A DNA stretch of 64,000 nt from Octopus vulgaris (lineage: Eukaryota), in the NCBI GenBank assembly GCA_951406725.2, contig OX597817.1, positions 156,736,001-156,800,000 of the forward strand, written 5' to 3'. Shown one piece after another: positions 1 through 64,000 of this stretch (positions within the stretch are counted from its first letter, which is position 1; the number at the start of each line of letters is the position of its first letter). The notes beneath the pieces were generated by a model. That model worked only from the letters and a program-made list of their open reading frames with translations, was not told where the DNA came from and ran no database searches. The translations under genes and the position numbers were made by a program.

Positions 1-1084
1 TATATATATTAATGTTTTTGTTTCTTATTTTATTTTGATTTCTTCCAATTAAGGCTGTTTTATTCCCAGTCTGCACTGTGAAGCTTGTTTTTACTGCTAT
101 ACATGTGATATAAAGTATTGCATATATTTTATAAATATATATATATATATACACGTGTGTATATGTATGTATATATATATTTATATATATTTATATATAT
201 ATATATATATATAAACAAACTTGATAATCTTGTGTTATCGTGATATTCTTGTATGTTTATAATTAAATGTTTAGAGTATTCTGGAATGATATACCCATAA
301 AAAAGAAAATGATCTTCATTTGTTTTGTTTACCAAAATAGTTTCTTTGAGGCCTGAAGATCTGATCCCTTTTCAATACCTATAACTTAAATTCTTAAATT
401 ACTTTATATTTATATTGACTCCATCAAAATTCCTATTTACTAATCTTTACATTAGTAAATACTTTAAACCAAAAGTTGGCATCAACTGAGTAATTTATAC
501 ATCATATTCTTTTAGAAATTCCAAATTTTTACTATTTCACTTGAAAGATTTTTGGTATATCCAGGGTTCTCGTTGCATTAATGGTAATTAATAATTCTGA
601 TCAGAACATTTCATCATTAACCAGGTTAAAATGAACTTTTAATTAACTCTGATTTTTTTTTTCCCATTATTTAATCTTCTTAACTCTTTATTAATTATAA
701 TCCAGCATTTTCAATTTAAACTTATATACATATACTCTCACACATTGCTACACACAGATACAGAAAAACATACACAAATACATATAAATGTATATATAAT
801 ATATGTATCTATATGTGCGTGTGTATGGTTTTTTTTTTTTTTTTTTTTTGGTAATGTTCCATTTTCTCAATAATTCCTTTACAATAACTAATGTGTATTA
901 CTTAAAGCAAAACTCTGTAAACCATTTCCTTCTAATAACATTTCCAATTTACTCATCTTGAAATCTCTCCTTTTTAATGCTTGCATTTCGGATTGCTGTC
1001 GGATTTTTTTTTTTTTTTTTACCTACCTTTAATTGTAAAACAAACAAAAACAAAACTATTGACAAAAAAACAAACCCTTGATAG

Positions 1085-4000
1085 ATGATGAGAGTGAGGG
1101 TAAAACAAGATCAGTCGCTTCTATTATTCAAATGTTTGAGCAAACATCTGACACTGCTTTGCAAAGTTCAGCTACAGACATTGTTCGTGAAGTCCAGAAA
1201 TCAGCACAAGCAACGTTACGCAAAGAATCTCAGGAATTCGTAAAGCAAGACTCTTCTGAGTGGGTTGTCATTGACGACAGCGATCTTGATGGCTTTGATG
1301 CAGAAAAGGTGCCATCAGCCAATGGTACTTATGTTGAAACAGAAGATTCTGCTCCAAAGGTAGAAGAATGGGTAAAAGTCTCTGCTGTCAAAGAGAAATT
1401 TGAGGACAAAATTAAGAATGGCTCCATGTCTGAAAAAACTATTATACGTGAAGCCACCAAAGTTCACACAAGCACTTTAGCAAAACATAAATCTTCAGAG
1501 AAAGCTGATGATGTTGATCAACCTTACGGTGTCCCGGAACCGCCCGACGCCCACTTTAAGACTCCCTCAGATGATGAAAATCTTGAATTTTCTGAGAAAT
1601 TGAAAATGTTTACTGGTAAACATGCCCAAAATTATTATGTCACAACTCAACCTGATGAGTTATTAAGCTCTGATGAAGAAACACCAGACACTACCTCGAA
1701 AGGAAGTGAAAGGTCATACCAAACTGCATCTGAAACGAGTGAAATCCGATCTGAAACTGTAAAAGTGTCTTCTACAGGAGAGCAAAAAAGTGAAGTCGTT
1801 GAAGAACGACGCGAAAGCACTTCATCACTGATTGCCAAGTTTGAGGAAGCTACAACTCGTGAAAAGCCGTCAAAGAAAGAGGCCATGTCATTTGACAAGG
1901 ATAGCAAAGAAACAGTACAAAAAGAAGTGACAAAATCTTGGAAAACTGATTCTTCTCAAAGTGCAGTCCAGGAGATAAAGGAAAGTCACGTATTCCAAGA
2001 GAAAAAAGAAAGCATTTCTTCAGAAGGGGAAACTCCTGATTTGAAGGAATTTCCTAAAGAGAGTAAAGAAACTGTATCATCAGTTGAGAAGAGCTTCAAG
2101 ACTGAAACAACAGAAATGAAACAGAAAGTAGAATATTCTGTAGATGATGGCAAAGTAAAAGAGATCTTCACTTCTGAAGATAGCCAAATTTTATCATCTA
2201 AGACTTTGGACAAAACTATATCCTCACTTGATAAAGATATCTCACCTGAACTTAAGGATAAATCACCTTCACCAGAACCTCAGCTGAAATCACGCTTACA
2301 TGAGGCTAAAGAGAAAACTCCCTCACCAGAGCCCCAACTTAAGTCTCCTTCACCAGAGCCCCAACTTAAGTCTCCTTCACCAGAACCTAAAGAGAAAACT
2401 CCTTCACCAGAACCTAAAGAGAAATCTCCTTCACCAAAACCTAAAGATAAATCTCCTTCACCTCTTCAGCTAAAGTCAAAGTCTCCCTCACCAGAACCTA
2501 AAGAAAAGACTCCATCACCACCTCACATGAAATCAAAGTCTCCCTCGCCACCTCACCTAAAGTCAAAGTCTCCCTCACCAGAACCTAAAGATAAGTCTCC
2601 CTCACCATCTCACCTGAAGTCAAAGTCCCCTTCACCAGAACTTAAAGATAAGACTCCTTCACCAAAGTTACAACTTAAGTCTTCTTCACCAAAACCTAAA
2701 GATAAGTCCCCCTCACCACCTCACCTAAAGTCAAAGTCCCCCTCGCCACCTCACCTAAAGTCAAAATCTCCCTCGCCTGAACCTAAAGATAAGTCTCCCT
2801 CACCACTTCAGTTAAAGTCAAAATCTCCCTCACCAGAAGTTAAAGACAAGTCTCCTTCACCACTCCACTTTAAGTCAAAGAGTCCTTCACCAGATCTGAA
2901 AGAGAAGTCTCCATCACCACCTCACCTAAAATCAAAATCCCCTTCGCCATCTCACCTAAAGTCAAAATCTCCCTCACCAGAACTTAAAGATAAGTCTCCC
3001 TCACCACTTCAGTTAAAGTCAAAATCTCCCTCGCCTGAACCTAAAGATAAGTCTCCCTCACCACTTCAGTTAAAGTCAAAATCTCCCTCGCCTGAACTTA
3101 AAGATAAGTCTCCCTCACCACTTCAGTTAAAGTCAAAATCTCCCTCGCCTGAACTTAAAGATAAGTCTCCCTCACCACTTCAGTTAAAGTCAAAATCTCC
3201 CTCGCCTGAACTTAAAGATAAGTCTCCCTCACCACTTCAGTTAAAGTCAAAATCTCCCTCACCTGAACTTAAAGATAAGTCTCCCTCACCACTTCAGTTA
3301 AAGTCAAAATCTCCCTCACCTGAACCTAAAGATAAGTCTCCCTCACCACTTCGGTTAAAGTCAAAGTCTCCCTCACCTGAACCTAAAGAAAAGACTCCAT
3401 CACCACTTCGGTTAAAGTCAAAGTCTCCCTCACCAGAACCTAAAGACAAGTCTCTTTCACCACTCCACCTTAAGTCTAAGAGTCCTTCACCAGAACTTAA
3501 AGAGAAGACTCCATCACCACTTCGCCTAAAGTCAAAATCTCCCTCACCAGAACCTAAATCAAAGACTCCCTCACCACTTCAGCAAAAGTCAAAGTCTCCT
3601 TCACCAGAGATTAAAGATAAGGCTCCTTCACCACTTCACCTGAAGTCAAAGAGTCCTTCACCAGAAATTAAAGAGAAGACTCCATCACCACCCCACCTAA
3701 AGTCAAAGTCTCCCTCACCAGAACTTAAAGATAAGCCTCCCTCTCCACCTCACCTAAAGTCAAAGCTTCCCTCACCACCTCACCTGAAGTCAAAGTCTCC
3801 CTCACCAGAACCTAAAGGGAAGACTCCCTCACCAGAGCCTAAAGAGAAAACTCCATCACCACCACACATAAAGTCAAAGTCTCCCTCACCAGAACCTAAA
3901 GCTAAGTCACCCTCTCCACCACGTCTGAAATCAAAGTCTCCCTCACCAGAACCTAAAGAAAAGATTCTATCATCAAAGCCTCAACTCAAGTCTCCTTCAC

Positions 4001-7000
4001 CAGAACCACAGCTGAAAGCATCTTCCCCAGAGCCTCAGGCCTCTGAAATTTGTCCTAAGCCCTATGATGAAGAAGATTTTGAAATTATTGAGCAGGAGGA
4101 AATTTTGGAAGCCAAGATTTCCATAGAGCGCCAGACACCGTTCGAACCAGCTGCTATTGATCTTTCATCAACTGACAAGGTTTGTCCTCCAAAAGAACAC
4201 GGAGCTGAGCCACCAGATGATGGCCTTCAGACACAACTAGAAGAAGAACCTCACAAAGATACTGATTATGAAATCTCAAGGAGAGAAGTTTTTTTAGAAA
4301 AGGAATCTCGCAGTTTCTATACATCGAAGCCCGAGCCATCTAAAGACATAATCTCAAGCAAATTTGCTGACAAGGATGTGCACACCATTGTCTCCACAAC
4401 CTCTGTCAAGGAAGTGTCAACAACCATCTCTGAACACACAACCAAAGTAATTGAAGATGAAGATAAGGAAAGCACAACTATATCTAGTGAGAAAGATTTT
4501 CTTTCAAAAAACGAGATGCGATCTCCTGTATGTGATGACATACAGGAGAGTAAAGTAGTGGAAAGTGTACCTGCTGACAGTGTTGAGGTTTCACCTGTGG
4601 AGCAAAAAATTACTAGAAAATCATCGTCTGGTGAACTGTTTGAGATCTCTCGACAGGAAGAAAAAATGATTATAGACTCTCCAGAGAAACTAGAAATTCA
4701 TGAGTGGCAGACTCCAGCACCAGAAGCTACTGAACGATTTGACAGACAGGCTGAATCTATGTCTGATGAGAGTTTAGTAGAGGTTCAGCTGGATGCTTTA
4801 AAGGAAGATATTAGAGAAAAAGTGCTTGAAGAAACCCAAGAAAGAGCCGTCAAACGATTACAACAATTACAGGATGTTTCAGATGAGGAATCAGATGAAA
4901 TATTTACTCACACTGATCAAAGAACAAAAGAGGAATTCACTGAGAGGTCATATGAGGACTCCAAGAAAAAGGTATCCTCGACAGAGTCACCGGGATTATC
5001 ACCAACAGCAGACCATCTTAAAAAAGATCTGGGTGACCGAACAGAGATAACTTATGAATTCCCTGTACAAGAAGACTTGTCTTCAGATGAAGGATCCAAA
5101 GGTAGTTCTCTGGAAATGTTCCTGACACATGAAAAGAGCTGTCAGGAGGAAGAAGAAGAAGAAAAGTATACTTCACCCAAAGATCAAACCTCCGTTACTC
5201 ATGAACAACGTATTTCCACAGTAACATCAGAATATAAAACATCAAGTACATCTGAAATGATAGAAGAAAGTATCAGCAAAGAAGAGAAATCTGTGTATTC
5301 AAGTAAAATCTCCCAAGAATACCGTGTAGAAGATGAGCAGGACATGACATCTGATGAGGAAACATCTGAAGAAATCCAGGAAACTGATACCTCAAAGAAA
5401 ACAGCACCTCAGTTTAGTTCCATTCTGTCAGAGGAAGCTACTTATTTTGAAATCAGCAGGCAAGAGCAGTTCATGACAGTTGCCTCACCTGAAAAAATTG
5501 AATATAAAACACCGGCCAAAAGCGATGGTCTTAGTTTTAGTGCCGATCCTTTTTTAGTATCTAGTGCCTTGGCACATGAAACATCGGTGGAGAGTATTAG
5601 AAGCATTCCCAAAGCGGAATCTCCCCTAACTGAGCAATCTCCAAAACATGTAGCCAAGGATGACACTTCTGACCGAACTGAGGAGAAATATTCTGTTGAT
5701 CTTGCTGCTTTACAAGCAGAGTCTGATGCTAAGTTTAAAGAAACTTCGCCTCACGACTTCCAAGAAGAGAAATATCTATCGAGTGATGATGAGAGCGATG
5801 ATGATGATCATGATGATGTTGACATAATGACAGAAATGGATTATATGTCTAAATCTCAGAGTATAGATGTCACAGATGAAATGGAGAAAAGATCTGAAGA
5901 TATTACAGATAGTGGCTTTAAAAGTGGAGCAGATGATGATCTATCGAGGAGGAGTACTGACAAAGATCAAGTAGACTTTACAAAATCATTTCCTTTTCAA
6001 ACATCAGAGGAACAACTTGTTAAAGAAGAGATCTCTAACAAAGAAGTAAGGAACGAGAGTTTCAAACAAGAAACTCGAGTTCAAGAAACTACAGTTCATG
6101 AAGGCTCTATTGAGGAACGTAAAGTTCTTGACGACATAACTCCCAGCAAATTCACATCAGAATCAAAGATTATTGAAGATGTGAAAGTAAAGAGATCAGA
6201 AACCGCAACAACAGAGGAGAGTACTACCCGATCGACCACTGTCGGTGATGAAATTCAATCAATCAAAGATGAAACTCGTTCAGTGAAACAAAAAGATGTA
6301 GAGTCTGAGAGTAAAAGGGAACAGGCAACTGTAGAAGATGAGTTTCAAAAGGAAACAACTGAAGAATTAACAACTAAAGATGCCCTCAAAATGCATAGTG
6401 AACTGACTGAAGGGAAATCTCAGACTTTTGAAGAAGATGGCACCAAGATAGAAATAAGTCAAGAAAAGTCATCTGTATGTGATAAGTCATTTGAAGAAGA
6501 GATTGGGAAACAGCAGTATGAAAAAGAATCGAAAGACGGAGAAATTCAGAAAATTGAAGATTTGGAACAGAAACTGACTGAGAAAGATTCTAAACTGGAA
6601 ATTGTCACTGATACTGTCAGCAGAGAAGATGATTTCCAGAAAGAAATTAAAAAAGAAGTAGCTGTAAAGGATGAGTCCAAGCTGAGCATGACAATCACCG
6701 ATGACTTGATGGAAATTGATAAAACAGACAAAAAGTTCAAATCTCAAACATCTGAAATTGAGGAGAACGTACAACATGAAGACACTTTTCACAAAGAAGT
6801 GGTTGAATTAAAAGAACCTGAAACAGCTAGAGTTCTTGAAGTAATTGAAGGAGAAGATTCTGGGGGTGAGAGCGACCATTCTTTCATTGAACATAGTGAT
6901 GAGGAGAACGAACAAATGGAGGCTTTAACAAGGAGTGGTCATTTAATGACCTCAACAAGAATGGAAGATCTTGTTGAAGAAGAAGTTGATGAGACTGAAG

Positions 7001-8197
7001 CTGAAGACCAGTTTATTGACAGACGAGAATATTTTGAACATCAACAAAGGGACACGATTGACTTCAGAATTGTTCAGAGAAATGGTGGGCCTGATTTTAA
7101 TGCCACCGACAGGTTTCCTCCTTTACACCCAGACAAAGACGTAACATCAGTTCGGAAAGGTACACTGAAAGACAGTGATATCCCTTCAAAGAGCCAACAA
7201 CCTGTTCAACCCCAAGAAGATCAGATTCCTTTTTTAGGGAAACAGGAAACAGTCCAGGAAATAACCGACACTAAAACCAGCACATTGACCAATGAGAAAT
7301 CAACTATTGGACAGAGTACTGGGCTGTTTCCATCTGAATCTCTAAAAGAAACCGAGAAAGTGTCACACAAGATTGCTACTGATAAAGTGAATTTCACTGA
7401 AGATTTCACTTCATACAACTCCCACATAACTGATGACTATACGAATTACTCCTCTGACTTCTCCTCTTATCACCGTGATGGAAGTGGTTTGGGTGCCCGT
7501 AACATCCTTGTCCCATCTTCTTCCACCGAAGCACAGGAACGTTCAGCTACTCCCAGTGCCAGCGATGATGATGACAGTTCTGGTGAGTACTATTCAACTG
7601 AACGCATCAAAAAACTGAGGGCAATTGATCAAATGACCGAGAGTATTGAGTACCCATTAAAAGACAAGACCGACAAAGACAGCAATGGCAGACCCCTGTC
7701 ACCCACTGAATACACACTCATGACTGAATCCCAATTGGAACTTCATGAGGCACTTCAGTCTGTGGTTGACGATCAAGACATAATGACTCAGTCGATGATC
7801 GAGTCCCATGAATCATTGACCCAATCAATGATTGACCCGATGACACAATCCCAAATCGGAGAAGAGTTCAGACGTTCGCTTGATTCACAGTCTGACATCG
7901 ATAGTAGAATGAGCATTGAATTAAGCAGAGAAGCTGAACTTGAACAAGAGGAGTCTGACCTGAAAAAGGATGAAGAGAGACCTCCATCACCATCAGAATT
8001 CACACTATTAACATCCCTTGAGCAGGAAGAACTTGCCAAAGCTCTCGGGTTACAGGATAATGGTTTAACAGCAGTTGAGATTGAAGATGAGTATGAATCA
8101 GTAGATAAAGACCGAGATGAAACTAGTCAACAGCTTGCTCAACAGCCATCCGCTCCCACACGAGATGATCAGTTCACCGCAGATGCTGATCTAAAAG
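1085..8197 (+). CDS. Giant coding exon A (7,113 nt, phase 1-1): acidic disordered region with KSPSP array and LIR-like motifs
   Basis: Lies in uninterrupted ORF 1078-8226; acceptor ttgatag|AT (AG 1083-1084); donor AAAG|gtatat at 8197/8198; length divisible by 3; composition shifts to intronic at both ends. Confidence 0.88.
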
Positions 8198-8340
8198 GTA
8201 TATTTCACTTTGATTCTATTTATTAGTTAGGTACCATATTGCAGTAATCTTAAATGATAACACACACACACACACACACATATACACAAGCAGTTTTACA
8301 CTTGCTCTCCAATCAGAAATGTTATTAGTAAAGAAACAAC

Positions 8341-8373
<33 letters not shown>

Positions 8374-11300
8374 GGCAAGCTGGCAGAATTGTTAGCATGC
8401 CACACATAATGCTTAGTGGCATTTTATCCAGCTTTACATTCTGAGTTCAAATTCTACTGAGGTCTACTTTGCCTTTCATCCTTTTGAGATTGATAAAATA
8501 AGTACCAGTTGAGCACTGGGGTCGATGTAATCGACTAGCCCTCTTCCCTAAAATTTCAGACCTTGTACCTATAGTTATTATTATTATAGTTTGACTTTCA
8601 TACTGGAGAGTCGCCACTTAGTCTTCATTGTGATTTTTAATCATTATTATTGTTATTATTATTGTTGTTGTTGTTGTTATTGATGAGTGCCACAAAGCGT
8701 AGTCTAGACATAAATTTTCTGTGAACCTAGACAGTGACCCAGTCTCAATACTTTGTTGTAAATATATCATGTACATTCTTTTACTAGTTCCAGCTAGTAA
8801 GCAGTGGCCCTGTTGGGACATTGCCACTCTGTCACTATTGCTTTTTAGAGAGGTATGACTATCACAGCTTCTCATTTCTCCTTGCTTTACAATTTTAGAT
8901 TTAATATCTGCATAAAAAAAAAAAGAAACCATTATTTTTAGCATTGTTAACATTGTGGAGACTAGTGGCAGTTAAAATTTCAACAAATAAATTTTAAATG
9001 TTTCATCTCAATTTTAATCCTTAGTTGGGGCTTATTTTAAGTTGGTAATATCCTTTTGAAAAGTATAAACAGGACAACTTCCAGTTACCTTTCCCAATCT
9101 CCATCCTATAAATTTCTAGTTTTGTGTATAAATTGGCAAATGTTTCATTGGCTTGTAAAAATGTGTTCAGACTTTGTCTTGGAGACTGTCTCCACAAAGT
9201 TGAACCACCTATTGACTACACTATACAGAGATGAGCCACTGAGGGAGTTTATACATGATCACTCGACCTGTCAGAAATAGCAGCCAAATTACATACAAAT
9301 CATATCTACCATTCCAAATAAGGACACAGATGATGATGTCCTATATACCCACAAAAAATTGGATGGTCATGGTTGGAATACCTTTGATCATAGGAATGAT
9401 CTTCTCTACTAATGCTGCAGAGCAATGTGTTGCAGAAACTATTATATAATTAGTGTAGAATTATTATATAACTATTATATAACTAGTGTAGAATTAAAGG
9501 TTGCTGGTTCAAATTCTGTATGGAACTACGTATACACCCTGTAATTAAATAACTGATTATGATGGCTTTGAAATCAAATGAATTATAGTGTAATTATAAA
9601 TATAGCAAATATACATTCTCAGGATAAGATTAAAGTTTCAGAGGATTATATTCTTAGTAAATGCTCTCAGTTTTGAAATCTATGTAAAATATAGATAGTG
9701 AAGTAATGACAAGATAAAGCTGATAAAGTATAGTTCCACAGCTCATGGGTTTTTTTTTTTTTTGGTTTTTCTTTGTTTTGTTTTGTTTGTTTTTTTTGTA
9801 GTGGGGATGAGGGTCCTACCTCTTCTCTGACTGATGTAGTTGATGTTAACTTCTTTAGATAGATGTATTTAAGGGAAATTTAAACAGAGGGAGATCCTGA
9901 GAGCTGTAATCCTGGGGAGAATTGGTTATGGAAATTTTTATTATTTTTTTTAGTTCAGGTATAAGGCACAGTAGGGATAGGTGAATTGGATTAGTTTCAA
10001 TTGGATTAGTAATGCAGCTTTCTAGTTCAGAGAAGCAGGAACTGTTATAGTAGTGGTAGAAGAGACAGTTGGATGATACAGTGCAACACTGACTACTTGT
10101 AGAGATGTTATCTAAGTACCACATTTACCATATAAGTAATTGATGTATAAAAGTAGGAGGTGTTCTGTAAGTACTACAACTATAAACTAGACATGAGAAG
10201 GGCCGATTTGAAGTGGCACTGTGAGATATACAGTGGTGGAACAGCTTACCAAATGTAATGAAACCCCTACTACTAAGTTGTAGGGACTCCTGATGACTTG
10301 CTACCCTTAGGTGCTATATCATATTGAATCTGCACATCCAAACAGCCAGGTGTGTAGATTGTTTCCCCAAAACATTCAGGTGAATGTTACACCTATTCTA
10401 ACATACAGTGTTGATTGAAATGGTTGACCATTGATTTTGTGGGTGAAACGGAGGTCTTTAACCTGGTACCTACTAACAGTTCCTTCCTTTGCTTGGCAGA
10501 CAATCTGCTGCATGAGCATGGCACTAGAAATTTGTTGTTTGCTGATTCTGTTGTAATGTTTACCAATTCTCACATGATTTATTCCTACTAAGCTGATATA
10601 TATATTTTTAGTTGTTGTTTTTTGTTGTTTTATTTTATTTTTCTTCCGTTCCTATTTTGAATTTTCTGGACCTGGTATGAGAACTAAATGAGGACATTTT
10701 GATATATCAGGGGATTGGAAAGGCTTTGAGGAACATATCTGACTCATACACTCACACATACTCACCTGTGTACTCTGGAAGAAAAAAAAAATGTTTAGGT
10801 CACCTTATAAGTCATTCATACCATGTATGTATGTGTGTGTATGAGAGGAAGAGAAATATTTAGGCTGAGTAAATTCTCTGTTTGTATGATAAATGTGTCA
10901 AACTGTGGCTTAATGTTAAGAGAAATCGTGCTATAGCCTTGTGCTGGAATTGGAATGGGTCATCTGGAGAAGTCAACCTGCCATTGACTTACGCTCTATC
11001 CGAAGAACAAAGATTTCGTCTTTCACTTGCTGAACAATAAAAACTGCAAAGAAAAGAATTTGTCTTCAGGAAGTCATGTTAGATTGCAAAACAGGATAAT
11101 GGAAAAGAACGGAATTCCACCTACCTTGTACACACCCAAGAAAAATGAAAGGTCGTATTCTTACTAAGCAAGTTTTCATCATTGGAGAAATATTGAATCA
11201 CCACCTCTTGGAAGGCTAACCTTTTGTAAAAACAGTGGAACAAACATTATGAAATTTTTGCCGAAAACTGGAAGATATACTGTTTTTGCCTGGTCAGTGG

Positions 11301-14300
11301 GCCTGTTTTTCTTTTGTCTCAAATCGGTGTTCAGATCCAACAATATCAAAAAACCATCTTACCTCTGATACCAACATGAAAAAAAATGCATGTAAACACT
11401 GATTTTTCTGTTTTGGATAACCAGTTCTTTTTTGTCTGGTAGTGAGTTGGACCGTATAAATCAATTGAACTTAATGATGTCTGTATGACATTTGGCGACG
11501 TCGATTCATGCAGGACTTAAACTCAGAATTATGAAATGCTGAACTAGACATGACAAAGGATCCAAGTCCAACAGCATACCAAACTTTGGCTAGTCATCTT
11601 TACCATTCTTTTATACGGATATCAAAATTCCATTGAACCAGCCCACTTTATGCTACACAGGAACAATAACAAGAATTTTATCTCCTTGTACGCAATTCTA
11701 TAAGTCCAAGTCATTTAAGACGGAATAGTTGTGTGGCTATGTAATGTGTGTACCCATCTGTGTGTGTATGTGTATTGTATTTTTTGTCATATTTAAAAAA
11801 ATGTCTGTTTTACTGTTGCTACTCTTTACTGTTTCTTTTTTTTTTTTTCAATGTTTACTGTTGCTTGTGTGTGTATATCAAGTGTCCCAAACATCTGACA
11901 GATTTCCAAATACAAAAACTGTCTATATGCGGACACTATTTCGTTGTGTATATGTGTATGTACCTTCATCTAGGTGTGTATGTTGTATGTTGGTCATCAA
12001 CATTCATGCATTCTCTTCTAGTCCATCCCATCTCAATGATTCCTTTAATTGGTTTTGGTGCCATTTATCATATAATTTCATTTCTTGTTGATTTACTTAG
12101 TCTTATCATTATTATCGTCATAACTATGGATATATCATTCCAGTCATCCTTAGTGTTTCATCTGATGATGATGTTGGTAATGGTTATGATGCTAAGTGAA
12201 AATATACCACAGCTTTTTGTCTGTTAAGTGTTTTGCATTAGGAAGGGCATCCAGCCATAAAAAGGAATGTATAAACAAGCATGGTCCTCAACTCAACTAT
12301 AAGGGTGCTTACTCCAAACTAGGTCAAGCTCAGACCATGATATCCTGTCCAGCCCATACCAACACAGAAAATGGACATAAAACAGTGATGACATAGGTAG
12401 GATTTAACCATTTAGAATTTGAACTGGGTATGTCCAGCCCATGGCCACACAGAAAATGGACATAAAACAGTGACGACATAGGTAGGATTTAACCATTTAG
12501 AATTTGAACTGGGTATGTCCAGCCCATGGCCACACAGAAAATGGACATAAAACAGTGACGACATAGGTAGGATTTAACCATTTAGCATTTAAACTGGGTA
12601 TGTCCAGCCCAAATATTCTCCCTGTTTCATGTTCAAACTTGTGAGATCCAGCTTCTGACACCTACCCTACAATTTCATTCTAAAAATAAACAGTTACTTC
12701 ATCAGAATCTCAAAGCTAAGAGATAATGCATGATTAATTCAAAACCTGATGAACAAATGAGCATTGCATATGACAGAGTAATCTGAATGCTGGAAGGCTA
12801 CGATAGGCTGATTAAAACATAACAAAAAAGCTAAGTGGTGTTAGGTCTGTTGTTTATGAACACCATAGCACCACATACAAAATATCACAAAATGCAATTT
12901 GAGAAATGGTTTATTGCAAATTCATCCAACCCATGATAGTCATCAGCAGCCAAATCCTCGTCTTTTAGTTCATGTAACTTTCTAAAAAACTGTGTTAAAC
13001 ACCAGTTTAATATTTACCTCTTTTATTTATGTGTGAGTGTGTTGGCAGTTATGGATGAAGATGTGTCACAGATACATCCTCACTGCAAAGCGGAAAGGAT
13101 TCAGTTGAATCCAAAAATATTTAAAGCAAAGCAATGTTTCCAATTGGATAGATTGAAAATATATTGTGGCTGTTGGTATTTATTCTACCTTTTCAGTTTG
13201 AATCTCAGAAACTCCAAATTAAACTGGATAATCCCTGCATGTGTGTCTGTGTGTCTGTGCATGTGTATGAAAAAGAGAGAGAGTTGCATGAAAGATGATT
13301 TCCAATTTTGTATCATTTTGTTTTGTGTGTTGTTTTTGTGCAGGTATTGACAAACAGGAGATCATATTTGAGCAGATGGTTGAACAAATTGTTTGTGAGG
13401 GAAACAAAATATCGATGCCTGATTCCACGTTACAAGATGAAGATTCGGTTTCCACTGAACCAGCGTTGATGTCATCATCTCAGTCTAGAGACAACAACAC
13501 GTATTCTAGTATCAGCAGTTCTGATTTTGGCGAACAAGTAGCTGCTGTACAATCTCAGCAACCCTGTAGAGAAGACAGCGGCTCCGATGATCGAGCTCTA
13601 ACTGAAGAAGACTTTGAACGCATGATGTCCAGTTATGAAAATGTTTATGATGGAGTGCAACTCGCTCCTGAAGTCAGCAAGTTAGCCATGAATGCCAGTG
13701 ATCTAGACATCGGAGATCGTTTTGACACAAAACAACTTGACCTACATCTTCAGCCAACTGGACGCTCTTCAAGTTATGAGCAGCTTTACAAAGAAACAGG
13801 CGAAGAGATCGCTGAAACAAGTGAACAAGCCGAGCAAGTTGTTTATTCCGCAGAGTCGAAAGAAGGTGAGTTGAACAATGTGAGTGCAGCGACTGACTCA
13901 CTTGTGTCTCAAGCTTGCTCGAAACCACAGAGTGAGCTGACATGTTTACCTGCAAAGAGGTCAGTACGATTTGATACTGACCCCAGTCAAATTCACATAA
14001 CAGTAGAGTCTGGACTAGACACTTTAGGCTGTGATGATAGCATGACAACAGAGTCAACTGACCCAGAATTTTTGATGCGAGCCTGTTCTTGGGACCCGGA
14101 ATGGGACCCGTCTAAGACCCGCAGTAGAACATATTCCGCTCCAGGGACAAAGTCTCGTCGGAATTTGCCATATGTATTCCAAGAGAAAGGTATCGTGTTA
14201 CTAATGTGCTACTTAAAAAGCAAACCATTTTCCAGTTGCCCTTGCTTGTTTCTAGTTCCAACCATATTCTCGTCACCCTGACTTCTGTGGTTTTCTATTT

Positions 14301-17300
14301 TTTTTTTTACCTGCTACTCTTTGGTGCATCCACTTTGCTGTGGCTTCAGGCTGTGTAGAATTTGTTAAGTGTGACTGTGGCCATGTCTATGTAGTTACTT
14401 TCTTAAAAACAGTAACATGGGAGTCTCAATTTGTCAGGATTATATCAGAATTATTGAGTCATCGTTTCCTTTTCTATCTCTTTTAATCCAGTTGCTATGA
14501 CCAGGTGGGTTGAGGCTCTTCACTTTGAAATTGTGTGGGTGGGGTTCTCCTTACTGACCTCTCATTGATATTAAATGACTGACTGCCAATGCTATCTCTA
14601 CCTTATTGACCACTACTACCACACTCACAATGAACTAGAACCAACACTACTACCCTCACTACACTACCCCTACTGTTCAGTCTATTTAATAATGCAAGTC
14701 TAATTAATGTTTAAATTTTAGAAAAAAAATTAATCTTAGTAATTTAATTAGGAAGTAAGATCCTGCATTGTTTTGGTTTTTCTTTTTCATTTTTTTTTTT
14801 AAATGAAGATTTACAATTAACATAGCAGTAGGGTTATATATGTAATCCAAGTAATCAACAAAGGATATTTGCTGTTTATGTGCGTGTAGGTTCCAAACCA
14901 ACAACATGACCATTCAGATTCTCTAATAATTGCATCTTTATATCTCCCCTCTCAGACTAAATAACACCAACCACCAGCCTTAAAATTAAGTTTGTTCCTT
15001 GGATCAAAGAAACAATGTTGTAAGAAAAGGGAGAAATATTTGTCATCACTTCTACTGAGCATATTCTGGTGGGGTCCATTCTAAACTTCATGCAGTTTGT
15101 AGGGTTAGCCTTTTTTTTACATCATGCTATACCTATTTCTTTATTACCCACAAGGGGCTAAACACAGAGGGAACAAACAAGGATAGACATAGGTGTTAAG
15201 TCGATTACATTGACCCCAGTTCGTAACTGGTACTTAATTTATCGACCCCGAAAGGATGAAAGGCAAAATCAACCTCGGTGGAATTTGAACTCACAACGTA
15301 ACGCAGACGAAATACCGCTAAGCATTTTGCCCGGCGTGCTAACGTTTCTGCTAGCTCGCCGCCTTATGATTAATAGCATCATGCTAAACCTTATGATTAA
15401 TAGCATCATTGACTACAGGTTTCCAAGAAACAAGTTGCTGGGTAACTTTTGATGGCAAGAATGCAAAAGAACTGTCTGTGCAAATCAGACATAATAGATA
15501 CTACAAGATCTTATTCTAATCACCAGTTTTATTGCAAATAAACACACAAACATATGAGTGGCTTTCACAGTTTCCATCTACCAAATTTCACTGACAAGGC
15601 ATTGGTCAGCCTAAGGCAATGGTAGAAGACACTTGCCCAAGGTGTTGTGCAACAGAATGGTACCAGGAACCACATGCTTGCAAAGCAAACTTCATAACCA
15701 CACAACCATACCGTTTTATCACAGACGCTCCTGGAATAATATATATTATATTACATTACTTGGAAACTGGTGAGGAGTGGCAACAGAATGGACATCCAGC
15801 CATAGAAAATCTACCTCAATAAATTCCATCTAACCTATGCAAGCGTGGAAAAGTGGATGTTAAATGACGATGATGATATATAAGAACTAACCCAGACTTG
15901 GATAACCAATCCTACTCATTCCAGCATGGAAAACAAAAGTAAAAGCGAGGATGAGGATGTTAACCCTTTGACATTTAAACCAGCCCTATCCAGCCAAAAT
16001 ATTCTAAATGTTTTATGTTCAAACTGACCGGATCAGACCTCTCACACATACCCTACAGTGTTATTCTTAAAATAATCACATCATCATAACCTTGAAGCTT
16101 CGAGATAATGCATCGTTAATTCAAAATAATGCGAATGAGTAAGCATTGCATTTGACAGAATAATCCGATTGCTAAAGGGTTAAAACTGTTGTAAGAAGCT
16201 CTAAGAGAATATTGACAACTGTGATAGGATGGTATAAAATATAAACATTCGATTAAATGAAGTGATTGTGGAGGAGACTATGTGAAGGCATATCTAAAAC
16301 AGTAGTTTGATGGTTGCAAGTAGTTCTAGTTAGTTAGTTCTTAGCTAAATCAATGGTATAGAAGTAACCGATCAAGCTAAATACATCTAAATACATGTAG
16401 CTTCATTTATCACTGATTCAGTCATTACTGATTCAGGATAACATGGTATGCTCAATTGTGGATCATGTCACGCTTATCATGGATTGATCTGTGATAACAC
16501 AGGTCAATAATTAGCCAATTTTGCTAGTACTTCAAAAACAAGTCCTAGTGACCACCCACACTGCTCAGCTACCCCAGAATGCACTGACTATCTCTTGTGT
16601 TGACATGACCATGCTGCAAGGCACAATATTTCTTATTTGGATTTACAAACTCGTACCCATGAAAGGTGGGGACCAGTGAACAGAAAAATACAAAAATGCC
16701 TGATCCTAGCAAACAACACAAATTAGTGTATTCTCTGCAGGAAAATGTAGAGATAATCAAGAAAATATGTGACAGTGGAAGTTTGATTACTGTTGGCTGC
16801 AAGTTTAGGGGTCAATGAATCTATTATTCATTCCATTTACAAGGTGTGTGGGGCTGATTCATTTATCAGTCTTTTTTGGAACCAAATCCCCATGATAGAG
16901 TAATACAGATGTGCATTTCTTGTCCACCTTGTCTTTATTATGAAGTATGCTGTCCAAAGATTTAGGGTGTAAAACGGGTTCTCAACCATTTTTTTATCTA
17001 TGGATCCCTATAGCCATTCAATGTTTAAAAATTAGTTCTAAATTAGTTCTAAAAATTTTCAAAATTCCTGTTTTGGTTTTCACACATTAACTTGTATAGG
17101 TTTGCTATTTTGTTACATGGACCCCACAAAATCTTATACAGGTGTATTTGGTTTATACTTCTTCACCATGCACACCTTCTCTTATAGAGCATGTTGACAA
17201 AGATTTAGAGTGTTAAACATGTGCTTCTTGAAATGGCAGTTTATTAAGAGACATGGTTTTTGCCCTGTGGCTACTTTCACCAAGGCAATGGGAGGAGCTA

Positions 17301-18219
17301 GTTGTCAAGGGTTTGTTAATTTCCCTTACCCCCCCCCCTCCTCTCTCACTGTATTCTGTCTCTTTTATATTTTTTGGATCTTAGAGACAAGATACCAAAG
17401 TACTCATTTGTGATAGTGTAAGGGCTCATGTTTTACGTACAGCTGTATTATTGCATTGGATTATTAGACTCAAGGCTGTTGTTTAACCCTAGGTTACTTC
17501 TCTATCAGCAGATCCATGATATCCAAGATGTTCCAGCAATGACCATCCAGACTTTTATTTTTAAGATCTAATGCATATAAATCTACATTATCTTATACAT
17601 GTACCTTTCTTTTAAAGAAGGTAAAGTGTAATTTGAGGGAGATATTTAGCTGATATTTCTAGGAGGTCAGAAAACCATGTAAAGGTTCCTTCAGTAGCTC
17701 AGAAAGTTAAAGGAAATTTGTGAAAGTGGATTGGTCTATTGCGTCCCTTTTTTTTTTTAAATGAAAGTATTCATATGATTTCAACCCTCCCACCAGCAAC
17801 TCCCACTAGCACAAACTTCCATAGCAAAGAAGGTTAAGTGTATCTATCATGTATTCTTAAATACATGCTATTCTATTTTATTGACCCTCAAAATTGACCT
17901 TGGCAGTATATGAACTCTGAACATAAAGAGCCAGCGAAATACAGCAAAACTTATTCCAACACTTTAGCAATTCTGCTAGCTTACCATCTCTCGGAATAAT
18001 AATAATTGATTAGTAAGTTTTCTTTTTTTGGCACAAGTCTTCAAATTTGGAGAGAAGGAGTATATAGTAAATTGAAATCAACCTCAGTACATAACTGGTA
18101 CTTATTTTTATTAATTTCTTAGAGATGACTGGTAAAGTTAACTTTGATAGGATTTGAACTACAAGTTTATGTGAGGCATTTAGTTTAGTTCTTTACCATT
18201 TTCTACCACTCCACTATCC

Positions 18220-18250
<31 letters not shown>

Positions 18251-20947
18251 GTAACAACAACAATAATGGTTTCAAATTTTGGCCCAAGGCTAGCAGTTGT
18301 AGGCGAGAAAATTAGTCCATTACGGTAATACCAGTACTGACTGGCGCTTAATTTTATTTTTATTAACCACCAAAAGCATGGAAGGCAAAGTTGACCTCAG
18401 CAGGATTTGAATGCAGAATGTAAAGAGGCAGAAAAAATACTGCCAACCAGCAATTCTGTTGACTTGGTTGCCTTGATGATAATAATAATAGTCCATTCTA
18501 TTATTGCTTGAAGGGGACCTTACAGAGACACAAAATACTATAGTTTACTAAGAAAATAGATTGCTGACTGAGAAAAAATTATGTTGCTGTATTGAGCATA
18601 TTAATGTATGATAGTTTCATGAAGGACTGTCACCTATGCCTGTCTATGAATCCCACAAATCCAGAATTCCCTGACTATAAAGAATAAGTGCCCACTCTTG
18701 GCCGTCATTCCTCAGCCTGTGCAGCATTTACCTCATATCACTTGTCTTCCTCTCCAAATGGAACTTGAAAAAAGTCAGACTTGGCCGAAGAGGAACTTAT
18801 CTGTCTTTAATAACCGTTTCAGTGTTGTCCGATACACAACTTCTTTCACTATAGCCACCAGACAGAGGAAAACTGCCTGCCCTTCCTAATCAAAAGAAGG
18901 CGGTGGGGTGACACAGAGTGTGACATGGCTGGCCCTTTAAAATACGGGTACTACTCATTTTTGCCAGCTGAGTGGACTGGAGCAACATGAAATAAAGTGT
19001 CTTGCTCAAGGACACAACGTCTTACCAGAAATTGAACATATGACCTTACGATCATGAGCCAAATACCCTAACCACAACGCCACATGCCTTATATAACTAC
19101 ACAACTTGGCGATCTACAATCAGTTTTGGGTAGACATGGGTAACAGTATTTCCATGCCTGTAAAAATTTATCTCAACCCGTACTGCTCCCATCCCTAGCA
19201 GCACTGCTAGTCCACAGATTTCCAGAAGCTATCTATAGTCCATGGCTTGAAAGTATTGTGGTACAGATCAGCTAGTTTATTCTTATGAATACTCAGAGTT
19301 GATCAGAGAACTCCATTGCTCTTTCACACCTCTAGCTCTCTACAGAATGCTAGAAATCATAAAAACAACAACCCTTATGAGCTATAGTATTATAGTTACT
19401 CTTTTTACTCTTTTACTTGTTTCAGTCATTTGACTGCGGCCATGCTGGAGCACCGCCTTTAGTCGATCAAATCGACCCCGGGACTTATTCTTTGTAAGCC
19501 TAGTACTTATTCTATCGGTCTCTTTTTGCCGAACCGCTAAGTGACAGGGACGTAAACACACCAGCATCGGTTGTCAAGCAATGCTAGGACAACAAACACA
19601 GACACACAAACACACATATATACGACAGGCTTCTTTCAGTTTCCGTCTACTAAATCCACTCACAAGGCATTGGTCGGCCCGGGGCTATAGCAGAAGACAC
19701 TTGACCAAGAATCCCACGCAGTGGGACTGAACCCGGAACCATGTGGTTGGTTAGCAAGCTACTTACCACACAGCCACTCCTGCGCCTATTTATCTTTTTA
19801 CAAAAATTCACTGTGAGCAATCATCACAAAGCAAAGCAACCCCTGTTTCCCCCTCAGCTGTTGAATATTGTTGTTTTTGTTTAAAGCTTCAAGCATTCCT
19901 GTCTGATTAATTTGAATTTTTTGTGAAGTGTTTGTGTGTTTTTTCAACACCTGCACCACCTTTCCTCAGAAATTAACTCCTCCTAATCAGCATGATTGCC
20001 TTTTAATCTGTTTAATCTATGTTAGAAACCCTTTATAATTGGACTTACCCAGTTTCTATTATCCATTTCTTAATTTTTTTTTATTTTCTTTACCCCTCAC
20101 ATTATTCCACCTAAAACTTTCCTTTGTTTCCTACACACCACCTTCCTCTTCTACAACCACTAGATGCTGTAACTACATCGCAATCCAACAAGGAAGTATC
20201 TACATGGTCACTAAACCTGCTAGAAATAACAACTAATATCTCCTCAAATTACTCCCTACCATTTTAAAGAAGGACTCATTAGACAATGGTAGCGTCTGAT
20301 TATACAAAGATGGGATAGTCACAACTGAAACACCTCTTAATCATAGGTCTGTTCAGTCAGGGTTGACATGACTTCATCATCATCATAGTTTTGGCATTCT
20401 GCATTTAACATTTCCATTGAAGATTTTGTTATTGTCTGATGAACTTATCTCTTGAATTTTGTTCTTTTTTTTTATGGTTAAATTTATGAAAATTTCTTGT
20501 TTTTCGCTTTTAAAACTTGGAATAATCTTTTTTAGAATTTTCCTGATTAACTAAAATCCACTAAAAGAAACACAGTGTAGTTCCTGATTTGCTCCAGTTT
20601 TTAGTGAGAAAATACTTATAGCTCTGACAGAATCTCTTTAACGAACAGTAATTAGTTTTAGTTTTGTGGCATTAAAGCTGGTAAAAGTGCCATAGGATAT
20701 AATACTATCCTTTTACATACAACATTTTTGCTTAATGATCTGGTACCTGCTTCCTCTACGTGGTATACTAAGTAAATTTGGCATGAAGTGTATCACCCCA
20801 AATACAAAATTAAAAAAATTTCATAAATTTGAAATTAGGAACTTCAAATTGGTGTTGTACCCATTACCGTCCATATCCACCCAGTCATTCTATTTCCACT
20901 TTCAAAAGTGAACCCTTTGCTTAAACCAGTTCTCAAAAGCATATTTT

Positions 20948-21000
<53 letters not shown>

Positions 21001-21323
21001 TACAGTGGTGGACCGGGTCTTAAAATATTGGTTGCCAGGAGACTAAGGGGGCCCATCTGCAACTACAATGGTATGGTTTTTTAGTTCTTTTTTTTCTATT
21101 AAAAGTATTCTTTTCAATTGTCTACAAACGCAACCAGGCTGAAATAATTAAGGCATTCTTCCAGGAGTGAATAAAAAAAATTCTCAAACTTGAGGGGATG
21201 GACCCCTTAGATACTAACACAGGCCCCCATATTCCATTATATCTATTTATTAAATGATAAAAAACATGTGTTTAAATGGTACAAGCAAGTGAATTAGATC
21301 AGCTAATAAATACATATAATTTG

Positions 21324-21379
<56 letters not shown>

Positions 21380-24300
21380 TGGTTTATAGTACATAAGTGA
21401 TTGGAGAAATAAAGGGAAGTAGCACTCAGCACATTTTGTAAGAATTACATGTATTTATATAATAATAGTTTAACTCAGGCCCATGCAACTTAAAATTTCA
21501 TCAGGCAATTGGAGATCGAATCTCTCCAGATTCATGATGAACTGGGTTTGTTGTAAGATCCTACAAAACTTTAAGTTGCATGGAGCTGAGTCAAACTGTT
21601 ATTAAATAACATGTATATACGCACCAGTGAAGGCACATGGCTCAGTAGATAGTGTCAGGCTCACAATCATGAGGTAGTGTGTTGTGTTCTCGAGCAAGAC
21701 ACTTTATCTCACATTGCTCCTGTTCACTCAGCTGTAGAAATGAGTTGTAATGTCACTGGTGTCAAGCTGTATCTGCTGTTGCCTATACATGGGCAACTGC
21801 TGGTCTTCTATAAACAACCTTACCCAGGCTTGTGCCTTGGAGGGGAACTTTCTAGGTGCAATCCCATGGTCAATCATGACTGAAGAGGGTCTTTATATAC
21901 ACACATATAGACACTTGTTTAACTGTGGCCATGCTGGAACACTGTCTTCTAGATCATGGTCAATTACATTGATCTCATTACTGATATCTATCTTGGAAGG
22001 ATATAAAACAAAGAGGAACCTGAAAGAATTTGAGCCAAAAATCTAAAAGGCTCGATGAAATACCATGAGGTATTTTGATTGATAGACACTCAGTTTTGCC
22101 ATCAGCTGCCATTATGCTGATGATCTTAGGGAATTGGTTTTCTTTACTGAGAATGACTTGAGATGAAGTAAATTAGACAAGACCTTAAGAGTGTAATGAC
22201 ATCTTTGGACAGTTGACCAGGTCGTTGCTGTTGTTTAGTCCCATATCAGCTCTGATAAAGCAGACTTCGCAGTCTAGCTGTAATATTCTGTCTTTTATTC
22301 AAACACACATCATCAAGCACCACATTACCTAATGTGTCATTCCTTTTGTAAGCTTGTAGGATGTGATTTGAGGGAGGCTTGGTTGTTATTTCTACTAGAT
22401 AAAATACCTGCACAGAGGTTCCTTCATTGCTTTGTGTTATCTAGTTATAGAGTAAGGTGTCATGCTCCAGGTCTTGGTTAAGTTTGGAGTTAAGTGTTTA
22501 CACCACTTATTGACTACTTAATATTCTTAACGTCTGTTCAGCCATGACTGTGTTTACTTCTTATCAAAGCCAACACAGTTGTAACCTACTGTTTTAACGC
22601 ATATTCTAGGGCTTTATAACATTAGTTTGTCATTTGAGGAACATTTGGCTGCTGTTGCTAATGTTTTGAAGTTAGGTATCATATATCATACTTGAGCTGT
22701 CATTCAGGTTGTTGTCATTGATGTTCAGCCACAGATCAGACTTTACTGAGCAGAAAAATTATCAAAGTGTTTCAGTCTTGACAATCCTACTAAGCATGTG
22801 CCATGAGCAATTACTTATGTTAGGTAGTAAGCAATTAAGACAGTAACTTATTAACAGGGTACCTTGTCTTTGTGAGGCAATTTTAAAATATTTTGACTGC
22901 CTACAATGACATGTAAACAAGCATATACTCTTTACTTGTTTCAGTCATTTGACTGCGGCCATGCTGGAGCACCGCCTTTAGTCGAGCAAATCGACCCCGG
23001 GACTTATTCTTTGTAAGCCCAGTACTTATTCTATCGGTCTCTTTTGCCGAACCGCTAAGTGACGGGGACGTAAACACACCAGCAGCGGTTGTCAAGCAAT
23101 GCTAGGGGGACAAACACAGACACATACATATATATACATACATATATACGACAGGCTTCTTTCAGTTTCCGTCTACCAAATCCACTCACAAGGCATTGGT
23201 CGGTCCCAGGGCTATAGCAGAAGACACTTGCCCAAGATGCCACGCAGTGGGACTGAACCCGGAACCATGTGGTCGGTAGGCAAGCTACTTACCACACAGC
23301 CACTCCTGCGCCTATACAAATTTAATTTTTATATAGTTGTATTTACACACACATTCATAATTACACACATACATGTGTGTGTGCATAATATATATGTCAA
23401 GGTCAAAAGAAATAGTGAAAACATTCAAAATATCTGTTTACAGAATTACATACTGAATTCAATACATTAGCATTTTTTTGTAATGATTTGGCAGTTATTG
23501 ACTTTTTTTTTATCTTTAATAATTGATATTTATAATCTTACTCGGTGAACAGTACCTGCATTATGTATTTATGTCTACATTATCCAGCTCACCATTTTTC
23601 TTTGAACAGCAATAGATATAATTTATGATAGATTTAGCTGTTATTTCTAGCAAGCTAAGCCACATGCCTTAGTTTCTTTCTTGTGATGTTGCAGACATCA
23701 TGCTGTCCTTCTTGTTTCAATGTAATAAAATAGGAATTTTGCCTGCTAGCATTAATGTCGTAATAGAGGAGGTCAATGGATTCAATGCTTTACAGTATTT
23801 TCATTGCTGTAGGTTCTGGGTTCAAATTCTAAATCATACAAATCAATAAAAATATGTTATGGACATTCAATAACCTTACACTTCACCCTGCTGAAAATTT
23901 CCCAGAGAAAATAAATTAAGGATAATAATAATATTAATAATCATCATCATCGTTTAACGTCCATTCTCCATGCTAGCATGGGTTAGACGGTTCGACCGGG
24001 GATCTGGGAAGCCAGAAGGCTGCACCAGGCTCCAGTCTTATCTGGCAATGTTTCTACAGCTGGATGCCCTTCCTAACGCCAACCACTCCGTGAGTGTAGT
24101 GGGTGCTTTTTACGTGCCTAATAATACTTTCTACAATAGGCAAAAGGCCTGAAATTTTGTGGGATGTGGCTAGTCAATTACATCAACCCCTATGCTCAAC
24201 TGGTACTTATTTCATCAAGCCCAAACCCCCAAAAGGATGAAAGGCAAAGTTGACCTAGACAAAATTTGAACTCAGAATGTAAAGACAGATGAAACACTAC

Positions 24301-27300
24301 TAAGCTTTTTTTTTTCCCTCCAGTGTGCTAACAATTCTGCCAGCTCACAGCCTTAATGATAAATAACAACAATAATAATTCTTTCTACTATAGGCACATG
24401 GCCTGAAATTTTGAGGGAGGGATTTGGTTAATTACATTGACCCTTAGTACACAACTAGTATTTACTTTATCAACCCCAAAAAGATAAATCAAAAATAACA
24501 ATAACAATAATAATAATATTAATAATAATTTCTTTATTTTGCCAGAGGGGCTACAGATGTGGGACACTAGATAATAAACACACAGTAGGGAGGATGCAGA
24601 GTAAAAAAGGATGGGATTAGAAATATGTGTAGAAATTGGTGTTTTAGGTGCCAAAAGAGGGGCAGGTGCAAAGTCAAAAATGAAGACTTGCGTATCTCTT
24701 GTCTACAATTGCATATTCAGAGTGGCCCCTTCCAGCCTTGCTACTTTGTCCTGCCTGTCACTTGCAACCCTATATTGGGCTTTTGAAACAGCTTGCAGTC
24801 AGCCAGATTGTCAGATTGATTACCCTATTAATGGCTAGGTCTGAAACGATTGGCTCCATAAATAATAATTACATATCTGTAAGATGAAATGATAATTTTT
24901 GACCTTTTTTTTTTTTTTTTACGTGTATTCAAGGTCATATATTTATTTGCAAGGGATTGGAGAGGGCTGAATTCATGACCAATGTTTTATTTACACCAAA
25001 CCCACTTTCACCCCCACCCACCTCTCAAGTCAATGAAGGAGCAAATTTTACTCCATTTGAATCTGAACTCAAAACCTAGGATTACAGACCGACAACTAAA
25101 TACTGAAAGGCATTTAGTTTGCTGCTCGAACACAACCTGTTATACCGATATCTTAGTCAAACAGAAACACTTGAGGAAGGGAGAAACTTAAAAGAACTAG
25201 GGAGATACATACATACAAACAGTGTCCGGCATATTTCAATCTCTTTTACTCTTTTACTTGTTTCAGTCATATGACTGCGGCCATGCTGGAGCACCGCCTT
25301 TAGTCGAGCAAATCGACCCCGGGACTTATTCTTTGTAAGCCCAGTACTTACTCTATTGGTCTCTTTTGCCGAACCGCTAAGTGACGGGAACGTAAACACA
25401 CCAGCATCGGTTGTCAAGCAATGCTAGGGGGACAAACACAGACAAACAAACACACATACACACACATATATATAAATATATACATATATACGACAGGCTT
25501 CTTTCAGTCTGCCAAATCCACTCACAAGGCATTGGTCGGCCCTGGGCTATAGCAGAAGACACTTGACCAAGATGCCACGCAGTGGGACTGAACCCGGAAC
25601 CATGTGGTTGGTTAGCAAGCTACTTACCACACAGCCACTCCTGCGCCTAATCAAATGTCATCCTTAACATAAATTAACTGAAAATAATAATTAGATTTAA
25701 TTAGATTTATTTTAGATTAATTTATTGAAGTGAAAGAAAAATGGTAGGTAGAAACTTCAGGAATATTATTGGTTGTTGTTGTTGTTGTTGTTACTGTCAT
25801 GAAGAGAATTGTGAGGTGCAGGTTCAATTCTTGTCAGCAGACATAACTTTACAACTAAATCACACGCATATGCACATTTTGAGAAAGGCATGAGCATCGC
25901 ACAGTCTCGTTTCTTGCTTCTCTCTAAGCCTGAGTGAGGTTTTAAAAGCAAACTAATACACTCTCTCTTTCCCTGCGCCCCACCCCCCACCCCAGCACAG
26001 ACAAAAACAAACAACAAAACCTTGTTGCCTTGGATGGTCAATTTAGATATTTCTCTTCTTGTCTCAGATATGCCTCGTACTGACCAGCATGATGTCCAGC
26101 GAGAATTAATAACGGCTGCGAAGGATGAGGAGGAGAAGGAGGAGGAAGAGGAGGAGAACCTCAGCTCCTCCAGTTCCGAAGTAGCGCAAGTTGAAGATGT
26201 AGATTTTCTGCCAGGTAGCTGTGGAAACTGAACACAAGCATGAATTCTTTCCACGCATTCTTCTAGATGTGTGTGTGTGTCTGTCTGTTTGTCTGTGTGT
26301 ATGACTGCATTTCCACTAGACCATTTTCTTTTTTTTTTCTTTTTTTTTTTTTTTTAATGCCAACACCATCACTGCTGCCGTTGTCCCCTTTCCTGCCTTT
26401 TCTCTCTTTCCTAAAAAAAACTGACCGCTTCCACACATCTTTTTCCGCGCGTGCACAGCATCTGAAGACCACATGCAAAGAAAGAGAGAACGAAAGAAAA
26501 CGGAGGGAAGAAAGCAGTTTTGCCCTTGCACACAACTCACATCCAGACAAATACACACATATGCACACACACACACACATACATAAAAAAGAAAGCAGCA
26601 CCCCTGCACAAGTAAATACATTTATGTATGGCCACAACCTCATACACACAGTCAATTCATAGACACCATTGAATGCATATATATATGCACATGTACACAA
26701 AGACACATGTATAAGATATGCATGTATAAATTGATACTTTACATGTATTTATGTGTCTGAGTATGCATACATACATATATGTATAAATTGGTGCTTTTCT
26801 ACATAAATATATTACATGTTCATATACACTCACACATGCAGTGATAAGGTGCTTTACCAATTTTTTTCATACCTCTCTCTTACCTCTTGTTGTTGTCGTT
26901 GTTTTTTTTTACCTCATTATTTCACCTTTTTTTCACTCTTTTTTCATTCTTTTAGATATATTTTTTCCCTTTTTTTTAGAAACCACTATTACCGTTTCCT
27001 CGCTGCTACATGTGATAAAATGGTTTTAAACTTAGCCACATGTCCGTCATCATGCTTCACTGTTAATGCTTTTTCAATGTCACCGACTATATATATATAT
27101 ATATGTATACATATATATATATATATAATATATAAACAGAAAAAATTGTTTAAAAATTTCGATGTTTATTTTTCTCTTTCAGGAATTTTTTCTTTTGCTT
27201 TTGGCAGTATTTTGCATGTTTGTTTGTTTTTTCTACTTCTTCTACTTCTCGTTCATCATTTTCCACTTATCCTATAAATTCTATGTCATCTTCATGATTT

Positions 27301-27332
27301 GTGTCTATATATATGCTGTATATGTGTATGTG

Positions 27333-27374
<42 letters not shown>

Positions 27375-30300
27375 TTACATGTATGCAATTGTACATGTGT
27401 GTGTGTATGTATATACATGTATATACACATGCACACACACACTATATATACACATATGAGCTTTCAGCTTTTGGTTCAATGGTTTGCTTTCTTGCAGGCT
27501 GATATTAAATAATATAACATTATATTTAATGATATAACATGATATCCAGTGATATTAAAATGGCAACATTACTCGTTCTCATGCAATTAATTTTATTGGA
27601 TAATGTGTGTTTTAGTCCGCCTAATTTCGACCGTAAGTTGGTTCTGGATGAAACACGTTAGGGTGAAGATCTTTTAATATTAAATATTCTTTCTTGAAAT
27701 CATCTCTTCTTCTGTCACCCTTCCTCTCCTTTCCAGATTTGTTCATAGATTAAGGCATTTCACTCAATTCTAGAATACTCGTTACCACAACAACCAAAAA
27801 ATGATATGTGAAAGAATTTTGTTATTTTTTCCAAAAATAGAAAATTTTCTGATGGAAATAGCATGTTTGCTTTTGTTGTGGTTTTTATTCTCTTAAAAAT
27901 TAATGAAACATGACTTTCGGGGTTCAAATTCTACATCAGATTACTGTTACCATTTAAGTAGATTTATGGTGCAGAGCTAATTGATTGGACAAACCATTCT
28001 GATCAGATTTCTGGCTGTAACCATCTTGTCTTTATTATAAGGAATTTTGTTCCTTGAGATTTAGAGCTGAAAACCTATGTTAATATAAAACTAATAATGA
28101 TTTTATTGAGAAATATTTGACTTCTAGATTGCACAGACCAACTGGCCCCATGGAGATTCTCTCACAAGTTCTCCTTTTTTTCCTTTCTCTTGTTCTACAT
28201 ACATAGGTATTTTTCTCAGTTGACTTAGCAGTGAGAAAAGGTTCTGCCATAACTAAGTATGAATTGTGCAAGTATCTTTTAAAATTTAAGAGATTTATCC
28301 TGCATATCACAATTAACTTTGCTGCTTTCTCGGATCTACGGATCTACAATATCTGAGTTTCTTTACAAAGAAACTTTCAAAGAACCAATCCTATGCTCGC
28401 TGTAAGAGCTTTAAGAATGAAAGCAAAATGACAATCACTCATAAAACACTACAAAAGCAATTACTAAATTTTATAAAGTTTTAAGCTCTTATTTATTTGT
28501 TTTTGTTGCTAATGTTTTAATTTTAGCATTTAACTATTCTCTACTGATGTAGGTTGAATATTTCTGCAAAATCAAATATTTACAGCAATTGTATTAATAT
28601 GTTTTAAAGTTATGTAGCCTTTTCAATCATTAATCACATTAATCATTAAGTTAAGAGTGGTGGGTTGACTGATGCAAAGATGTTGTTCAGTGATTTCTCC
28701 CCACATCCACTTCCCTCATTTATCATTGATAAAGGATTCTTGGGCAACTTGAGTTGTATGCCTTGCCTAAGGAGACAATAAAATTCAAGCCATATTGGTG
28801 TTTAGTTGATACCTTAACCCCTTTCTTATTGTCTCCCTATGGTTTTACTTAAATAATAAGGGTGTATTTCTTCTATATTTCCTAATTTCTCATTGGTTTA
28901 AGTTCTTTTATAATTACAGAGTAATATTCCTTATATTTATCGAGTAGATATGTAACACACACATTAAGTTTCCATTCTATTATTTTTCACTTCATTTATA
29001 TATAAATTAAGAATTGCATTGATCCCTTCTATTAACAGTTATATACTAATTCTCCTTATTAATAAGTTTTATATCAGATCAACATAATAATGTTGTAGAT
29101 CTCTTATAATTTTACTAGATCAGCTTACTAATAACAATTCATTAGATGATAATACTAACCCATTATCATCATCCTTCTCTCTAGATATTTTGTGCACTTT
29201 CATCTGACATTTCTTTCTAACAATTCACTAAGCTACTTCTATGTTATGTTTCCTAATTGTTCTGCATTCTACTCCACTGTCAGTCGAATGGTGGCAGTCT
29301 ACTAACACACTAATATCACCCTGATTTCTATAGATGCCGAGATGCGTGACACCAGTGAAGAAAAAACAGAAGAAACGGATGTGGAAGAGCAGTTCTCTCC
29401 CCTTCCTAAAAGTTCTCCTGCTTCTAAAGGTGCTCTTGATCTTAGGTTAGAAGACAAGTTCTTTTCGTTCACCCAATCCCCTGTGGAGTCCCCAACTGCT
29501 GAAATAGCAAATGAAATATCTCCAGCTCAAGATCTTCTTGACGTCAAAGACATGCAAATAACTGTTGGCCTTTCACCATCAGAGATTAATGCTAAGTCCA
29601 AGCTGGGATCTCTTTCAGAATTCTATGAAACAAAAACAACTGAAGATTTCAAAACAATGTCCAAAATAATCGCCTCGAAAACCCCCAGAGTAGAATATGA
29701 GAAAGATAGTGGTGAATCCTTCAACATCCCTAGGATTTCAACTGATTCTGATACAACTGAGGAAAGACTAGAGCTTGATAATGTAACAGAACAATCTGCT
29801 ACATCATTAATGTCTGAAGAACACGATGGAACCGAAGATGACTATAAAAGAGAAACACCTGAAGAAAGAGCGGAACGTTTATCTTCCATGGCCTTTGATA
29901 ACATGGGTTTTGCTGGTGAAGATGTTGTCGACAGTGAAATAAAGACACACTCTGATGACTTCTCTGAAGAGAGTCCAAGTCTTGCTGCCAAAGAAATATC
30001 TCCAGAAGATCTTGAAGAGAAGTCACATCAATTTGACTTCCCAGCTGTCCATCAAGAAATATGGCAGATGGGTATCCAGGCACTGGGGAAAACCAAATTA
30101 TCAGAAGAGAATGAGATGTTTTCCAGCTCAATGAAATTTGAAGAAGTAACACACAAGGTCTCATTTGAAAAAGATGATGATGAGGAGAGTGGTGCTGCAA
30201 TGTATTCTGAGAGTGAAGAAACCTCCCGTTCAGAAAGTGGAGATACTAAAGATCAGAACTCTTTCCAAGAATCTATCCAAAGGTCTAAAACATCCGATGG

Positions 30301-33300
30301 CCAATTTGAAGCTACCTCAGAAATAAGAACAGAAAAAACCATTGTAACATCATCCAGAGCACAAGTCTCTTTATCAGAAAGTCAAAGTAAAATGATAACC
30401 GAGACCAAGGTCTATCAAGCAAAAGAACCCAGTGAAGGAATTGAACTTACCGGACATGACGCCACAGAGAAAACAGCTAGACATCTTACAACCACGGCTA
30501 GTGAGCCCATTATTTCTCATCCATTCGATCAGTCTACAGTGGAAACTATATCCCCAGAGGCCAGTAGTTCTGACAGTGAAGGTTTCTATGACAAAGAATC
30601 TGGCAAAAAGTTACCTTGGGAAACTGTCCATCATTTCTCCCGACAGTTCTCTGATAACTATCTTGAACAGCAAGAAAAACAAGGAATAGTTACTGTGCAG
30701 TCAGTTGACATGGGTGTATTTTACCGGAGAAGTAGCAAAGACTATTCAAACGTAACATTTAGTGAACAAGATATCTCTGAGTCTATTGCTGAAGAAGAGG
30801 AAGAACCCCCCAAACGGGTTACCTTCACGCTTTCAGAAGATTTGGAAGAGTTTCCATCAGAAGTAGCTACAGGTTCGGATGAGTCAAAACATGATGATGA
30901 AGTTGAACAAGAAATTAGGAAACCAGATGATATCTTTGATGAGTCTGTCAAAGATCAAATTGTAGTCAAGACAATAAAAAAACAACCTACTGCACTATCC
31001 AAAACAGAAGAACCTGTCGTCACAACATCCAAGACAGAAGAACCTGTCGTCACAACATCCAAGACAGAAGAACCTGTCGTCACAACATCCAGGACAGAAG
31101 AACCAGTTGTCACAACATCCAAAACAGAAGAACCTGTCGTCACAACATCCAAGACAGAAGAACCTGTCGTCACAACATCCAAGACAGAAGAACCTGTCGT
31201 CACAACATCCAAGACGGAAGAATCTATCATCACAACATCCAAAACAGAAGAACCCATTGTCACAACATCTAAAACAGAAAAGTCTGTCTTCTCAACATTC
31301 AAGACAGAAGAACATGTTACATCTTCTAAAGGCGAGGAACCTGTCATCACTACAGTGAAGACAGAACATATAACTACGACATACAAAACTGGAGAACCTG
31401 TCATCACAACTTCAAAGAAAGAAGAGTCTGTCGTCAAAACCTCTAAAACAGAAGAACCTGTCATCACAACATCAAGGACAGAAGACATTACTATAGCATC
31501 CGAGGCTGAAGAACCTGCCTTTGTAACTTCCAAGACAGAACATGTTACAACATCGACAACTGAAGAACCTGTCGTCACAACATCTAAAACTGAAGAATAT
31601 GTTACATCTACGACTGAAGAACCTGTCATCACAACATCTAAAACTGAAGAATATGTTACATCTACAACTGAAGAACCTGTTATCACAACATCTAAAACTG
31701 AAGAATATGTTACAACATCTACGACTGAAGAACCTGTCATTGTAACCTCCAAGACTGAAGAACGTATTATAACATCTACAACCAAAGAACCTGTTGTCAC
31801 AACATTCAAGTCAGAAGAACATGTTAAAACATCCAAAACTGAAGAATGTGTCATCACAACATCTAAGGCAGAGGAACCTGTCAGTACAACAACGACAGAA
31901 GAACATGTTACTACAAAATCTGAAAGTGAAGAACCTGTTGTCACAACAACCAGGACAGAACGCATCATCACAACATCTAAAATTGGAGAACCTGTCATCA
32001 CAACATCAAAAACAGAACATGTTACAACAACATCTAAAACTGGTGAACCTGATGTTACAACAACCAAAACAGAAGAATTTTTCACTACAACATCAGAACC
32101 TGGAGAACCTGTCATCACCACCTCCGAAACTGGTGAACCTGTCGTCACAACATCCAAGACAGAAGAACGTGTCATCACAACATCCAAGAGAGAAGAACCT
32201 GTCATCAGAACATCTAAGACTGAACATTTTACTGTGGATCCAAAAGACAAATTTGACATACCAACTGCCAAAACAGACCATGTTACCACGACAACTAAGT
32301 CAGCACATGTCACTGTAACTTCCACTGTAGAACATGTCATCAAAACATCCAAGAAAAAAGATGATATTGAAGAAGCTGAGGAAGAGTCTATAGTGGAAGC
32401 CAAGAAAGATATCCTTGAACCATATGATAGGATGTCTGGAGAATATGAAGCTACTGTTTTGGCTAATATAATGGATGACCATTCTTCTAAACAAGAAAAA
32501 GCACCTGAATCACCTGATGAATTATCTAGAGAAGACACTTTAAAAGAGAAAGATCTTGAGTATGAAATGGTCTCCAAGAGTGCTGGTGACTTAGCCAGTC
32601 CTAGTGAAAGTAAGTCTTCAGACCTTTCATTAGATCTTTCCTCAGAAAAACTTCCATCAAAAGATGATCTTGATGAAGAACACCAACTTCGACCAAAACC
32701 AGACAGTGAAGAAGTGTCACCAAAATCAGGAATAATCGGTGTTGTAAGCATTGAATCTCGGATGGCCCAAAAAGAATTATTACAGGAGTCAGCAGATGAG
32801 AAGGATCGCTCCCTTTCACCATCAGTTGATAGTGATGAGTTATCAACCACTTATGAAAGTCAGGCTGAACTACAGGAAGAACTCTGGTCTGAAATCCCCC
32901 CTGTTGATCGCTATCCTGCCCCTGCCAGAAGGAAGCATTATGCTGATGGTGAATCCTCAGAAGCAGAGAAAGAATCTCCTGAAATTGAACTTTCTCCTAT
33001 TGCTGAAGCACCAGCCTCTAAAACTGACTCCGAGGAGCAAGAAGAGAGTAAGATGACAGCGCAAGATAGAAGGGTAACATTTCTATCAGAAGAGAGTAAG
33101 GAGAAGCTGAGGCAATCTATTTCCAATGAAGATTTAGTTAAAACATCAACCTCTTCCTCTGAAGTATCCAACGAACCAACTTTATTAGCTGCTTCGTATG
33201 ATTTGGATTCAGGGCATGTTTCACATATTGTGACAGCTTATGACATGTCTCCAGACACCATTGAGAGTCAGGTGCCACATCCACCGGCACCTAAAGCTAT

Positions 33301-36300
33301 TCTTTCGAGTCCTGAAGATGACGTGTTTGAAGTTGAACCTACTGTGGGAACTACTCGCACCGACGAGCCTGGCACTGAGCCAGATTCTGAGAAGAGTTAT
33401 ACCGGGCCTCAGTCTGAGGTCATCATTATAGAAGACATTTGCGTCAGCAAAGACAAAACGGGGTCGGAGTCGACGGAATCTTTACCGCCAACTCCTGCAC
33501 CGACGCCCAAAGATGCAACCACCATCAAAGATACCGTTTGTAATCTTCAAGACGCAGCCAACAAGCTGCAGACCGAAGGTCTCTTTGATCGGCAGTTTGG
33601 ATCTGTAAGCAGTGAAACTTCTGAAAAACGTCCTTCGAGTTTTGAAAAGGACTTTTCAAAAGATGAAAGCAGTGATGATGATGATGATCATGGCCAATCA
33701 TTTGAAATGGTTTCACCAACTGAAATTATTGGCTATGATCAGTATGCTGCTAAATATTTACAAGGTGGTATAGCGGGATGCATTGAAACAGCAAGTTTGA
33801 CCGCTTCAGTGGAATCCCTCTCTACATCCGGAAGTAGTTTTGCTGACCTCAGAGCTAGTGAGCCCACAAGTATGAAGTCTAGTTTAGAAGAGTTTGCAAG
33901 TGCTACAGCTTTTGTCGAACCATCCGCACCTCCAATGGAAGAAGTATGTAAGATTCCCAGTTCTCACACCATGAAACCTGATACCGATTCCTCACCAGAT
34001 CAGTCACTTTTCAGCAGTAGCGATGCTTCAGAGAAAGGTGCAGCCACTATGGATATTGTTGCCTCCAGTGTTGCATCTCCGGGTGCATGCCGTCCTGATT
34101 TGTTACCCTCTGACTCTTTTCAAAAGAGTTTGTCTACAGAGGAGATCAGTGAAACTGAAAATATCGAAGACATTGCTGCCGACAGAATCTCCCAATTACC
34201 AAATGGTCCTACAGAGGTAGATTTTCAACCAGACATCGATTCTGTGTCATCTACTGTTAAAACTGTGGTGCCTGCAGCACCACCGGATTTGGTTCAGTCC
34301 TCACCATCATATGTTATGGAAGAAGAAAAATCACAGCAGGAAGATGTTGCCATGGAACTAGAAGACAATCAGATATCGGCTGGTTCTGATGCTGCTGTCA
34401 GAGATGTCATGACCGATAGCTTGATAGAAGATGTGAAGTTGTCGGCTGAGCAACAGGAAGTCTTGGTAACGTCAGATCAGACTTTATATGAACTTGAAAT
34501 GCCAATGGAGGAAGAAGCTTCCCCTATTGAACAAGTTGGTCCAACATCAGCTACTGTTTCCATAACTGAAACTACATCATCTGTGGTTGTTAAAACAGAA
34601 GCCCCTACAGTGGAATTTCATGAAGAACAACATCGTGAGATATATCCAGCTGAAATGGTAGAGTCTAGATCACCGACTGAAATCGTTGGACTGGAACCAG
34701 TGTTAGATGACCTTGAAGAACAGCCATATGAGTTGAAGAAAGATGAAATTTATCCTGGTAAAAGAGCACTTGAGTTTGATGTGTCTAGCTATGAAACTTT
34801 GTTAGAGGAAAGCAAAGAAAGACAGCAAGAAGGAGAGACCAGTGTGGTAGAGGTTAGCCACCTAATTAGAGAAGATCAGAGGATTAATCTGGATGATACT
34901 GATGAAGAAACAGTTCAGTTTTCAGATCAACTTAAATCCGATCATGATGTAAGTTTTGTTCACACTTCAGAAAAAGTGTGTACAGACATGGTAGAAGAAG
35001 AATTTAGTGATCTAAGTAAAGATGCTTCTTATGAGCAAGTAGAACTGGCTGAAAGTAGTCTAGAATTTGCTGAGAAAGCTGAAGAAGAACTTGAAGCGTT
35101 AGCAGGAAAAACCCCCGAAATATCATTTGAACCATCTAAAGGGGAACAAGATTTGGACAGACCCATATCCCCAACACCCCAGGATTCTCAAGAAGGTGTC
35201 CTCAGTGATGATTATGAGAAGGTTAGTGCTAGTATTAGCACAGAAGAACTTGAGAAAACAGCTACAGTGTTTGTAGACTCTGTTCTTGAAGAAGCCTCCA
35301 AAGTTCAGGAGAAAGCCCAGGTATTCCCTGAACAAACAGAAGCTGAAAAGCCAATCGATGAAACAACTTTTGATGATAGCAAAGAATCTGAAAAAATGGT
35401 TGCTTTCTCATTTTCAGAACAATTTGACCCATCAATGATGTGTCGGTCACAACCAGCCTTTTTCTCGGCACCACCTCCACCTTCCCATCCCCCTCCTTTC
35501 ACGAAACAGAGGGATGATGACATGCCCGAGATCACCATCACAGAACACCTACACAAGAGTATTGACAAAGATGACTTTGTTCCATCTGGCTTTGTTCCAT
35601 CACACATGCCAGACTCTTCCTCTGAGCAGGAAGACAAAGAATCTGATGAAAAAGAATCTGGAGATGATAGTCCAAAGGGTGAAGGAATGTCCTATTTTGA
35701 AATGATTCAGGATGAAATGGAATTTGAATCCGAAGAGACCGAAAAGAACGGAGTGTCATCTCATGAACCTAGTTCTTCGGCATTCGTTATTGCTGATGCT
35801 CATGCTGGTTCAGCAAAAACATTCACCAGTGAACAAGAACTTGAATGGAATGTGCAGAAATTTTCTGAAACTCCTGACAAAGTACCAACCACTTCTTCGT
35901 TTGAAGACTCCTTTTCTCTACAAACTAAAACTGAGCCAGTTCCTATCAGTTCTTCAAAACAATTCCAAAGGGATTCTGAAACTAAAGATTCTTCTAAGAA
36001 CGGTTTCCTTGGATTCGAGCCTTCGGTCATGCATGCCACTGACATTCTGAGCCCCGAAGATATTGCTGATACATCAAGTGTGGACAGCTTTACAACAGTC
36101 GTTGGCGTAGACCAAGAAGGGGACGAGTGTGATGATGACCGCTTGGCTGATGTTGCATCGATGACATCATCAATCCATTCCGACATTTATTCAATGCATA
36201 CTGAACCAGAAGAAGAAGAACCGTATGACTGGCCATTGTTGACAGAAGAGGACAAATCAGGGGAATCTTCTCCATGTAGCGATCGTTTTGAGATGATTGG

Positions 36301-38354
36301 GAAGACTGCTTTATCGGTGATATCTGAAAAGTCTGATGAAGATCGATTTGAAATGATAGAAAAAGATGAACTGGAAGCACTCTCTGACAGCCATTCTAGT
36401 AGCAAAACCTCACCGGAAATGATATCTGCCTCACCTGGTACTGTGGGTCACACCCACGGCTATCCAAACATACGTTACGCTGGCAGAAGTCGGGAAAAAG
36501 ATGATGGGTCAGCTGCTTCTTCTGTTTCTTCGTCCTTGTTAGAATTTGAACGGTTAGAAGGTGAAATAGGACAATTTGGCTCGCTTGGATCAAATGAAGC
36601 CCACAGCCTGCCTAGCTCTTTTGACAGTCGAAACTTCCATTGGCGAGCAGCTGATCGAGATGATGTGTCAGTTGCCTCTTCATTAGGAGAATTTGAACGT
36701 CTAGAGCGACAGATTGCACTCGGAGGTTCAATTGGCTCGTTTAGTTCAATAGACAAGTTGATGCCATCAGGACAAGGTAGTGCAACAAATGGATCGATGT
36801 CATCACTGGCTGAATTTGAAAACCTCGAAAAAGAGTGCACTGGGGGTGGATACTCCAGTTCGGGAGATGATCGCCACAGTTCATCAAGTGGCCATAGCAA
36901 ACGCAGTGCAAGTTCATCGCTTGCCGAATTTGAACGACTAGAACAAGAAATAGTCATATCTGAAGAACTTGCTGCCGAAGCCAAGAAAATAGCGTCAATA
37001 TTGGAATCAGGGGAGCTGCCTGAATATCCAGAAAGTGAAAGTTTAGGAAGTTCATATCAATCAAATGGTCACATGAGGGATGTACCTGAAATAATAGGTA
37101 ATTTTGATATTGAACAGGACTCCATAGACGGAGACGACATTGATAAGGATTCACTTAGCTCTGAAGAACCCAAGATGCAAGATGTTAGTCAAGTGGCTAA
37201 AGAAGAAGAAGACGATATAGACTCATTGGACGGAGATAGCAAAGATGAACTTACTTCTAGTGTCATCTTTGTCTCCAATGCAGAAATACAAGATTCCAGT
37301 GAAATGGGTCAATTCGACTTTGATCGAGATTCTCTGCAAGGAGATGATACAGCAATGCAATTTTCTGTAGAATCTCTGCAGTTAGACCAAGATGCTTCAT
37401 TTGATATGCACAGTTCTGTTGATTCGTTAGAAATAAAAGACAAATTTAGTCGAGACATGCAAAGCTCAGCTGATTCTCTAGAACTGAAAGAAAGAATGAG
37501 CAAAGAAATGGTAGACTCGACAGATTCTTTGGAATTCAAAGACACTGTGAAAGATACTGATAAATTTGAAACAGATTCACTGGTTGATCAAGATGACATC
37601 ATGCAAACGTCTTCTGATTCACTTGATGCTTTTCCTGCACTAACACACCAAAACATCATGGAAGCCTCTTTGGAGTCTGCTCGTTGGAGTCTAAGCAGCT
37701 CTTACTTTTCCCATTCCTCACAAGAAACATTACGATCTGAATCCCACAGTGACTCAAGCCATTCTAGAGATGTCATGCAAATGTCTGCAGAATCTGTAGA
37801 TTTTGATAAAGATAGAAGATTTGAAAGTTCCGATACCGAAATGGATTACAAGACGGTATCAAGTAAGACATTAACATCATCTGCTTTAGATCCCGAAATC
37901 CGCATGATCACAGGAATATCTCATCCCAACAATCCTTTCTTAGATAATGAAGGCAATGTTAGGACAGATCTGGGGTATCCGGGCCACTTTAGAAATAAAT
38001 ACGAATATTCAAAGTTTGATAAAGAAGGGAACTACCGTTGGAACACCGAGTTTGAAGAAACAACCAGAAACAACTCATACCTTAACTGGGGTCCTTATCA
38101 AGAGAAAAAGAAGGTTTACACCATGACGGAATGGGAAGCCATGCGCAACGCTAAAAAGAGAAGTGCTGATAATGAAGAACTTGGCGGGGACAGTGAACAA
38201 GTGTCTGTCATTCCTGACAATCACTTTGCCCAACTTAACAACAAAGAAGTCTCTTCTAACCTTCCTTCTGAGCACACAACTTCCCACCCTAGAACTTCTT
38301 CACCTCCTCCTTCTACCGTTTTACGGCCTTCTTCTCCTGTTTCCTCTACTACTG

Positions 38355-38386
<32 letters not shown>

Positions 38387-38865
38387 TATTACTCCTCTTC
38401 CAATTCCTCCTCCTCCTCTTCCTCAACCTATCATGCTGCTGTGACTCGGCCTGACTCCAGCTCCACCAGTCAAACTGCTGCTACCTCCGATCCTCTGCTA
38501 TACCATCACAGTATGTCGGACACTACTACTACTACTACTGTCCATAAATCCAGTAGAGGTATATCTAACTGTTAGACGTACAGCCAGTGTACAGTCACGC
38601 TGCATGATCTCTAGCCTAACAAGTTGCATGTCAGCCTGCTAATTTGTTGTCTTCTACATGCTATTGTTGTTGTTGTTGTTGTTGTAGTAGTTGGTGTTGT
38701 AATGTAGTCAATTAATTCAGTATGCTATGTTTTTGTTGCAGGATCAGCCTATTTTCCTTTCACACACACACACACACACACATACACAAACACACATGCA
38801 CATTCAAGTGTCTGTAATCATGTATGTATGTGTGTGTGTGCAATGTGTTTACATTATATATCTAT

Positions 38866-38897
<32 letters not shown>

Positions 38898-40936
38898 GTG
38901 TGCTTCATTTTGTAAAACAATAATAGGCATTTTAACATAAATCTTACCTCAACAAACCCACATACTTGATTATCTATATACACACACACACATATATATA
39001 TATATGTACCTACATACAGTCACATACAGATGGGTTTTTTTATATATGTATGTATGTGTATTCATGTGTTGTGTTTAAGTTTCTGTATGTGTATCTGTGT
39101 ATATATTTCCATAGGCATTACTATTAATAGTAATGTTGGCATTATGATTTTTCATCATGATTATATGGTTGATGTTGTCGTCGTCGTTGTTGTTGTTGTT
39201 TGAGGACACCAGTGATGTGGTAGCAGCTTCTCTGGGAACCAAGGTCACTGGGTGGTCTCAGTTCTCACTCAGAATTGTTTTCTTAAATATCACCAAATCT
39301 CTGGTGGGGAAACCATGAATGTCAAAAATTTCTGTTTTCCTTATTCTATAAAAACTGAACTCCATGCCAACATAAAAAAATTATTATTATCATAAAATAA
39401 TTTACAACCAAGTACTGGGATCGATATTATCAACAAATGCTTCTCTCTCTCAGGGGATGAACTGGCAGACTTGTTAGAGTATCAGTAAATACAGTATGTA
39501 GATACAGCCCTGTACCTTCTTAGTTCAGATTCCACCAAAGTTGGTTTTGCCTATTTTTCCAACGACCAGTAAGAATAAGTACCAGTCAAGTACTGGAGTT
39601 AATATAGTTGACTGTTCTTCTACACCCATTACGACATTTTATGTCTGTATAATAAATCATGATTATTATTATTATTATTTTTATTATGAGAATAAGTATT
39701 GTTATTTTATGTTTTGCATTCAAATTCCACAGAGGTCGGCTTTGCCTTTCATCCTTTCGGGGTTGATAAAATAAGGACCAGTTGGGGTCAATGCAATTGG
39801 CTTAACCCCTCCTTGAAAATGCTAGTTTTGTGCCAAAATTTGAAATCATTATTATTATTATTATTTTCATATACACACAACAGATTAGACGGTTGGAAAA
39901 GAAAAAAAAATCATGATGTTGAGCTACAAGTAACCTTAGATACCAAGAACCCTCCTAATTATCCTAGCTATCCCTAATAACAGTTTTATGGAGCTGTACT
40001 AAACTGGGTTTTATGCCTATTTCCCATTATTATTATTATTACTATTAAGGTGGCAAGCTGGCAGAATGCTTTTCGGCTGTCCTTACGTTCTGAGTTCAAA
40101 TCCTGTCAAGGTCAACTTTGCCTCTCATCCTTTTGGGATTGTTAAAATAAGTACCAGCCAAGCACTAGTGTCAGTGTAATCAACTAACCCCCTCCTCCAC
40201 CCCACAAATTTCAAGCCTTGTGTCTATTGTAGGAAGGATTATTCTTATTATTATTGTGGTGAGCTGGCTAAATCATTAGCATGCCAGACAAAATGCTTCA
40301 TGCCATTTCTTCCAGCTCTCTATGATGTTCTGGGTTCAAATGGCACCACCAACTTTGCCTCTCATTCTTTCAGAGTTGATAAAATAAGAGCCGGTTGAGT
40401 ACCAGAGTCAATTTAATTGACTCACCTCTTCCCACTAAAATTGCTGGGCCTGTACCAAAATTTGAAACATATTACTATTATTACTACTTGGTTTTTTTAT
40501 TAACCTGAATTGCTGTTCTCTTTTTGGGGCATAATTGTTTTATTTCCCTTCTATACAGGGTAACCTTCCTTTCACTGTTTGTGTGTCTGTCCTTAAGTGT
40601 CCTTAATCTGCTGTCCATGTAGTAACTTGTGAAATCATAATAATGATTATTATTTGTTGTTGTTATGACCAATACCATCACAGGAGTAGTAAGCTCCGAG
40701 TGTGTTGAATCCAGGAAATGCTCTTGAGAAAACATTAAAAACTATACTTGGTCTTCTAAATTTACAGTTCTTTGTCCATGAAACCTGAACATTGGTGCAG
40801 TGGTAAAATCTTGACAAACCAATTCACAGACCTGGTTTCATTTCCCAGTAGGAGCTGCTTCACTTCTGTCACCTTCGCCCTTCCTTCCCTCATGTTTGTG
40901 TATGCATGTATGTGTGTGGGTGTGCGTGTATGTATG

Positions 40937-40974
<38 letters not shown>

Positions 40975-41007
40975 TATGCACACATATATATATGGGTGGG
41001 GTGTATA

Positions 41008-41038
<31 letters not shown>

Positions 41039-41344
41039 AGAAATTATTTTATTTTTTTCAGGTCCCTTTCCTTGTATTTAAACATAGTCTTCACAAATAT
41101 TTGTTCCACATTGTGCATGATATATTCTAATTTATGCAACATCTTCACTGCACACTCTTTCTGTTGCAACTTATTGTGTTGTATTTGTATTTGCATTTTA
41201 TCATTATTATTATTATTATTATTATTATTTTCAATATTTTTATTTAATGTTCTTGATTTTCTGTTTTGTTTTAGATTCCACATTGGCAATTCTAAATTAT
41301 TATTATTTTTATTTGTTCTCTCTCCCTCCTTCCCTTTCTCAGCA

Positions 41345-41402
<58 letters not shown>

Positions 41403-41489
41403 CATATATACATACATACACACACACACATACATGTATATATATAATTATGTATGTATAACTACACAATATACTTTGTGTGTGTGCGC

Positions 41490-41539
<50 letters not shown>

Positions 41540-42290
41540 TGGGTTTTCTTTATTTTTACTATTCTGTTCATAAAAACTTATAATCCTTCTTTATTTCATT
41601 TTTAATTCCTTGTTTTTATCAGTATTTTAAATTCGGTTCATCGTTAACTACAATTTGATAATGATAGTAATAAGAAGGGTAAGAATAATTAACACGAACA
41701 GCATTAAATTTTGCCTTATCTTACAGACCTACGGGGTGAGTTACAGTAGATTTAATTTCATTTTTGTTCATTTTTATTTCATCTTCATGTTCGTTTTGAC
41801 TATACTTGTCCCATCAACTCATCCTCATTTCTCATTTCGGAAACACCATGGCAACAAAATATTTCCCCCCCTGTTATTTTTATGTTTCAGCATCTGAATT
41901 GTTTTTAATATACACTCATATATATGTATATATATGTATGTATATATATATATATATAATTTTCTGCTTTTTTATTTACTATTGTTGTTTTGTATTTGTA
42001 CCAACAGTATGCCTGTTTATATAGTCATATAGATTTTAAATGTTGTTGCGTATGCCTTCATAAATAAATACGTTATGCATGAAAAATATTGTGTGTGTGT
42101 GTCACTTTATTGACTAGACTTTCAGATGTTATGCATCACTGGTCACAATGCACTTCTTTGCATTGTTGTAATTATCGAATGATGCCACCTTAATGGCTAA
42201 GCAGCCAGGCCTTGTGTGTGTGCTCACATTTGTATACATGTTTGTGTGTGTGTGTATATATATATATTTATATGCTTACCTATGTATACA

Positions 42291-42350
<60 letters not shown>

Positions 42351-42378
42351 ATTATATGCTTACCTATGTATACATGTT

Positions 42379-42418
<40 letters not shown>

Positions 42419-44469
42419 TATGCTTACCTATGTATACATGTTTGTGTGTGTGTATAACTGAGCTTATTTAAAATTTTTAAATATATTTTGCTTATTGCAT
42501 TTTACTAGTTTTCAGACATTAAACGATAAAAATAATAATTTTCTTTTTTAGCTTCAGAAAATACCATCTAAAGCTGGACTGAATAAAGCTTAAAATATAT
42601 ATATATATATATAAAAATGGGGGAATGAGATAGCTAATTCATTAATATTTAAATAGGAGATATGATGATATGTATATTAATATTTAAATAGTGGAAACCA
42701 TATTACAATTGATTTCTTTACTGCTATTGACTTCACTGTTATATATGATTTATATATGTATATACACGTGAAATGTACATGTATATATAATATGAGTGTA
42801 TAAAATTTATACACAGAGAGAAGACCACTATGAGGTCTTCTTACATACTAAAAAGGGCAGTCAAATTCCCAAACCACAAAAGAACATTCTAAATAAGAAT
42901 GTTTCGTATGCATGCTAGCCAATAGCACAAATTATTATTTTTAATAATTTTTACCCTTTATAGTTGTATTTATATATATTTATATACATATACATACACA
43001 AGTATGAGGCACAAGCTCAGTGACTTTTGGTGGACTTAGCCGTTTGATAAATAGTAATCTGTACAGTATCAATGTACTGGAGAGTGAATTATTCAACTAA
43101 AACCCCCAAAGTCCATTTGCAAGATAAACTTTGTTCTGAGGCTGAACCAACATATTTGAACTTCTGATAAGCTAATCCTGTATCTCTCAGCCATCTTGCC
43201 TTCGTCTGTCTCTACATAAGTATGGCCATGTGGTTAAGAGGTTCATATCACAACTACGAGGTTCCAGGCTCAGTCCTATTGTGCAACATGTGGAGACAGT
43301 ATCTTCTGCTGCATTCTTCTAGTTGACCAATACTTTACAAATAGAATTTCGGTAAACAAAAATTGTATATATGCATGTTTATGTGTGTGTGTGTGTACCA
43401 AAGTATTATATCCCTTTATAAAAAGCTAACTTAACTGTTCAACAAATAGAGATCAATAAAATAAATGCCGGACTGATATCAGTACACTGGGAATCGATGT
43501 GATCAACTAAAACTCTTGACAGTGGTACTCCAGCATGGCAGCAGTCCAGTGACTGAAACCAGCAATAGAATAAACGAATGTATTTTGTGTGTGTATGTGT
43601 ATGTATGTATAATACATATGTGCGGGCTTGTGTGTGTGTTTGTGTGTACTTATATGTAATCAACTATTGCACTTTGCTTATTGACCAATGGTCATGAGGT
43701 GACGATGGAAGGGAGTTCAGAAATTTGTGGTAGACCAGTCTGTACTTGAACCAGGAACTGTTTTGTCTTTCAGAACACACAGATTTGCCACAACAGATGT
43801 CCACTGAAGAATCACAGAGCAAGACAGAAGGTGATTTGAACTAGTCAACTTAATTTTATTAACATTTGTTGGATTTTTTTCTTAGTTTTATTTTAGTTTG
43901 TTCTTCAGGGAGGGGTTTCTATTTTCATTCAGTTTTTTTGTTTTGTTTTTTGGTTTTGTTTTGTTTTGTTTTTTTACCATATCAGTTCCATACATATATA
44001 CACTTTGAAACATATACACACACAAACACACGCACTTCAAAATTGTATGTGTCTCGTGCTTGAGAAGAAGACCCATCAAGCTGAGGCAAATCGCATTCAC
44101 GGCAGATGCTGGTGTCACACAAATGGCACCTGTGCCGGTGGCACATAATAGCACCCGTTAGACTCTCAGAGTGGTTGGCATTAAGAAGGAATTCCAGCCA
44201 TAGAAAACCATGCCAAATCAGACTGGACTCTGGTGCAGCCTTCCAGCTTACCAGCTCTGGTCAAACTGTCCAACCCATGCCGGCATGGACAACGGACGTT
44301 AAATGATGATGACCTTTGAAATGTTAATTGAAATATACAATCGGCAAAACACACACATACACACATGTATATGATGAATATACATATACACATGCATGCA
44401 GACATACTTTCATTTATATACAACGTAAATACCCTTCATCATTTCAACGAAATATAAAAAGCATCAACT

Positions 44470-44500
<31 letters not shown>

Positions 44501-47500
44501 AAGTGTGGTGAGCTGGCAGAAACGTTAGCACGCCGGGCGAAATGCGTGGCCGTATTTCGTCTGCCGTTACGTTCTGGGTTCAAATTCCGCCGAGGTCGAC
44601 TTTGCCGTTCATCCTTTCAGGGTCGATAAATTAAGTACCAGTTACACACTGGGGTCAATGTGATCGACTTAATCCGTTTGTCTGTCCTTGTTTGTCCCCT
44701 TTGTGTTTAGCCCCTTGTGGGTAGTAAAGAAATATATATATATATATAATGTATACCAACATAATTCCAGAACCTTACAGTTTTGCGGAGTCTCTCTCCA
44801 AGTCGCCTGATGATGGTGATTATGATGTCAGCGCTACTAGTTATGATGATGGTGCTGGTATAGACTATGGTGGCGATGGTGCTACTTATGATGGTGGTGA
44901 TGCTACTTATGATGATGGTGGTGATGCTACTTATGGTGGTGGTGATACTACTTATGATGGTGGTGATGCTACTTATGATGGTGGTGATGCTACTTATGAT
45001 GGTGGTGATGCTACTTATGATGGTGGTGATGCTACTTATGATGGTGGTGATGCTACTTATGATGGTGGTGATGCTACTGATGATGTTGGTGATGCTACTG
45101 ATGATGTTGGCAATGCTACTTACTACAGTGGCGATGCTAACTATGACGTTAGCAGTGCTACATGTGATAGTGGTTTAGCCAATTATGATATCGGTTATGC
45201 TACTTATGATGGCAGTGATGCTACTTATGATGGTGGTTATGCTAATGATGAGGATGGAGCTGTTGAATACTACGATACCACCCAAGACTTTGATGGTATT
45301 CCTCAGTCAGAGGCTGGTGTTGATGAAAATCAGAAAGGTTTGCTAAGTTGCTACAATCCATATTTTTGCCAGGCATCAATCCACTTTTGCTGCTGGCTTG
45401 CCTGTAAAGTTGAATTTGGACAATCTAGAAGATACAATTGCCATTGGGAACCTAGTTATCAGATTTGGATAGATTTTTCTGGGGGGTTTTTTTCTTTCAA
45501 GAGATTCAGTGGTTCTGAGGTTAACCCTTTAGCATTTAAACCAGCCATATCCGGCCAAAAGTATTCTACCTGTTTTATGTTCAAACTGACCAGATCTGGT
45601 CTCTCACACCAACCCTACAATATCGTTTTAAAAATTAACAATTACCTCATCAGACTCTCAAAGTTACAAGATAATGCATGATGAATTCAAAACAAGGTGA
45701 ATAAAAAAGCATTAATTTTGGTAAAATAATGTGAATACTAAAGGGTTAAAGTATTTTTAACTAGTGGATGTAATGGTCAATAGTTCAAAACTTACTTTCT
45801 GCAATCATTGTTTTGTGCCCATGGTGGGTAAAAGCTAATTTAATTTGTTCCAATGTGAACAAGAGGGGAAAGAGAAAACGAAAGAAACCTCAGACTACAA
45901 GACAGATGAGTCGTTCATGGTAGAAAAGAATAGCTGGAACTCAGTTGTGAAAACAGTTGTTAACCCTATCCATGGAAGCCGGGTGGAATGAACACGAAAT
46001 AATATTTAAAATGTTGTTATCGATACATAAAGAGGGAAAGGGCTTTAAGTACCATGCTTTATTGAATGCTTAGCTTAGCTCAAACGTGTTTTTATTTAGC
46101 TTTGCTAATCATGTATAATGTTCCTTTTGTGATAAAGCTGTAGACACACTCACATGCAAACATATACACAAAACATACATATGCAAACATATACACAATA
46201 TATACATATGTAAACATATACACAATATATAGACACTGTGTGCACTTACCATGCAGAAGCTCTTACTCCTGCAGCCAGAGTATATCATAGATTTCGTCTA
46301 TAAACTTTTCAAAAAATATAGTCAATGAAATTCTTATTTGACTGAGTGATACTTATTTTTACCTCCTGATCATCATCCCCACCAAAAAAAAAAAAAAATT
46401 CAGTCAAGCTAAATACAGCAACTGGGCCAAATTCTAAAAGACATAGACTACAATCTTACTAGCTTCAGGCCTGCAAAGGCCATAAATATACTACCTCCTC
46501 CTGACTAAAATATTTAAAAATCATATAACTTCATAATATAACAATGTTATATCACATAATGATGTTGTAAAGGCTATAAACATGAAGTTCATATTGTATA
46601 TTATCAAGGCCAATTTGCTGAGCTGTATATACTGTTTCTGATTTTGTAATACACCAATGTTCTAATTTTAATTCCTAGTTAGTATTTTCTTATATGCTTC
46701 TGGAGTAAGTCCCAAGCTTCTTAAATCAATTCATAAATATAAAACTCCTTTAAAATCCAGTTCTTTAGGATAATTTCCTATGCACCACAATCTTGTCTAT
46801 GTAGGGTTACATAAACACTTAGCACTGAGAAAATATAATTCTCTCAATGACTGTACAGATTATTATTTACTGAACCCTTCAGAATTTAAACCAACTCTAT
46901 CCAACCCAAATATCTTAACCTATTTTATGTTCAATGCTGCCAAATCAGGCTTCTTGCACATACCCTATTATGTCGTTTTAAAAATAAACAATCACATCAT
47001 TGAAATCTGAAAGCTATGAGATAATTAATGCATGATTAAGTCAAAACAAGGAAATAAATAAACTTTGCATTTGAATGCCTAAATGGTTAAGGAAAAAATT
47101 TTCTGATCTTTTTGTGAATCAAAAGAATCGATATAGTCAGGTGCTTATTTCTAGTTTCCAAAATGTTAGGAGACTGGTCATTCTCACCCAGAGAGGACAT
47201 TTGTTTTTCACATGTAACATTTCCTCAAAGAAACTGAACACTTTGGCCATACAAGCTAACCAATTGTACCAGAACTAAATTCTTTGCCCAAGAACAGATC
47301 CAGTGCTTGTAACATGATATGAACCTCTGATTTTTCATCTGAGATAATTTTTATCTGGTGTATTCTGGCAATTCTGTATGTATAGAGATTGTTAAAGTTG
47401 ATGAAAATGCAGGACCAAATGAGGTGATATGACTAAATGGTCAAAGTATTGGGCAACTGTTTCATAGGTCAAGAATTCTGCAAATGTTTGGTTGCATTTT

Positions 47501-50500
47501 CTTGTCCAAGCAATACATCTTATTATAGACACTATCTTGGAAGTATTCATAACCACCAACATTTAGTCTATCTTAGTGCTGGATAACCTTAGTAAGTGTT
47601 CTCTACTTAAATGTTTTTTCACTTCTATGTTTTCAGTCACACAAAAAAAATATCCATTAGAATATGTGACAAATGTGAAAACAAAACAAAACAAAAAAAG
47701 ATAACAGAATCAACCAATCAGAACAGCTGTAACATTGATAGTCTTTCCAGTTAGTTGTATAGCTTCCTTCAGTTGCTTTCACAAGTTAGACACAGATTAT
47801 TCTGCCATTGACAAATCCTACAAACTTCAATTTTATACATTTATATTTCTTTATTTTATACATACATATTTTTTTTAATGTTATTTTACTTTATTTATCT
47901 CTGTATTATAATTCTTTTTTATTATTAATGTTTTTGTTTGTAGGACTTTTGTTGTTTGTTTCAAAACAGCTTTTAGCTATGCTTGTGTTAGAAACAAAAG
48001 ATAAAAAATATATATTTAAAAACTATATCAAAATTAATGATAAAGACGATTATTTTATCCTAATCCATGCAATGTAATAAAAATTATCTTGCAAATAGCT
48101 TGCTTAAAATATTTTAATATTGTTGCTTCGTATCTATCCAATGCTATATATATATATATGTGCATATGAATGTATATATATGTATGTACAAGTTGACATA
48201 CATATATTGTTATATATTGTATGGTACTAATGTAATATTTGTTTTATACATCTTTATTATTGAGAAACGATAAACTGTTTACTTTATTTTCTGCTTTAGT
48301 CTTAACAAAAAGTGCTTTTAATATCTGGTTAGAGGTGGAGAAAAGATGTGTCATAAATATAGTGGATCTTTATTTAGCGTTTCACTCATTAGAAATGGTG
48401 TCTCCTGGTTTATTATGTGTCTGTATGCATGCAATGAGCTTCTATCTGAAGTTTCAGTCTTGGTCAATCAGTTGCCAGTCACAAAGTATTTGTCAACCTG
48501 TGGCTGTAGAACAAAGCATTGCCCAAGTTACTGTGCAATGGGAAAATTTATGTATCATATAAGGAGGGGGGCATTAGGAAGGGTATCCAGCCATAGAAAC
48601 CATGCCAAAGCTAATACAAGAGATCAGTATAGATCTGAAGCTCGTTGGATCCTGTCAAATTGTCTAATCCCTACCATCATAGAAAAAAAGGATGTTAAAT
48701 GATGTTGATATGTAAATTATACTCACTCCCACAAATGGAACCGGTATTCTGTTGCTTAACCTTTCCTAATAAAATTGGTTAACCAGTGGATTATGTTAAT
48801 CTTCAAAGACTTCAGACAAATGTTCTCTCCAAAGCAAGATGTGAGTCCAGCCTCAACAGGTGATTGAACTGCATTTTTGCATTAAGCTGCTCACTGCACT
48901 TTCCTTCATACTTAACAGGTAGTTGTCTTCAACAAAAAGATCTTGCATCTCATGTGCATGTGTGTATGTTTGTGTATACAGCTGGCCAACATGGAGTTGG
49001 TGCTAATGATTTTGCCAAACTGGACAACATACAACCACCGTTTTCAAGAGCATTCAACATGCAACTATCTTTGCTTGGAATATTCACCAGAGTAACTTAA
49101 GTACTTAAAGACACATCTGTTCTCCACCTCAAAGCACCAGCAATGAAATTTCTCAGACTAACAACCATCTCCTACCTCTGTTTCTTGCCACATCTCTTTC
49201 TCTCTCTCTAATAATCTCTGATGGCTGACACCTTATAATTATGTTCATGCTGCATTCATGTCTAATGTGCTCCATATATCATTTCTGTTTTTGTTCTTTT
49301 TTCCCCCCCAATCGTCTTTTATCTGCTTCCGTTTCTCAAGACCGACGAGATTCCGATGTGGCGCCTGATGCCGAAACTGAGGACAGTGCCCAAGCTACCA
49401 GGTAACAGCGTTGATTGACCACACTTAGATTAGTACTTTGATGGTGGAGTGGAAGTGGGGGGTGATAGGCATCGGGCAGGGTTTGTCATCTTTGATTGTT
49501 GCTGCTGTTTCTGTCTCATATTGCTATTGCAGATATGTTTTGTTGCAACTTTAATAGTCAGGCAAACTACTATTACTACTGATGCAACACGATATTATCA
49601 CTACAGCAGTATTTAGCAACACATAATACTTTACTATCACATGAGAAGTACTACTATTACACCTTGCTACTATTACAGAATTACTCAATATTACTCAATA
49701 TCATGTAAGCTATTACAAGTACTAATTTGAGATCTGTGAGACACTTTCAATTTTATTTTATTTTGGAAGAAGAGCTCTGTTGAAGTTAACTTTGAGCGTT
49801 ATAATCTCTATATATATATAAATGGCAAAATGACTGTCTGTGTGTGTGTGTGTGTCCTTTATACAAATTCACAATTTTTCAGTTAGAGGGCCCGCACTTT
49901 CTATGGTCATTCAAAACCATCCAAGGGTGGTCGTGCACATCTTTACATTTCCCAAGTCACCCTGCAAAGACATGAAAAAAATCAATAGAAGTGACTTTTT
50001 TGTGAATTTTCTATCCAAAACCCAATCAAAATGCCCGAAACTTGATACACCAGTTGAATGCCAGCTAGCTGTATGTGATTGGTCGGAGATTTGGACAGTA
50101 TTCGCATGTATGTGTGCACGCACGCAGCTGTATATGCATGCACTAGCACTATGACCCAGCAACACCGGGTCATAGTGCTAGTACAGAAATAAAATACAAA
50201 ACCTACGACTACTCTGACAAAGCAGGGTTGTGGTTCTTACAGCAATCAACATGGCAGGATCTACATAAACCTACATTTCTAAGCCATTCACTTCTAATGA
50301 AGTGCCTTTGTGTTTGAAATATATAGAGGTTACTTAACTTTCTCTTTTACCATTTTTAGAAGTCCTGTCTTCATGTTACTTATTATTTTATTGATTGGTG
50401 TGATCTAGAGGAAATGATCACACCTATGAGCTTTGCAGTCCACACCACACTAATGTCTTAGATCAACACAACATTCTTCTTGGACAATGGCTACAGACAG

Positions 50501-52228
50501 GGAAGTTCAGAGAGCTATTCTGGGAAAGAACGGTGGGGATCTAGTGATTAGTAAAGGGCCTGGTGGGGTAATGGAGACAATATTAGTGATAAGAGAGGAG
50601 AGATGAGTGAATCAGAAATGCCTGTGCAGAGATGGCATGAGAGCAGCCACCTCTGAGGAGCAGAGGCCAGTATAGTGACAGTACATAGATGCACTCACAC
50701 ATAATCATTACTGTCAATTGCAAGTGAGTATGGCTTGACAGTGTGTATCATGCTTTTGTTAATTGTTTTAGATGCCTATGTATTCTTGAGTGGACATAGA
50801 CACCCTTTCTGGCCCTTTTACCTTCGATCCAGTGGAATATCAAGAATATGACGGCTGGAAGGAGAGAAGGTTGCCCCAGCATAAGGCTGCTACTCATTTC
50901 CAGTTGAGTAGACTGGAGTAATGTGAAATGAAGTACCTCACTCGGGGACACAATCCACTGCCCAGTCCAGGAAATGAACTTACTACTATCTTATGATCAT
51001 AAGCCCAAATCCCCCTAACCACTAGGCCTCATTCCTTCACATATTTAGAGACAGTACATACACAAGTGTAGACACTTTTTTGATGGAAATGAGATGAGAA
51101 GTCCCTCTCAATTTGGACCCATCTAGATAGGTAGGGAGACACATACATTCTGTTTTTGCCAGTTATTTCTTCTATATTTACACTCACACATTTAAATGTC
51201 TAACATTGGATACAAATGTAAACAGTTCTAGAATGGTGGCCACTACATCAACATTGGTGTCAAACAAGACATGGTTAATTTTAGTGTTTATTTCAGATCA
51301 ATAGTCAGTTGACGAAATCACCTTCGATTAGAGTTAACATTGTTCTATGGATACATTCCTCTCCCAGCTAATCTAAGGAGGGGCAACCTTCCTATTTCTC
51401 AAGTTTCAAGAATACAGCAGAAAGAATTAAAGTTGTTACAAATTCTTTCAACTCAAAGACCTATTTTATTATATATTTTTTTTTAATATTTACATTTCTT
51501 TTTTTATTAAAGCAAAAATATTCATCAATTTTAGAATTGCTCCTTTTCTTTTTTTAACATAATTCTTTACCTGTTAATCCAGTCGCTTTGTTTCTTGTAA
51601 AAATTATGCCTTTATTATCTTTGACAGCTGAATTTATTTCTATTATCATTTGCAAGACAAACGTTTTGCTGTCTGCATGTCTGCAAAGCCAGTTGCTCTT
51701 TTAAATAATAATACGACAATATGGCTCTAAAATTTAGCATGGAAGTTACTAACCAGCATAATTTGTTTTTTTATGTTCTTTAAATGGTTTCATATTTTTA
51801 CAAAATCTCTATCAGATTAAGTTATTTGGATATTTGGTTAAACCGAAAGAAACTTACATGAGGAAAATAGCATTTAGCCCAATGTCGAACTGGAAATTCC
51901 TAGACAGGCAATTTATTTATTCAATTGAAATTAACTATACATGCAATTTTGTCACATCTTTTTGTTTCTTGCTATCCTCTGCTTCGTTTGGGTTTTAAAT
52001 TTCGTTCTTCTTTCTCCTGCTATTAGCCTAATGATGAAGAAAGAAATTCACAAAAAGACATACATGCGAGACGGACGAGAAGAAACATTTATTCAAGAAG
52101 AGTCTCGTGTGGAACAACAGAATGAAACACCAGAAGAATTGCGTGAAAGCATGCAGCAAATTATTGACCAGTTTATGCAAACTCCAAGTGAATTTGACCA
52201 ACGACAGTGTCTGGAAGACGATGTCTAG
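1085..52228 (+). CDS. Ank2: 3' portion of a multi-exon giant disordered scaffold gene, probably giant ankyrin (ankyrin-2/UNC-44-like); 8 coding exons, ~6,070 aa in window; 5' exons lie upstream of the window
   Basis: Eight GT-AG exons with compatible phases; summed length 18,218 nt plus 1 upstream nt = 6,073 codons ending at TAG 52226-52228. The ankyrin identity rests on recalled motif similarity (extended LIR FEIIEQEEILEAK, SSLxEFERLE, DSL repeats, giant-exon architecture). No ANK/ZU5/death domain is visible here. Confidence 0.62.
2245..4038 (+). repeat. Coding tandem array of KSPSP/KTPSP units; higher-order 57-bp unit (27+30 bp) encoding KSPSPELKD-KSPSPLQLKS
   Basis: Visible in DNA and translation; near-perfect 57-nt periodicity around 2960-3370 (tcaccacttcagttaaag at 3001, 3058, 3115...). 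Confidence 0.95.
8373..8575 (+). mobile_element. Degenerate tRNA-derived SINE (family 2)
   Basis: ggcaagctggcagaattgttagc...gagttcaaattc...ctttgcctttcatccttt...gataaaataagtaccag, matching copies at 15133, 44503 and 55652. Confidence 0.75.
12346..12610 (+). repeat. 85-bp tandem triplication spanning a SINE-tail/MITE junction
   Basis: tgtccagccca recurs at 12346, 12431, 12516 and 12601 (exact 85-nt spacing). Confidence 0.9.
13344..14189 (+). CDS. Coding exon B (846 nt, phase 1-1)
   Basis: Within ORF 13295-14281; acceptor tgtttttgtgcag|GT; donor GAAAG|gtatcg; 282 codons; acidic Ser-rich composition like exons A and D. Confidence 0.85.
15133..15365 (-). mobile_element. tRNA-derived SINE (family 2; central block resembles the MetaSINE/Sauria-type core as I recall it)
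   Basis: Reverse complement closely matches 44503-44731 and 55652-55866; pol III A/B-box-like head (agctagcagaaacgttag / gagttcaaattcc). Confidence 0.85.
15964..16179. mobile_element. piggyBac-type MITE (family A)
   Basis: TTAA|CCCTTT...AAAGGG|TTAA termini; homologous to 45525-45745, with degenerate copies at ~12575-12800 and ~46870-47090. Confidence 0.85.
16696..16845 (+). pseudogene. Tigger/pogo-type transposase N-terminal HTH (CENP-B_N/psq-like) remnant
   Basis: Translates as MPDPSKQHKLVYSLQENVEIIKKICDSGSLITVGCKF, then after a frameshift GVNESIIHSIYK; resembles the SL.EK.EII....G.S....A.KFGV.ESTI..I.K HTH pattern. Confidence 0.55.
18905..19090 (-). mobile_element. CORE-like SINE (family 3); related copies at ~21630-21890 (+) and ~50880-51040 (-)
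   Basis: Reverse complement contains gttgtgtccttgagcaagacactttatttcatgttgctccagtccactcagctg; the same block occurs in the two other copies. Confidence 0.65.
19396..19786 (-). mobile_element. Young tRNA-derived SINE (family 1), full length
   Basis: Near-identical to 22926-23312, 25240-25647 and 54983-55365; on the minus strand the head is ggcgcaggagtggctgtgtgg (A box) ... gggttcagtccc (B box); (gtaaaaga)n tail. Confidence 0.9.
21446..21615. mobile_element. Short foldback/MITE with ~45-bp imperfect terminal inverted repeats
   Basis: aatagtttaactcaggcccatgcaacttaaa pairs with tttaagttgcatggagctgagtcaaactgttatt. Confidence 0.7.
22926..23312 (-). mobile_element. SINE family 1, full length
   Basis: Near-identical to the copy at 19396-19786. 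Confidence 0.9.
23940..24118 (-). mobile_element. Retroposon 3' fragment with (gat)n tail (family 4); related copies at ~44090-44311 and ~48570-48710 (+)
   Basis: Shared ggcattaggaagggcatccagc...aacccatgctagcatgga...ggacgttaaacgatgatgat block. Confidence 0.7.
25240..25647 (-). mobile_element. SINE family 1, full length
   Basis: Near-identical to the other family 1 copies, with a small internal deletion. Confidence 0.9.
26068..26214 (+). CDS. Coding exon C (147 nt, phase 1-1), poly-Glu
   Basis: Acceptor ttctcttcttgtctcag|AT; donor CCAG|gtagct; 49 codons DMPRTDQHDVQRELITAAKDEEEKEEEEEENLSSSSSEVAQVEDVDFLP. Confidence 0.8.
29300..29306 (+). promoter_or_regulatory. Consensus branch point TACTAAC upstream of giant exon D
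   Basis: Perfect TACTAAC about 27 nt before the acceptor AG at 29332-29333. Confidence 0.7.
29334..38558 (+). CDS. Giant coding exon D (9,225 nt, phase 1-1): TTSKTEEPVV array, RVxF sites, LIR-like motifs, SSLxEFERLE and DSL repeats
   Basis: Within ORF 29342-38575; acceptor gatttctatag|AT with TACTAAC branch point; donor AGAG|gtatat at 38558/38559; 3,075 codons. Confidence 0.9.
30998..32230 (+). repeat. Coding 30-bp tandem repeat encoding (TTSKTEEPVV)n, decaying toward the 3' end
   Basis: acaacatccaagacagaagaacctgtcgtc units are near-perfect over ~31000-31210 and progressively diverged afterwards. Confidence 0.95.
39710..40470 (+). mobile_element. Cluster of degenerate family 2 SINEs separated by (att)n
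   Basis: Three copies of the ctttgcct..catccttt..gataaaataag..ccag core at ~39740, ~40115 and ~40352. Confidence 0.65.
42230..42456 (+). repeat. Compound minisatellite: tatgcttacctatgtatacatgttt(gt)n(at)n repeated about 3 times
   Basis: Unit recurs at ~42271, ~42355 and ~42419 with variable microsatellite lengths. Confidence 0.8.
43774..43830 (+). CDS. Small coding exon E (57 nt, phase 1-1): EHTDLPQQMSTEESQSKTE
   Basis: Acceptor ttttgtctttcag|AA; donor AGAAG|gtgatt; open in phase 1; composition matches the gene; too short for the ORF track. Confidence 0.72.
44503..44731 (+). mobile_element. SINE family 2, full length, ending ~40 nt upstream of exon F
   Basis: Close match to 15133-15365 (reverse complement) and 55652-55866; flanked by (ta)n. 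Confidence 0.88.
44771..45337 (+). CDS. Coding exon F (567 nt, phase 1-1) with (DATYDGG)n heptapeptide repeats
   Basis: Within ORF 44749-45681; acceptor aattccag|AA; donor GAAAG|gtttgc; 189 codons; 21-bp repeat gatgctacttatgatggtggt. Confidence 0.68.
45525..45745. mobile_element. piggyBac-type MITE (family A)
   Basis: TTAA (45521-24) CCCTTTAGCATT...AATACTAAAGGG TTAA (45746-49). Confidence 0.88.
49341..49401 (+). CDS. Penultimate coding exon G (61 nt, phase 1-2): DRRDSDVAPDAETEDSAQAT(S)
   Basis: Long pyrimidine tract then ttctcaag|AC; donor CCAG|gtaaca; its phase-2 end matches the phase-2 start of exon H (ag|c = Ser). Confidence 0.8.
49805..50181 (+). mobile_element. Non-autonomous Helitron-like element
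   Basis: Starts A|TC(tatatatataaa), ends CTAG|T with a terminal hairpin (gaccc...gggtc); inserted between A and T, with no TSD. Confidence 0.8.
52027..52228 (+). CDS. Terminal coding exon H: SLMMKKEIHKKTYMRDGREETF...PEELRESMQQIIDQFM...LEDDV*
   Basis: Acceptor cttctttctcctgctattag|C in phase 2, matching exon G; stop TAG 52226-52228; followed by AT-rich UTR-like sequence with no recognisable TE. Confidence 0.85.
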
Positions 52229-54560
52229 CTTCCAGTCCTGTTGTCTTCTAGCAATTTACTCCATCCTTAAAAATAAAAACATCTTCCCCCTACCCTCCTC
52301 TCTCTCTCATATCAATGAAGACATCTCTGGATCTCCTTAATACCCACCCCATCTCCATCTATCTATCTCTGCTGCTTTGACTGCAAAAAGTCTTTTGCAA
52401 ACTTCCAACATGCTTTGTGCATCATTCCAAGTTAAGTGCAAATCCTCTTCTCTCTCTGCCCTCCCCAATTTTTTTTCCTACATTATTCTTATTTTCATTT
52501 TTAACAATTGTTTGTTTTGTTTGATATCATCTGAAATCCTTCTTCCTCAAACCCCTACAAAACTGTCTCATTTTAGTTACCTTTGCTTTTTTTTTTTTTT
52601 TTTTTTGTAATTTTTGTTTTGATGATTGTTTTTGCTCTCGCAGAAACATCTATATATATTAGAGCAATGATTTTTTTTTTTTTAACCTACCTGATAATTT
52701 GAAATTTTAAAGAATTGTGTAAGTTTTGCTAACCATTTTGTTCTTTTGTCTGAAAACTCTTGACAATATTTATTTATATCTGAATTCTTTCTTGCCTTAG
52801 TTTACCCAAGTGTATTGGGGATTTCTTTAAAAGGAACTCGAATCTCAAAGCTTCCCACTCCCTAGTTCTCTCAACTCACTTGGAAGGAAAACTCTGAATA
52901 TTTAAAACTTAATGTCCATTGATAATTAAAGTTGCTTCTATAATGACTTTCTTCTAAGATGTCTAAGATATGCTTGGAATTAAAGAGACTTTCTGTCCAT
53001 CAATAAAGGACCTTAACAGTCCTTACTAGGAAAATAAGTGACCTTTACTTAATTCAAATGACCTGAACTAGTGTGTTTTTTTTGTTTTTACTTTTTAAAT
53101 TCCTAAACAGCTGGTTTAATCCATTACAAATACAAAATAACTTTGTTGTTAATGTAATTTTCGAAAGATATTTTAATTTTTTTTTCTTAATGGAACAAAA
53201 AAAACAACAAAACCTCTTGTAGTTCTCTTCATATTTGCAATAATTAATATGATGTTTAACGAGGAATATAGGTGTAAATTATATAAATTTTGTAAAACCT
53301 TAAAACTGATAACTTTTCTACTTGAAACAATAGCAGCCTATTTTGAACCCTGCTGCAATGTGACCTTATCTGTGACCTTACTCTCATTCCAAGATTTCCC
53401 TTGACACACAAAAAAAAAAAAAAAATAATTATAATACAAACCCTATTTAAATCTGAAAACTTTTCGTGTAACCCTGACATACAAGAAAACTCCTGATACG
53501 AAGACAATATTTCCTAAGAAGTTTAAACAACAAAATTTAACAAACAATAGACAAAAGAAAATGACAGAACTGTTTCAGCGACCTAAACTAAAAGCCAACA
53601 CTACTGTAAAAGTTCATGAAAGTCAAGAAAGTGGCCAGAAGGAACTGACGAAGATAGGTACAGTGAAAAGCCCCTTAGCTGTATAAAACGTCTTCTAATT
53701 TCCTTACTGGAACATTCTCTTGCAGCATTATATATATTAATGTCGTTTAAGTAAAATATTAATATGCTGCACACTTCTCTATTTCCTCCATCACTGGCTT
53801 TTCAACATTATCAGCCATTATCCAGAACACGGCTTGCTCTTCTACTCAGGCCAATCTCTTTGATAATAATAATATAGATAAGAGAAGTATTTCAAGATAT
53901 ACGAATACAAAAATGAAAAAGAATATCTAATAATATAATACTACTAATAATAAATACTAAATACTTTTACAGTTAGTTGCTCTATTTGTATGGATGTATG
54001 TATGCATGTGTGTGTGTCTGCAAATGTATGTTAAACAGTTCTGAATTTTGAACAAGAAAATAACTACAACAGCAAGCACAACAATCACAACAAAGAATCC
54101 ACGCTCTGTATGCTAACTAAACTATGCTATCTCGAGTCGATATTTTGATGCACACATTATTTAGTGTTTTGCTTAACAGCTGCTTAACAGTTTTCTATTC
54201 AATATTATATCTGTTTCACCACAGTACCAAACTGTTCAAAGAAACAATAATATATATATCTAGAGAAACAGAATAATTAATATATCAACAATTCCTAAAT
54301 GCAATCAAATTTTCAAAAATAAGGCCCTAATTTGCTTACAATATAAGCTATATCTTTTTTCAGCTAAGCTATTTTCCCTGCCCATTTCTCTTTGTTTACT
54401 TCAGACCTGCCTAATGTCACTTATGCTTATTGTAATAATCTCAAGCTATCTTTATAGACATACTCCTCTTTCTCTTCTCCCCCCTTTCTCTCTCTCTCTC
54501 TCTGGGACTGCAAACTTTCTAATGCACTCTGGGAATAAAGGCTCTGTATTTTCTCACTCT
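52229..54560 (+). other. Probable long 3' UTR
   Basis: About 2.3 kb without recognisable TEs; AATAAA hexamers at ~52272, ~53002 and 54534-54539. The true end cannot be determined. Confidence 0.45.
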
Positions 54561-54982
54561 TAATTACTAGGTTTGTAATGTTTGTGGAGATGTGAATTTT
54601 TTCTTGTCAAAAAGAAATAATATTAATAATGATAAAAAAATATTAATAAAAATAAAAACAGCTTCCATAAGTCTCACCATGTTGTTGTTTATCTTTTTTA
54701 AAAGAATCATTATTAGAATTGTTGCAATTTTGGGCTTGTGCCCTACTACTAATTCACAGGCATGACCCATGACCAAGTATCAACTTGGCCTTGGGTGGAA
54801 CTGTGCTTTGTGAGTGGAATATGTATGTTTGTCTGACATTGTGCATATGTACCTACATAATTGTTGTTCCATGTCTTCATATGTCACTGCCTGAGCAAAT
54901 AAAAAACAGTTATATTCCTTACAGACAATACCTCCAGTCTCTCTGCACATTTGAATACCAGTTGAATAAAAATATATATATA

Positions 54983-55365
54983 GGCGCAGGAGTGGCTGTG
55001 TGGTAAGTAGCTTGCCTACCAACCACATGATTCTGGGTTCAGTCCCACTGCGTGGCATCTTGGGCAAGTGTCTTCTGCTATAGCCTCGGGCTGACCAATG
55101 CCTTGTGAGTGGATTTGGTAGACGGAAACTGAAAGAAGCCTGTCGTATATATGTATATGTTTGTGTGTCTGTGTTTGTCCCTCTAGCATTGCTTGACAAC
55201 CGATGCTGGTGTGTTTACGTCCCCGTCACTTAGCGGTTCGGCAAAAGAGACCGATAGAATAAGTACTGGGCTTACAAAGAATAAGTCCCGGGGTCGATTT
55301 GCTCGACTAAAGGCGGTGCTCCAGCATGGCCGCAGTCAAATGACTGAAACAAGTAAAAGAGTAAA
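54983..55365 (+). mobile_element. SINE family 1, full length, opposite orientation to the intronic copies
   Basis: ggcgcaggagtggctgtgtggtaag...gaaacaagtaaaagagtaaa. Confidence 0.9.
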
Positions 55366-55651
55366 ACTATACTTGTAAAACAGACAAGGGTTCGCAGTAA
55401 GAAAGACATCCAGCCACAAATTTTTGCTGCAAGAAATGTTTCTGCTCAACTCGTGCTCGCTTGGAAAAACAAAATGAATGAACACACACATATACATCAT
55501 CATCATATTTCAATACCCACTTTTCCATACTTGCACTGATCAGAAAAAATTCATGGAGGCAAATACTTTTCACTTGCAATTTGAATTGATTTCAGAAGTG
55601 ACACAAGTATATGACACTGATGAGCAGAAATTACTGCAAAATAATAATTAA

Positions 55652-55866
55652 GATAGCGAGCTGGCAGAAACGTTAGCACACTGGGCAAAATGCTTAGCAA
55701 TATTTCGTCTGCCATTACATTCTGAGTTCAAATTCTGCCGAGGTCAACTTTGCCTTTCACCCTTTCAGGGTCGATAAATTAAGTACCAGTTACGCACTGG
55801 GGTCGATGCAATTGACTTAATCCCTTTGCCTGTCCCCTCTATGTTTAGCCCCTTGTGGGCAATAAA
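55652..55866 (+). mobile_element. SINE family 2
   Basis: Homologous to 44503-44731. Confidence 0.85.
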
Positions 55867-56459
55867 TAAATAAGAAATTACTGCAAAATATCCATGTCAT
55901 TCTCGTTTACTTCCAGAGCAGTTTTCATTTTGCCTAGCTTTGATGTAAACAGTGTTCTTAATGTTATGTCTTTAAAGGGGCTTCTCTTAGGTGAAATACC
56001 TTCGCTACAACTGTTTAACATACATAAATATGTGATGCTGGTAGTGTTTTTATTAAGGCGAAGATTCTACAGCTAGATGCCCTTCCTGATGCCAAACCTT
56101 GTTGGTTTCCAAGCAACTTAACATTTTCCCATAGTCTTTTAAACAGAACATAATTGCTGGGCATATCTTCATGGAAAATTGCAAATGAATTGCACCACTT
56201 GTATGACAGTGATATCTGTTCACAACCAGCATATTATGTCAAGACAAGTAGACACACACACACACGTTTATATATCATCAATTAACATCCACTCTCCGTG
56301 CTGGCATGGGTTGGACATTTTGACATCAAGCTATCCAGACTCCATCTATCTGTTGTGGCATTGTTTCTGTGACTGGATGCCAACCACTTAGCAGAGTGTG
56401 CTGAGTACTTTTTACATGCCAACTCACTACAAATGTAGAATATTCTTTTAATACATTAA

Positions 56460-56841
56460 CCCTTTCATTACCAACCCGGCTGAAACCAGCTCTGGCTCTG
56501 TGGTACAAATGTCTTGTTTTCATAAGTTATGAATTAAAATCTTCCACCAAACCTTAGTCACAATTTATGTTCCTAACACGAGCTTAATGATAACTAAGTT
56601 ATTTAACTAAATTCATTTAACCCTTGTATTACCAACCTGGCTGAAACCGGCTCTGGCTCTTTAAAATAAATGTCTTATTTCTATAAGTTTTGAATTCAAA
56701 TCTTCCACCAAACCTTAGTCACAATTTATGTTCCTAACACGAGCTTAATGATAACTAAGTTATTTAACTAAATTCTTTGTTACATCTAAAATAATTGAGA
56801 AAATCACAGAGCATCTCAAAATAAATACGGTAACAAAAGGG
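56460..56841. mobile_element. piggyBac-type MITE (family B) with duplicated left ~160 bp
   Basis: TTAA|CCCTTTCATTACC at 56460; second TTAA|CCCTTGTATTACC at 56621; right end GGTAACAAAAGGG|TTAA at 56841. Confidence 0.82.
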
Positions 56842-57534
56842 TTAAAACTGAAAGGCTCTGGCTTTCAGTACTCAGATTTTCTGGTTTCCAATCATCAAGT
56901 ATTACCTTCCGACTTCCATAAAATATTTAGACAGTGGCTATTCAAAAGAAAATAATTACAGTAAAATCGGTCTTATTTCTAGGTTTGGAGAGAAGTAGAA
57001 ATGACTTGGACTGAAGTCCATCAGAAAAAAAAAAAAAACAGTAGAGAAAGAACAGGAGAGAGAAAAACAAAGTTAAAAACAGAGCTCTGAGAAGTCATGT
57101 TGCCTATGTTAGAGAGATTTTAAATGTGAGAGAATTAGATAAATGAGAAGAAAACAACTTTCAGCAATTAGTGAGACACTGCATGGAGAACTGTGTTGAC
57201 GTTTCAGATTAGTGTGTGAATATAAGACATGTATATATATGTTCATATGTGCCAAGGACATCTGCATTATTTGGGTATGTCTGTACTTCTGGGGGTAGTA
57301 TGTGTATATAGGTACACAGATGTGTATGTGCTAAGGACATGTATGTATAAAAGTTAAATTTGTGCACATGTCTGAAAATGTAAAGAAACTGAGATTGAGA
57401 CTTAAGTTTGAGGGATGAAAGTTCTAAAAAGAATAAGAGTTACTGTACTACCAAGGGGTGAACGATCCAACAAGCAAAACAGGACTGAAAGTGGGTAAGT
57501 ACAAATGGCATACAACCCATTGAGCTGGATATCT

Positions 57535-58503
57535 ATGAGGTGCAAGGTCAGGAGAGTAGGGGGGTGGGGGAGGAGTTCATAGCCGCATGCCTGTGCTTCT
57601 GATCTGGCGACACGAGAGTTGTGGACCGGAGCATTGTCCTGCAGGAGGAGGATGCCTTTGCTGATCTTGCCCTGCCTTTTGATTTTGATAGCTTCTCTTA
57701 ATTTCCTCAAAAGTGAAGCATAATTGTGGTACCCTTTGCCAGGGAATCTGTCATCACTACTCCGTCCAGGTCCCAGAAGACTATGAGCATGACCTTGCCT
57801 TCTTTGGAGGAGGTAAGTCACGGTGCTTCCACTGCATTGACTGGGCTTTGGTCTCTGGATCATAGTGATGGACCCAGGTTTCATCCTGTGTAATCAGTCT
57901 TTTGAAAAATTTTGACTCATCTTCTTGGCACATCTCCAAATTCATCCTCGAGCACTCAACGTGTTCTTGCTTCTGGAAAGGTGTGAGCAACCTGGGAATC
58001 CATCTGGCAGACACCTTTTGCATATGCAAATGATCATGAATGATAGTTTCCACAGACTCGGTACTATTCTTGACCTCATGGGCTATTTGGCAAATAGTTA
58101 TGCGTCAATCTTCCAAAATGGCAGCCTCAACTTCACGGACAGATGCCTCATCAATGGCAGAAGGGGGGCGACCAGATATGGGAGTTGTTCCCACAGAGTT
58201 CCGACCATGTTTGAATTCACGATGCCAGTGTTTTACAAGGTCATATGATTGGGCATCATCACCATAAGTTCCTTTCATTTCATCAAAAGTCTCCCGTGGT
58301 GTGCGTCCTTTCAAATACAAAAACCGGATCACTGCTCGACACTCAACAGGCTCCATTTCACACTTGACTCAGTTCAAATACCTGTAAATCAGAAACCACA
58401 ATTAGTTCATAGCTGTAATTTGCCACTTAATCTATATGCAAAATTACAGCTAGATCAAACATCTGCAAGTGGGTCAGAGGCATTACTCATTGAACGTCCC
58501 TCG
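57535..58503 (-). mobile_element. Decayed mariner DNA transposon (Himar/irritans-like), 3'-truncated; transposase pseudogene starting at 58356
   Basis: Broken frames give RAVIRFLYLKG, SARWIPRLLT, LITQDETWVHHYDPE, LLLQDNAPVH and LLPHPP(YSPDLAP); has a stop and frameshifts; 5' end TA|CGAGGGACGTTCAAT on the minus strand. Confidence 0.92.
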
Positions 58504-59099
58504 TATAGCCTCAGGCTGACCAAGGCCTTGAGTGGATCTGGTAGATGGAAACAAGCCCATCATGTGTGTTTGTCCACCATCACTTGACAAGTTTGTAGGT
58601 TATTGGTTTGGCAAAAGAGATTGACAAAATTAGTATCAAACATTAAAAACAAAGACTGAAATCATTCAAGAAAGCACTCCAGCATGAACACAGTTGAATG
58701 ACTGAAAGCTAAGATATATTAACCAATTTATTTTGCTTTCAATATAACCAATAAATACTTCTAGACCAGCCTCAATCCAGCAGACCTATGATAAACCCAT
58801 GCTTTTAAAGCAGAGAACTGATAGGCACAGACATGGTTAAGTTTCCATCCTGATTGCATGGCTTTCTGTTGCCTCACTGCAAGGTTTTCTAATATAGCCT
58901 TCAGGCACCTAACAGCTTGAGTGGACCCAGTTAAGCAAAATTCAAATCCATCATTATATATATATATATATACATACACACACACACACCCCGTTGCTAT
59001 TAAGCATAAGTGTCCAAAGTCCAAAGTGCTTTTTCAGAAAAATGATAAAATAGGCAATAAATCTCTAAGCAAAAAGTAAACAGTAGCAGTACAGAATCA

Positions 59100-59415
59100 T
59101 AAAATATAATTGCCAACTAAATGTGACAGTCCCATACAGGACGATGCTACTGTTGTTTTTAGCCCCAGGTGAACATCTCCAGCTGGCTAACAACACATTG
59201 CGTCTTGATTAGTATTTGCAAGCTGAAATCATCGTTCCCATCTCTAGCCTTACATGATACACACAGACCTGCATTTCTGGGTCCGATGATTTCCCCTCAC
59301 AAATACTAATCAAACAAAGTGTAGTTAGCCAGCTGGAGATTTCTCCTGGGGCTAAAAGGAACAGTAGCATCGTCCTCTATGGGACCACCACACTTGGTTG
59401 GCAATTATATTTTAC
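59100..59415. mobile_element. Foldback element/MITE: ~140-bp imperfect inverted arms around a ~38-nt spacer
   Basis: aaaatataattgccaac...ggacgatgctactgtt...ctccagctggctaac...gattagtatttg pairs with its reverse complement ending gttggcaattatatttta. Confidence 0.85.
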
Positions 59416-60230
59416 AATAAAATAGTTTCTTTTTACATTAGCAACAGTTTCAGCTTAACAATAATACTTTGTTGGGTGCATAAAATTGTAACTCCATGCA
59501 TATTTGCAGTCAGAAATATTTTTGGAAAAGTGTGGGACTTTCTACACTTTTGAAAAATGCTAAACCATTGTATTACACTTTGACAATTTTCATATCTTAG
59601 CATCTGAAGATGCAACAGTTTTCCCAAAAGAACCAGCTATTGCAAGCAAAATTAAATATTGAAGAAAACGCATTTGGCTAAATTTGGACATACAATAGTC
59701 TAACACAACACGTTCTCTACTCTTGGTACAAAGCCCGAAATTCTTGAGGAGGAGGCGTCGATTAGAGCGACTCCATACACAACTGACACATAAAAGCATG
59801 AAAGGCAAAAATCGACTTTGGTAGAATTTCAACTCAGAATATGAAGACAGATGAAATACCACTCAGTATTTTGCCCAGCATGCTAACGATCCTGCCAGCA
59901 CACTGCTTCGATATATACACACAAGTGCACATATCTTTGTATTTCCTTGCCTTGACATAGCAGGATAGTTGTAAACAAATGTCACCATCATACAAGGAAT
60001 GTTATTTGTTCCCAATTTCAGATGAAAATAAATCCAGCTTTGAAACATTACCTTGCATAGAAACAAATGAGAATTGGCAACTGGAAAGGTCTCAACGCAT
60101 TGAAGATCTGCCTCAACAAATTTCATTTGAACCACAGAAGAGCAAACTGTAGTGGATGTGTGTGTGTGTATTAATAAATACATAAGTTGTTTCGTGATTA
60201 AATAGAGATTTATTTACACTACATAAATTT

Positions 60231-60668
60231 TGTAAGCAATGCTACGCATTGCTTGTACAGAATACATATTAAAGAAGAATATGTTTGCGTGTGTGTGTGA
60301 GTAAATCATTCAGGACAGTAACCTGTAGGCATATTCTCTAGTCGTCTCCAAAACGCGGGGTGTCTGCTTGAGCGTCAGCTCCGATTGTCTGTGTTCTAGC
60401 CGTTTTTCCTTTCTATTTATAAAATCTCAAACAGCCAGAAAAATAGATATATCGCAACAAAGTTACTGTTTAAGTAGGTCATCGTTCGTCCACTTGAACT
60501 TCGCTTGACATGGCTCAGGTCGGAGGTCAAAGGGAGACGATCAATCACTTTTTGTCAGAACAAAGGAATCTTAATTTCGCGCCTTTGCATGCATTGGTAT
60601 TTGATGACCGATGATTCTTGGATTCGATTTCGAATCCAAGCTTAGAGAAGGAAGTGCTAACTCTTACA
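60231..60668 (-). repeat. 3' LTR (~438 bp) of the Gypsy element
   Basis: TGTAAG...CTTACA termini; adjacent polypurine tract AGAAGTGGGGTAG (minus strand, 60669-60681); TATA-like TATAAATA on the minus strand near 60415. Confidence 0.8.
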
Positions 60669-61372
60669 CTACCCCACTTCTAGTGAGAAAGCCACAGAGA
60701 TCGAACGATATTGGAAATGTTATTTTTTGTGTGTATGCAGAAAAAATTTTACACATTGAATGATAAAAATATGAATGAAAGGTTTACTGTTTGTATGTGC
60801 TATTTGGTGGGCAATATGTATATGTGCCCAGGCAGAAATATGTTGGCGCGTTGAAAGAGATGTGCGTCTATTGATTACTCGACCTACTAGAGGTCTAATA
60901 GAGGCAAGGTGTCTTTCAGTGGCGAAAAAGATCGAGTGATAGCACACATGAGAACATGATTTGTAAATGTGTGTGAACATACAGTTAGCAAAAATATATT
61001 TACAAGAAAGCAAAACATTTTAAAGAGAAAACAAAAAATATGTACATGCAAAAATGAAAGAAATGTTCATCGGCAAAGTTCGATTGTGAAATGTTCCGTA
61101 AAAGTTCATACAGTTTTTCGTTGATGTGGAACGTTTTTTGTTTTCGTTTTTTTTTTTTTTTATGCACATGAATGTTCTTTGATTTCTCTGAGTTGTATGT
61201 GGGTGATGCAGTTATGTGAGTTGTGTTGATGTATGCATTTCATTAGGAAGATGGATAAGTTAGGAGTTCAGAACTTACCCGAAAAACTTGCTGGCCATCG
61301 AACTGTTCTTCCTGATTTGGTGTGTCGGGGTTGTGCAGAATCTGTGGTGTTCGCTGGAGTTGCCGAGTCTGT

Positions 61373-63977
61373 TCAAGGAAAGGAGGGGACTGAATGTAAG
61401 CCCTCCTCGATGAAAGCTTTTTTCAAACGATCAATCGAGACCGTATTTCGTTTACCTCCAATATTGAGGACGAAATACTTGGGTTCTCTTTTGATGACCT
61501 TGTAGGGCCCGGAATATGGTGGTCGAAGTTGAGAGGGTATCCCATCATTCCTCACGAAGACATGAGTCCAAGTGTTGATATCTTTTGGGACACGTGAAAC
61601 GACGTTCTGTTGCCTGGGGCCTGAAGGTGATAACTGCGACATGGATGTCCGTAATCGGTGCACATATTGTTGTGGGTCAGGAAAGTTTTGTGAAACAGGT
61701 TCAATCATCTGCCCAGGTAAGGTGAGTGCTGTGCCATAAACGAGTTCGGCCGGAGTATATCCCAGTTCTTCCTTAATCGTGGATCGAATTCCAAGGAGGA
61801 TGAGAGGGAGATGTTCCAACCAGTGAGAACTGTCTGGAGCTACTTTGATAGATGCCTTGAGTTGGCGGTGAAAGCGTTCGACCATGCCATTTGCTGCAGG
61901 GTGGTAAGCCGTAGTGCGGGTGTGTTTACACCCAAGGAGACGAGTCAGCTCGGTAAAAAGGTGGGAATCGAACTGACGTCCTCTGTCAGTGGTGAATGTT
62001 GCGGGTGTGCCAAAACGCAAAACCCATTGTGATATCAGCGTTTTGGCGACCATTTCTGCTGATACATCAGATAAGGGCCAGGCTTCAGGCCATCGCGAAA
62101 AACGATCTACGCAAGTTAGTAAATATGAATAGTTCTGCAAAGGTGGCAGGGGTCCGACGATATCGATGTGCACGTGCTGAAATCGTGCGTCGGGTTGCGA
62201 AAATGAACCAATTGGTGATTTTATGTGCCGGTGGATTTTCGCTTTTTGGCACGCAACACAGCACTTGGTCCATTCTCCGATATCCTTGTTGATACTGGTC
62301 CACACAAAACGGGTCGATATCAGCTTTTGAGTGGAGCGAATACCAGGATGTGACAGAGAATGCAGAGCGGAGAAAACTTCTCGACGATATCTCTGTGGTA
62401 CATAAGGGCGTTGGTAACCAGTGGAGATATCACACTAAATATGAGCTGTGGATGATGGTAGCGGAACATGCTGAAATTTCAGAGATGACGAATTCCGGAG
62501 CTTTAGAAGTTCTTCGTCATTCTCCTGGTCAGCTGCTATACATGCCAGATCAATTGTAGACGTGGTGTGGATAGCATTGATCTGCGCACATGAAAGTGCA
62601 TCAGCTGCAAAGTTGGTCGTCCCTTTGATGTGGCGTATATCCATCGTGTACTGCGATATGAAGTCGAGGTGGCGATCCGGCTTGGTGTTAAATGCGTATA
62701 CTAATGGCTTGTGGTCGGTGTATATGGCAAAATTGGTACCTTCTAGCATGTGACGGAAATGCTTAATGGCCAGGTATGCCGCTAATAATTCCCGACTGAA
62801 TGTGCTGTATTTGGTTTCCGCAGGTTTTAACCGGTTAGAAAAGAAAGACAACGGCTGCCATATACCGTCAACAAGCTGTTGTAGCACACCTCCAGTTCCG
62901 GAATCGGATGCATCAACGAGTAAACATCGTGGGGCGTCTGGTTTTGGATAAACCAACATGGTAGCGCTAGATAACGCTTTTTTCAGGGCAGCGAAAGAAA
63001 CGAGTTGATCTTCGGTCAGAGCTATATCTGCATTTTTGTAGGTTCGCTGACGTAGCAAATCCGTGAGCGGTTGCACTATTTCAGCGAGGTGGGGCACGAA
63101 CCGTCGATAGAAATTCGCTAGACCGAGATATTCCCTTAATTTGCGGAGAGATGTGGGTGGTGGAAAATCCACGATGGCCTTGACTTTCTCGGGAAGGGGA
63201 CGAATTCCATTCTTATCGACGATGTGCCTGAGAAAATGAAGGGAAGCAACTCCAAACAAACATTTAGTAGGGTTGATAACAACACCAAATTGACGGAGAC
63301 GTTCGAATAGCAGGTGAAGGTGTTGATTATGTTCTTCATCCGAGTTACTGGCCACGAGTATGTCTATGTAGGCATAGACGAAAGGCAAACCTCTAGTCAC
63401 CATGTTGATAAACCTTTGGAATGCCTGTGCCGCATTTCGTAAACCGAAAGGCATACGCAGGAATTCAAACATTCCGAAAGGTGTAGTAACTGCTGACTTT
63501 GAGATGTCCGCAGGTTTGACTGGGATTTGGTTATATGCTCGCACCAGGTCGATTTTGGAAAAGATGCGAGCTCGAAAAGTCTTGAAGAAAAGGCACCGGA
63601 TAGGCATCACTGATAGTGCTTTTATTCAGCGATCGATAATTGCCGCAAACCCGCCAATCGGCCGATGATTTTTTTGGGACGCAGTGTATCGGCGAGGACC
63701 AGTTGCTGCTGGAAGGGCGGATTATTCCGAGGTCGAGCATGTGCTGGAATTCCCGCTTGGAGACAGCCTGGAGACGATCAGGTGGTAACCTTCTGGGCCT
63801 TGCAGCAACAGGTGGACCGCTGGTTTTGATGTGGTGGGTAACGTCGTGTTTGATCGGCTGGTTGTGGAAAACTGGTCGAGCGACGTCTGGATATTCATTC
63901 AGGATGGAACTTTGACAAGTCGTTGTAAGCATTACAGTTGGGCTGACTGTGTCCATTCGAGCGGCTATACCGCGCAC
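61373..63977 (-). pseudogene. Gypsy pol pseudogene (RT/RNase H 63977-62435, integrase ~62360-61373)
   Basis: Split over three ORFs; the YxDD motif reads YAYID-ILV (one Asp lost); in-frame TGA before the TKSGRTVRWP tail. Confidence 0.9.
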
Positions 63978-64000
63978 AGTAAGCTTGGTGGTGCTGTCGA

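What the first reader, a model, noticed from the sequence alone, without database searches (positions are those of the whole stretch)
4066..4116. Extended LIR motif DEEDFEIIEQEEILEAK matching the AnkG/AnkB high-affinity Atg8-binding pattern
Seen: an acidic lead-in, F-x-x-I core, then E-Q-E-E-I-L-E-A-K. Known (recalled): vertebrate giant AnkG (DDWxEFSSEEIREARQ) and AnkB (WVIVSEEEIEEARQ) bind GABARAP/LC3 very tightly through a LIR core plus a C-terminal amphipathic helix, with E at +7 and I at +8. This peptide aligns without gaps, including EEI.EA[RK]. Inferred: the giant-ankyrin/Atg8 link exists in a mollusc, by deep homology or convergence. This is also the best sequence evidence for the gene's identity.
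Basis: partly seen in the sequence, partly recalled or inferred. Interest (0 to 1): 0.85.

Follow-up and report, generated by a model that had tools for sequence, protein, structure and literature searches.

The report
Atg8-docking motifs in octopus giant ankyrin
The peptide is real and sits in a giant exon of the octopus ankyrin gene, where it likely docks the autophagy protein GABARAP/LC3, but it was found only in Octopus, while two sister motifs in the next giant exon are kept in a mussel and many other relatives and are the better lead for a shared ankyrin-Atg8 link.

Summary
The peptide is there. It lies in a 7.1-kb exon (1085-8197) of the canonical ankyrin gene; ZU5, UPA and death-domain exons lie 94-125 kb upstream on the same strand, and an O. 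bimaculoides RefSeq model joins them to it. Those domains, not the motif, identify the gene. [quoted passage not shown] But the exon lies after the death domain, unlike vertebrate AnkG/B; the only non-Octopus orthologue of the exon lacks the motif; and the AnkB-like tail is in none of 88,866 residues of relatives. Convergence is likelier than descent. New here: two motifs of the same class in the second giant exon (33701, 36347) are conserved in Mytilus and unnamed relatives (15 of 24 versus 3.3 expected; 22 of 30 versus 0.7). Binding is untested. Fly Ank2 is already a reported Atg8a two-hybrid hit.

The parts
4066..4116 (+). The finding (LIR-1): acidic lead-in, core FEII, E at +7, I at +8, A at +11; predicted helix +5 to +16
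   Evidence: identical in O. bimaculoides; absent from P0003
1085..8197 (+). First giant exon (L1) of the ankyrin gene, downstream of the death domain; AG acceptor at 1083-1084, GT donor at 8198
   Evidence: RNA-like contigs of three studies cover 4010 to 8197/8201 and stop at the donor while the DNA run goes on
2242..4007 (+). KSPSP-type tandem repeat array (27/57-nt units) immediately before the motif
1249..1296 (+). LIR-0: second candidate in L1, core WVVI with D at +7, L at +8, F at +11; a glycine in the tail; conservation outside Octopus not testable (P0003 lacks this part)
13344..13936 (+). Next exon of the RefSeq model (RNA contigs cover 13341-13865)
26067..26213 (+). Small exon between the two giant exons
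29334..38558 (+). Second giant exon (L2), 95% identical to O. bimaculoides; orthologous stretch present in the Mytilus trossulus ankyrin P0019
33689..33736 (+). LIR-3: core FEMV, E at +7, I at +8, serine/proline before the core and GY after it in relatives; outside the search query
   Evidence: motif class in 15 of 24 testable relatives versus 3.3 expected, 13 of them by eye at this same site
36287..36382 (+). LIR-2: tandem cores FEMI ... FEMI; the second (F at 36347) has acids before it, E at +7, L at +8, L at +11 and a predicted helix +5 to +15
   Evidence: (22 of 30 anchored relatives versus 0.7 expected)
43773..52225 (+). Three last small exons of the RefSeq model (43773-43829, about 49340-49399, 52019-52225 with the stop)

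Best explanation
The peptide lies in a giant exon of the octopus ankyrin gene and is likely an extended LC3-interacting region that docks GABARAP or LC3, probably a lineage-restricted extra copy of a motif class whose conserved copies lie in the second giant exon. Shown: the gene, the exon, the peptide, the conservation pattern. Inferred by analogy with solved complexes: F and I(+3) enter the two hydrophobic pockets of the Atg8 protein, the upstream acids meet its basic surface, E(+7) pairs with R67, and a helix from +5 lays I(+8)/A(+11) on helix 3 (F62, L63). The giant isoform would thus carry three or four such sites along a disordered tail and could tether Atg8-coated membranes or receptor-trafficking machinery multivalently. 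The likeness to AnkB is best read as convergence on the binding rules of a nearly invariant partner. Ile at +2 would permit LC3 as well as GABARAP, whereas Met at +2 in LIR-2 and LIR-3 would favour GABARAP (rule from PMC7615515 section 12).
For: All class features listed in PMC8727931 are present: core, acid at +7, hydrophobe at +8 and +11. AlphaFold2 on the lone peptide leaves the core extended and makes +5 to +16 a helix (single sequence, weak). Strict pattern under 1% by chance (post hoc). A matrix built from 26 non-cephalopod LIR-2 instances ranks this peptide first in its ORF at 15.0 bits; the best of 300 shuffles is 11.7 (partly circular, and 2 of the 26 are near-copies). The same motif class is enriched in relatives' giant exons, 51 seen versus 10.2 expected over 44 proteins. 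The genome's GABARAP keeps K46, K48, Y49, L50, D54, F62, L63, R67, F104. The exon is covered by RNA-like contigs in three studies. Fly Ank2 is an Atg8a two-hybrid hit (review). For convergence: exon position after the death domain versus before it in vertebrates, and no detectable homology among long exons of distant phyla (PMC5135030).
Against: No conservation signal for this copy: uninformative in O. bimaculoides, missing in P0003, no further orthologues in three searches, none in the one Mytilus isoform scanned. The hydrophobic moment of the tail (0.79) is ordinary for this ORF (median 0.71, 75th percentile 1.0). [quoted passage not shown]
Confidence: 0.55

Rival explanations
1. Chance match: an acidic, fast-changing stretch next to a repeat array resembles a LIR but binds no Atg8 protein in vivo; only LIR-2 and LIR-3, if any, work.
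For: Not retained in P0003; loose patterns are common in shuffles; no PDB match; unremarkable amphipathicity.
Against: The strict pattern is rare by chance, and the peptide is the best match in its exon to the conserved LIR-2 matrix, in a protein family whose vertebrate members use such a motif.
Confidence: 0.25
2. Deep homology: this peptide descends from the same ancestral giant-exon LIR as AnkB/AnkG and binds with nanomolar affinity.
For: 8 of 16 identities with ANK2 including the helix tail (by eye). PMC5135030 argues for a single origin of the long exon with one change of position.
Against: The relaxed tail pattern is in none of 88,866 residues of non-Octopus relatives; a 550-million-year-old motif (age recalled) should not be missing from the closest non-Octopus orthologue; F rather than W at position 0; the core is closer to ATG4B and FYCO1.
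Confidence: 0.12
3. The F-E-h-h motifs are real binding sites for another partner, such as the FIP200/RB1CC1 Claw domain (FIR motif) or an unknown adaptor.
For: The FIR consensus (acid/S/T, acid/S/T, hydrophobe, x, x, I/L/V) overlaps the LIR consensus and fits this peptide (PMC7615515 section 12). LIR-3 has a proline at +5 and a glycine in its tail, poor for a long helix.
Against: The conserved acid at +7 and hydrophobe at +8 in LIR-2 and LIR-3 are the Atg8 R67/helix-3 contacts and are not part of the FIR consensus.
Confidence: 0.08

Closest known systems
Human ankyrin-B (ANK2) extended LIR, residues 1588-1613; ankyrin-G (ANK3) LIR 1985-2010
   Same: Same gene family; motif in a giant exon; aromatic(0), aliphatic(+3), E(+7), I(+8), A(+11); 8 of 16 identities with ANK2.
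   Different: F instead of W; exon after, not before, the death domain; several candidate sites instead of one known site; affinity unmeasured (AnkB 0.2-0.3 nM for GABARAPs, table in PMC7564214).
FAM134B / SEC62 / Ede1 and FYCO1 'LIR core + C-helix' motifs
   Same: F core, Glu at +1 as in FAM134B, acid at +7 and hydrophobe at +8 (PMC8727931); FYCO1 core FDII. LIR-2 and LIR-3 in relatives keep +7/+8 but mostly not +11, the FAM134B-type category.
   Different: Those are ER-phagy receptors or adaptors, not ankyrins; no homology implied.
Drosophila Ank2 - Atg8a interaction
   Same: Protostome giant ankyrin reported to bind an Atg8 protein in a two-hybrid screen (review PMC7615515 citing Tsapras 2022).
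   Different: I could not read the primary paper, so the site in Ank2 and any validation are unknown to me; no named arthropod protein was among my hits.
Bilaterian giant ankyrin long exons (Jegla 2016, PMC5135030)
   Same: Long Ser/Glu-rich exons after the death domain, two tandem long exons as in Aplysia, lineage-specific repeat array.
   Different: The main text has no occurrence of 'GABARAP' or 'Octopus' and reports no homology between distant long exons; here short motifs are conserved across diverged relatives.

Membership tests
Canonical giant ankyrin | ANK repeats - ZU5-ZU5-UPA - death domain in one gene with the long exon | tested here: met
   ZU5, UPA, death exons in order on the same strand 94-125 kb upstream, 93-100% identical to the RefSeq protein P0004 that also contains both giant exons; ANK repeats seen in P0004 (16 TPLH-like motifs) and in the Mytilus orthologue; the ANK exons were not mapped in G000.
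Canonical giant ankyrin | Long exon is transcribed and spliced | tested here: met
   Contigs of three runs guessed to be RNA end at the donor and resume at the next exon, DNA run covers the intron; the joint itself was not among the rows shown.
Extended LIR (core + C-helix) | [WFY]-x-x-[LIV] core with acidic residues before it | tested here: met
   DEED-FEII
Extended LIR (core + C-helix) | Acid at +7 and hydrophobe at +8 or +11 | tested here: met
   E+7, I+8, A+11 (definition from PMC8727931)
Extended LIR (core + C-helix) | Amphipathic helix after the core | tested here: inconclusive
   Helix +5 to +16 predicted from one sequence; hydrophobic moment not above background
Extended LIR (core + C-helix) | Lies in a disordered, accessible region | tested here: met
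   No Pfam domain in the 2387-residue ORF; S/E/K/D/P/T-rich composition. Disorder inferred, not predicted by a dedicated tool.
Extended LIR (core + C-helix) | Measured binding to an Atg8 protein through the LIR docking site | not testable with these tools
   Needs ITC, pull-down or a structure
Orthologue of the vertebrate AnkB/AnkG LIR | Giant exon between UPA and death domain | tested here: not met
   Death domain lies 2.4 kb after UPA and 94 kb before this exon
Orthologue of the vertebrate AnkB/AnkG LIR | Motif conserved in intervening lineages | tested here: inconclusive
   Absent from P0003 (possibly truncated) and from all non-Octopus hits; no deuterostome invertebrate or arthropod ankyrin was available
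GABARAP-interacting motif (W/F)-(V/I)-x-V | V/I at +1 and V at +3 | tested here: not met
   FEII has E at +1, I at +3 (definition)

The most novel reading that the evidence does not exclude
Atg8 binding through extended LIRs is an ancestral function of the bilaterian giant-ankyrin exon: lophotrochozoan giant ankyrins keep an array of such sites (LIR-2, LIR-3, plus lineage-specific extras such as this AnkB-like peptide), the first sequence-level link between long exons thought to share only length and composition, and the vertebrate AnkG/AnkB-GABARAP interaction is its descendant.
Probability: 0.3. Interest if true: 0.7.

Novelty: new member of a known kind. Interest (0 to 1): 0.45.

Why it matters
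Whether invertebrate giant ankyrins do the same jobs as vertebrate AnkG/AnkB is open, because their long exons share no detectable homology (PMC5135030). A short motif class that is conserved in these exons and predicts one known partner makes the question testable with three or four peptides and one small protein. In mice the AnkG-GABARAP contact stabilises GABAergic synapses (bioRxiv 10.1101/307512); an equivalent in cephalopod neurons would date that mechanism, or show repeated invention. The single peptide flagged is the weakest of the leads for that purpose.

Tried and rejected
Complex prediction of the peptide with a GABARAP stand-in (L041:75-425, 65 of 66 residues identical to the genome's own second exon) gave no answer: 0.25 and 0.26 against a mark of 0.34, controls not folded, peptides and disordered chains untested for that tool; no evidence either way. 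PDB sequence searches with the peptide: nothing at E<=10. Pfam on both giant ORFs: 0 families. ESM Atlas on the L2 block: best 0.79, growth-hormone-receptor tails, below the lead threshold. Three homologue searches for exon L1 (701-2000, 1312-4178, 4179-5000 residues) returned only P0003; proteins above 5000 residues were not searchable that way. O. bimaculoides identity rejected as conservation evidence. The count of 3 for the strictest pattern was one site counted three times and is replaced; the counts (25 of 36) included five near-copies and are replaced. A profile of the conserved motif was not searched against solved structures, so the closest solved peptide of LIR-2 stays open. The tree is the quick version only and serves just to show two groups of hits. 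The supplementary sequence table of PMC5135030 was listed but not opened, as cells are cut at 400 characters; it holds fly, worm, echinoderm and tunicate giant exons that bear on the homology question. Tsapras 2022 not held. Earlier scan findings: none.

Full report
Observation. Bases 4066-4116 on the + strand read DEEDFEIIEQEEILEAK, residues 1002-1018 of a 2387-codon open frame at 1063-8226, just after a KSPSP-type repeat array at 2242-4007. A second open frame of 3089 codons lies at 29306-38575. Neither has a Pfam domain.

Gene. The window is G000:C4:156736001-156800000. On the same strand upstream lie a ZU5 exon (156610874), two UPA exons (156638254-156640116) and a death-domain exon (156642494). 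The representative search with the conserved block of the second frame returned 46 proteins, the best being O. bimaculoides XP_052823414.1, 7515 residues. That model contains these ZU5, UPA and death exons at 93-100% identity and maps onto seven window exons, including both giant frames. Splice signals put giant exon L1 at 1085-8197 and L2 at 29334-38558. Contigs of three runs from three studies, guessed to be RNA, cover 4010 to 8197/8201, stop at the donor and resume at 13341, while a DNA run continues into the intron (the joint itself was not among the rows shown). So this is an expressed giant ankyrin of an Octopus species (genus inferred from 95% identity), with both long exons after the death domain, the protostome arrangement; vertebrate AnkG/AnkB carry theirs before it (PMC5135030, sections 8 and 9 part 1 read). 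The motif is not needed to name the gene.

Is the motif more than chance? Plain LIR cores are not enriched (11 seen, 13.9 expected). Core plus acid at +7 plus hydrophobe at +8 turns up in about half of shuffles. Against the human ANK2 peptide printed in bioRxiv 10.64898/2026.01.05.697675 (passages) 8 of 16 positions are identical by eye, mostly in the helix; the core itself is closer to the ATG4B and FYCO1 LIRs printed there. [quoted passage not shown] AlphaFold2 on the lone peptide leaves the core extended and builds a helix from +5 to +16, though its hydrophobic moment is ordinary for this frame. The genome's GABARAP keeps the pocket residues and R67, F62, L63, and the genome has GABARAPL2-like and LC3-like genes too (subfamily labels by my reading).

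Conservation of this copy. It is identical in O. bimaculoides, but so are 767 of 1404 windows of that length. The only other orthologue of exon L1 found in three searches is unnamed P0003, about 43-44% identical over some 1270 residues; the alignment starts about 190 residues after the motif, the syntenic stretch is a different repeat, and the protein holds no motif of the class. P0003 begins at a methionine and may lack the exon's first part, so this is a real but incomplete negative. The AnkB-like tail, even relaxed, is in none of 88,866 residues of non-Octopus relatives.

What is conserved instead. Exon L2 holds two more motifs of the class [FYW][ED]x[ILV]xxx[DE]-hydrophobe. LIR-2 (F at 36347) meets the same strict pattern and gets the same core-then-helix prediction. 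Of 44 non-Octopus hits, 14 were dropped for lack of an anchor; 22 of the other 30 carry the motif in the anchored interval, against 0.7 expected. The query contained this site, so that count is biased upward. LIR-3 (F at 33701) lay outside the query: 15 of the 24 hits long enough to test carry a motif in that interval against 3.3 expected, 13 by eye at the same site. Over all 44 hits the class is seen 51 times against 10.2 expected. One hit is a named bivalve ankyrin, Mytilus trossulus XP_063445929.1, with ANK, ZU5, UPA and death domains and both motifs. A matrix from non-cephalopod LIR-2 instances picks the finding as the best site in exon L1 (15.0 bits; best of 300 shuffles 11.7; partly circular).

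Mechanism. By analogy with solved AnkG/AnkB/FAM134B complexes, F(0) and I(+3) would fill the two pockets, E(+7) would pair with R67 and the helix would pack on helix 3. With three or four sites on one disordered tail the giant isoform could bind Atg8-coated membranes or trafficking complexes multivalently. Met at +2 in LIR-2 and LIR-3 would bias them to GABARAP and Ile at +2 in the finding would admit LC3 (PMC7615515 section 12). None of this binding is measured. I put 0.55 on a working, lineage-restricted, convergent site, 0.25 on chance, 0.12 on descent from the AnkB/AnkG site and 0.08 on another partner.

What is known. Giant ankyrins in molluscs are published (PMC5135030). Extended LIRs occur in many unrelated proteins (PMC8727931). 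Fly Ank2 is listed as an Atg8a two-hybrid hit in PMC7615515 (passage); the primary paper and Li 2018 were not read. PMC7564214 and bioRxiv 10.1101/307512 were seen as passages. Nine full-text searches listed no paper on a LIR in a mollusc or other lophotrochozoan ankyrin; the library lacks most subscription papers, and unread supplements of PMC5135030 hold the sequences needed to extend the test.

Verdict. Observation confirmed, interpretation partly supported. A new member of a known motif class in a known gene family; the conserved sister motifs in exon L2 are the part worth following. Interest 0.45.

Noticed in passing
window 36533-36950 (+): Four S[LV]xEFE[RN]LE repeats and, upstream, the blocks around SSSVDSFTTVV and DRLADVASMTSS are the most conserved parts of exon L2 across the hits; function unknown, the repeats are predicted-helix-like and may be a separate binding module.
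   Followed up: partly
window 4267, 4639, 5446 (+): Three [FY]EISR motifs in exon L1 have counterparts at matching places in P0003, so they are conserved where the finding is not; they are not LIR cores (S at +3).
   Followed up: partly
P0003 residues 1-150: The other orthologue has an FSSVD repeat array where Octopus has the KSPSP array; each FSSV is formally a LIR core.
   Followed up: no
window 1249-1296 (+): WVVI core with acid at +7 near the start of exon L1; closer to the AnkB core (W-V-x-x) than the finding is.
   Followed up: partly
   Followed up: no
window 61373-63998 (-): Reverse transcriptase, RNase H and integrase-like frames of an LTR retrotransposon, interrupted by a stop and a frame change (identified by eye from recalled motifs).
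   Followed up: no
window 57402-57893 (-): Mariner-like transposase fragment (by eye).
   Followed up: no
window 44728-45681 (+): Open frame with a YDGGDAT repeat inside an intron of the RefSeq model; possible alternative exon or minisatellite.
   Followed up: no
G000:C4:401862-403157 (L002, L010): A second ZU5 plus death-domain gene on the same contig in a single 656-codon frame, not studied.
   Followed up: no

What the first reader, a model, noticed from the sequence alone, without database searches (positions are those of the whole stretch)
36530..36943. Four SSLxEFE[RN]LE helices
Seen: SSLLEFERLE (36530), SSLGEFERLE (36677), SSLAEFENLE (36800) and SSLAEFERLE (36914), conserved in protein but with diverged codons and Gly/Ser spacers. 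Recalled: the C-terminal part of C. elegans giant UNC-44 has SLQEFERLE-type repeats, and its giant tail works with UNC-119 and UNC-33/CRMP to anchor microtubules. Inferred: a conserved protostome giant-ankyrin interaction module.
Basis: partly seen in the sequence, partly recalled or inferred. Interest (0 to 1): 0.7.

Follow-up and report, generated by a model that had tools for sequence, protein, structure and literature searches.

The report
Protostome giant-ankyrin docking helix array
Four copies of a short motif near the end of the octopus giant ankyrin are shared with the ankyrins of other molluscs, a brachiopod, nematodes and a spider, although these tails were thought to have lost all similarity between phyla, and they likely form a phosphorylation-controlled docking site for a neuronal cytoskeletal partner.

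Summary
They sit in a 9.2-kb exon of the Octopus vulgaris giant ankyrin, misnamed 'titin' (100% match; ANK, ZU5, UPA and death domains).

The motif is the best-conserved 10-mer in the 5,500-residue tail. Molluscs and Lingula have 2-4 copies. C. japonica UNC-44, Trichinella and a spider ankyrin have two. Neighbouring motifs keep the same order in these lineages, so the tail end is homologous across protostomes; published work found no such homology between phyla.

New here: an LxxIxE (PP2A-B56-type) motif flanks 74 of 80 arrays (12 expected), and each copy begins with a CK2-type serine. AlphaFold2 gives four separate helices with no packing.

The best reading is multivalent, phospho-regulated docking helices, with UNC-119 the likeliest partner. 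The partner is inferred and was not tested. C. elegans UNC-44 itself and Drosophila Ank2 could not be examined.

The parts
29334..38558 (+). Second giant exon of the Octopus ankyrin gene (3075 codons), which holds the array
   Evidence: tblastn of O. vulgaris P0100 residues 4250-7324 gives 100% over 29333-38557; AG acceptor and GT donor seen at the ends
36530..36559 (+). Copy 1, SSLLEFERLE; predicted helix to about 36577
   Evidence: top 10-mer of the tail, mean identity 0.94 in 11 ankyrins; helix H98-114
36653..36706 (+). Copy 2 with its acidic, serine-rich leader DRDDVSVA-SSLGEFERLE
   Evidence: identity 0.85; helix H147-163; the leader matches the family profile
36800..36829 (+). Copy 3, SSLAEFENLE; weakest predicted helix
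   Evidence: pLDDT about 55; missed by the core pattern in several oyster and mussel proteins
36914..37012 (+). Copy 4, SSLAEFERLE, running into a longer predicted helix (QEIVISEELAAEAKKIASILESG) found in molluscs and Lingula
   Evidence: H227-258, pLDDT 74-88; the extension pattern is absent from all 6 ecdysozoan proteins
36311..36328 (+). LSVISE, an LxxIxE motif of the PP2A-B56 docking type, about 70 aa before copy 1 (function inferred)
   Evidence: 74 of 80 arrays have L..[IV].E within 110 aa upstream or 60 aa downstream; 12 expected from shuffles; 53 of 382 background tail windows; motif defined in PMC6363451
37220..37627 (+). Seven [DE]SL[DEQ] repeats after the array, shared with nematode and spider tails
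37943..37960 (+). DNEGNV, a DxEGN motif also near the end of Lingula, C. japonica and spider tails
   Evidence: not matched in Patella or T. spiralis by the pattern used
34202..34225 (+). NGPTEVDF, an upstream motif collinear with NEPEVDY (C. japonica) and NGPGEVDY (spider)
   Evidence: not found in P0139 or P0140
35159..35173 (+). RPISP, an upstream motif collinear with RPVSP (C. japonica) and RPMTP (spider)
   Evidence: found in 4 of 9 other ankyrins tested
1085..8197 (+). First giant exon of the same gene
   Evidence: P0100 residues 1830-4200 at 100%; splice signals; no copy of the motif

Best explanation
This is an array of four short motifs near the C-terminal end of the octopus giant ankyrin, shared with nematode and spider ankyrins, which likely act as multivalent, phosphorylation-controlled docking helices for a cytoskeletal adaptor, most likely UNC-119. 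Shown: the location, conservation, copy numbers and collinear neighbouring motifs. Predicted: each copy is a short amphipathic acidic helix (L-3, F0, L+3 and a hydrophobic +7 on one face) in a disordered chain, with no packing between copies, so it would fold on a partner. Inferred: CK2/CK1-type kinases phosphorylate the serine run that caps each helix (S-x-x-E at -4), PP2A-B56 docked on the neighbouring LxxIxE removes the phosphates, and this tunes binding. Inferred by analogy with C. elegans: the partner links the membrane-anchored ankyrin to CRMP and microtubules.
For: Ankyrin identity: 67 of 75 hits carry ZU5 and UPA_2 domains. The other 8 have no Pfam call; they include three isoform models of this same Octopus gene. 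Conservation: copies 1 and 2 are the top two 10-mers of the tail (0.94 and 0.85, against a tail mean of 0.17 and spacers 0.14-0.23). With one pattern position left free, S-4, L-3, F0, E+1 and E+4 are kept in 217 of 217-218 instances. 140 of 142 held proteins have the motif; of 85 distinct arrays, 54 have four copies, 22 three, 8 two and 1 one. A profile built from the 247 non-ecdysozoan copies scores two sites in each of 6 ecdysozoan proteins at 14-31 bits, against at most 1.5 bits in 126 reversed or locally shuffled controls. Motif order is collinear in octopus, C. japonica and spider. Helix; hydrophobic residue at +7 in 252 of 263 instances. LxxIxE: 74 of 80 arrays, 12 expected; 18 different hexamers keep L, I/V and E upstream. 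Literature: the UNC-44 C-terminal fragment alone binds UNC-119 (PMC7159925); CK2 phosphorylates Drosophila Ank2-L residues 3134-3728 of 4083 in vitro (PMC3882785), a similar distance from the end; CK2-beta KIN-10 is enriched 3.4-fold in the UNC-119::GFP pull-down.
Against: No binding was tested. The start of the UNC-119-binding fragment could not be mapped, and that fragment holds other conserved motifs (DSL repeats, DxEGN) that could be the site. [quoted passage not shown] In the same pull-down table, UNC-44 (0.74 and 0.97), KIN-3 (1.24), PPTR-1 and PPTR-2 (1.11 and 1.19) and PAA-1 (1.26) are not enriched. Bulat 2014 found that CK2 acts without binding PP2A directly, with PP2A in parallel. 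The ecdysozoan hits are individually weak (E 0.025-0.29) and were picked by similarity to the query, so the test is partly circular. The LxxIxE window was chosen after seeing examples, the arrays are related and not independent, and 6 of 80 arrays, including Lingula, lack the motif in that window. No insect or deuterostome protein was among the named hits.
Confidence: 0.45

Rival explanations
1. The helices are docking sites for a different conserved neuronal partner (for example a MAP1/Futsch, motor adaptor or trafficking factor), and UNC-119 binds elsewhere in the tail end.
For: The conservation and helix data say nothing about which partner binds. Drosophila Ank2 is reported to bind microtubules directly, and the UNC-119/UNC-33L contact uses a non-conserved segment. 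Other conserved motifs lie in the same fragment.
Against: UNC-119 is the only partner that the papers I read map to this end of a protostome giant ankyrin.
Confidence: 0.3
2. The helices fold back onto ankyrin's own ANK-repeat groove (or that of a neighbouring ankyrin) as an autoinhibitory or oligomerising segment, like a channel anchor motif.
For: A recalled likeness of the FE[RN]L core to the vertebrate Nav anchor motif (from no call). The ANK groove is conserved (0.79) and binds short peptides (PMC6703079).
Against: The motif has an invariant Leu at -3 where, from recall, the channel motif needs an acidic residue. A profile of the four copies finds no channel or ankyrin chain in the PDB (4 chance-level hits, E 1-4.3). 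Channel anchor motifs are chordate-only (PMC2597720). The array lies more than 5,000 residues from the ANK repeats.
Confidence: 0.1
3. Each copy is an Atg8/GABARAP- or FIP200-binding motif (acidic-F-x-x-L) activated by upstream phosphoserines.
For: 250 of 263 instances fit F-x-x-[ILV] after an acidic residue. Vertebrate giant ankyrins have such motifs (recalled).
Against: The core pattern is loose (a similar 5-mer pattern occurs in 2046 of 5000 shuffles). It does not explain the invariant L-3, E+1 and E+4. 204 of 263 instances have Lys or Arg inside the core. The segment is predicted helical, whereas LIR cores bind as strands (recalled).
Confidence: 0.08
4. The copies associate with each other as a small bundle or coiled coil, with no outside partner.
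For: Amphipathic pattern; the best PDB profile hits are designed coiled-coil peptides (E about 1); copy 4 is 32 residues long.
Against: pTM 0.21 with no sign of a folded domain; net charge -1 to -3 per 11 residues; copy number varies from 2 to 4.
Confidence: 0.05
5. The repeats are a by-product of Ser/Glu-rich low-complexity sequence or of a recent tandem duplication.
For: The tail is Ser/Glu-rich and has recent tandem repeats elsewhere (30997-32224).
Against: 0 of 5000 shuffles; third positions have diverged; conserved across phyla while the spacers are not.
Confidence: 0.01

Closest known systems
C. elegans UNC-44 AO13 C-terminus in the UNC-44/UNC-119/UNC-33L cortical anchor (He et al. 2020, PMC7159925)
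   Same: Giant ankyrin tail end. The C. japonica orthologue carries two copies of the motif after the seventh hydrophobic repeat.
   Different: No residue-level site is given in the parts I read. Octopus has four copies, a long fourth helix and no STEP/hydrophobic blocks. Binding by the motif is untested.
Drosophila Ank2-L C-terminal domain, a CK2 substrate (Bulat et al. 2014, PMC3882785)
   Same: Lies 355-949 aa from the end of a protostome giant ankyrin, like the array (octopus 780-652, spider 759 and 715). It has six CK2 sites, including S3354, S3356 and S3358.
   Different: The fly sequence could not be fetched, so whether it holds the motif is untested.
PP2A-B56 LxxIxE docking motif (reviewed in PMC6363451)
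   Same: Same consensus in a disordered region, followed by acidic or serine residues, next to serine runs.
   Different: The B56-ankyrin link seen in print concerns vertebrate ankyrin-B. None of the 12 papers listed is about a giant protostome ankyrin, judged by title and abstract start.
Short motifs of vertebrate giant AnkG/AnkB exons (EB, GABARAP and SH3 binding)
   Same: Same logic: short motifs in a giant disordered exon (EB binding; ASAP1 SH3 in the listing; GABARAP recalled).
   Different: No vertebrate or other deuterostome protein was among the named hits. The vertebrate exon sits upstream of the death domain.

Membership tests
Giant ankyrin (UNC-44/Ank2 type) | ANK repeats, ZU5, UPA and death domain in the same protein | tested here: met
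   P0100 (100% identical to the window's two giant exons) carries PF00023/PF12796, PF00791, PF17809 and PF00531. These domains lie upstream of the window.
Giant ankyrin (UNC-44/Ank2 type) | Multi-kilobase exon downstream of the death domain, rich in S, E, T, D, K | tested here: met
   Exons of 7.1 and 9.2 kb start at residue 1864 of P0034, after the death domain at about 1690-1770; composition.
Protostome-wide tail motif | Present in lophotrochozoan and ecdysozoan ankyrins at the same place | tested here: met
   Molluscs, Lingula, C. japonica, three Trichinella species and Trichonephila; collinear neighbours.
Protostome-wide tail motif | Present in C. elegans UNC-44 AO13 and Drosophila Ank2-L/XL | tested here: inconclusive
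   Neither was among the 75 hits. The 1995 unc-44 paper holds 'eferle' once (listing), but only its abstract could be read and the 9-letter strings were not found. The sequence cells of Jegla's supplement are cut at 400 characters.
UNC-119-binding site of UNC-44 | Lies inside the fragment that binds UNC-119 | tested here: inconclusive
   The fragment runs to the stop codon (primer o1191), and the copies are within 315 aa of the end in C. japonica. The fragment's start did not map.
UNC-119-binding site of UNC-44 | Direct binding to UNC-119 or CRMP | not testable with these tools
   No UNC-119 or CRMP sequence was available to the session.
PP2A-B56 docking motif | L-x-x-[IV]-x-E consensus, conserved in disordered sequence | tested here: met
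   74 of 80 arrays against 12 expected; background 53 of 382 windows.
PP2A-B56 docking motif | Binding to the B56 pocket | not testable with these tools
   No B56 sequence and no assay were available.
CK2 substrate | S/T-x-x-E/D consensus | tested here: met
   All 4 window copies; S at -4 in 217 of 218 instances with that position left free; consensus as in PMC3882785. Phosphorylation itself is untested.
LIR/AIM (Atg8-binding) motif | [FWY]-x-x-[ILV] after acidic residues, bound as a strand (definition recalled) | tested here: inconclusive
   The core fits in 250 of 263 instances, but 204 have K/R inside it and the segment is predicted helical.
AP-2 beta-appendage helix motif | F-x-x-[FL]-x-x-x-R (definition recalled) | tested here: not met
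   0 of 263 instances.
Titin (database name of the closest proteins) | Ig/Fn3 domain arrays (recalled) | tested here: not met
   No Pfam family in either giant frame; the proteins named 'titin' carry ankyrin domains instead.

The most novel reading that the evidence does not exclude
The last 1,000-1,500 residues of protostome giant ankyrins are an ancient collinear string of short motifs inherited from the protostome ancestor. Within it, SLxEFExLE is the unmapped UNC-119-binding helix, switched by CK2 and by PP2A-B56 docked beside it. This would be the regulated clutch between the membrane skeleton and neuronal microtubules, and the first sequence evidence that nematode, chelicerate and mollusc giant exons are homologous.
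Probability: 0.3. Interest if true: 0.8.

Novelty: new variant of a known kind. Interest (0 to 1): 0.6.

Why it matters
Jegla et al. 2016 argued for one origin of giant ankyrins without sequence support, reporting no detectable homology among the long exons of Drosophila, C. elegans and sea urchin. This motif and its collinear neighbours supply sequence homology between lophotrochozoan and ecdysozoan tails. They also turn an open question, how the giant tail holds microtubules and how that grip is regulated (left open in He 2020), into a few point mutations testable in C. elegans.

Tried and rejected
Family and structure libraries gave nothing for the array: Pfam, 0 families; PDB by sequence, 0 hits and 4 chance-level hits by profile (the FCHO2 match at E 4.3 was treated as chance); ESM Atlas, no usable feature hit in 2 of 2 searches and TM at most 0.22 by structure. 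No fold search was run, since the model has pTM 0.21.

No complex prediction was obtained, so binding to ANK repeats, UNC-119, CRMP or B56 has no verdict. Cluster look-ups could not be made, so 60 or so unnamed homologues have no taxon, and annelid, flatworm or deuterostome presence is unknown.

Mapping the published UNC-44 fragment primers onto C. japonica failed. The string search of Jegla's supplements was uninformative because long cells are cut. My recollection that Bulat 2014 showed PP2A opposing CK2 on Ank2-L was wrong. Rejected: chance or recent duplication, titin, the AP-2 beta motif.

Rows dropped: 5 of 85 arrays lacked 100 aa upstream and were left out of the LxxIxE count. One search shows only matches at 85% identity or more. 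Alignment A1 used 19 of the 63 homologues then held; A3 used 11 full-length proteins.

Full report
Observation. None of 5000 shuffles of the 3089-residue frame holds one. A pattern-free repeat test gives 4 copies against at most 2 in 200 shuffles. Differences between copies fall mostly at third codon positions, and no DNA tandem repeat is reported there. The repeat is old and is kept at the protein level.

The gene. The window has two very long stop-free frames, 1063-8226 and 29306-38575, neither with a Pfam family. Both match Octopus vulgaris 'titin isoform X43' (P0100) at 100%, with small exons at 26067-26213, 43773-43829, about 49340 and 52019-52225 and proper splice signals at the giant-exon ends. 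P0100 and its O. sinensis and O. bimaculoides counterparts carry ANK repeats, ZU5, UPA and a death domain before the giant exons. The gene is a giant ankyrin and 'titin' is a misnomer. The array lies 780-652 residues from the C-terminus.

Distribution. The searches gave 31 hits among 7998 candidates, 42 among 1.84 billion representatives, 31 among 2737 and 75 among 1856. In one search, 67 of 75 carry ZU5 and UPA domains and 8 have no Pfam call. Named hits are cephalopods, bivalves, gastropods and Lingula, then a weak tail (E 0.025-0.29): three Trichinella ankyrins, a C. japonica protein, one unnamed ankyrin and a Trichonephila ankyrin. The C. japonica protein has seven copies of the hydrophobic repeat that Jegla's S4 table lists for unc-44, so it is the UNC-44 giant tail. 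Each of these six has two copies near its end, scoring 14-31 bits with a profile built without them, against at most 1.5 bits for 126 controls. That test is partly circular, because the six were found by similarity. The independent points are that they are all ankyrins and that other motifs keep their order: NGPxEVD[YF], RPxSP, the array, DSL repeats and DxEGN occur in this order in octopus, C. japonica and the spider. Trichinella lacks the first two and DxEGN by the patterns used. No insect or deuterostome protein was among the named hits. C. elegans and Drosophila themselves were not obtained, and about 60 homologues have no taxon.

Anatomy. Of 142 proteins held, 140 have the motif; the exceptions are the first giant exon and one fragment. 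Of 85 distinct arrays, 54 have four copies, 22 three, 8 two and 1 one, with a median spacing of 45 aa. The fuller profile over 263 instances is acidic leader, S-x-x-S-S-L-x-E-F-E-[RK]-L-E-x-E-hydrophobic. The core columns of that profile are fixed by the search pattern, so I freed one position at a time: S, L, F and the last two E were kept in 217 of 217-218 instances, the first E in 217 of 232 (the rest D) and L+3 in 217 of 242. In an alignment of 11 full-length ankyrins, copies 1 and 2 are the two best-conserved 10-mers of the tail (0.94 and 0.85, tail mean 0.17); copies 3 and 4 score 0.54 and 0.59. AlphaFold2 with 20 sequences gives four helices in a disordered chain, with pTM 0.21. In molluscs and Lingula the fourth helix runs on for about 20 residues; the six ecdysozoan proteins lack this extension.

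L-x-x-[IV]-x-E lies within 110 residues before or 60 after the array in 74 of 80 arrays, against 12 expected from shuffles and 53 of 382 windows elsewhere in 16 tails. Upstream it appears as 18 different hexamers that keep only L, I/V and E. This is the consensus of the PP2A-B56 docking motif (PMC6363451). Caveats: the window was chosen after seeing examples, the sequences are related, and six arrays, including Lingula, lack it there. The serine just before each Leu fits the CK2 consensus S-x-x-E, and the serines upstream are spaced three apart, as for CK1 (CK1 rule recalled).

How it likely works. Repeated, near-invariant amphipathic helices in a fast-evolving disordered tail are best read as docking sites that fold on a partner and gain avidity from copy number (inference). 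The serine caps and the neighbouring LxxIxE point to kinase and phosphatase control (inference). CK2 does phosphorylate the equivalent distance range of Drosophila Ank2-L in vitro, but that paper places PP2A in parallel and not through direct CK2 contact. The only partner that the papers I read map to this end of a protostome giant ankyrin is UNC-119, which bridges to UNC-33L/CRMP, so I commit to it at 0.45 for the whole chain. Against it: the fragment start could not be placed, other conserved motifs share the fragment, the UNC-33L contact is not conserved, and in the UNC-119 pull-down table UNC-44 and the PP2A subunits are not enriched, although CK2-beta is. No complex prediction was obtained, so no partner has a verdict.

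What is known. Jegla 2016 state that long exons of Drosophila, C. elegans and sea urchin share no detectable homology and that repeats are not conserved over long distances. Their table lists Aplysia and Lottia exons without this motif. I found no description of the motif in ten searches of the held library. One search found none of six motif strings. One search listed one 'eferle' in the 1995 unc-44 paper, whose text I could not read. Otsuka 2002, Boontrakulpoontawee 2002, Pielage 2008, Koch 2008 and Stephan 2015 were not seen and may mention it within one species. Jegla's S2 sequence table and figure alignments could not be read in full and may bear on the claim.

What I saw of each paper. 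PMC7159925: passages, the Discussion, rows of supplements 1 and 2. PMC5135030: abstract, passages, section 10, S4 table, a supplement string search. PMC3882785, PMC6363451, PMC12144453, PMC6703079 and PMC2597720: passages. PMC2120500: listing and abstract only.

Verdict. The feature is real, under selection and protostome-wide as far as could be tested. It is a new motif module in a known kind of protein, a giant ankyrin tail that carries short motifs. Observation confirmed; interpretation partly supported; partner open. Interest 0.6.

Noticed in passing
window 1252-1275, 1360-1380, 4072-4113, 36281-36301, 36341-36361: Acidic aromatic-x-x-aliphatic motifs (SSEWVVID, VEEWVKV, EDFEIIEQEEILEA, DRFEMIG, DRFEMIE) that resemble, from recall, the GABARAP-binding motifs of vertebrate giant ankyrins. 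The last is among the conserved 10-mers of the tail.
   Followed up: no
window 2263-4002: Lys/Ser/Pro repeat block with 45 SPSP units in the first giant exon, a possible proline-directed phosphorylation array.
   Followed up: no
window 30997-32224: Recent tandem repeat, 30-bp unit, about 42 copies, encoding TTSKTEEPVV.
   Followed up: partly
window 33100-33500 and 36060-36190 (approximate): Further islands conserved among the aligned ankyrins: EDLVKTSTSSSE, TLLAASYDLDSG, KAILSSPEDDVFE, SSVDSFTTV and ASMTSSIHSD.
   Followed up: no
window 13343-13936: Alternative exon with two apparent 3' ends (13864 in O. sinensis models, 13936 in O. bimaculoides models), skipped in P0100; holds conserved SSYENVY.
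   Followed up: partly
window 44728-45681: 317-codon frame with GGDATYD repeats inside an intron; not used by the 5 isoforms mapped; no Pfam family.
   Followed up: partly
window 61373-63998, - strand: Interrupted pol gene of an LTR retrotransposon (reverse transcriptase, RNase H and integrase domains), downstream of the ankyrin gene; Ty3/Gypsy-like by domain order (inference).
   Followed up: partly
window 57402-58368, - strand: Fragmented mariner-type transposase (Mos1 HTH_48, E 2e-8).
   Followed up: partly
proteins P0100-P0106, P0120: Several mollusc and brachiopod giant ankyrins are named 'titin' in public annotation although they carry ANK, ZU5, UPA and death domains.
   Followed up: yes
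protein P0035: An O. bimaculoides model joins both giant exons to a 2,000-residue N-terminus without ANK repeats: either an alternative start with a third large exon or a faulty model.
   Followed up: no
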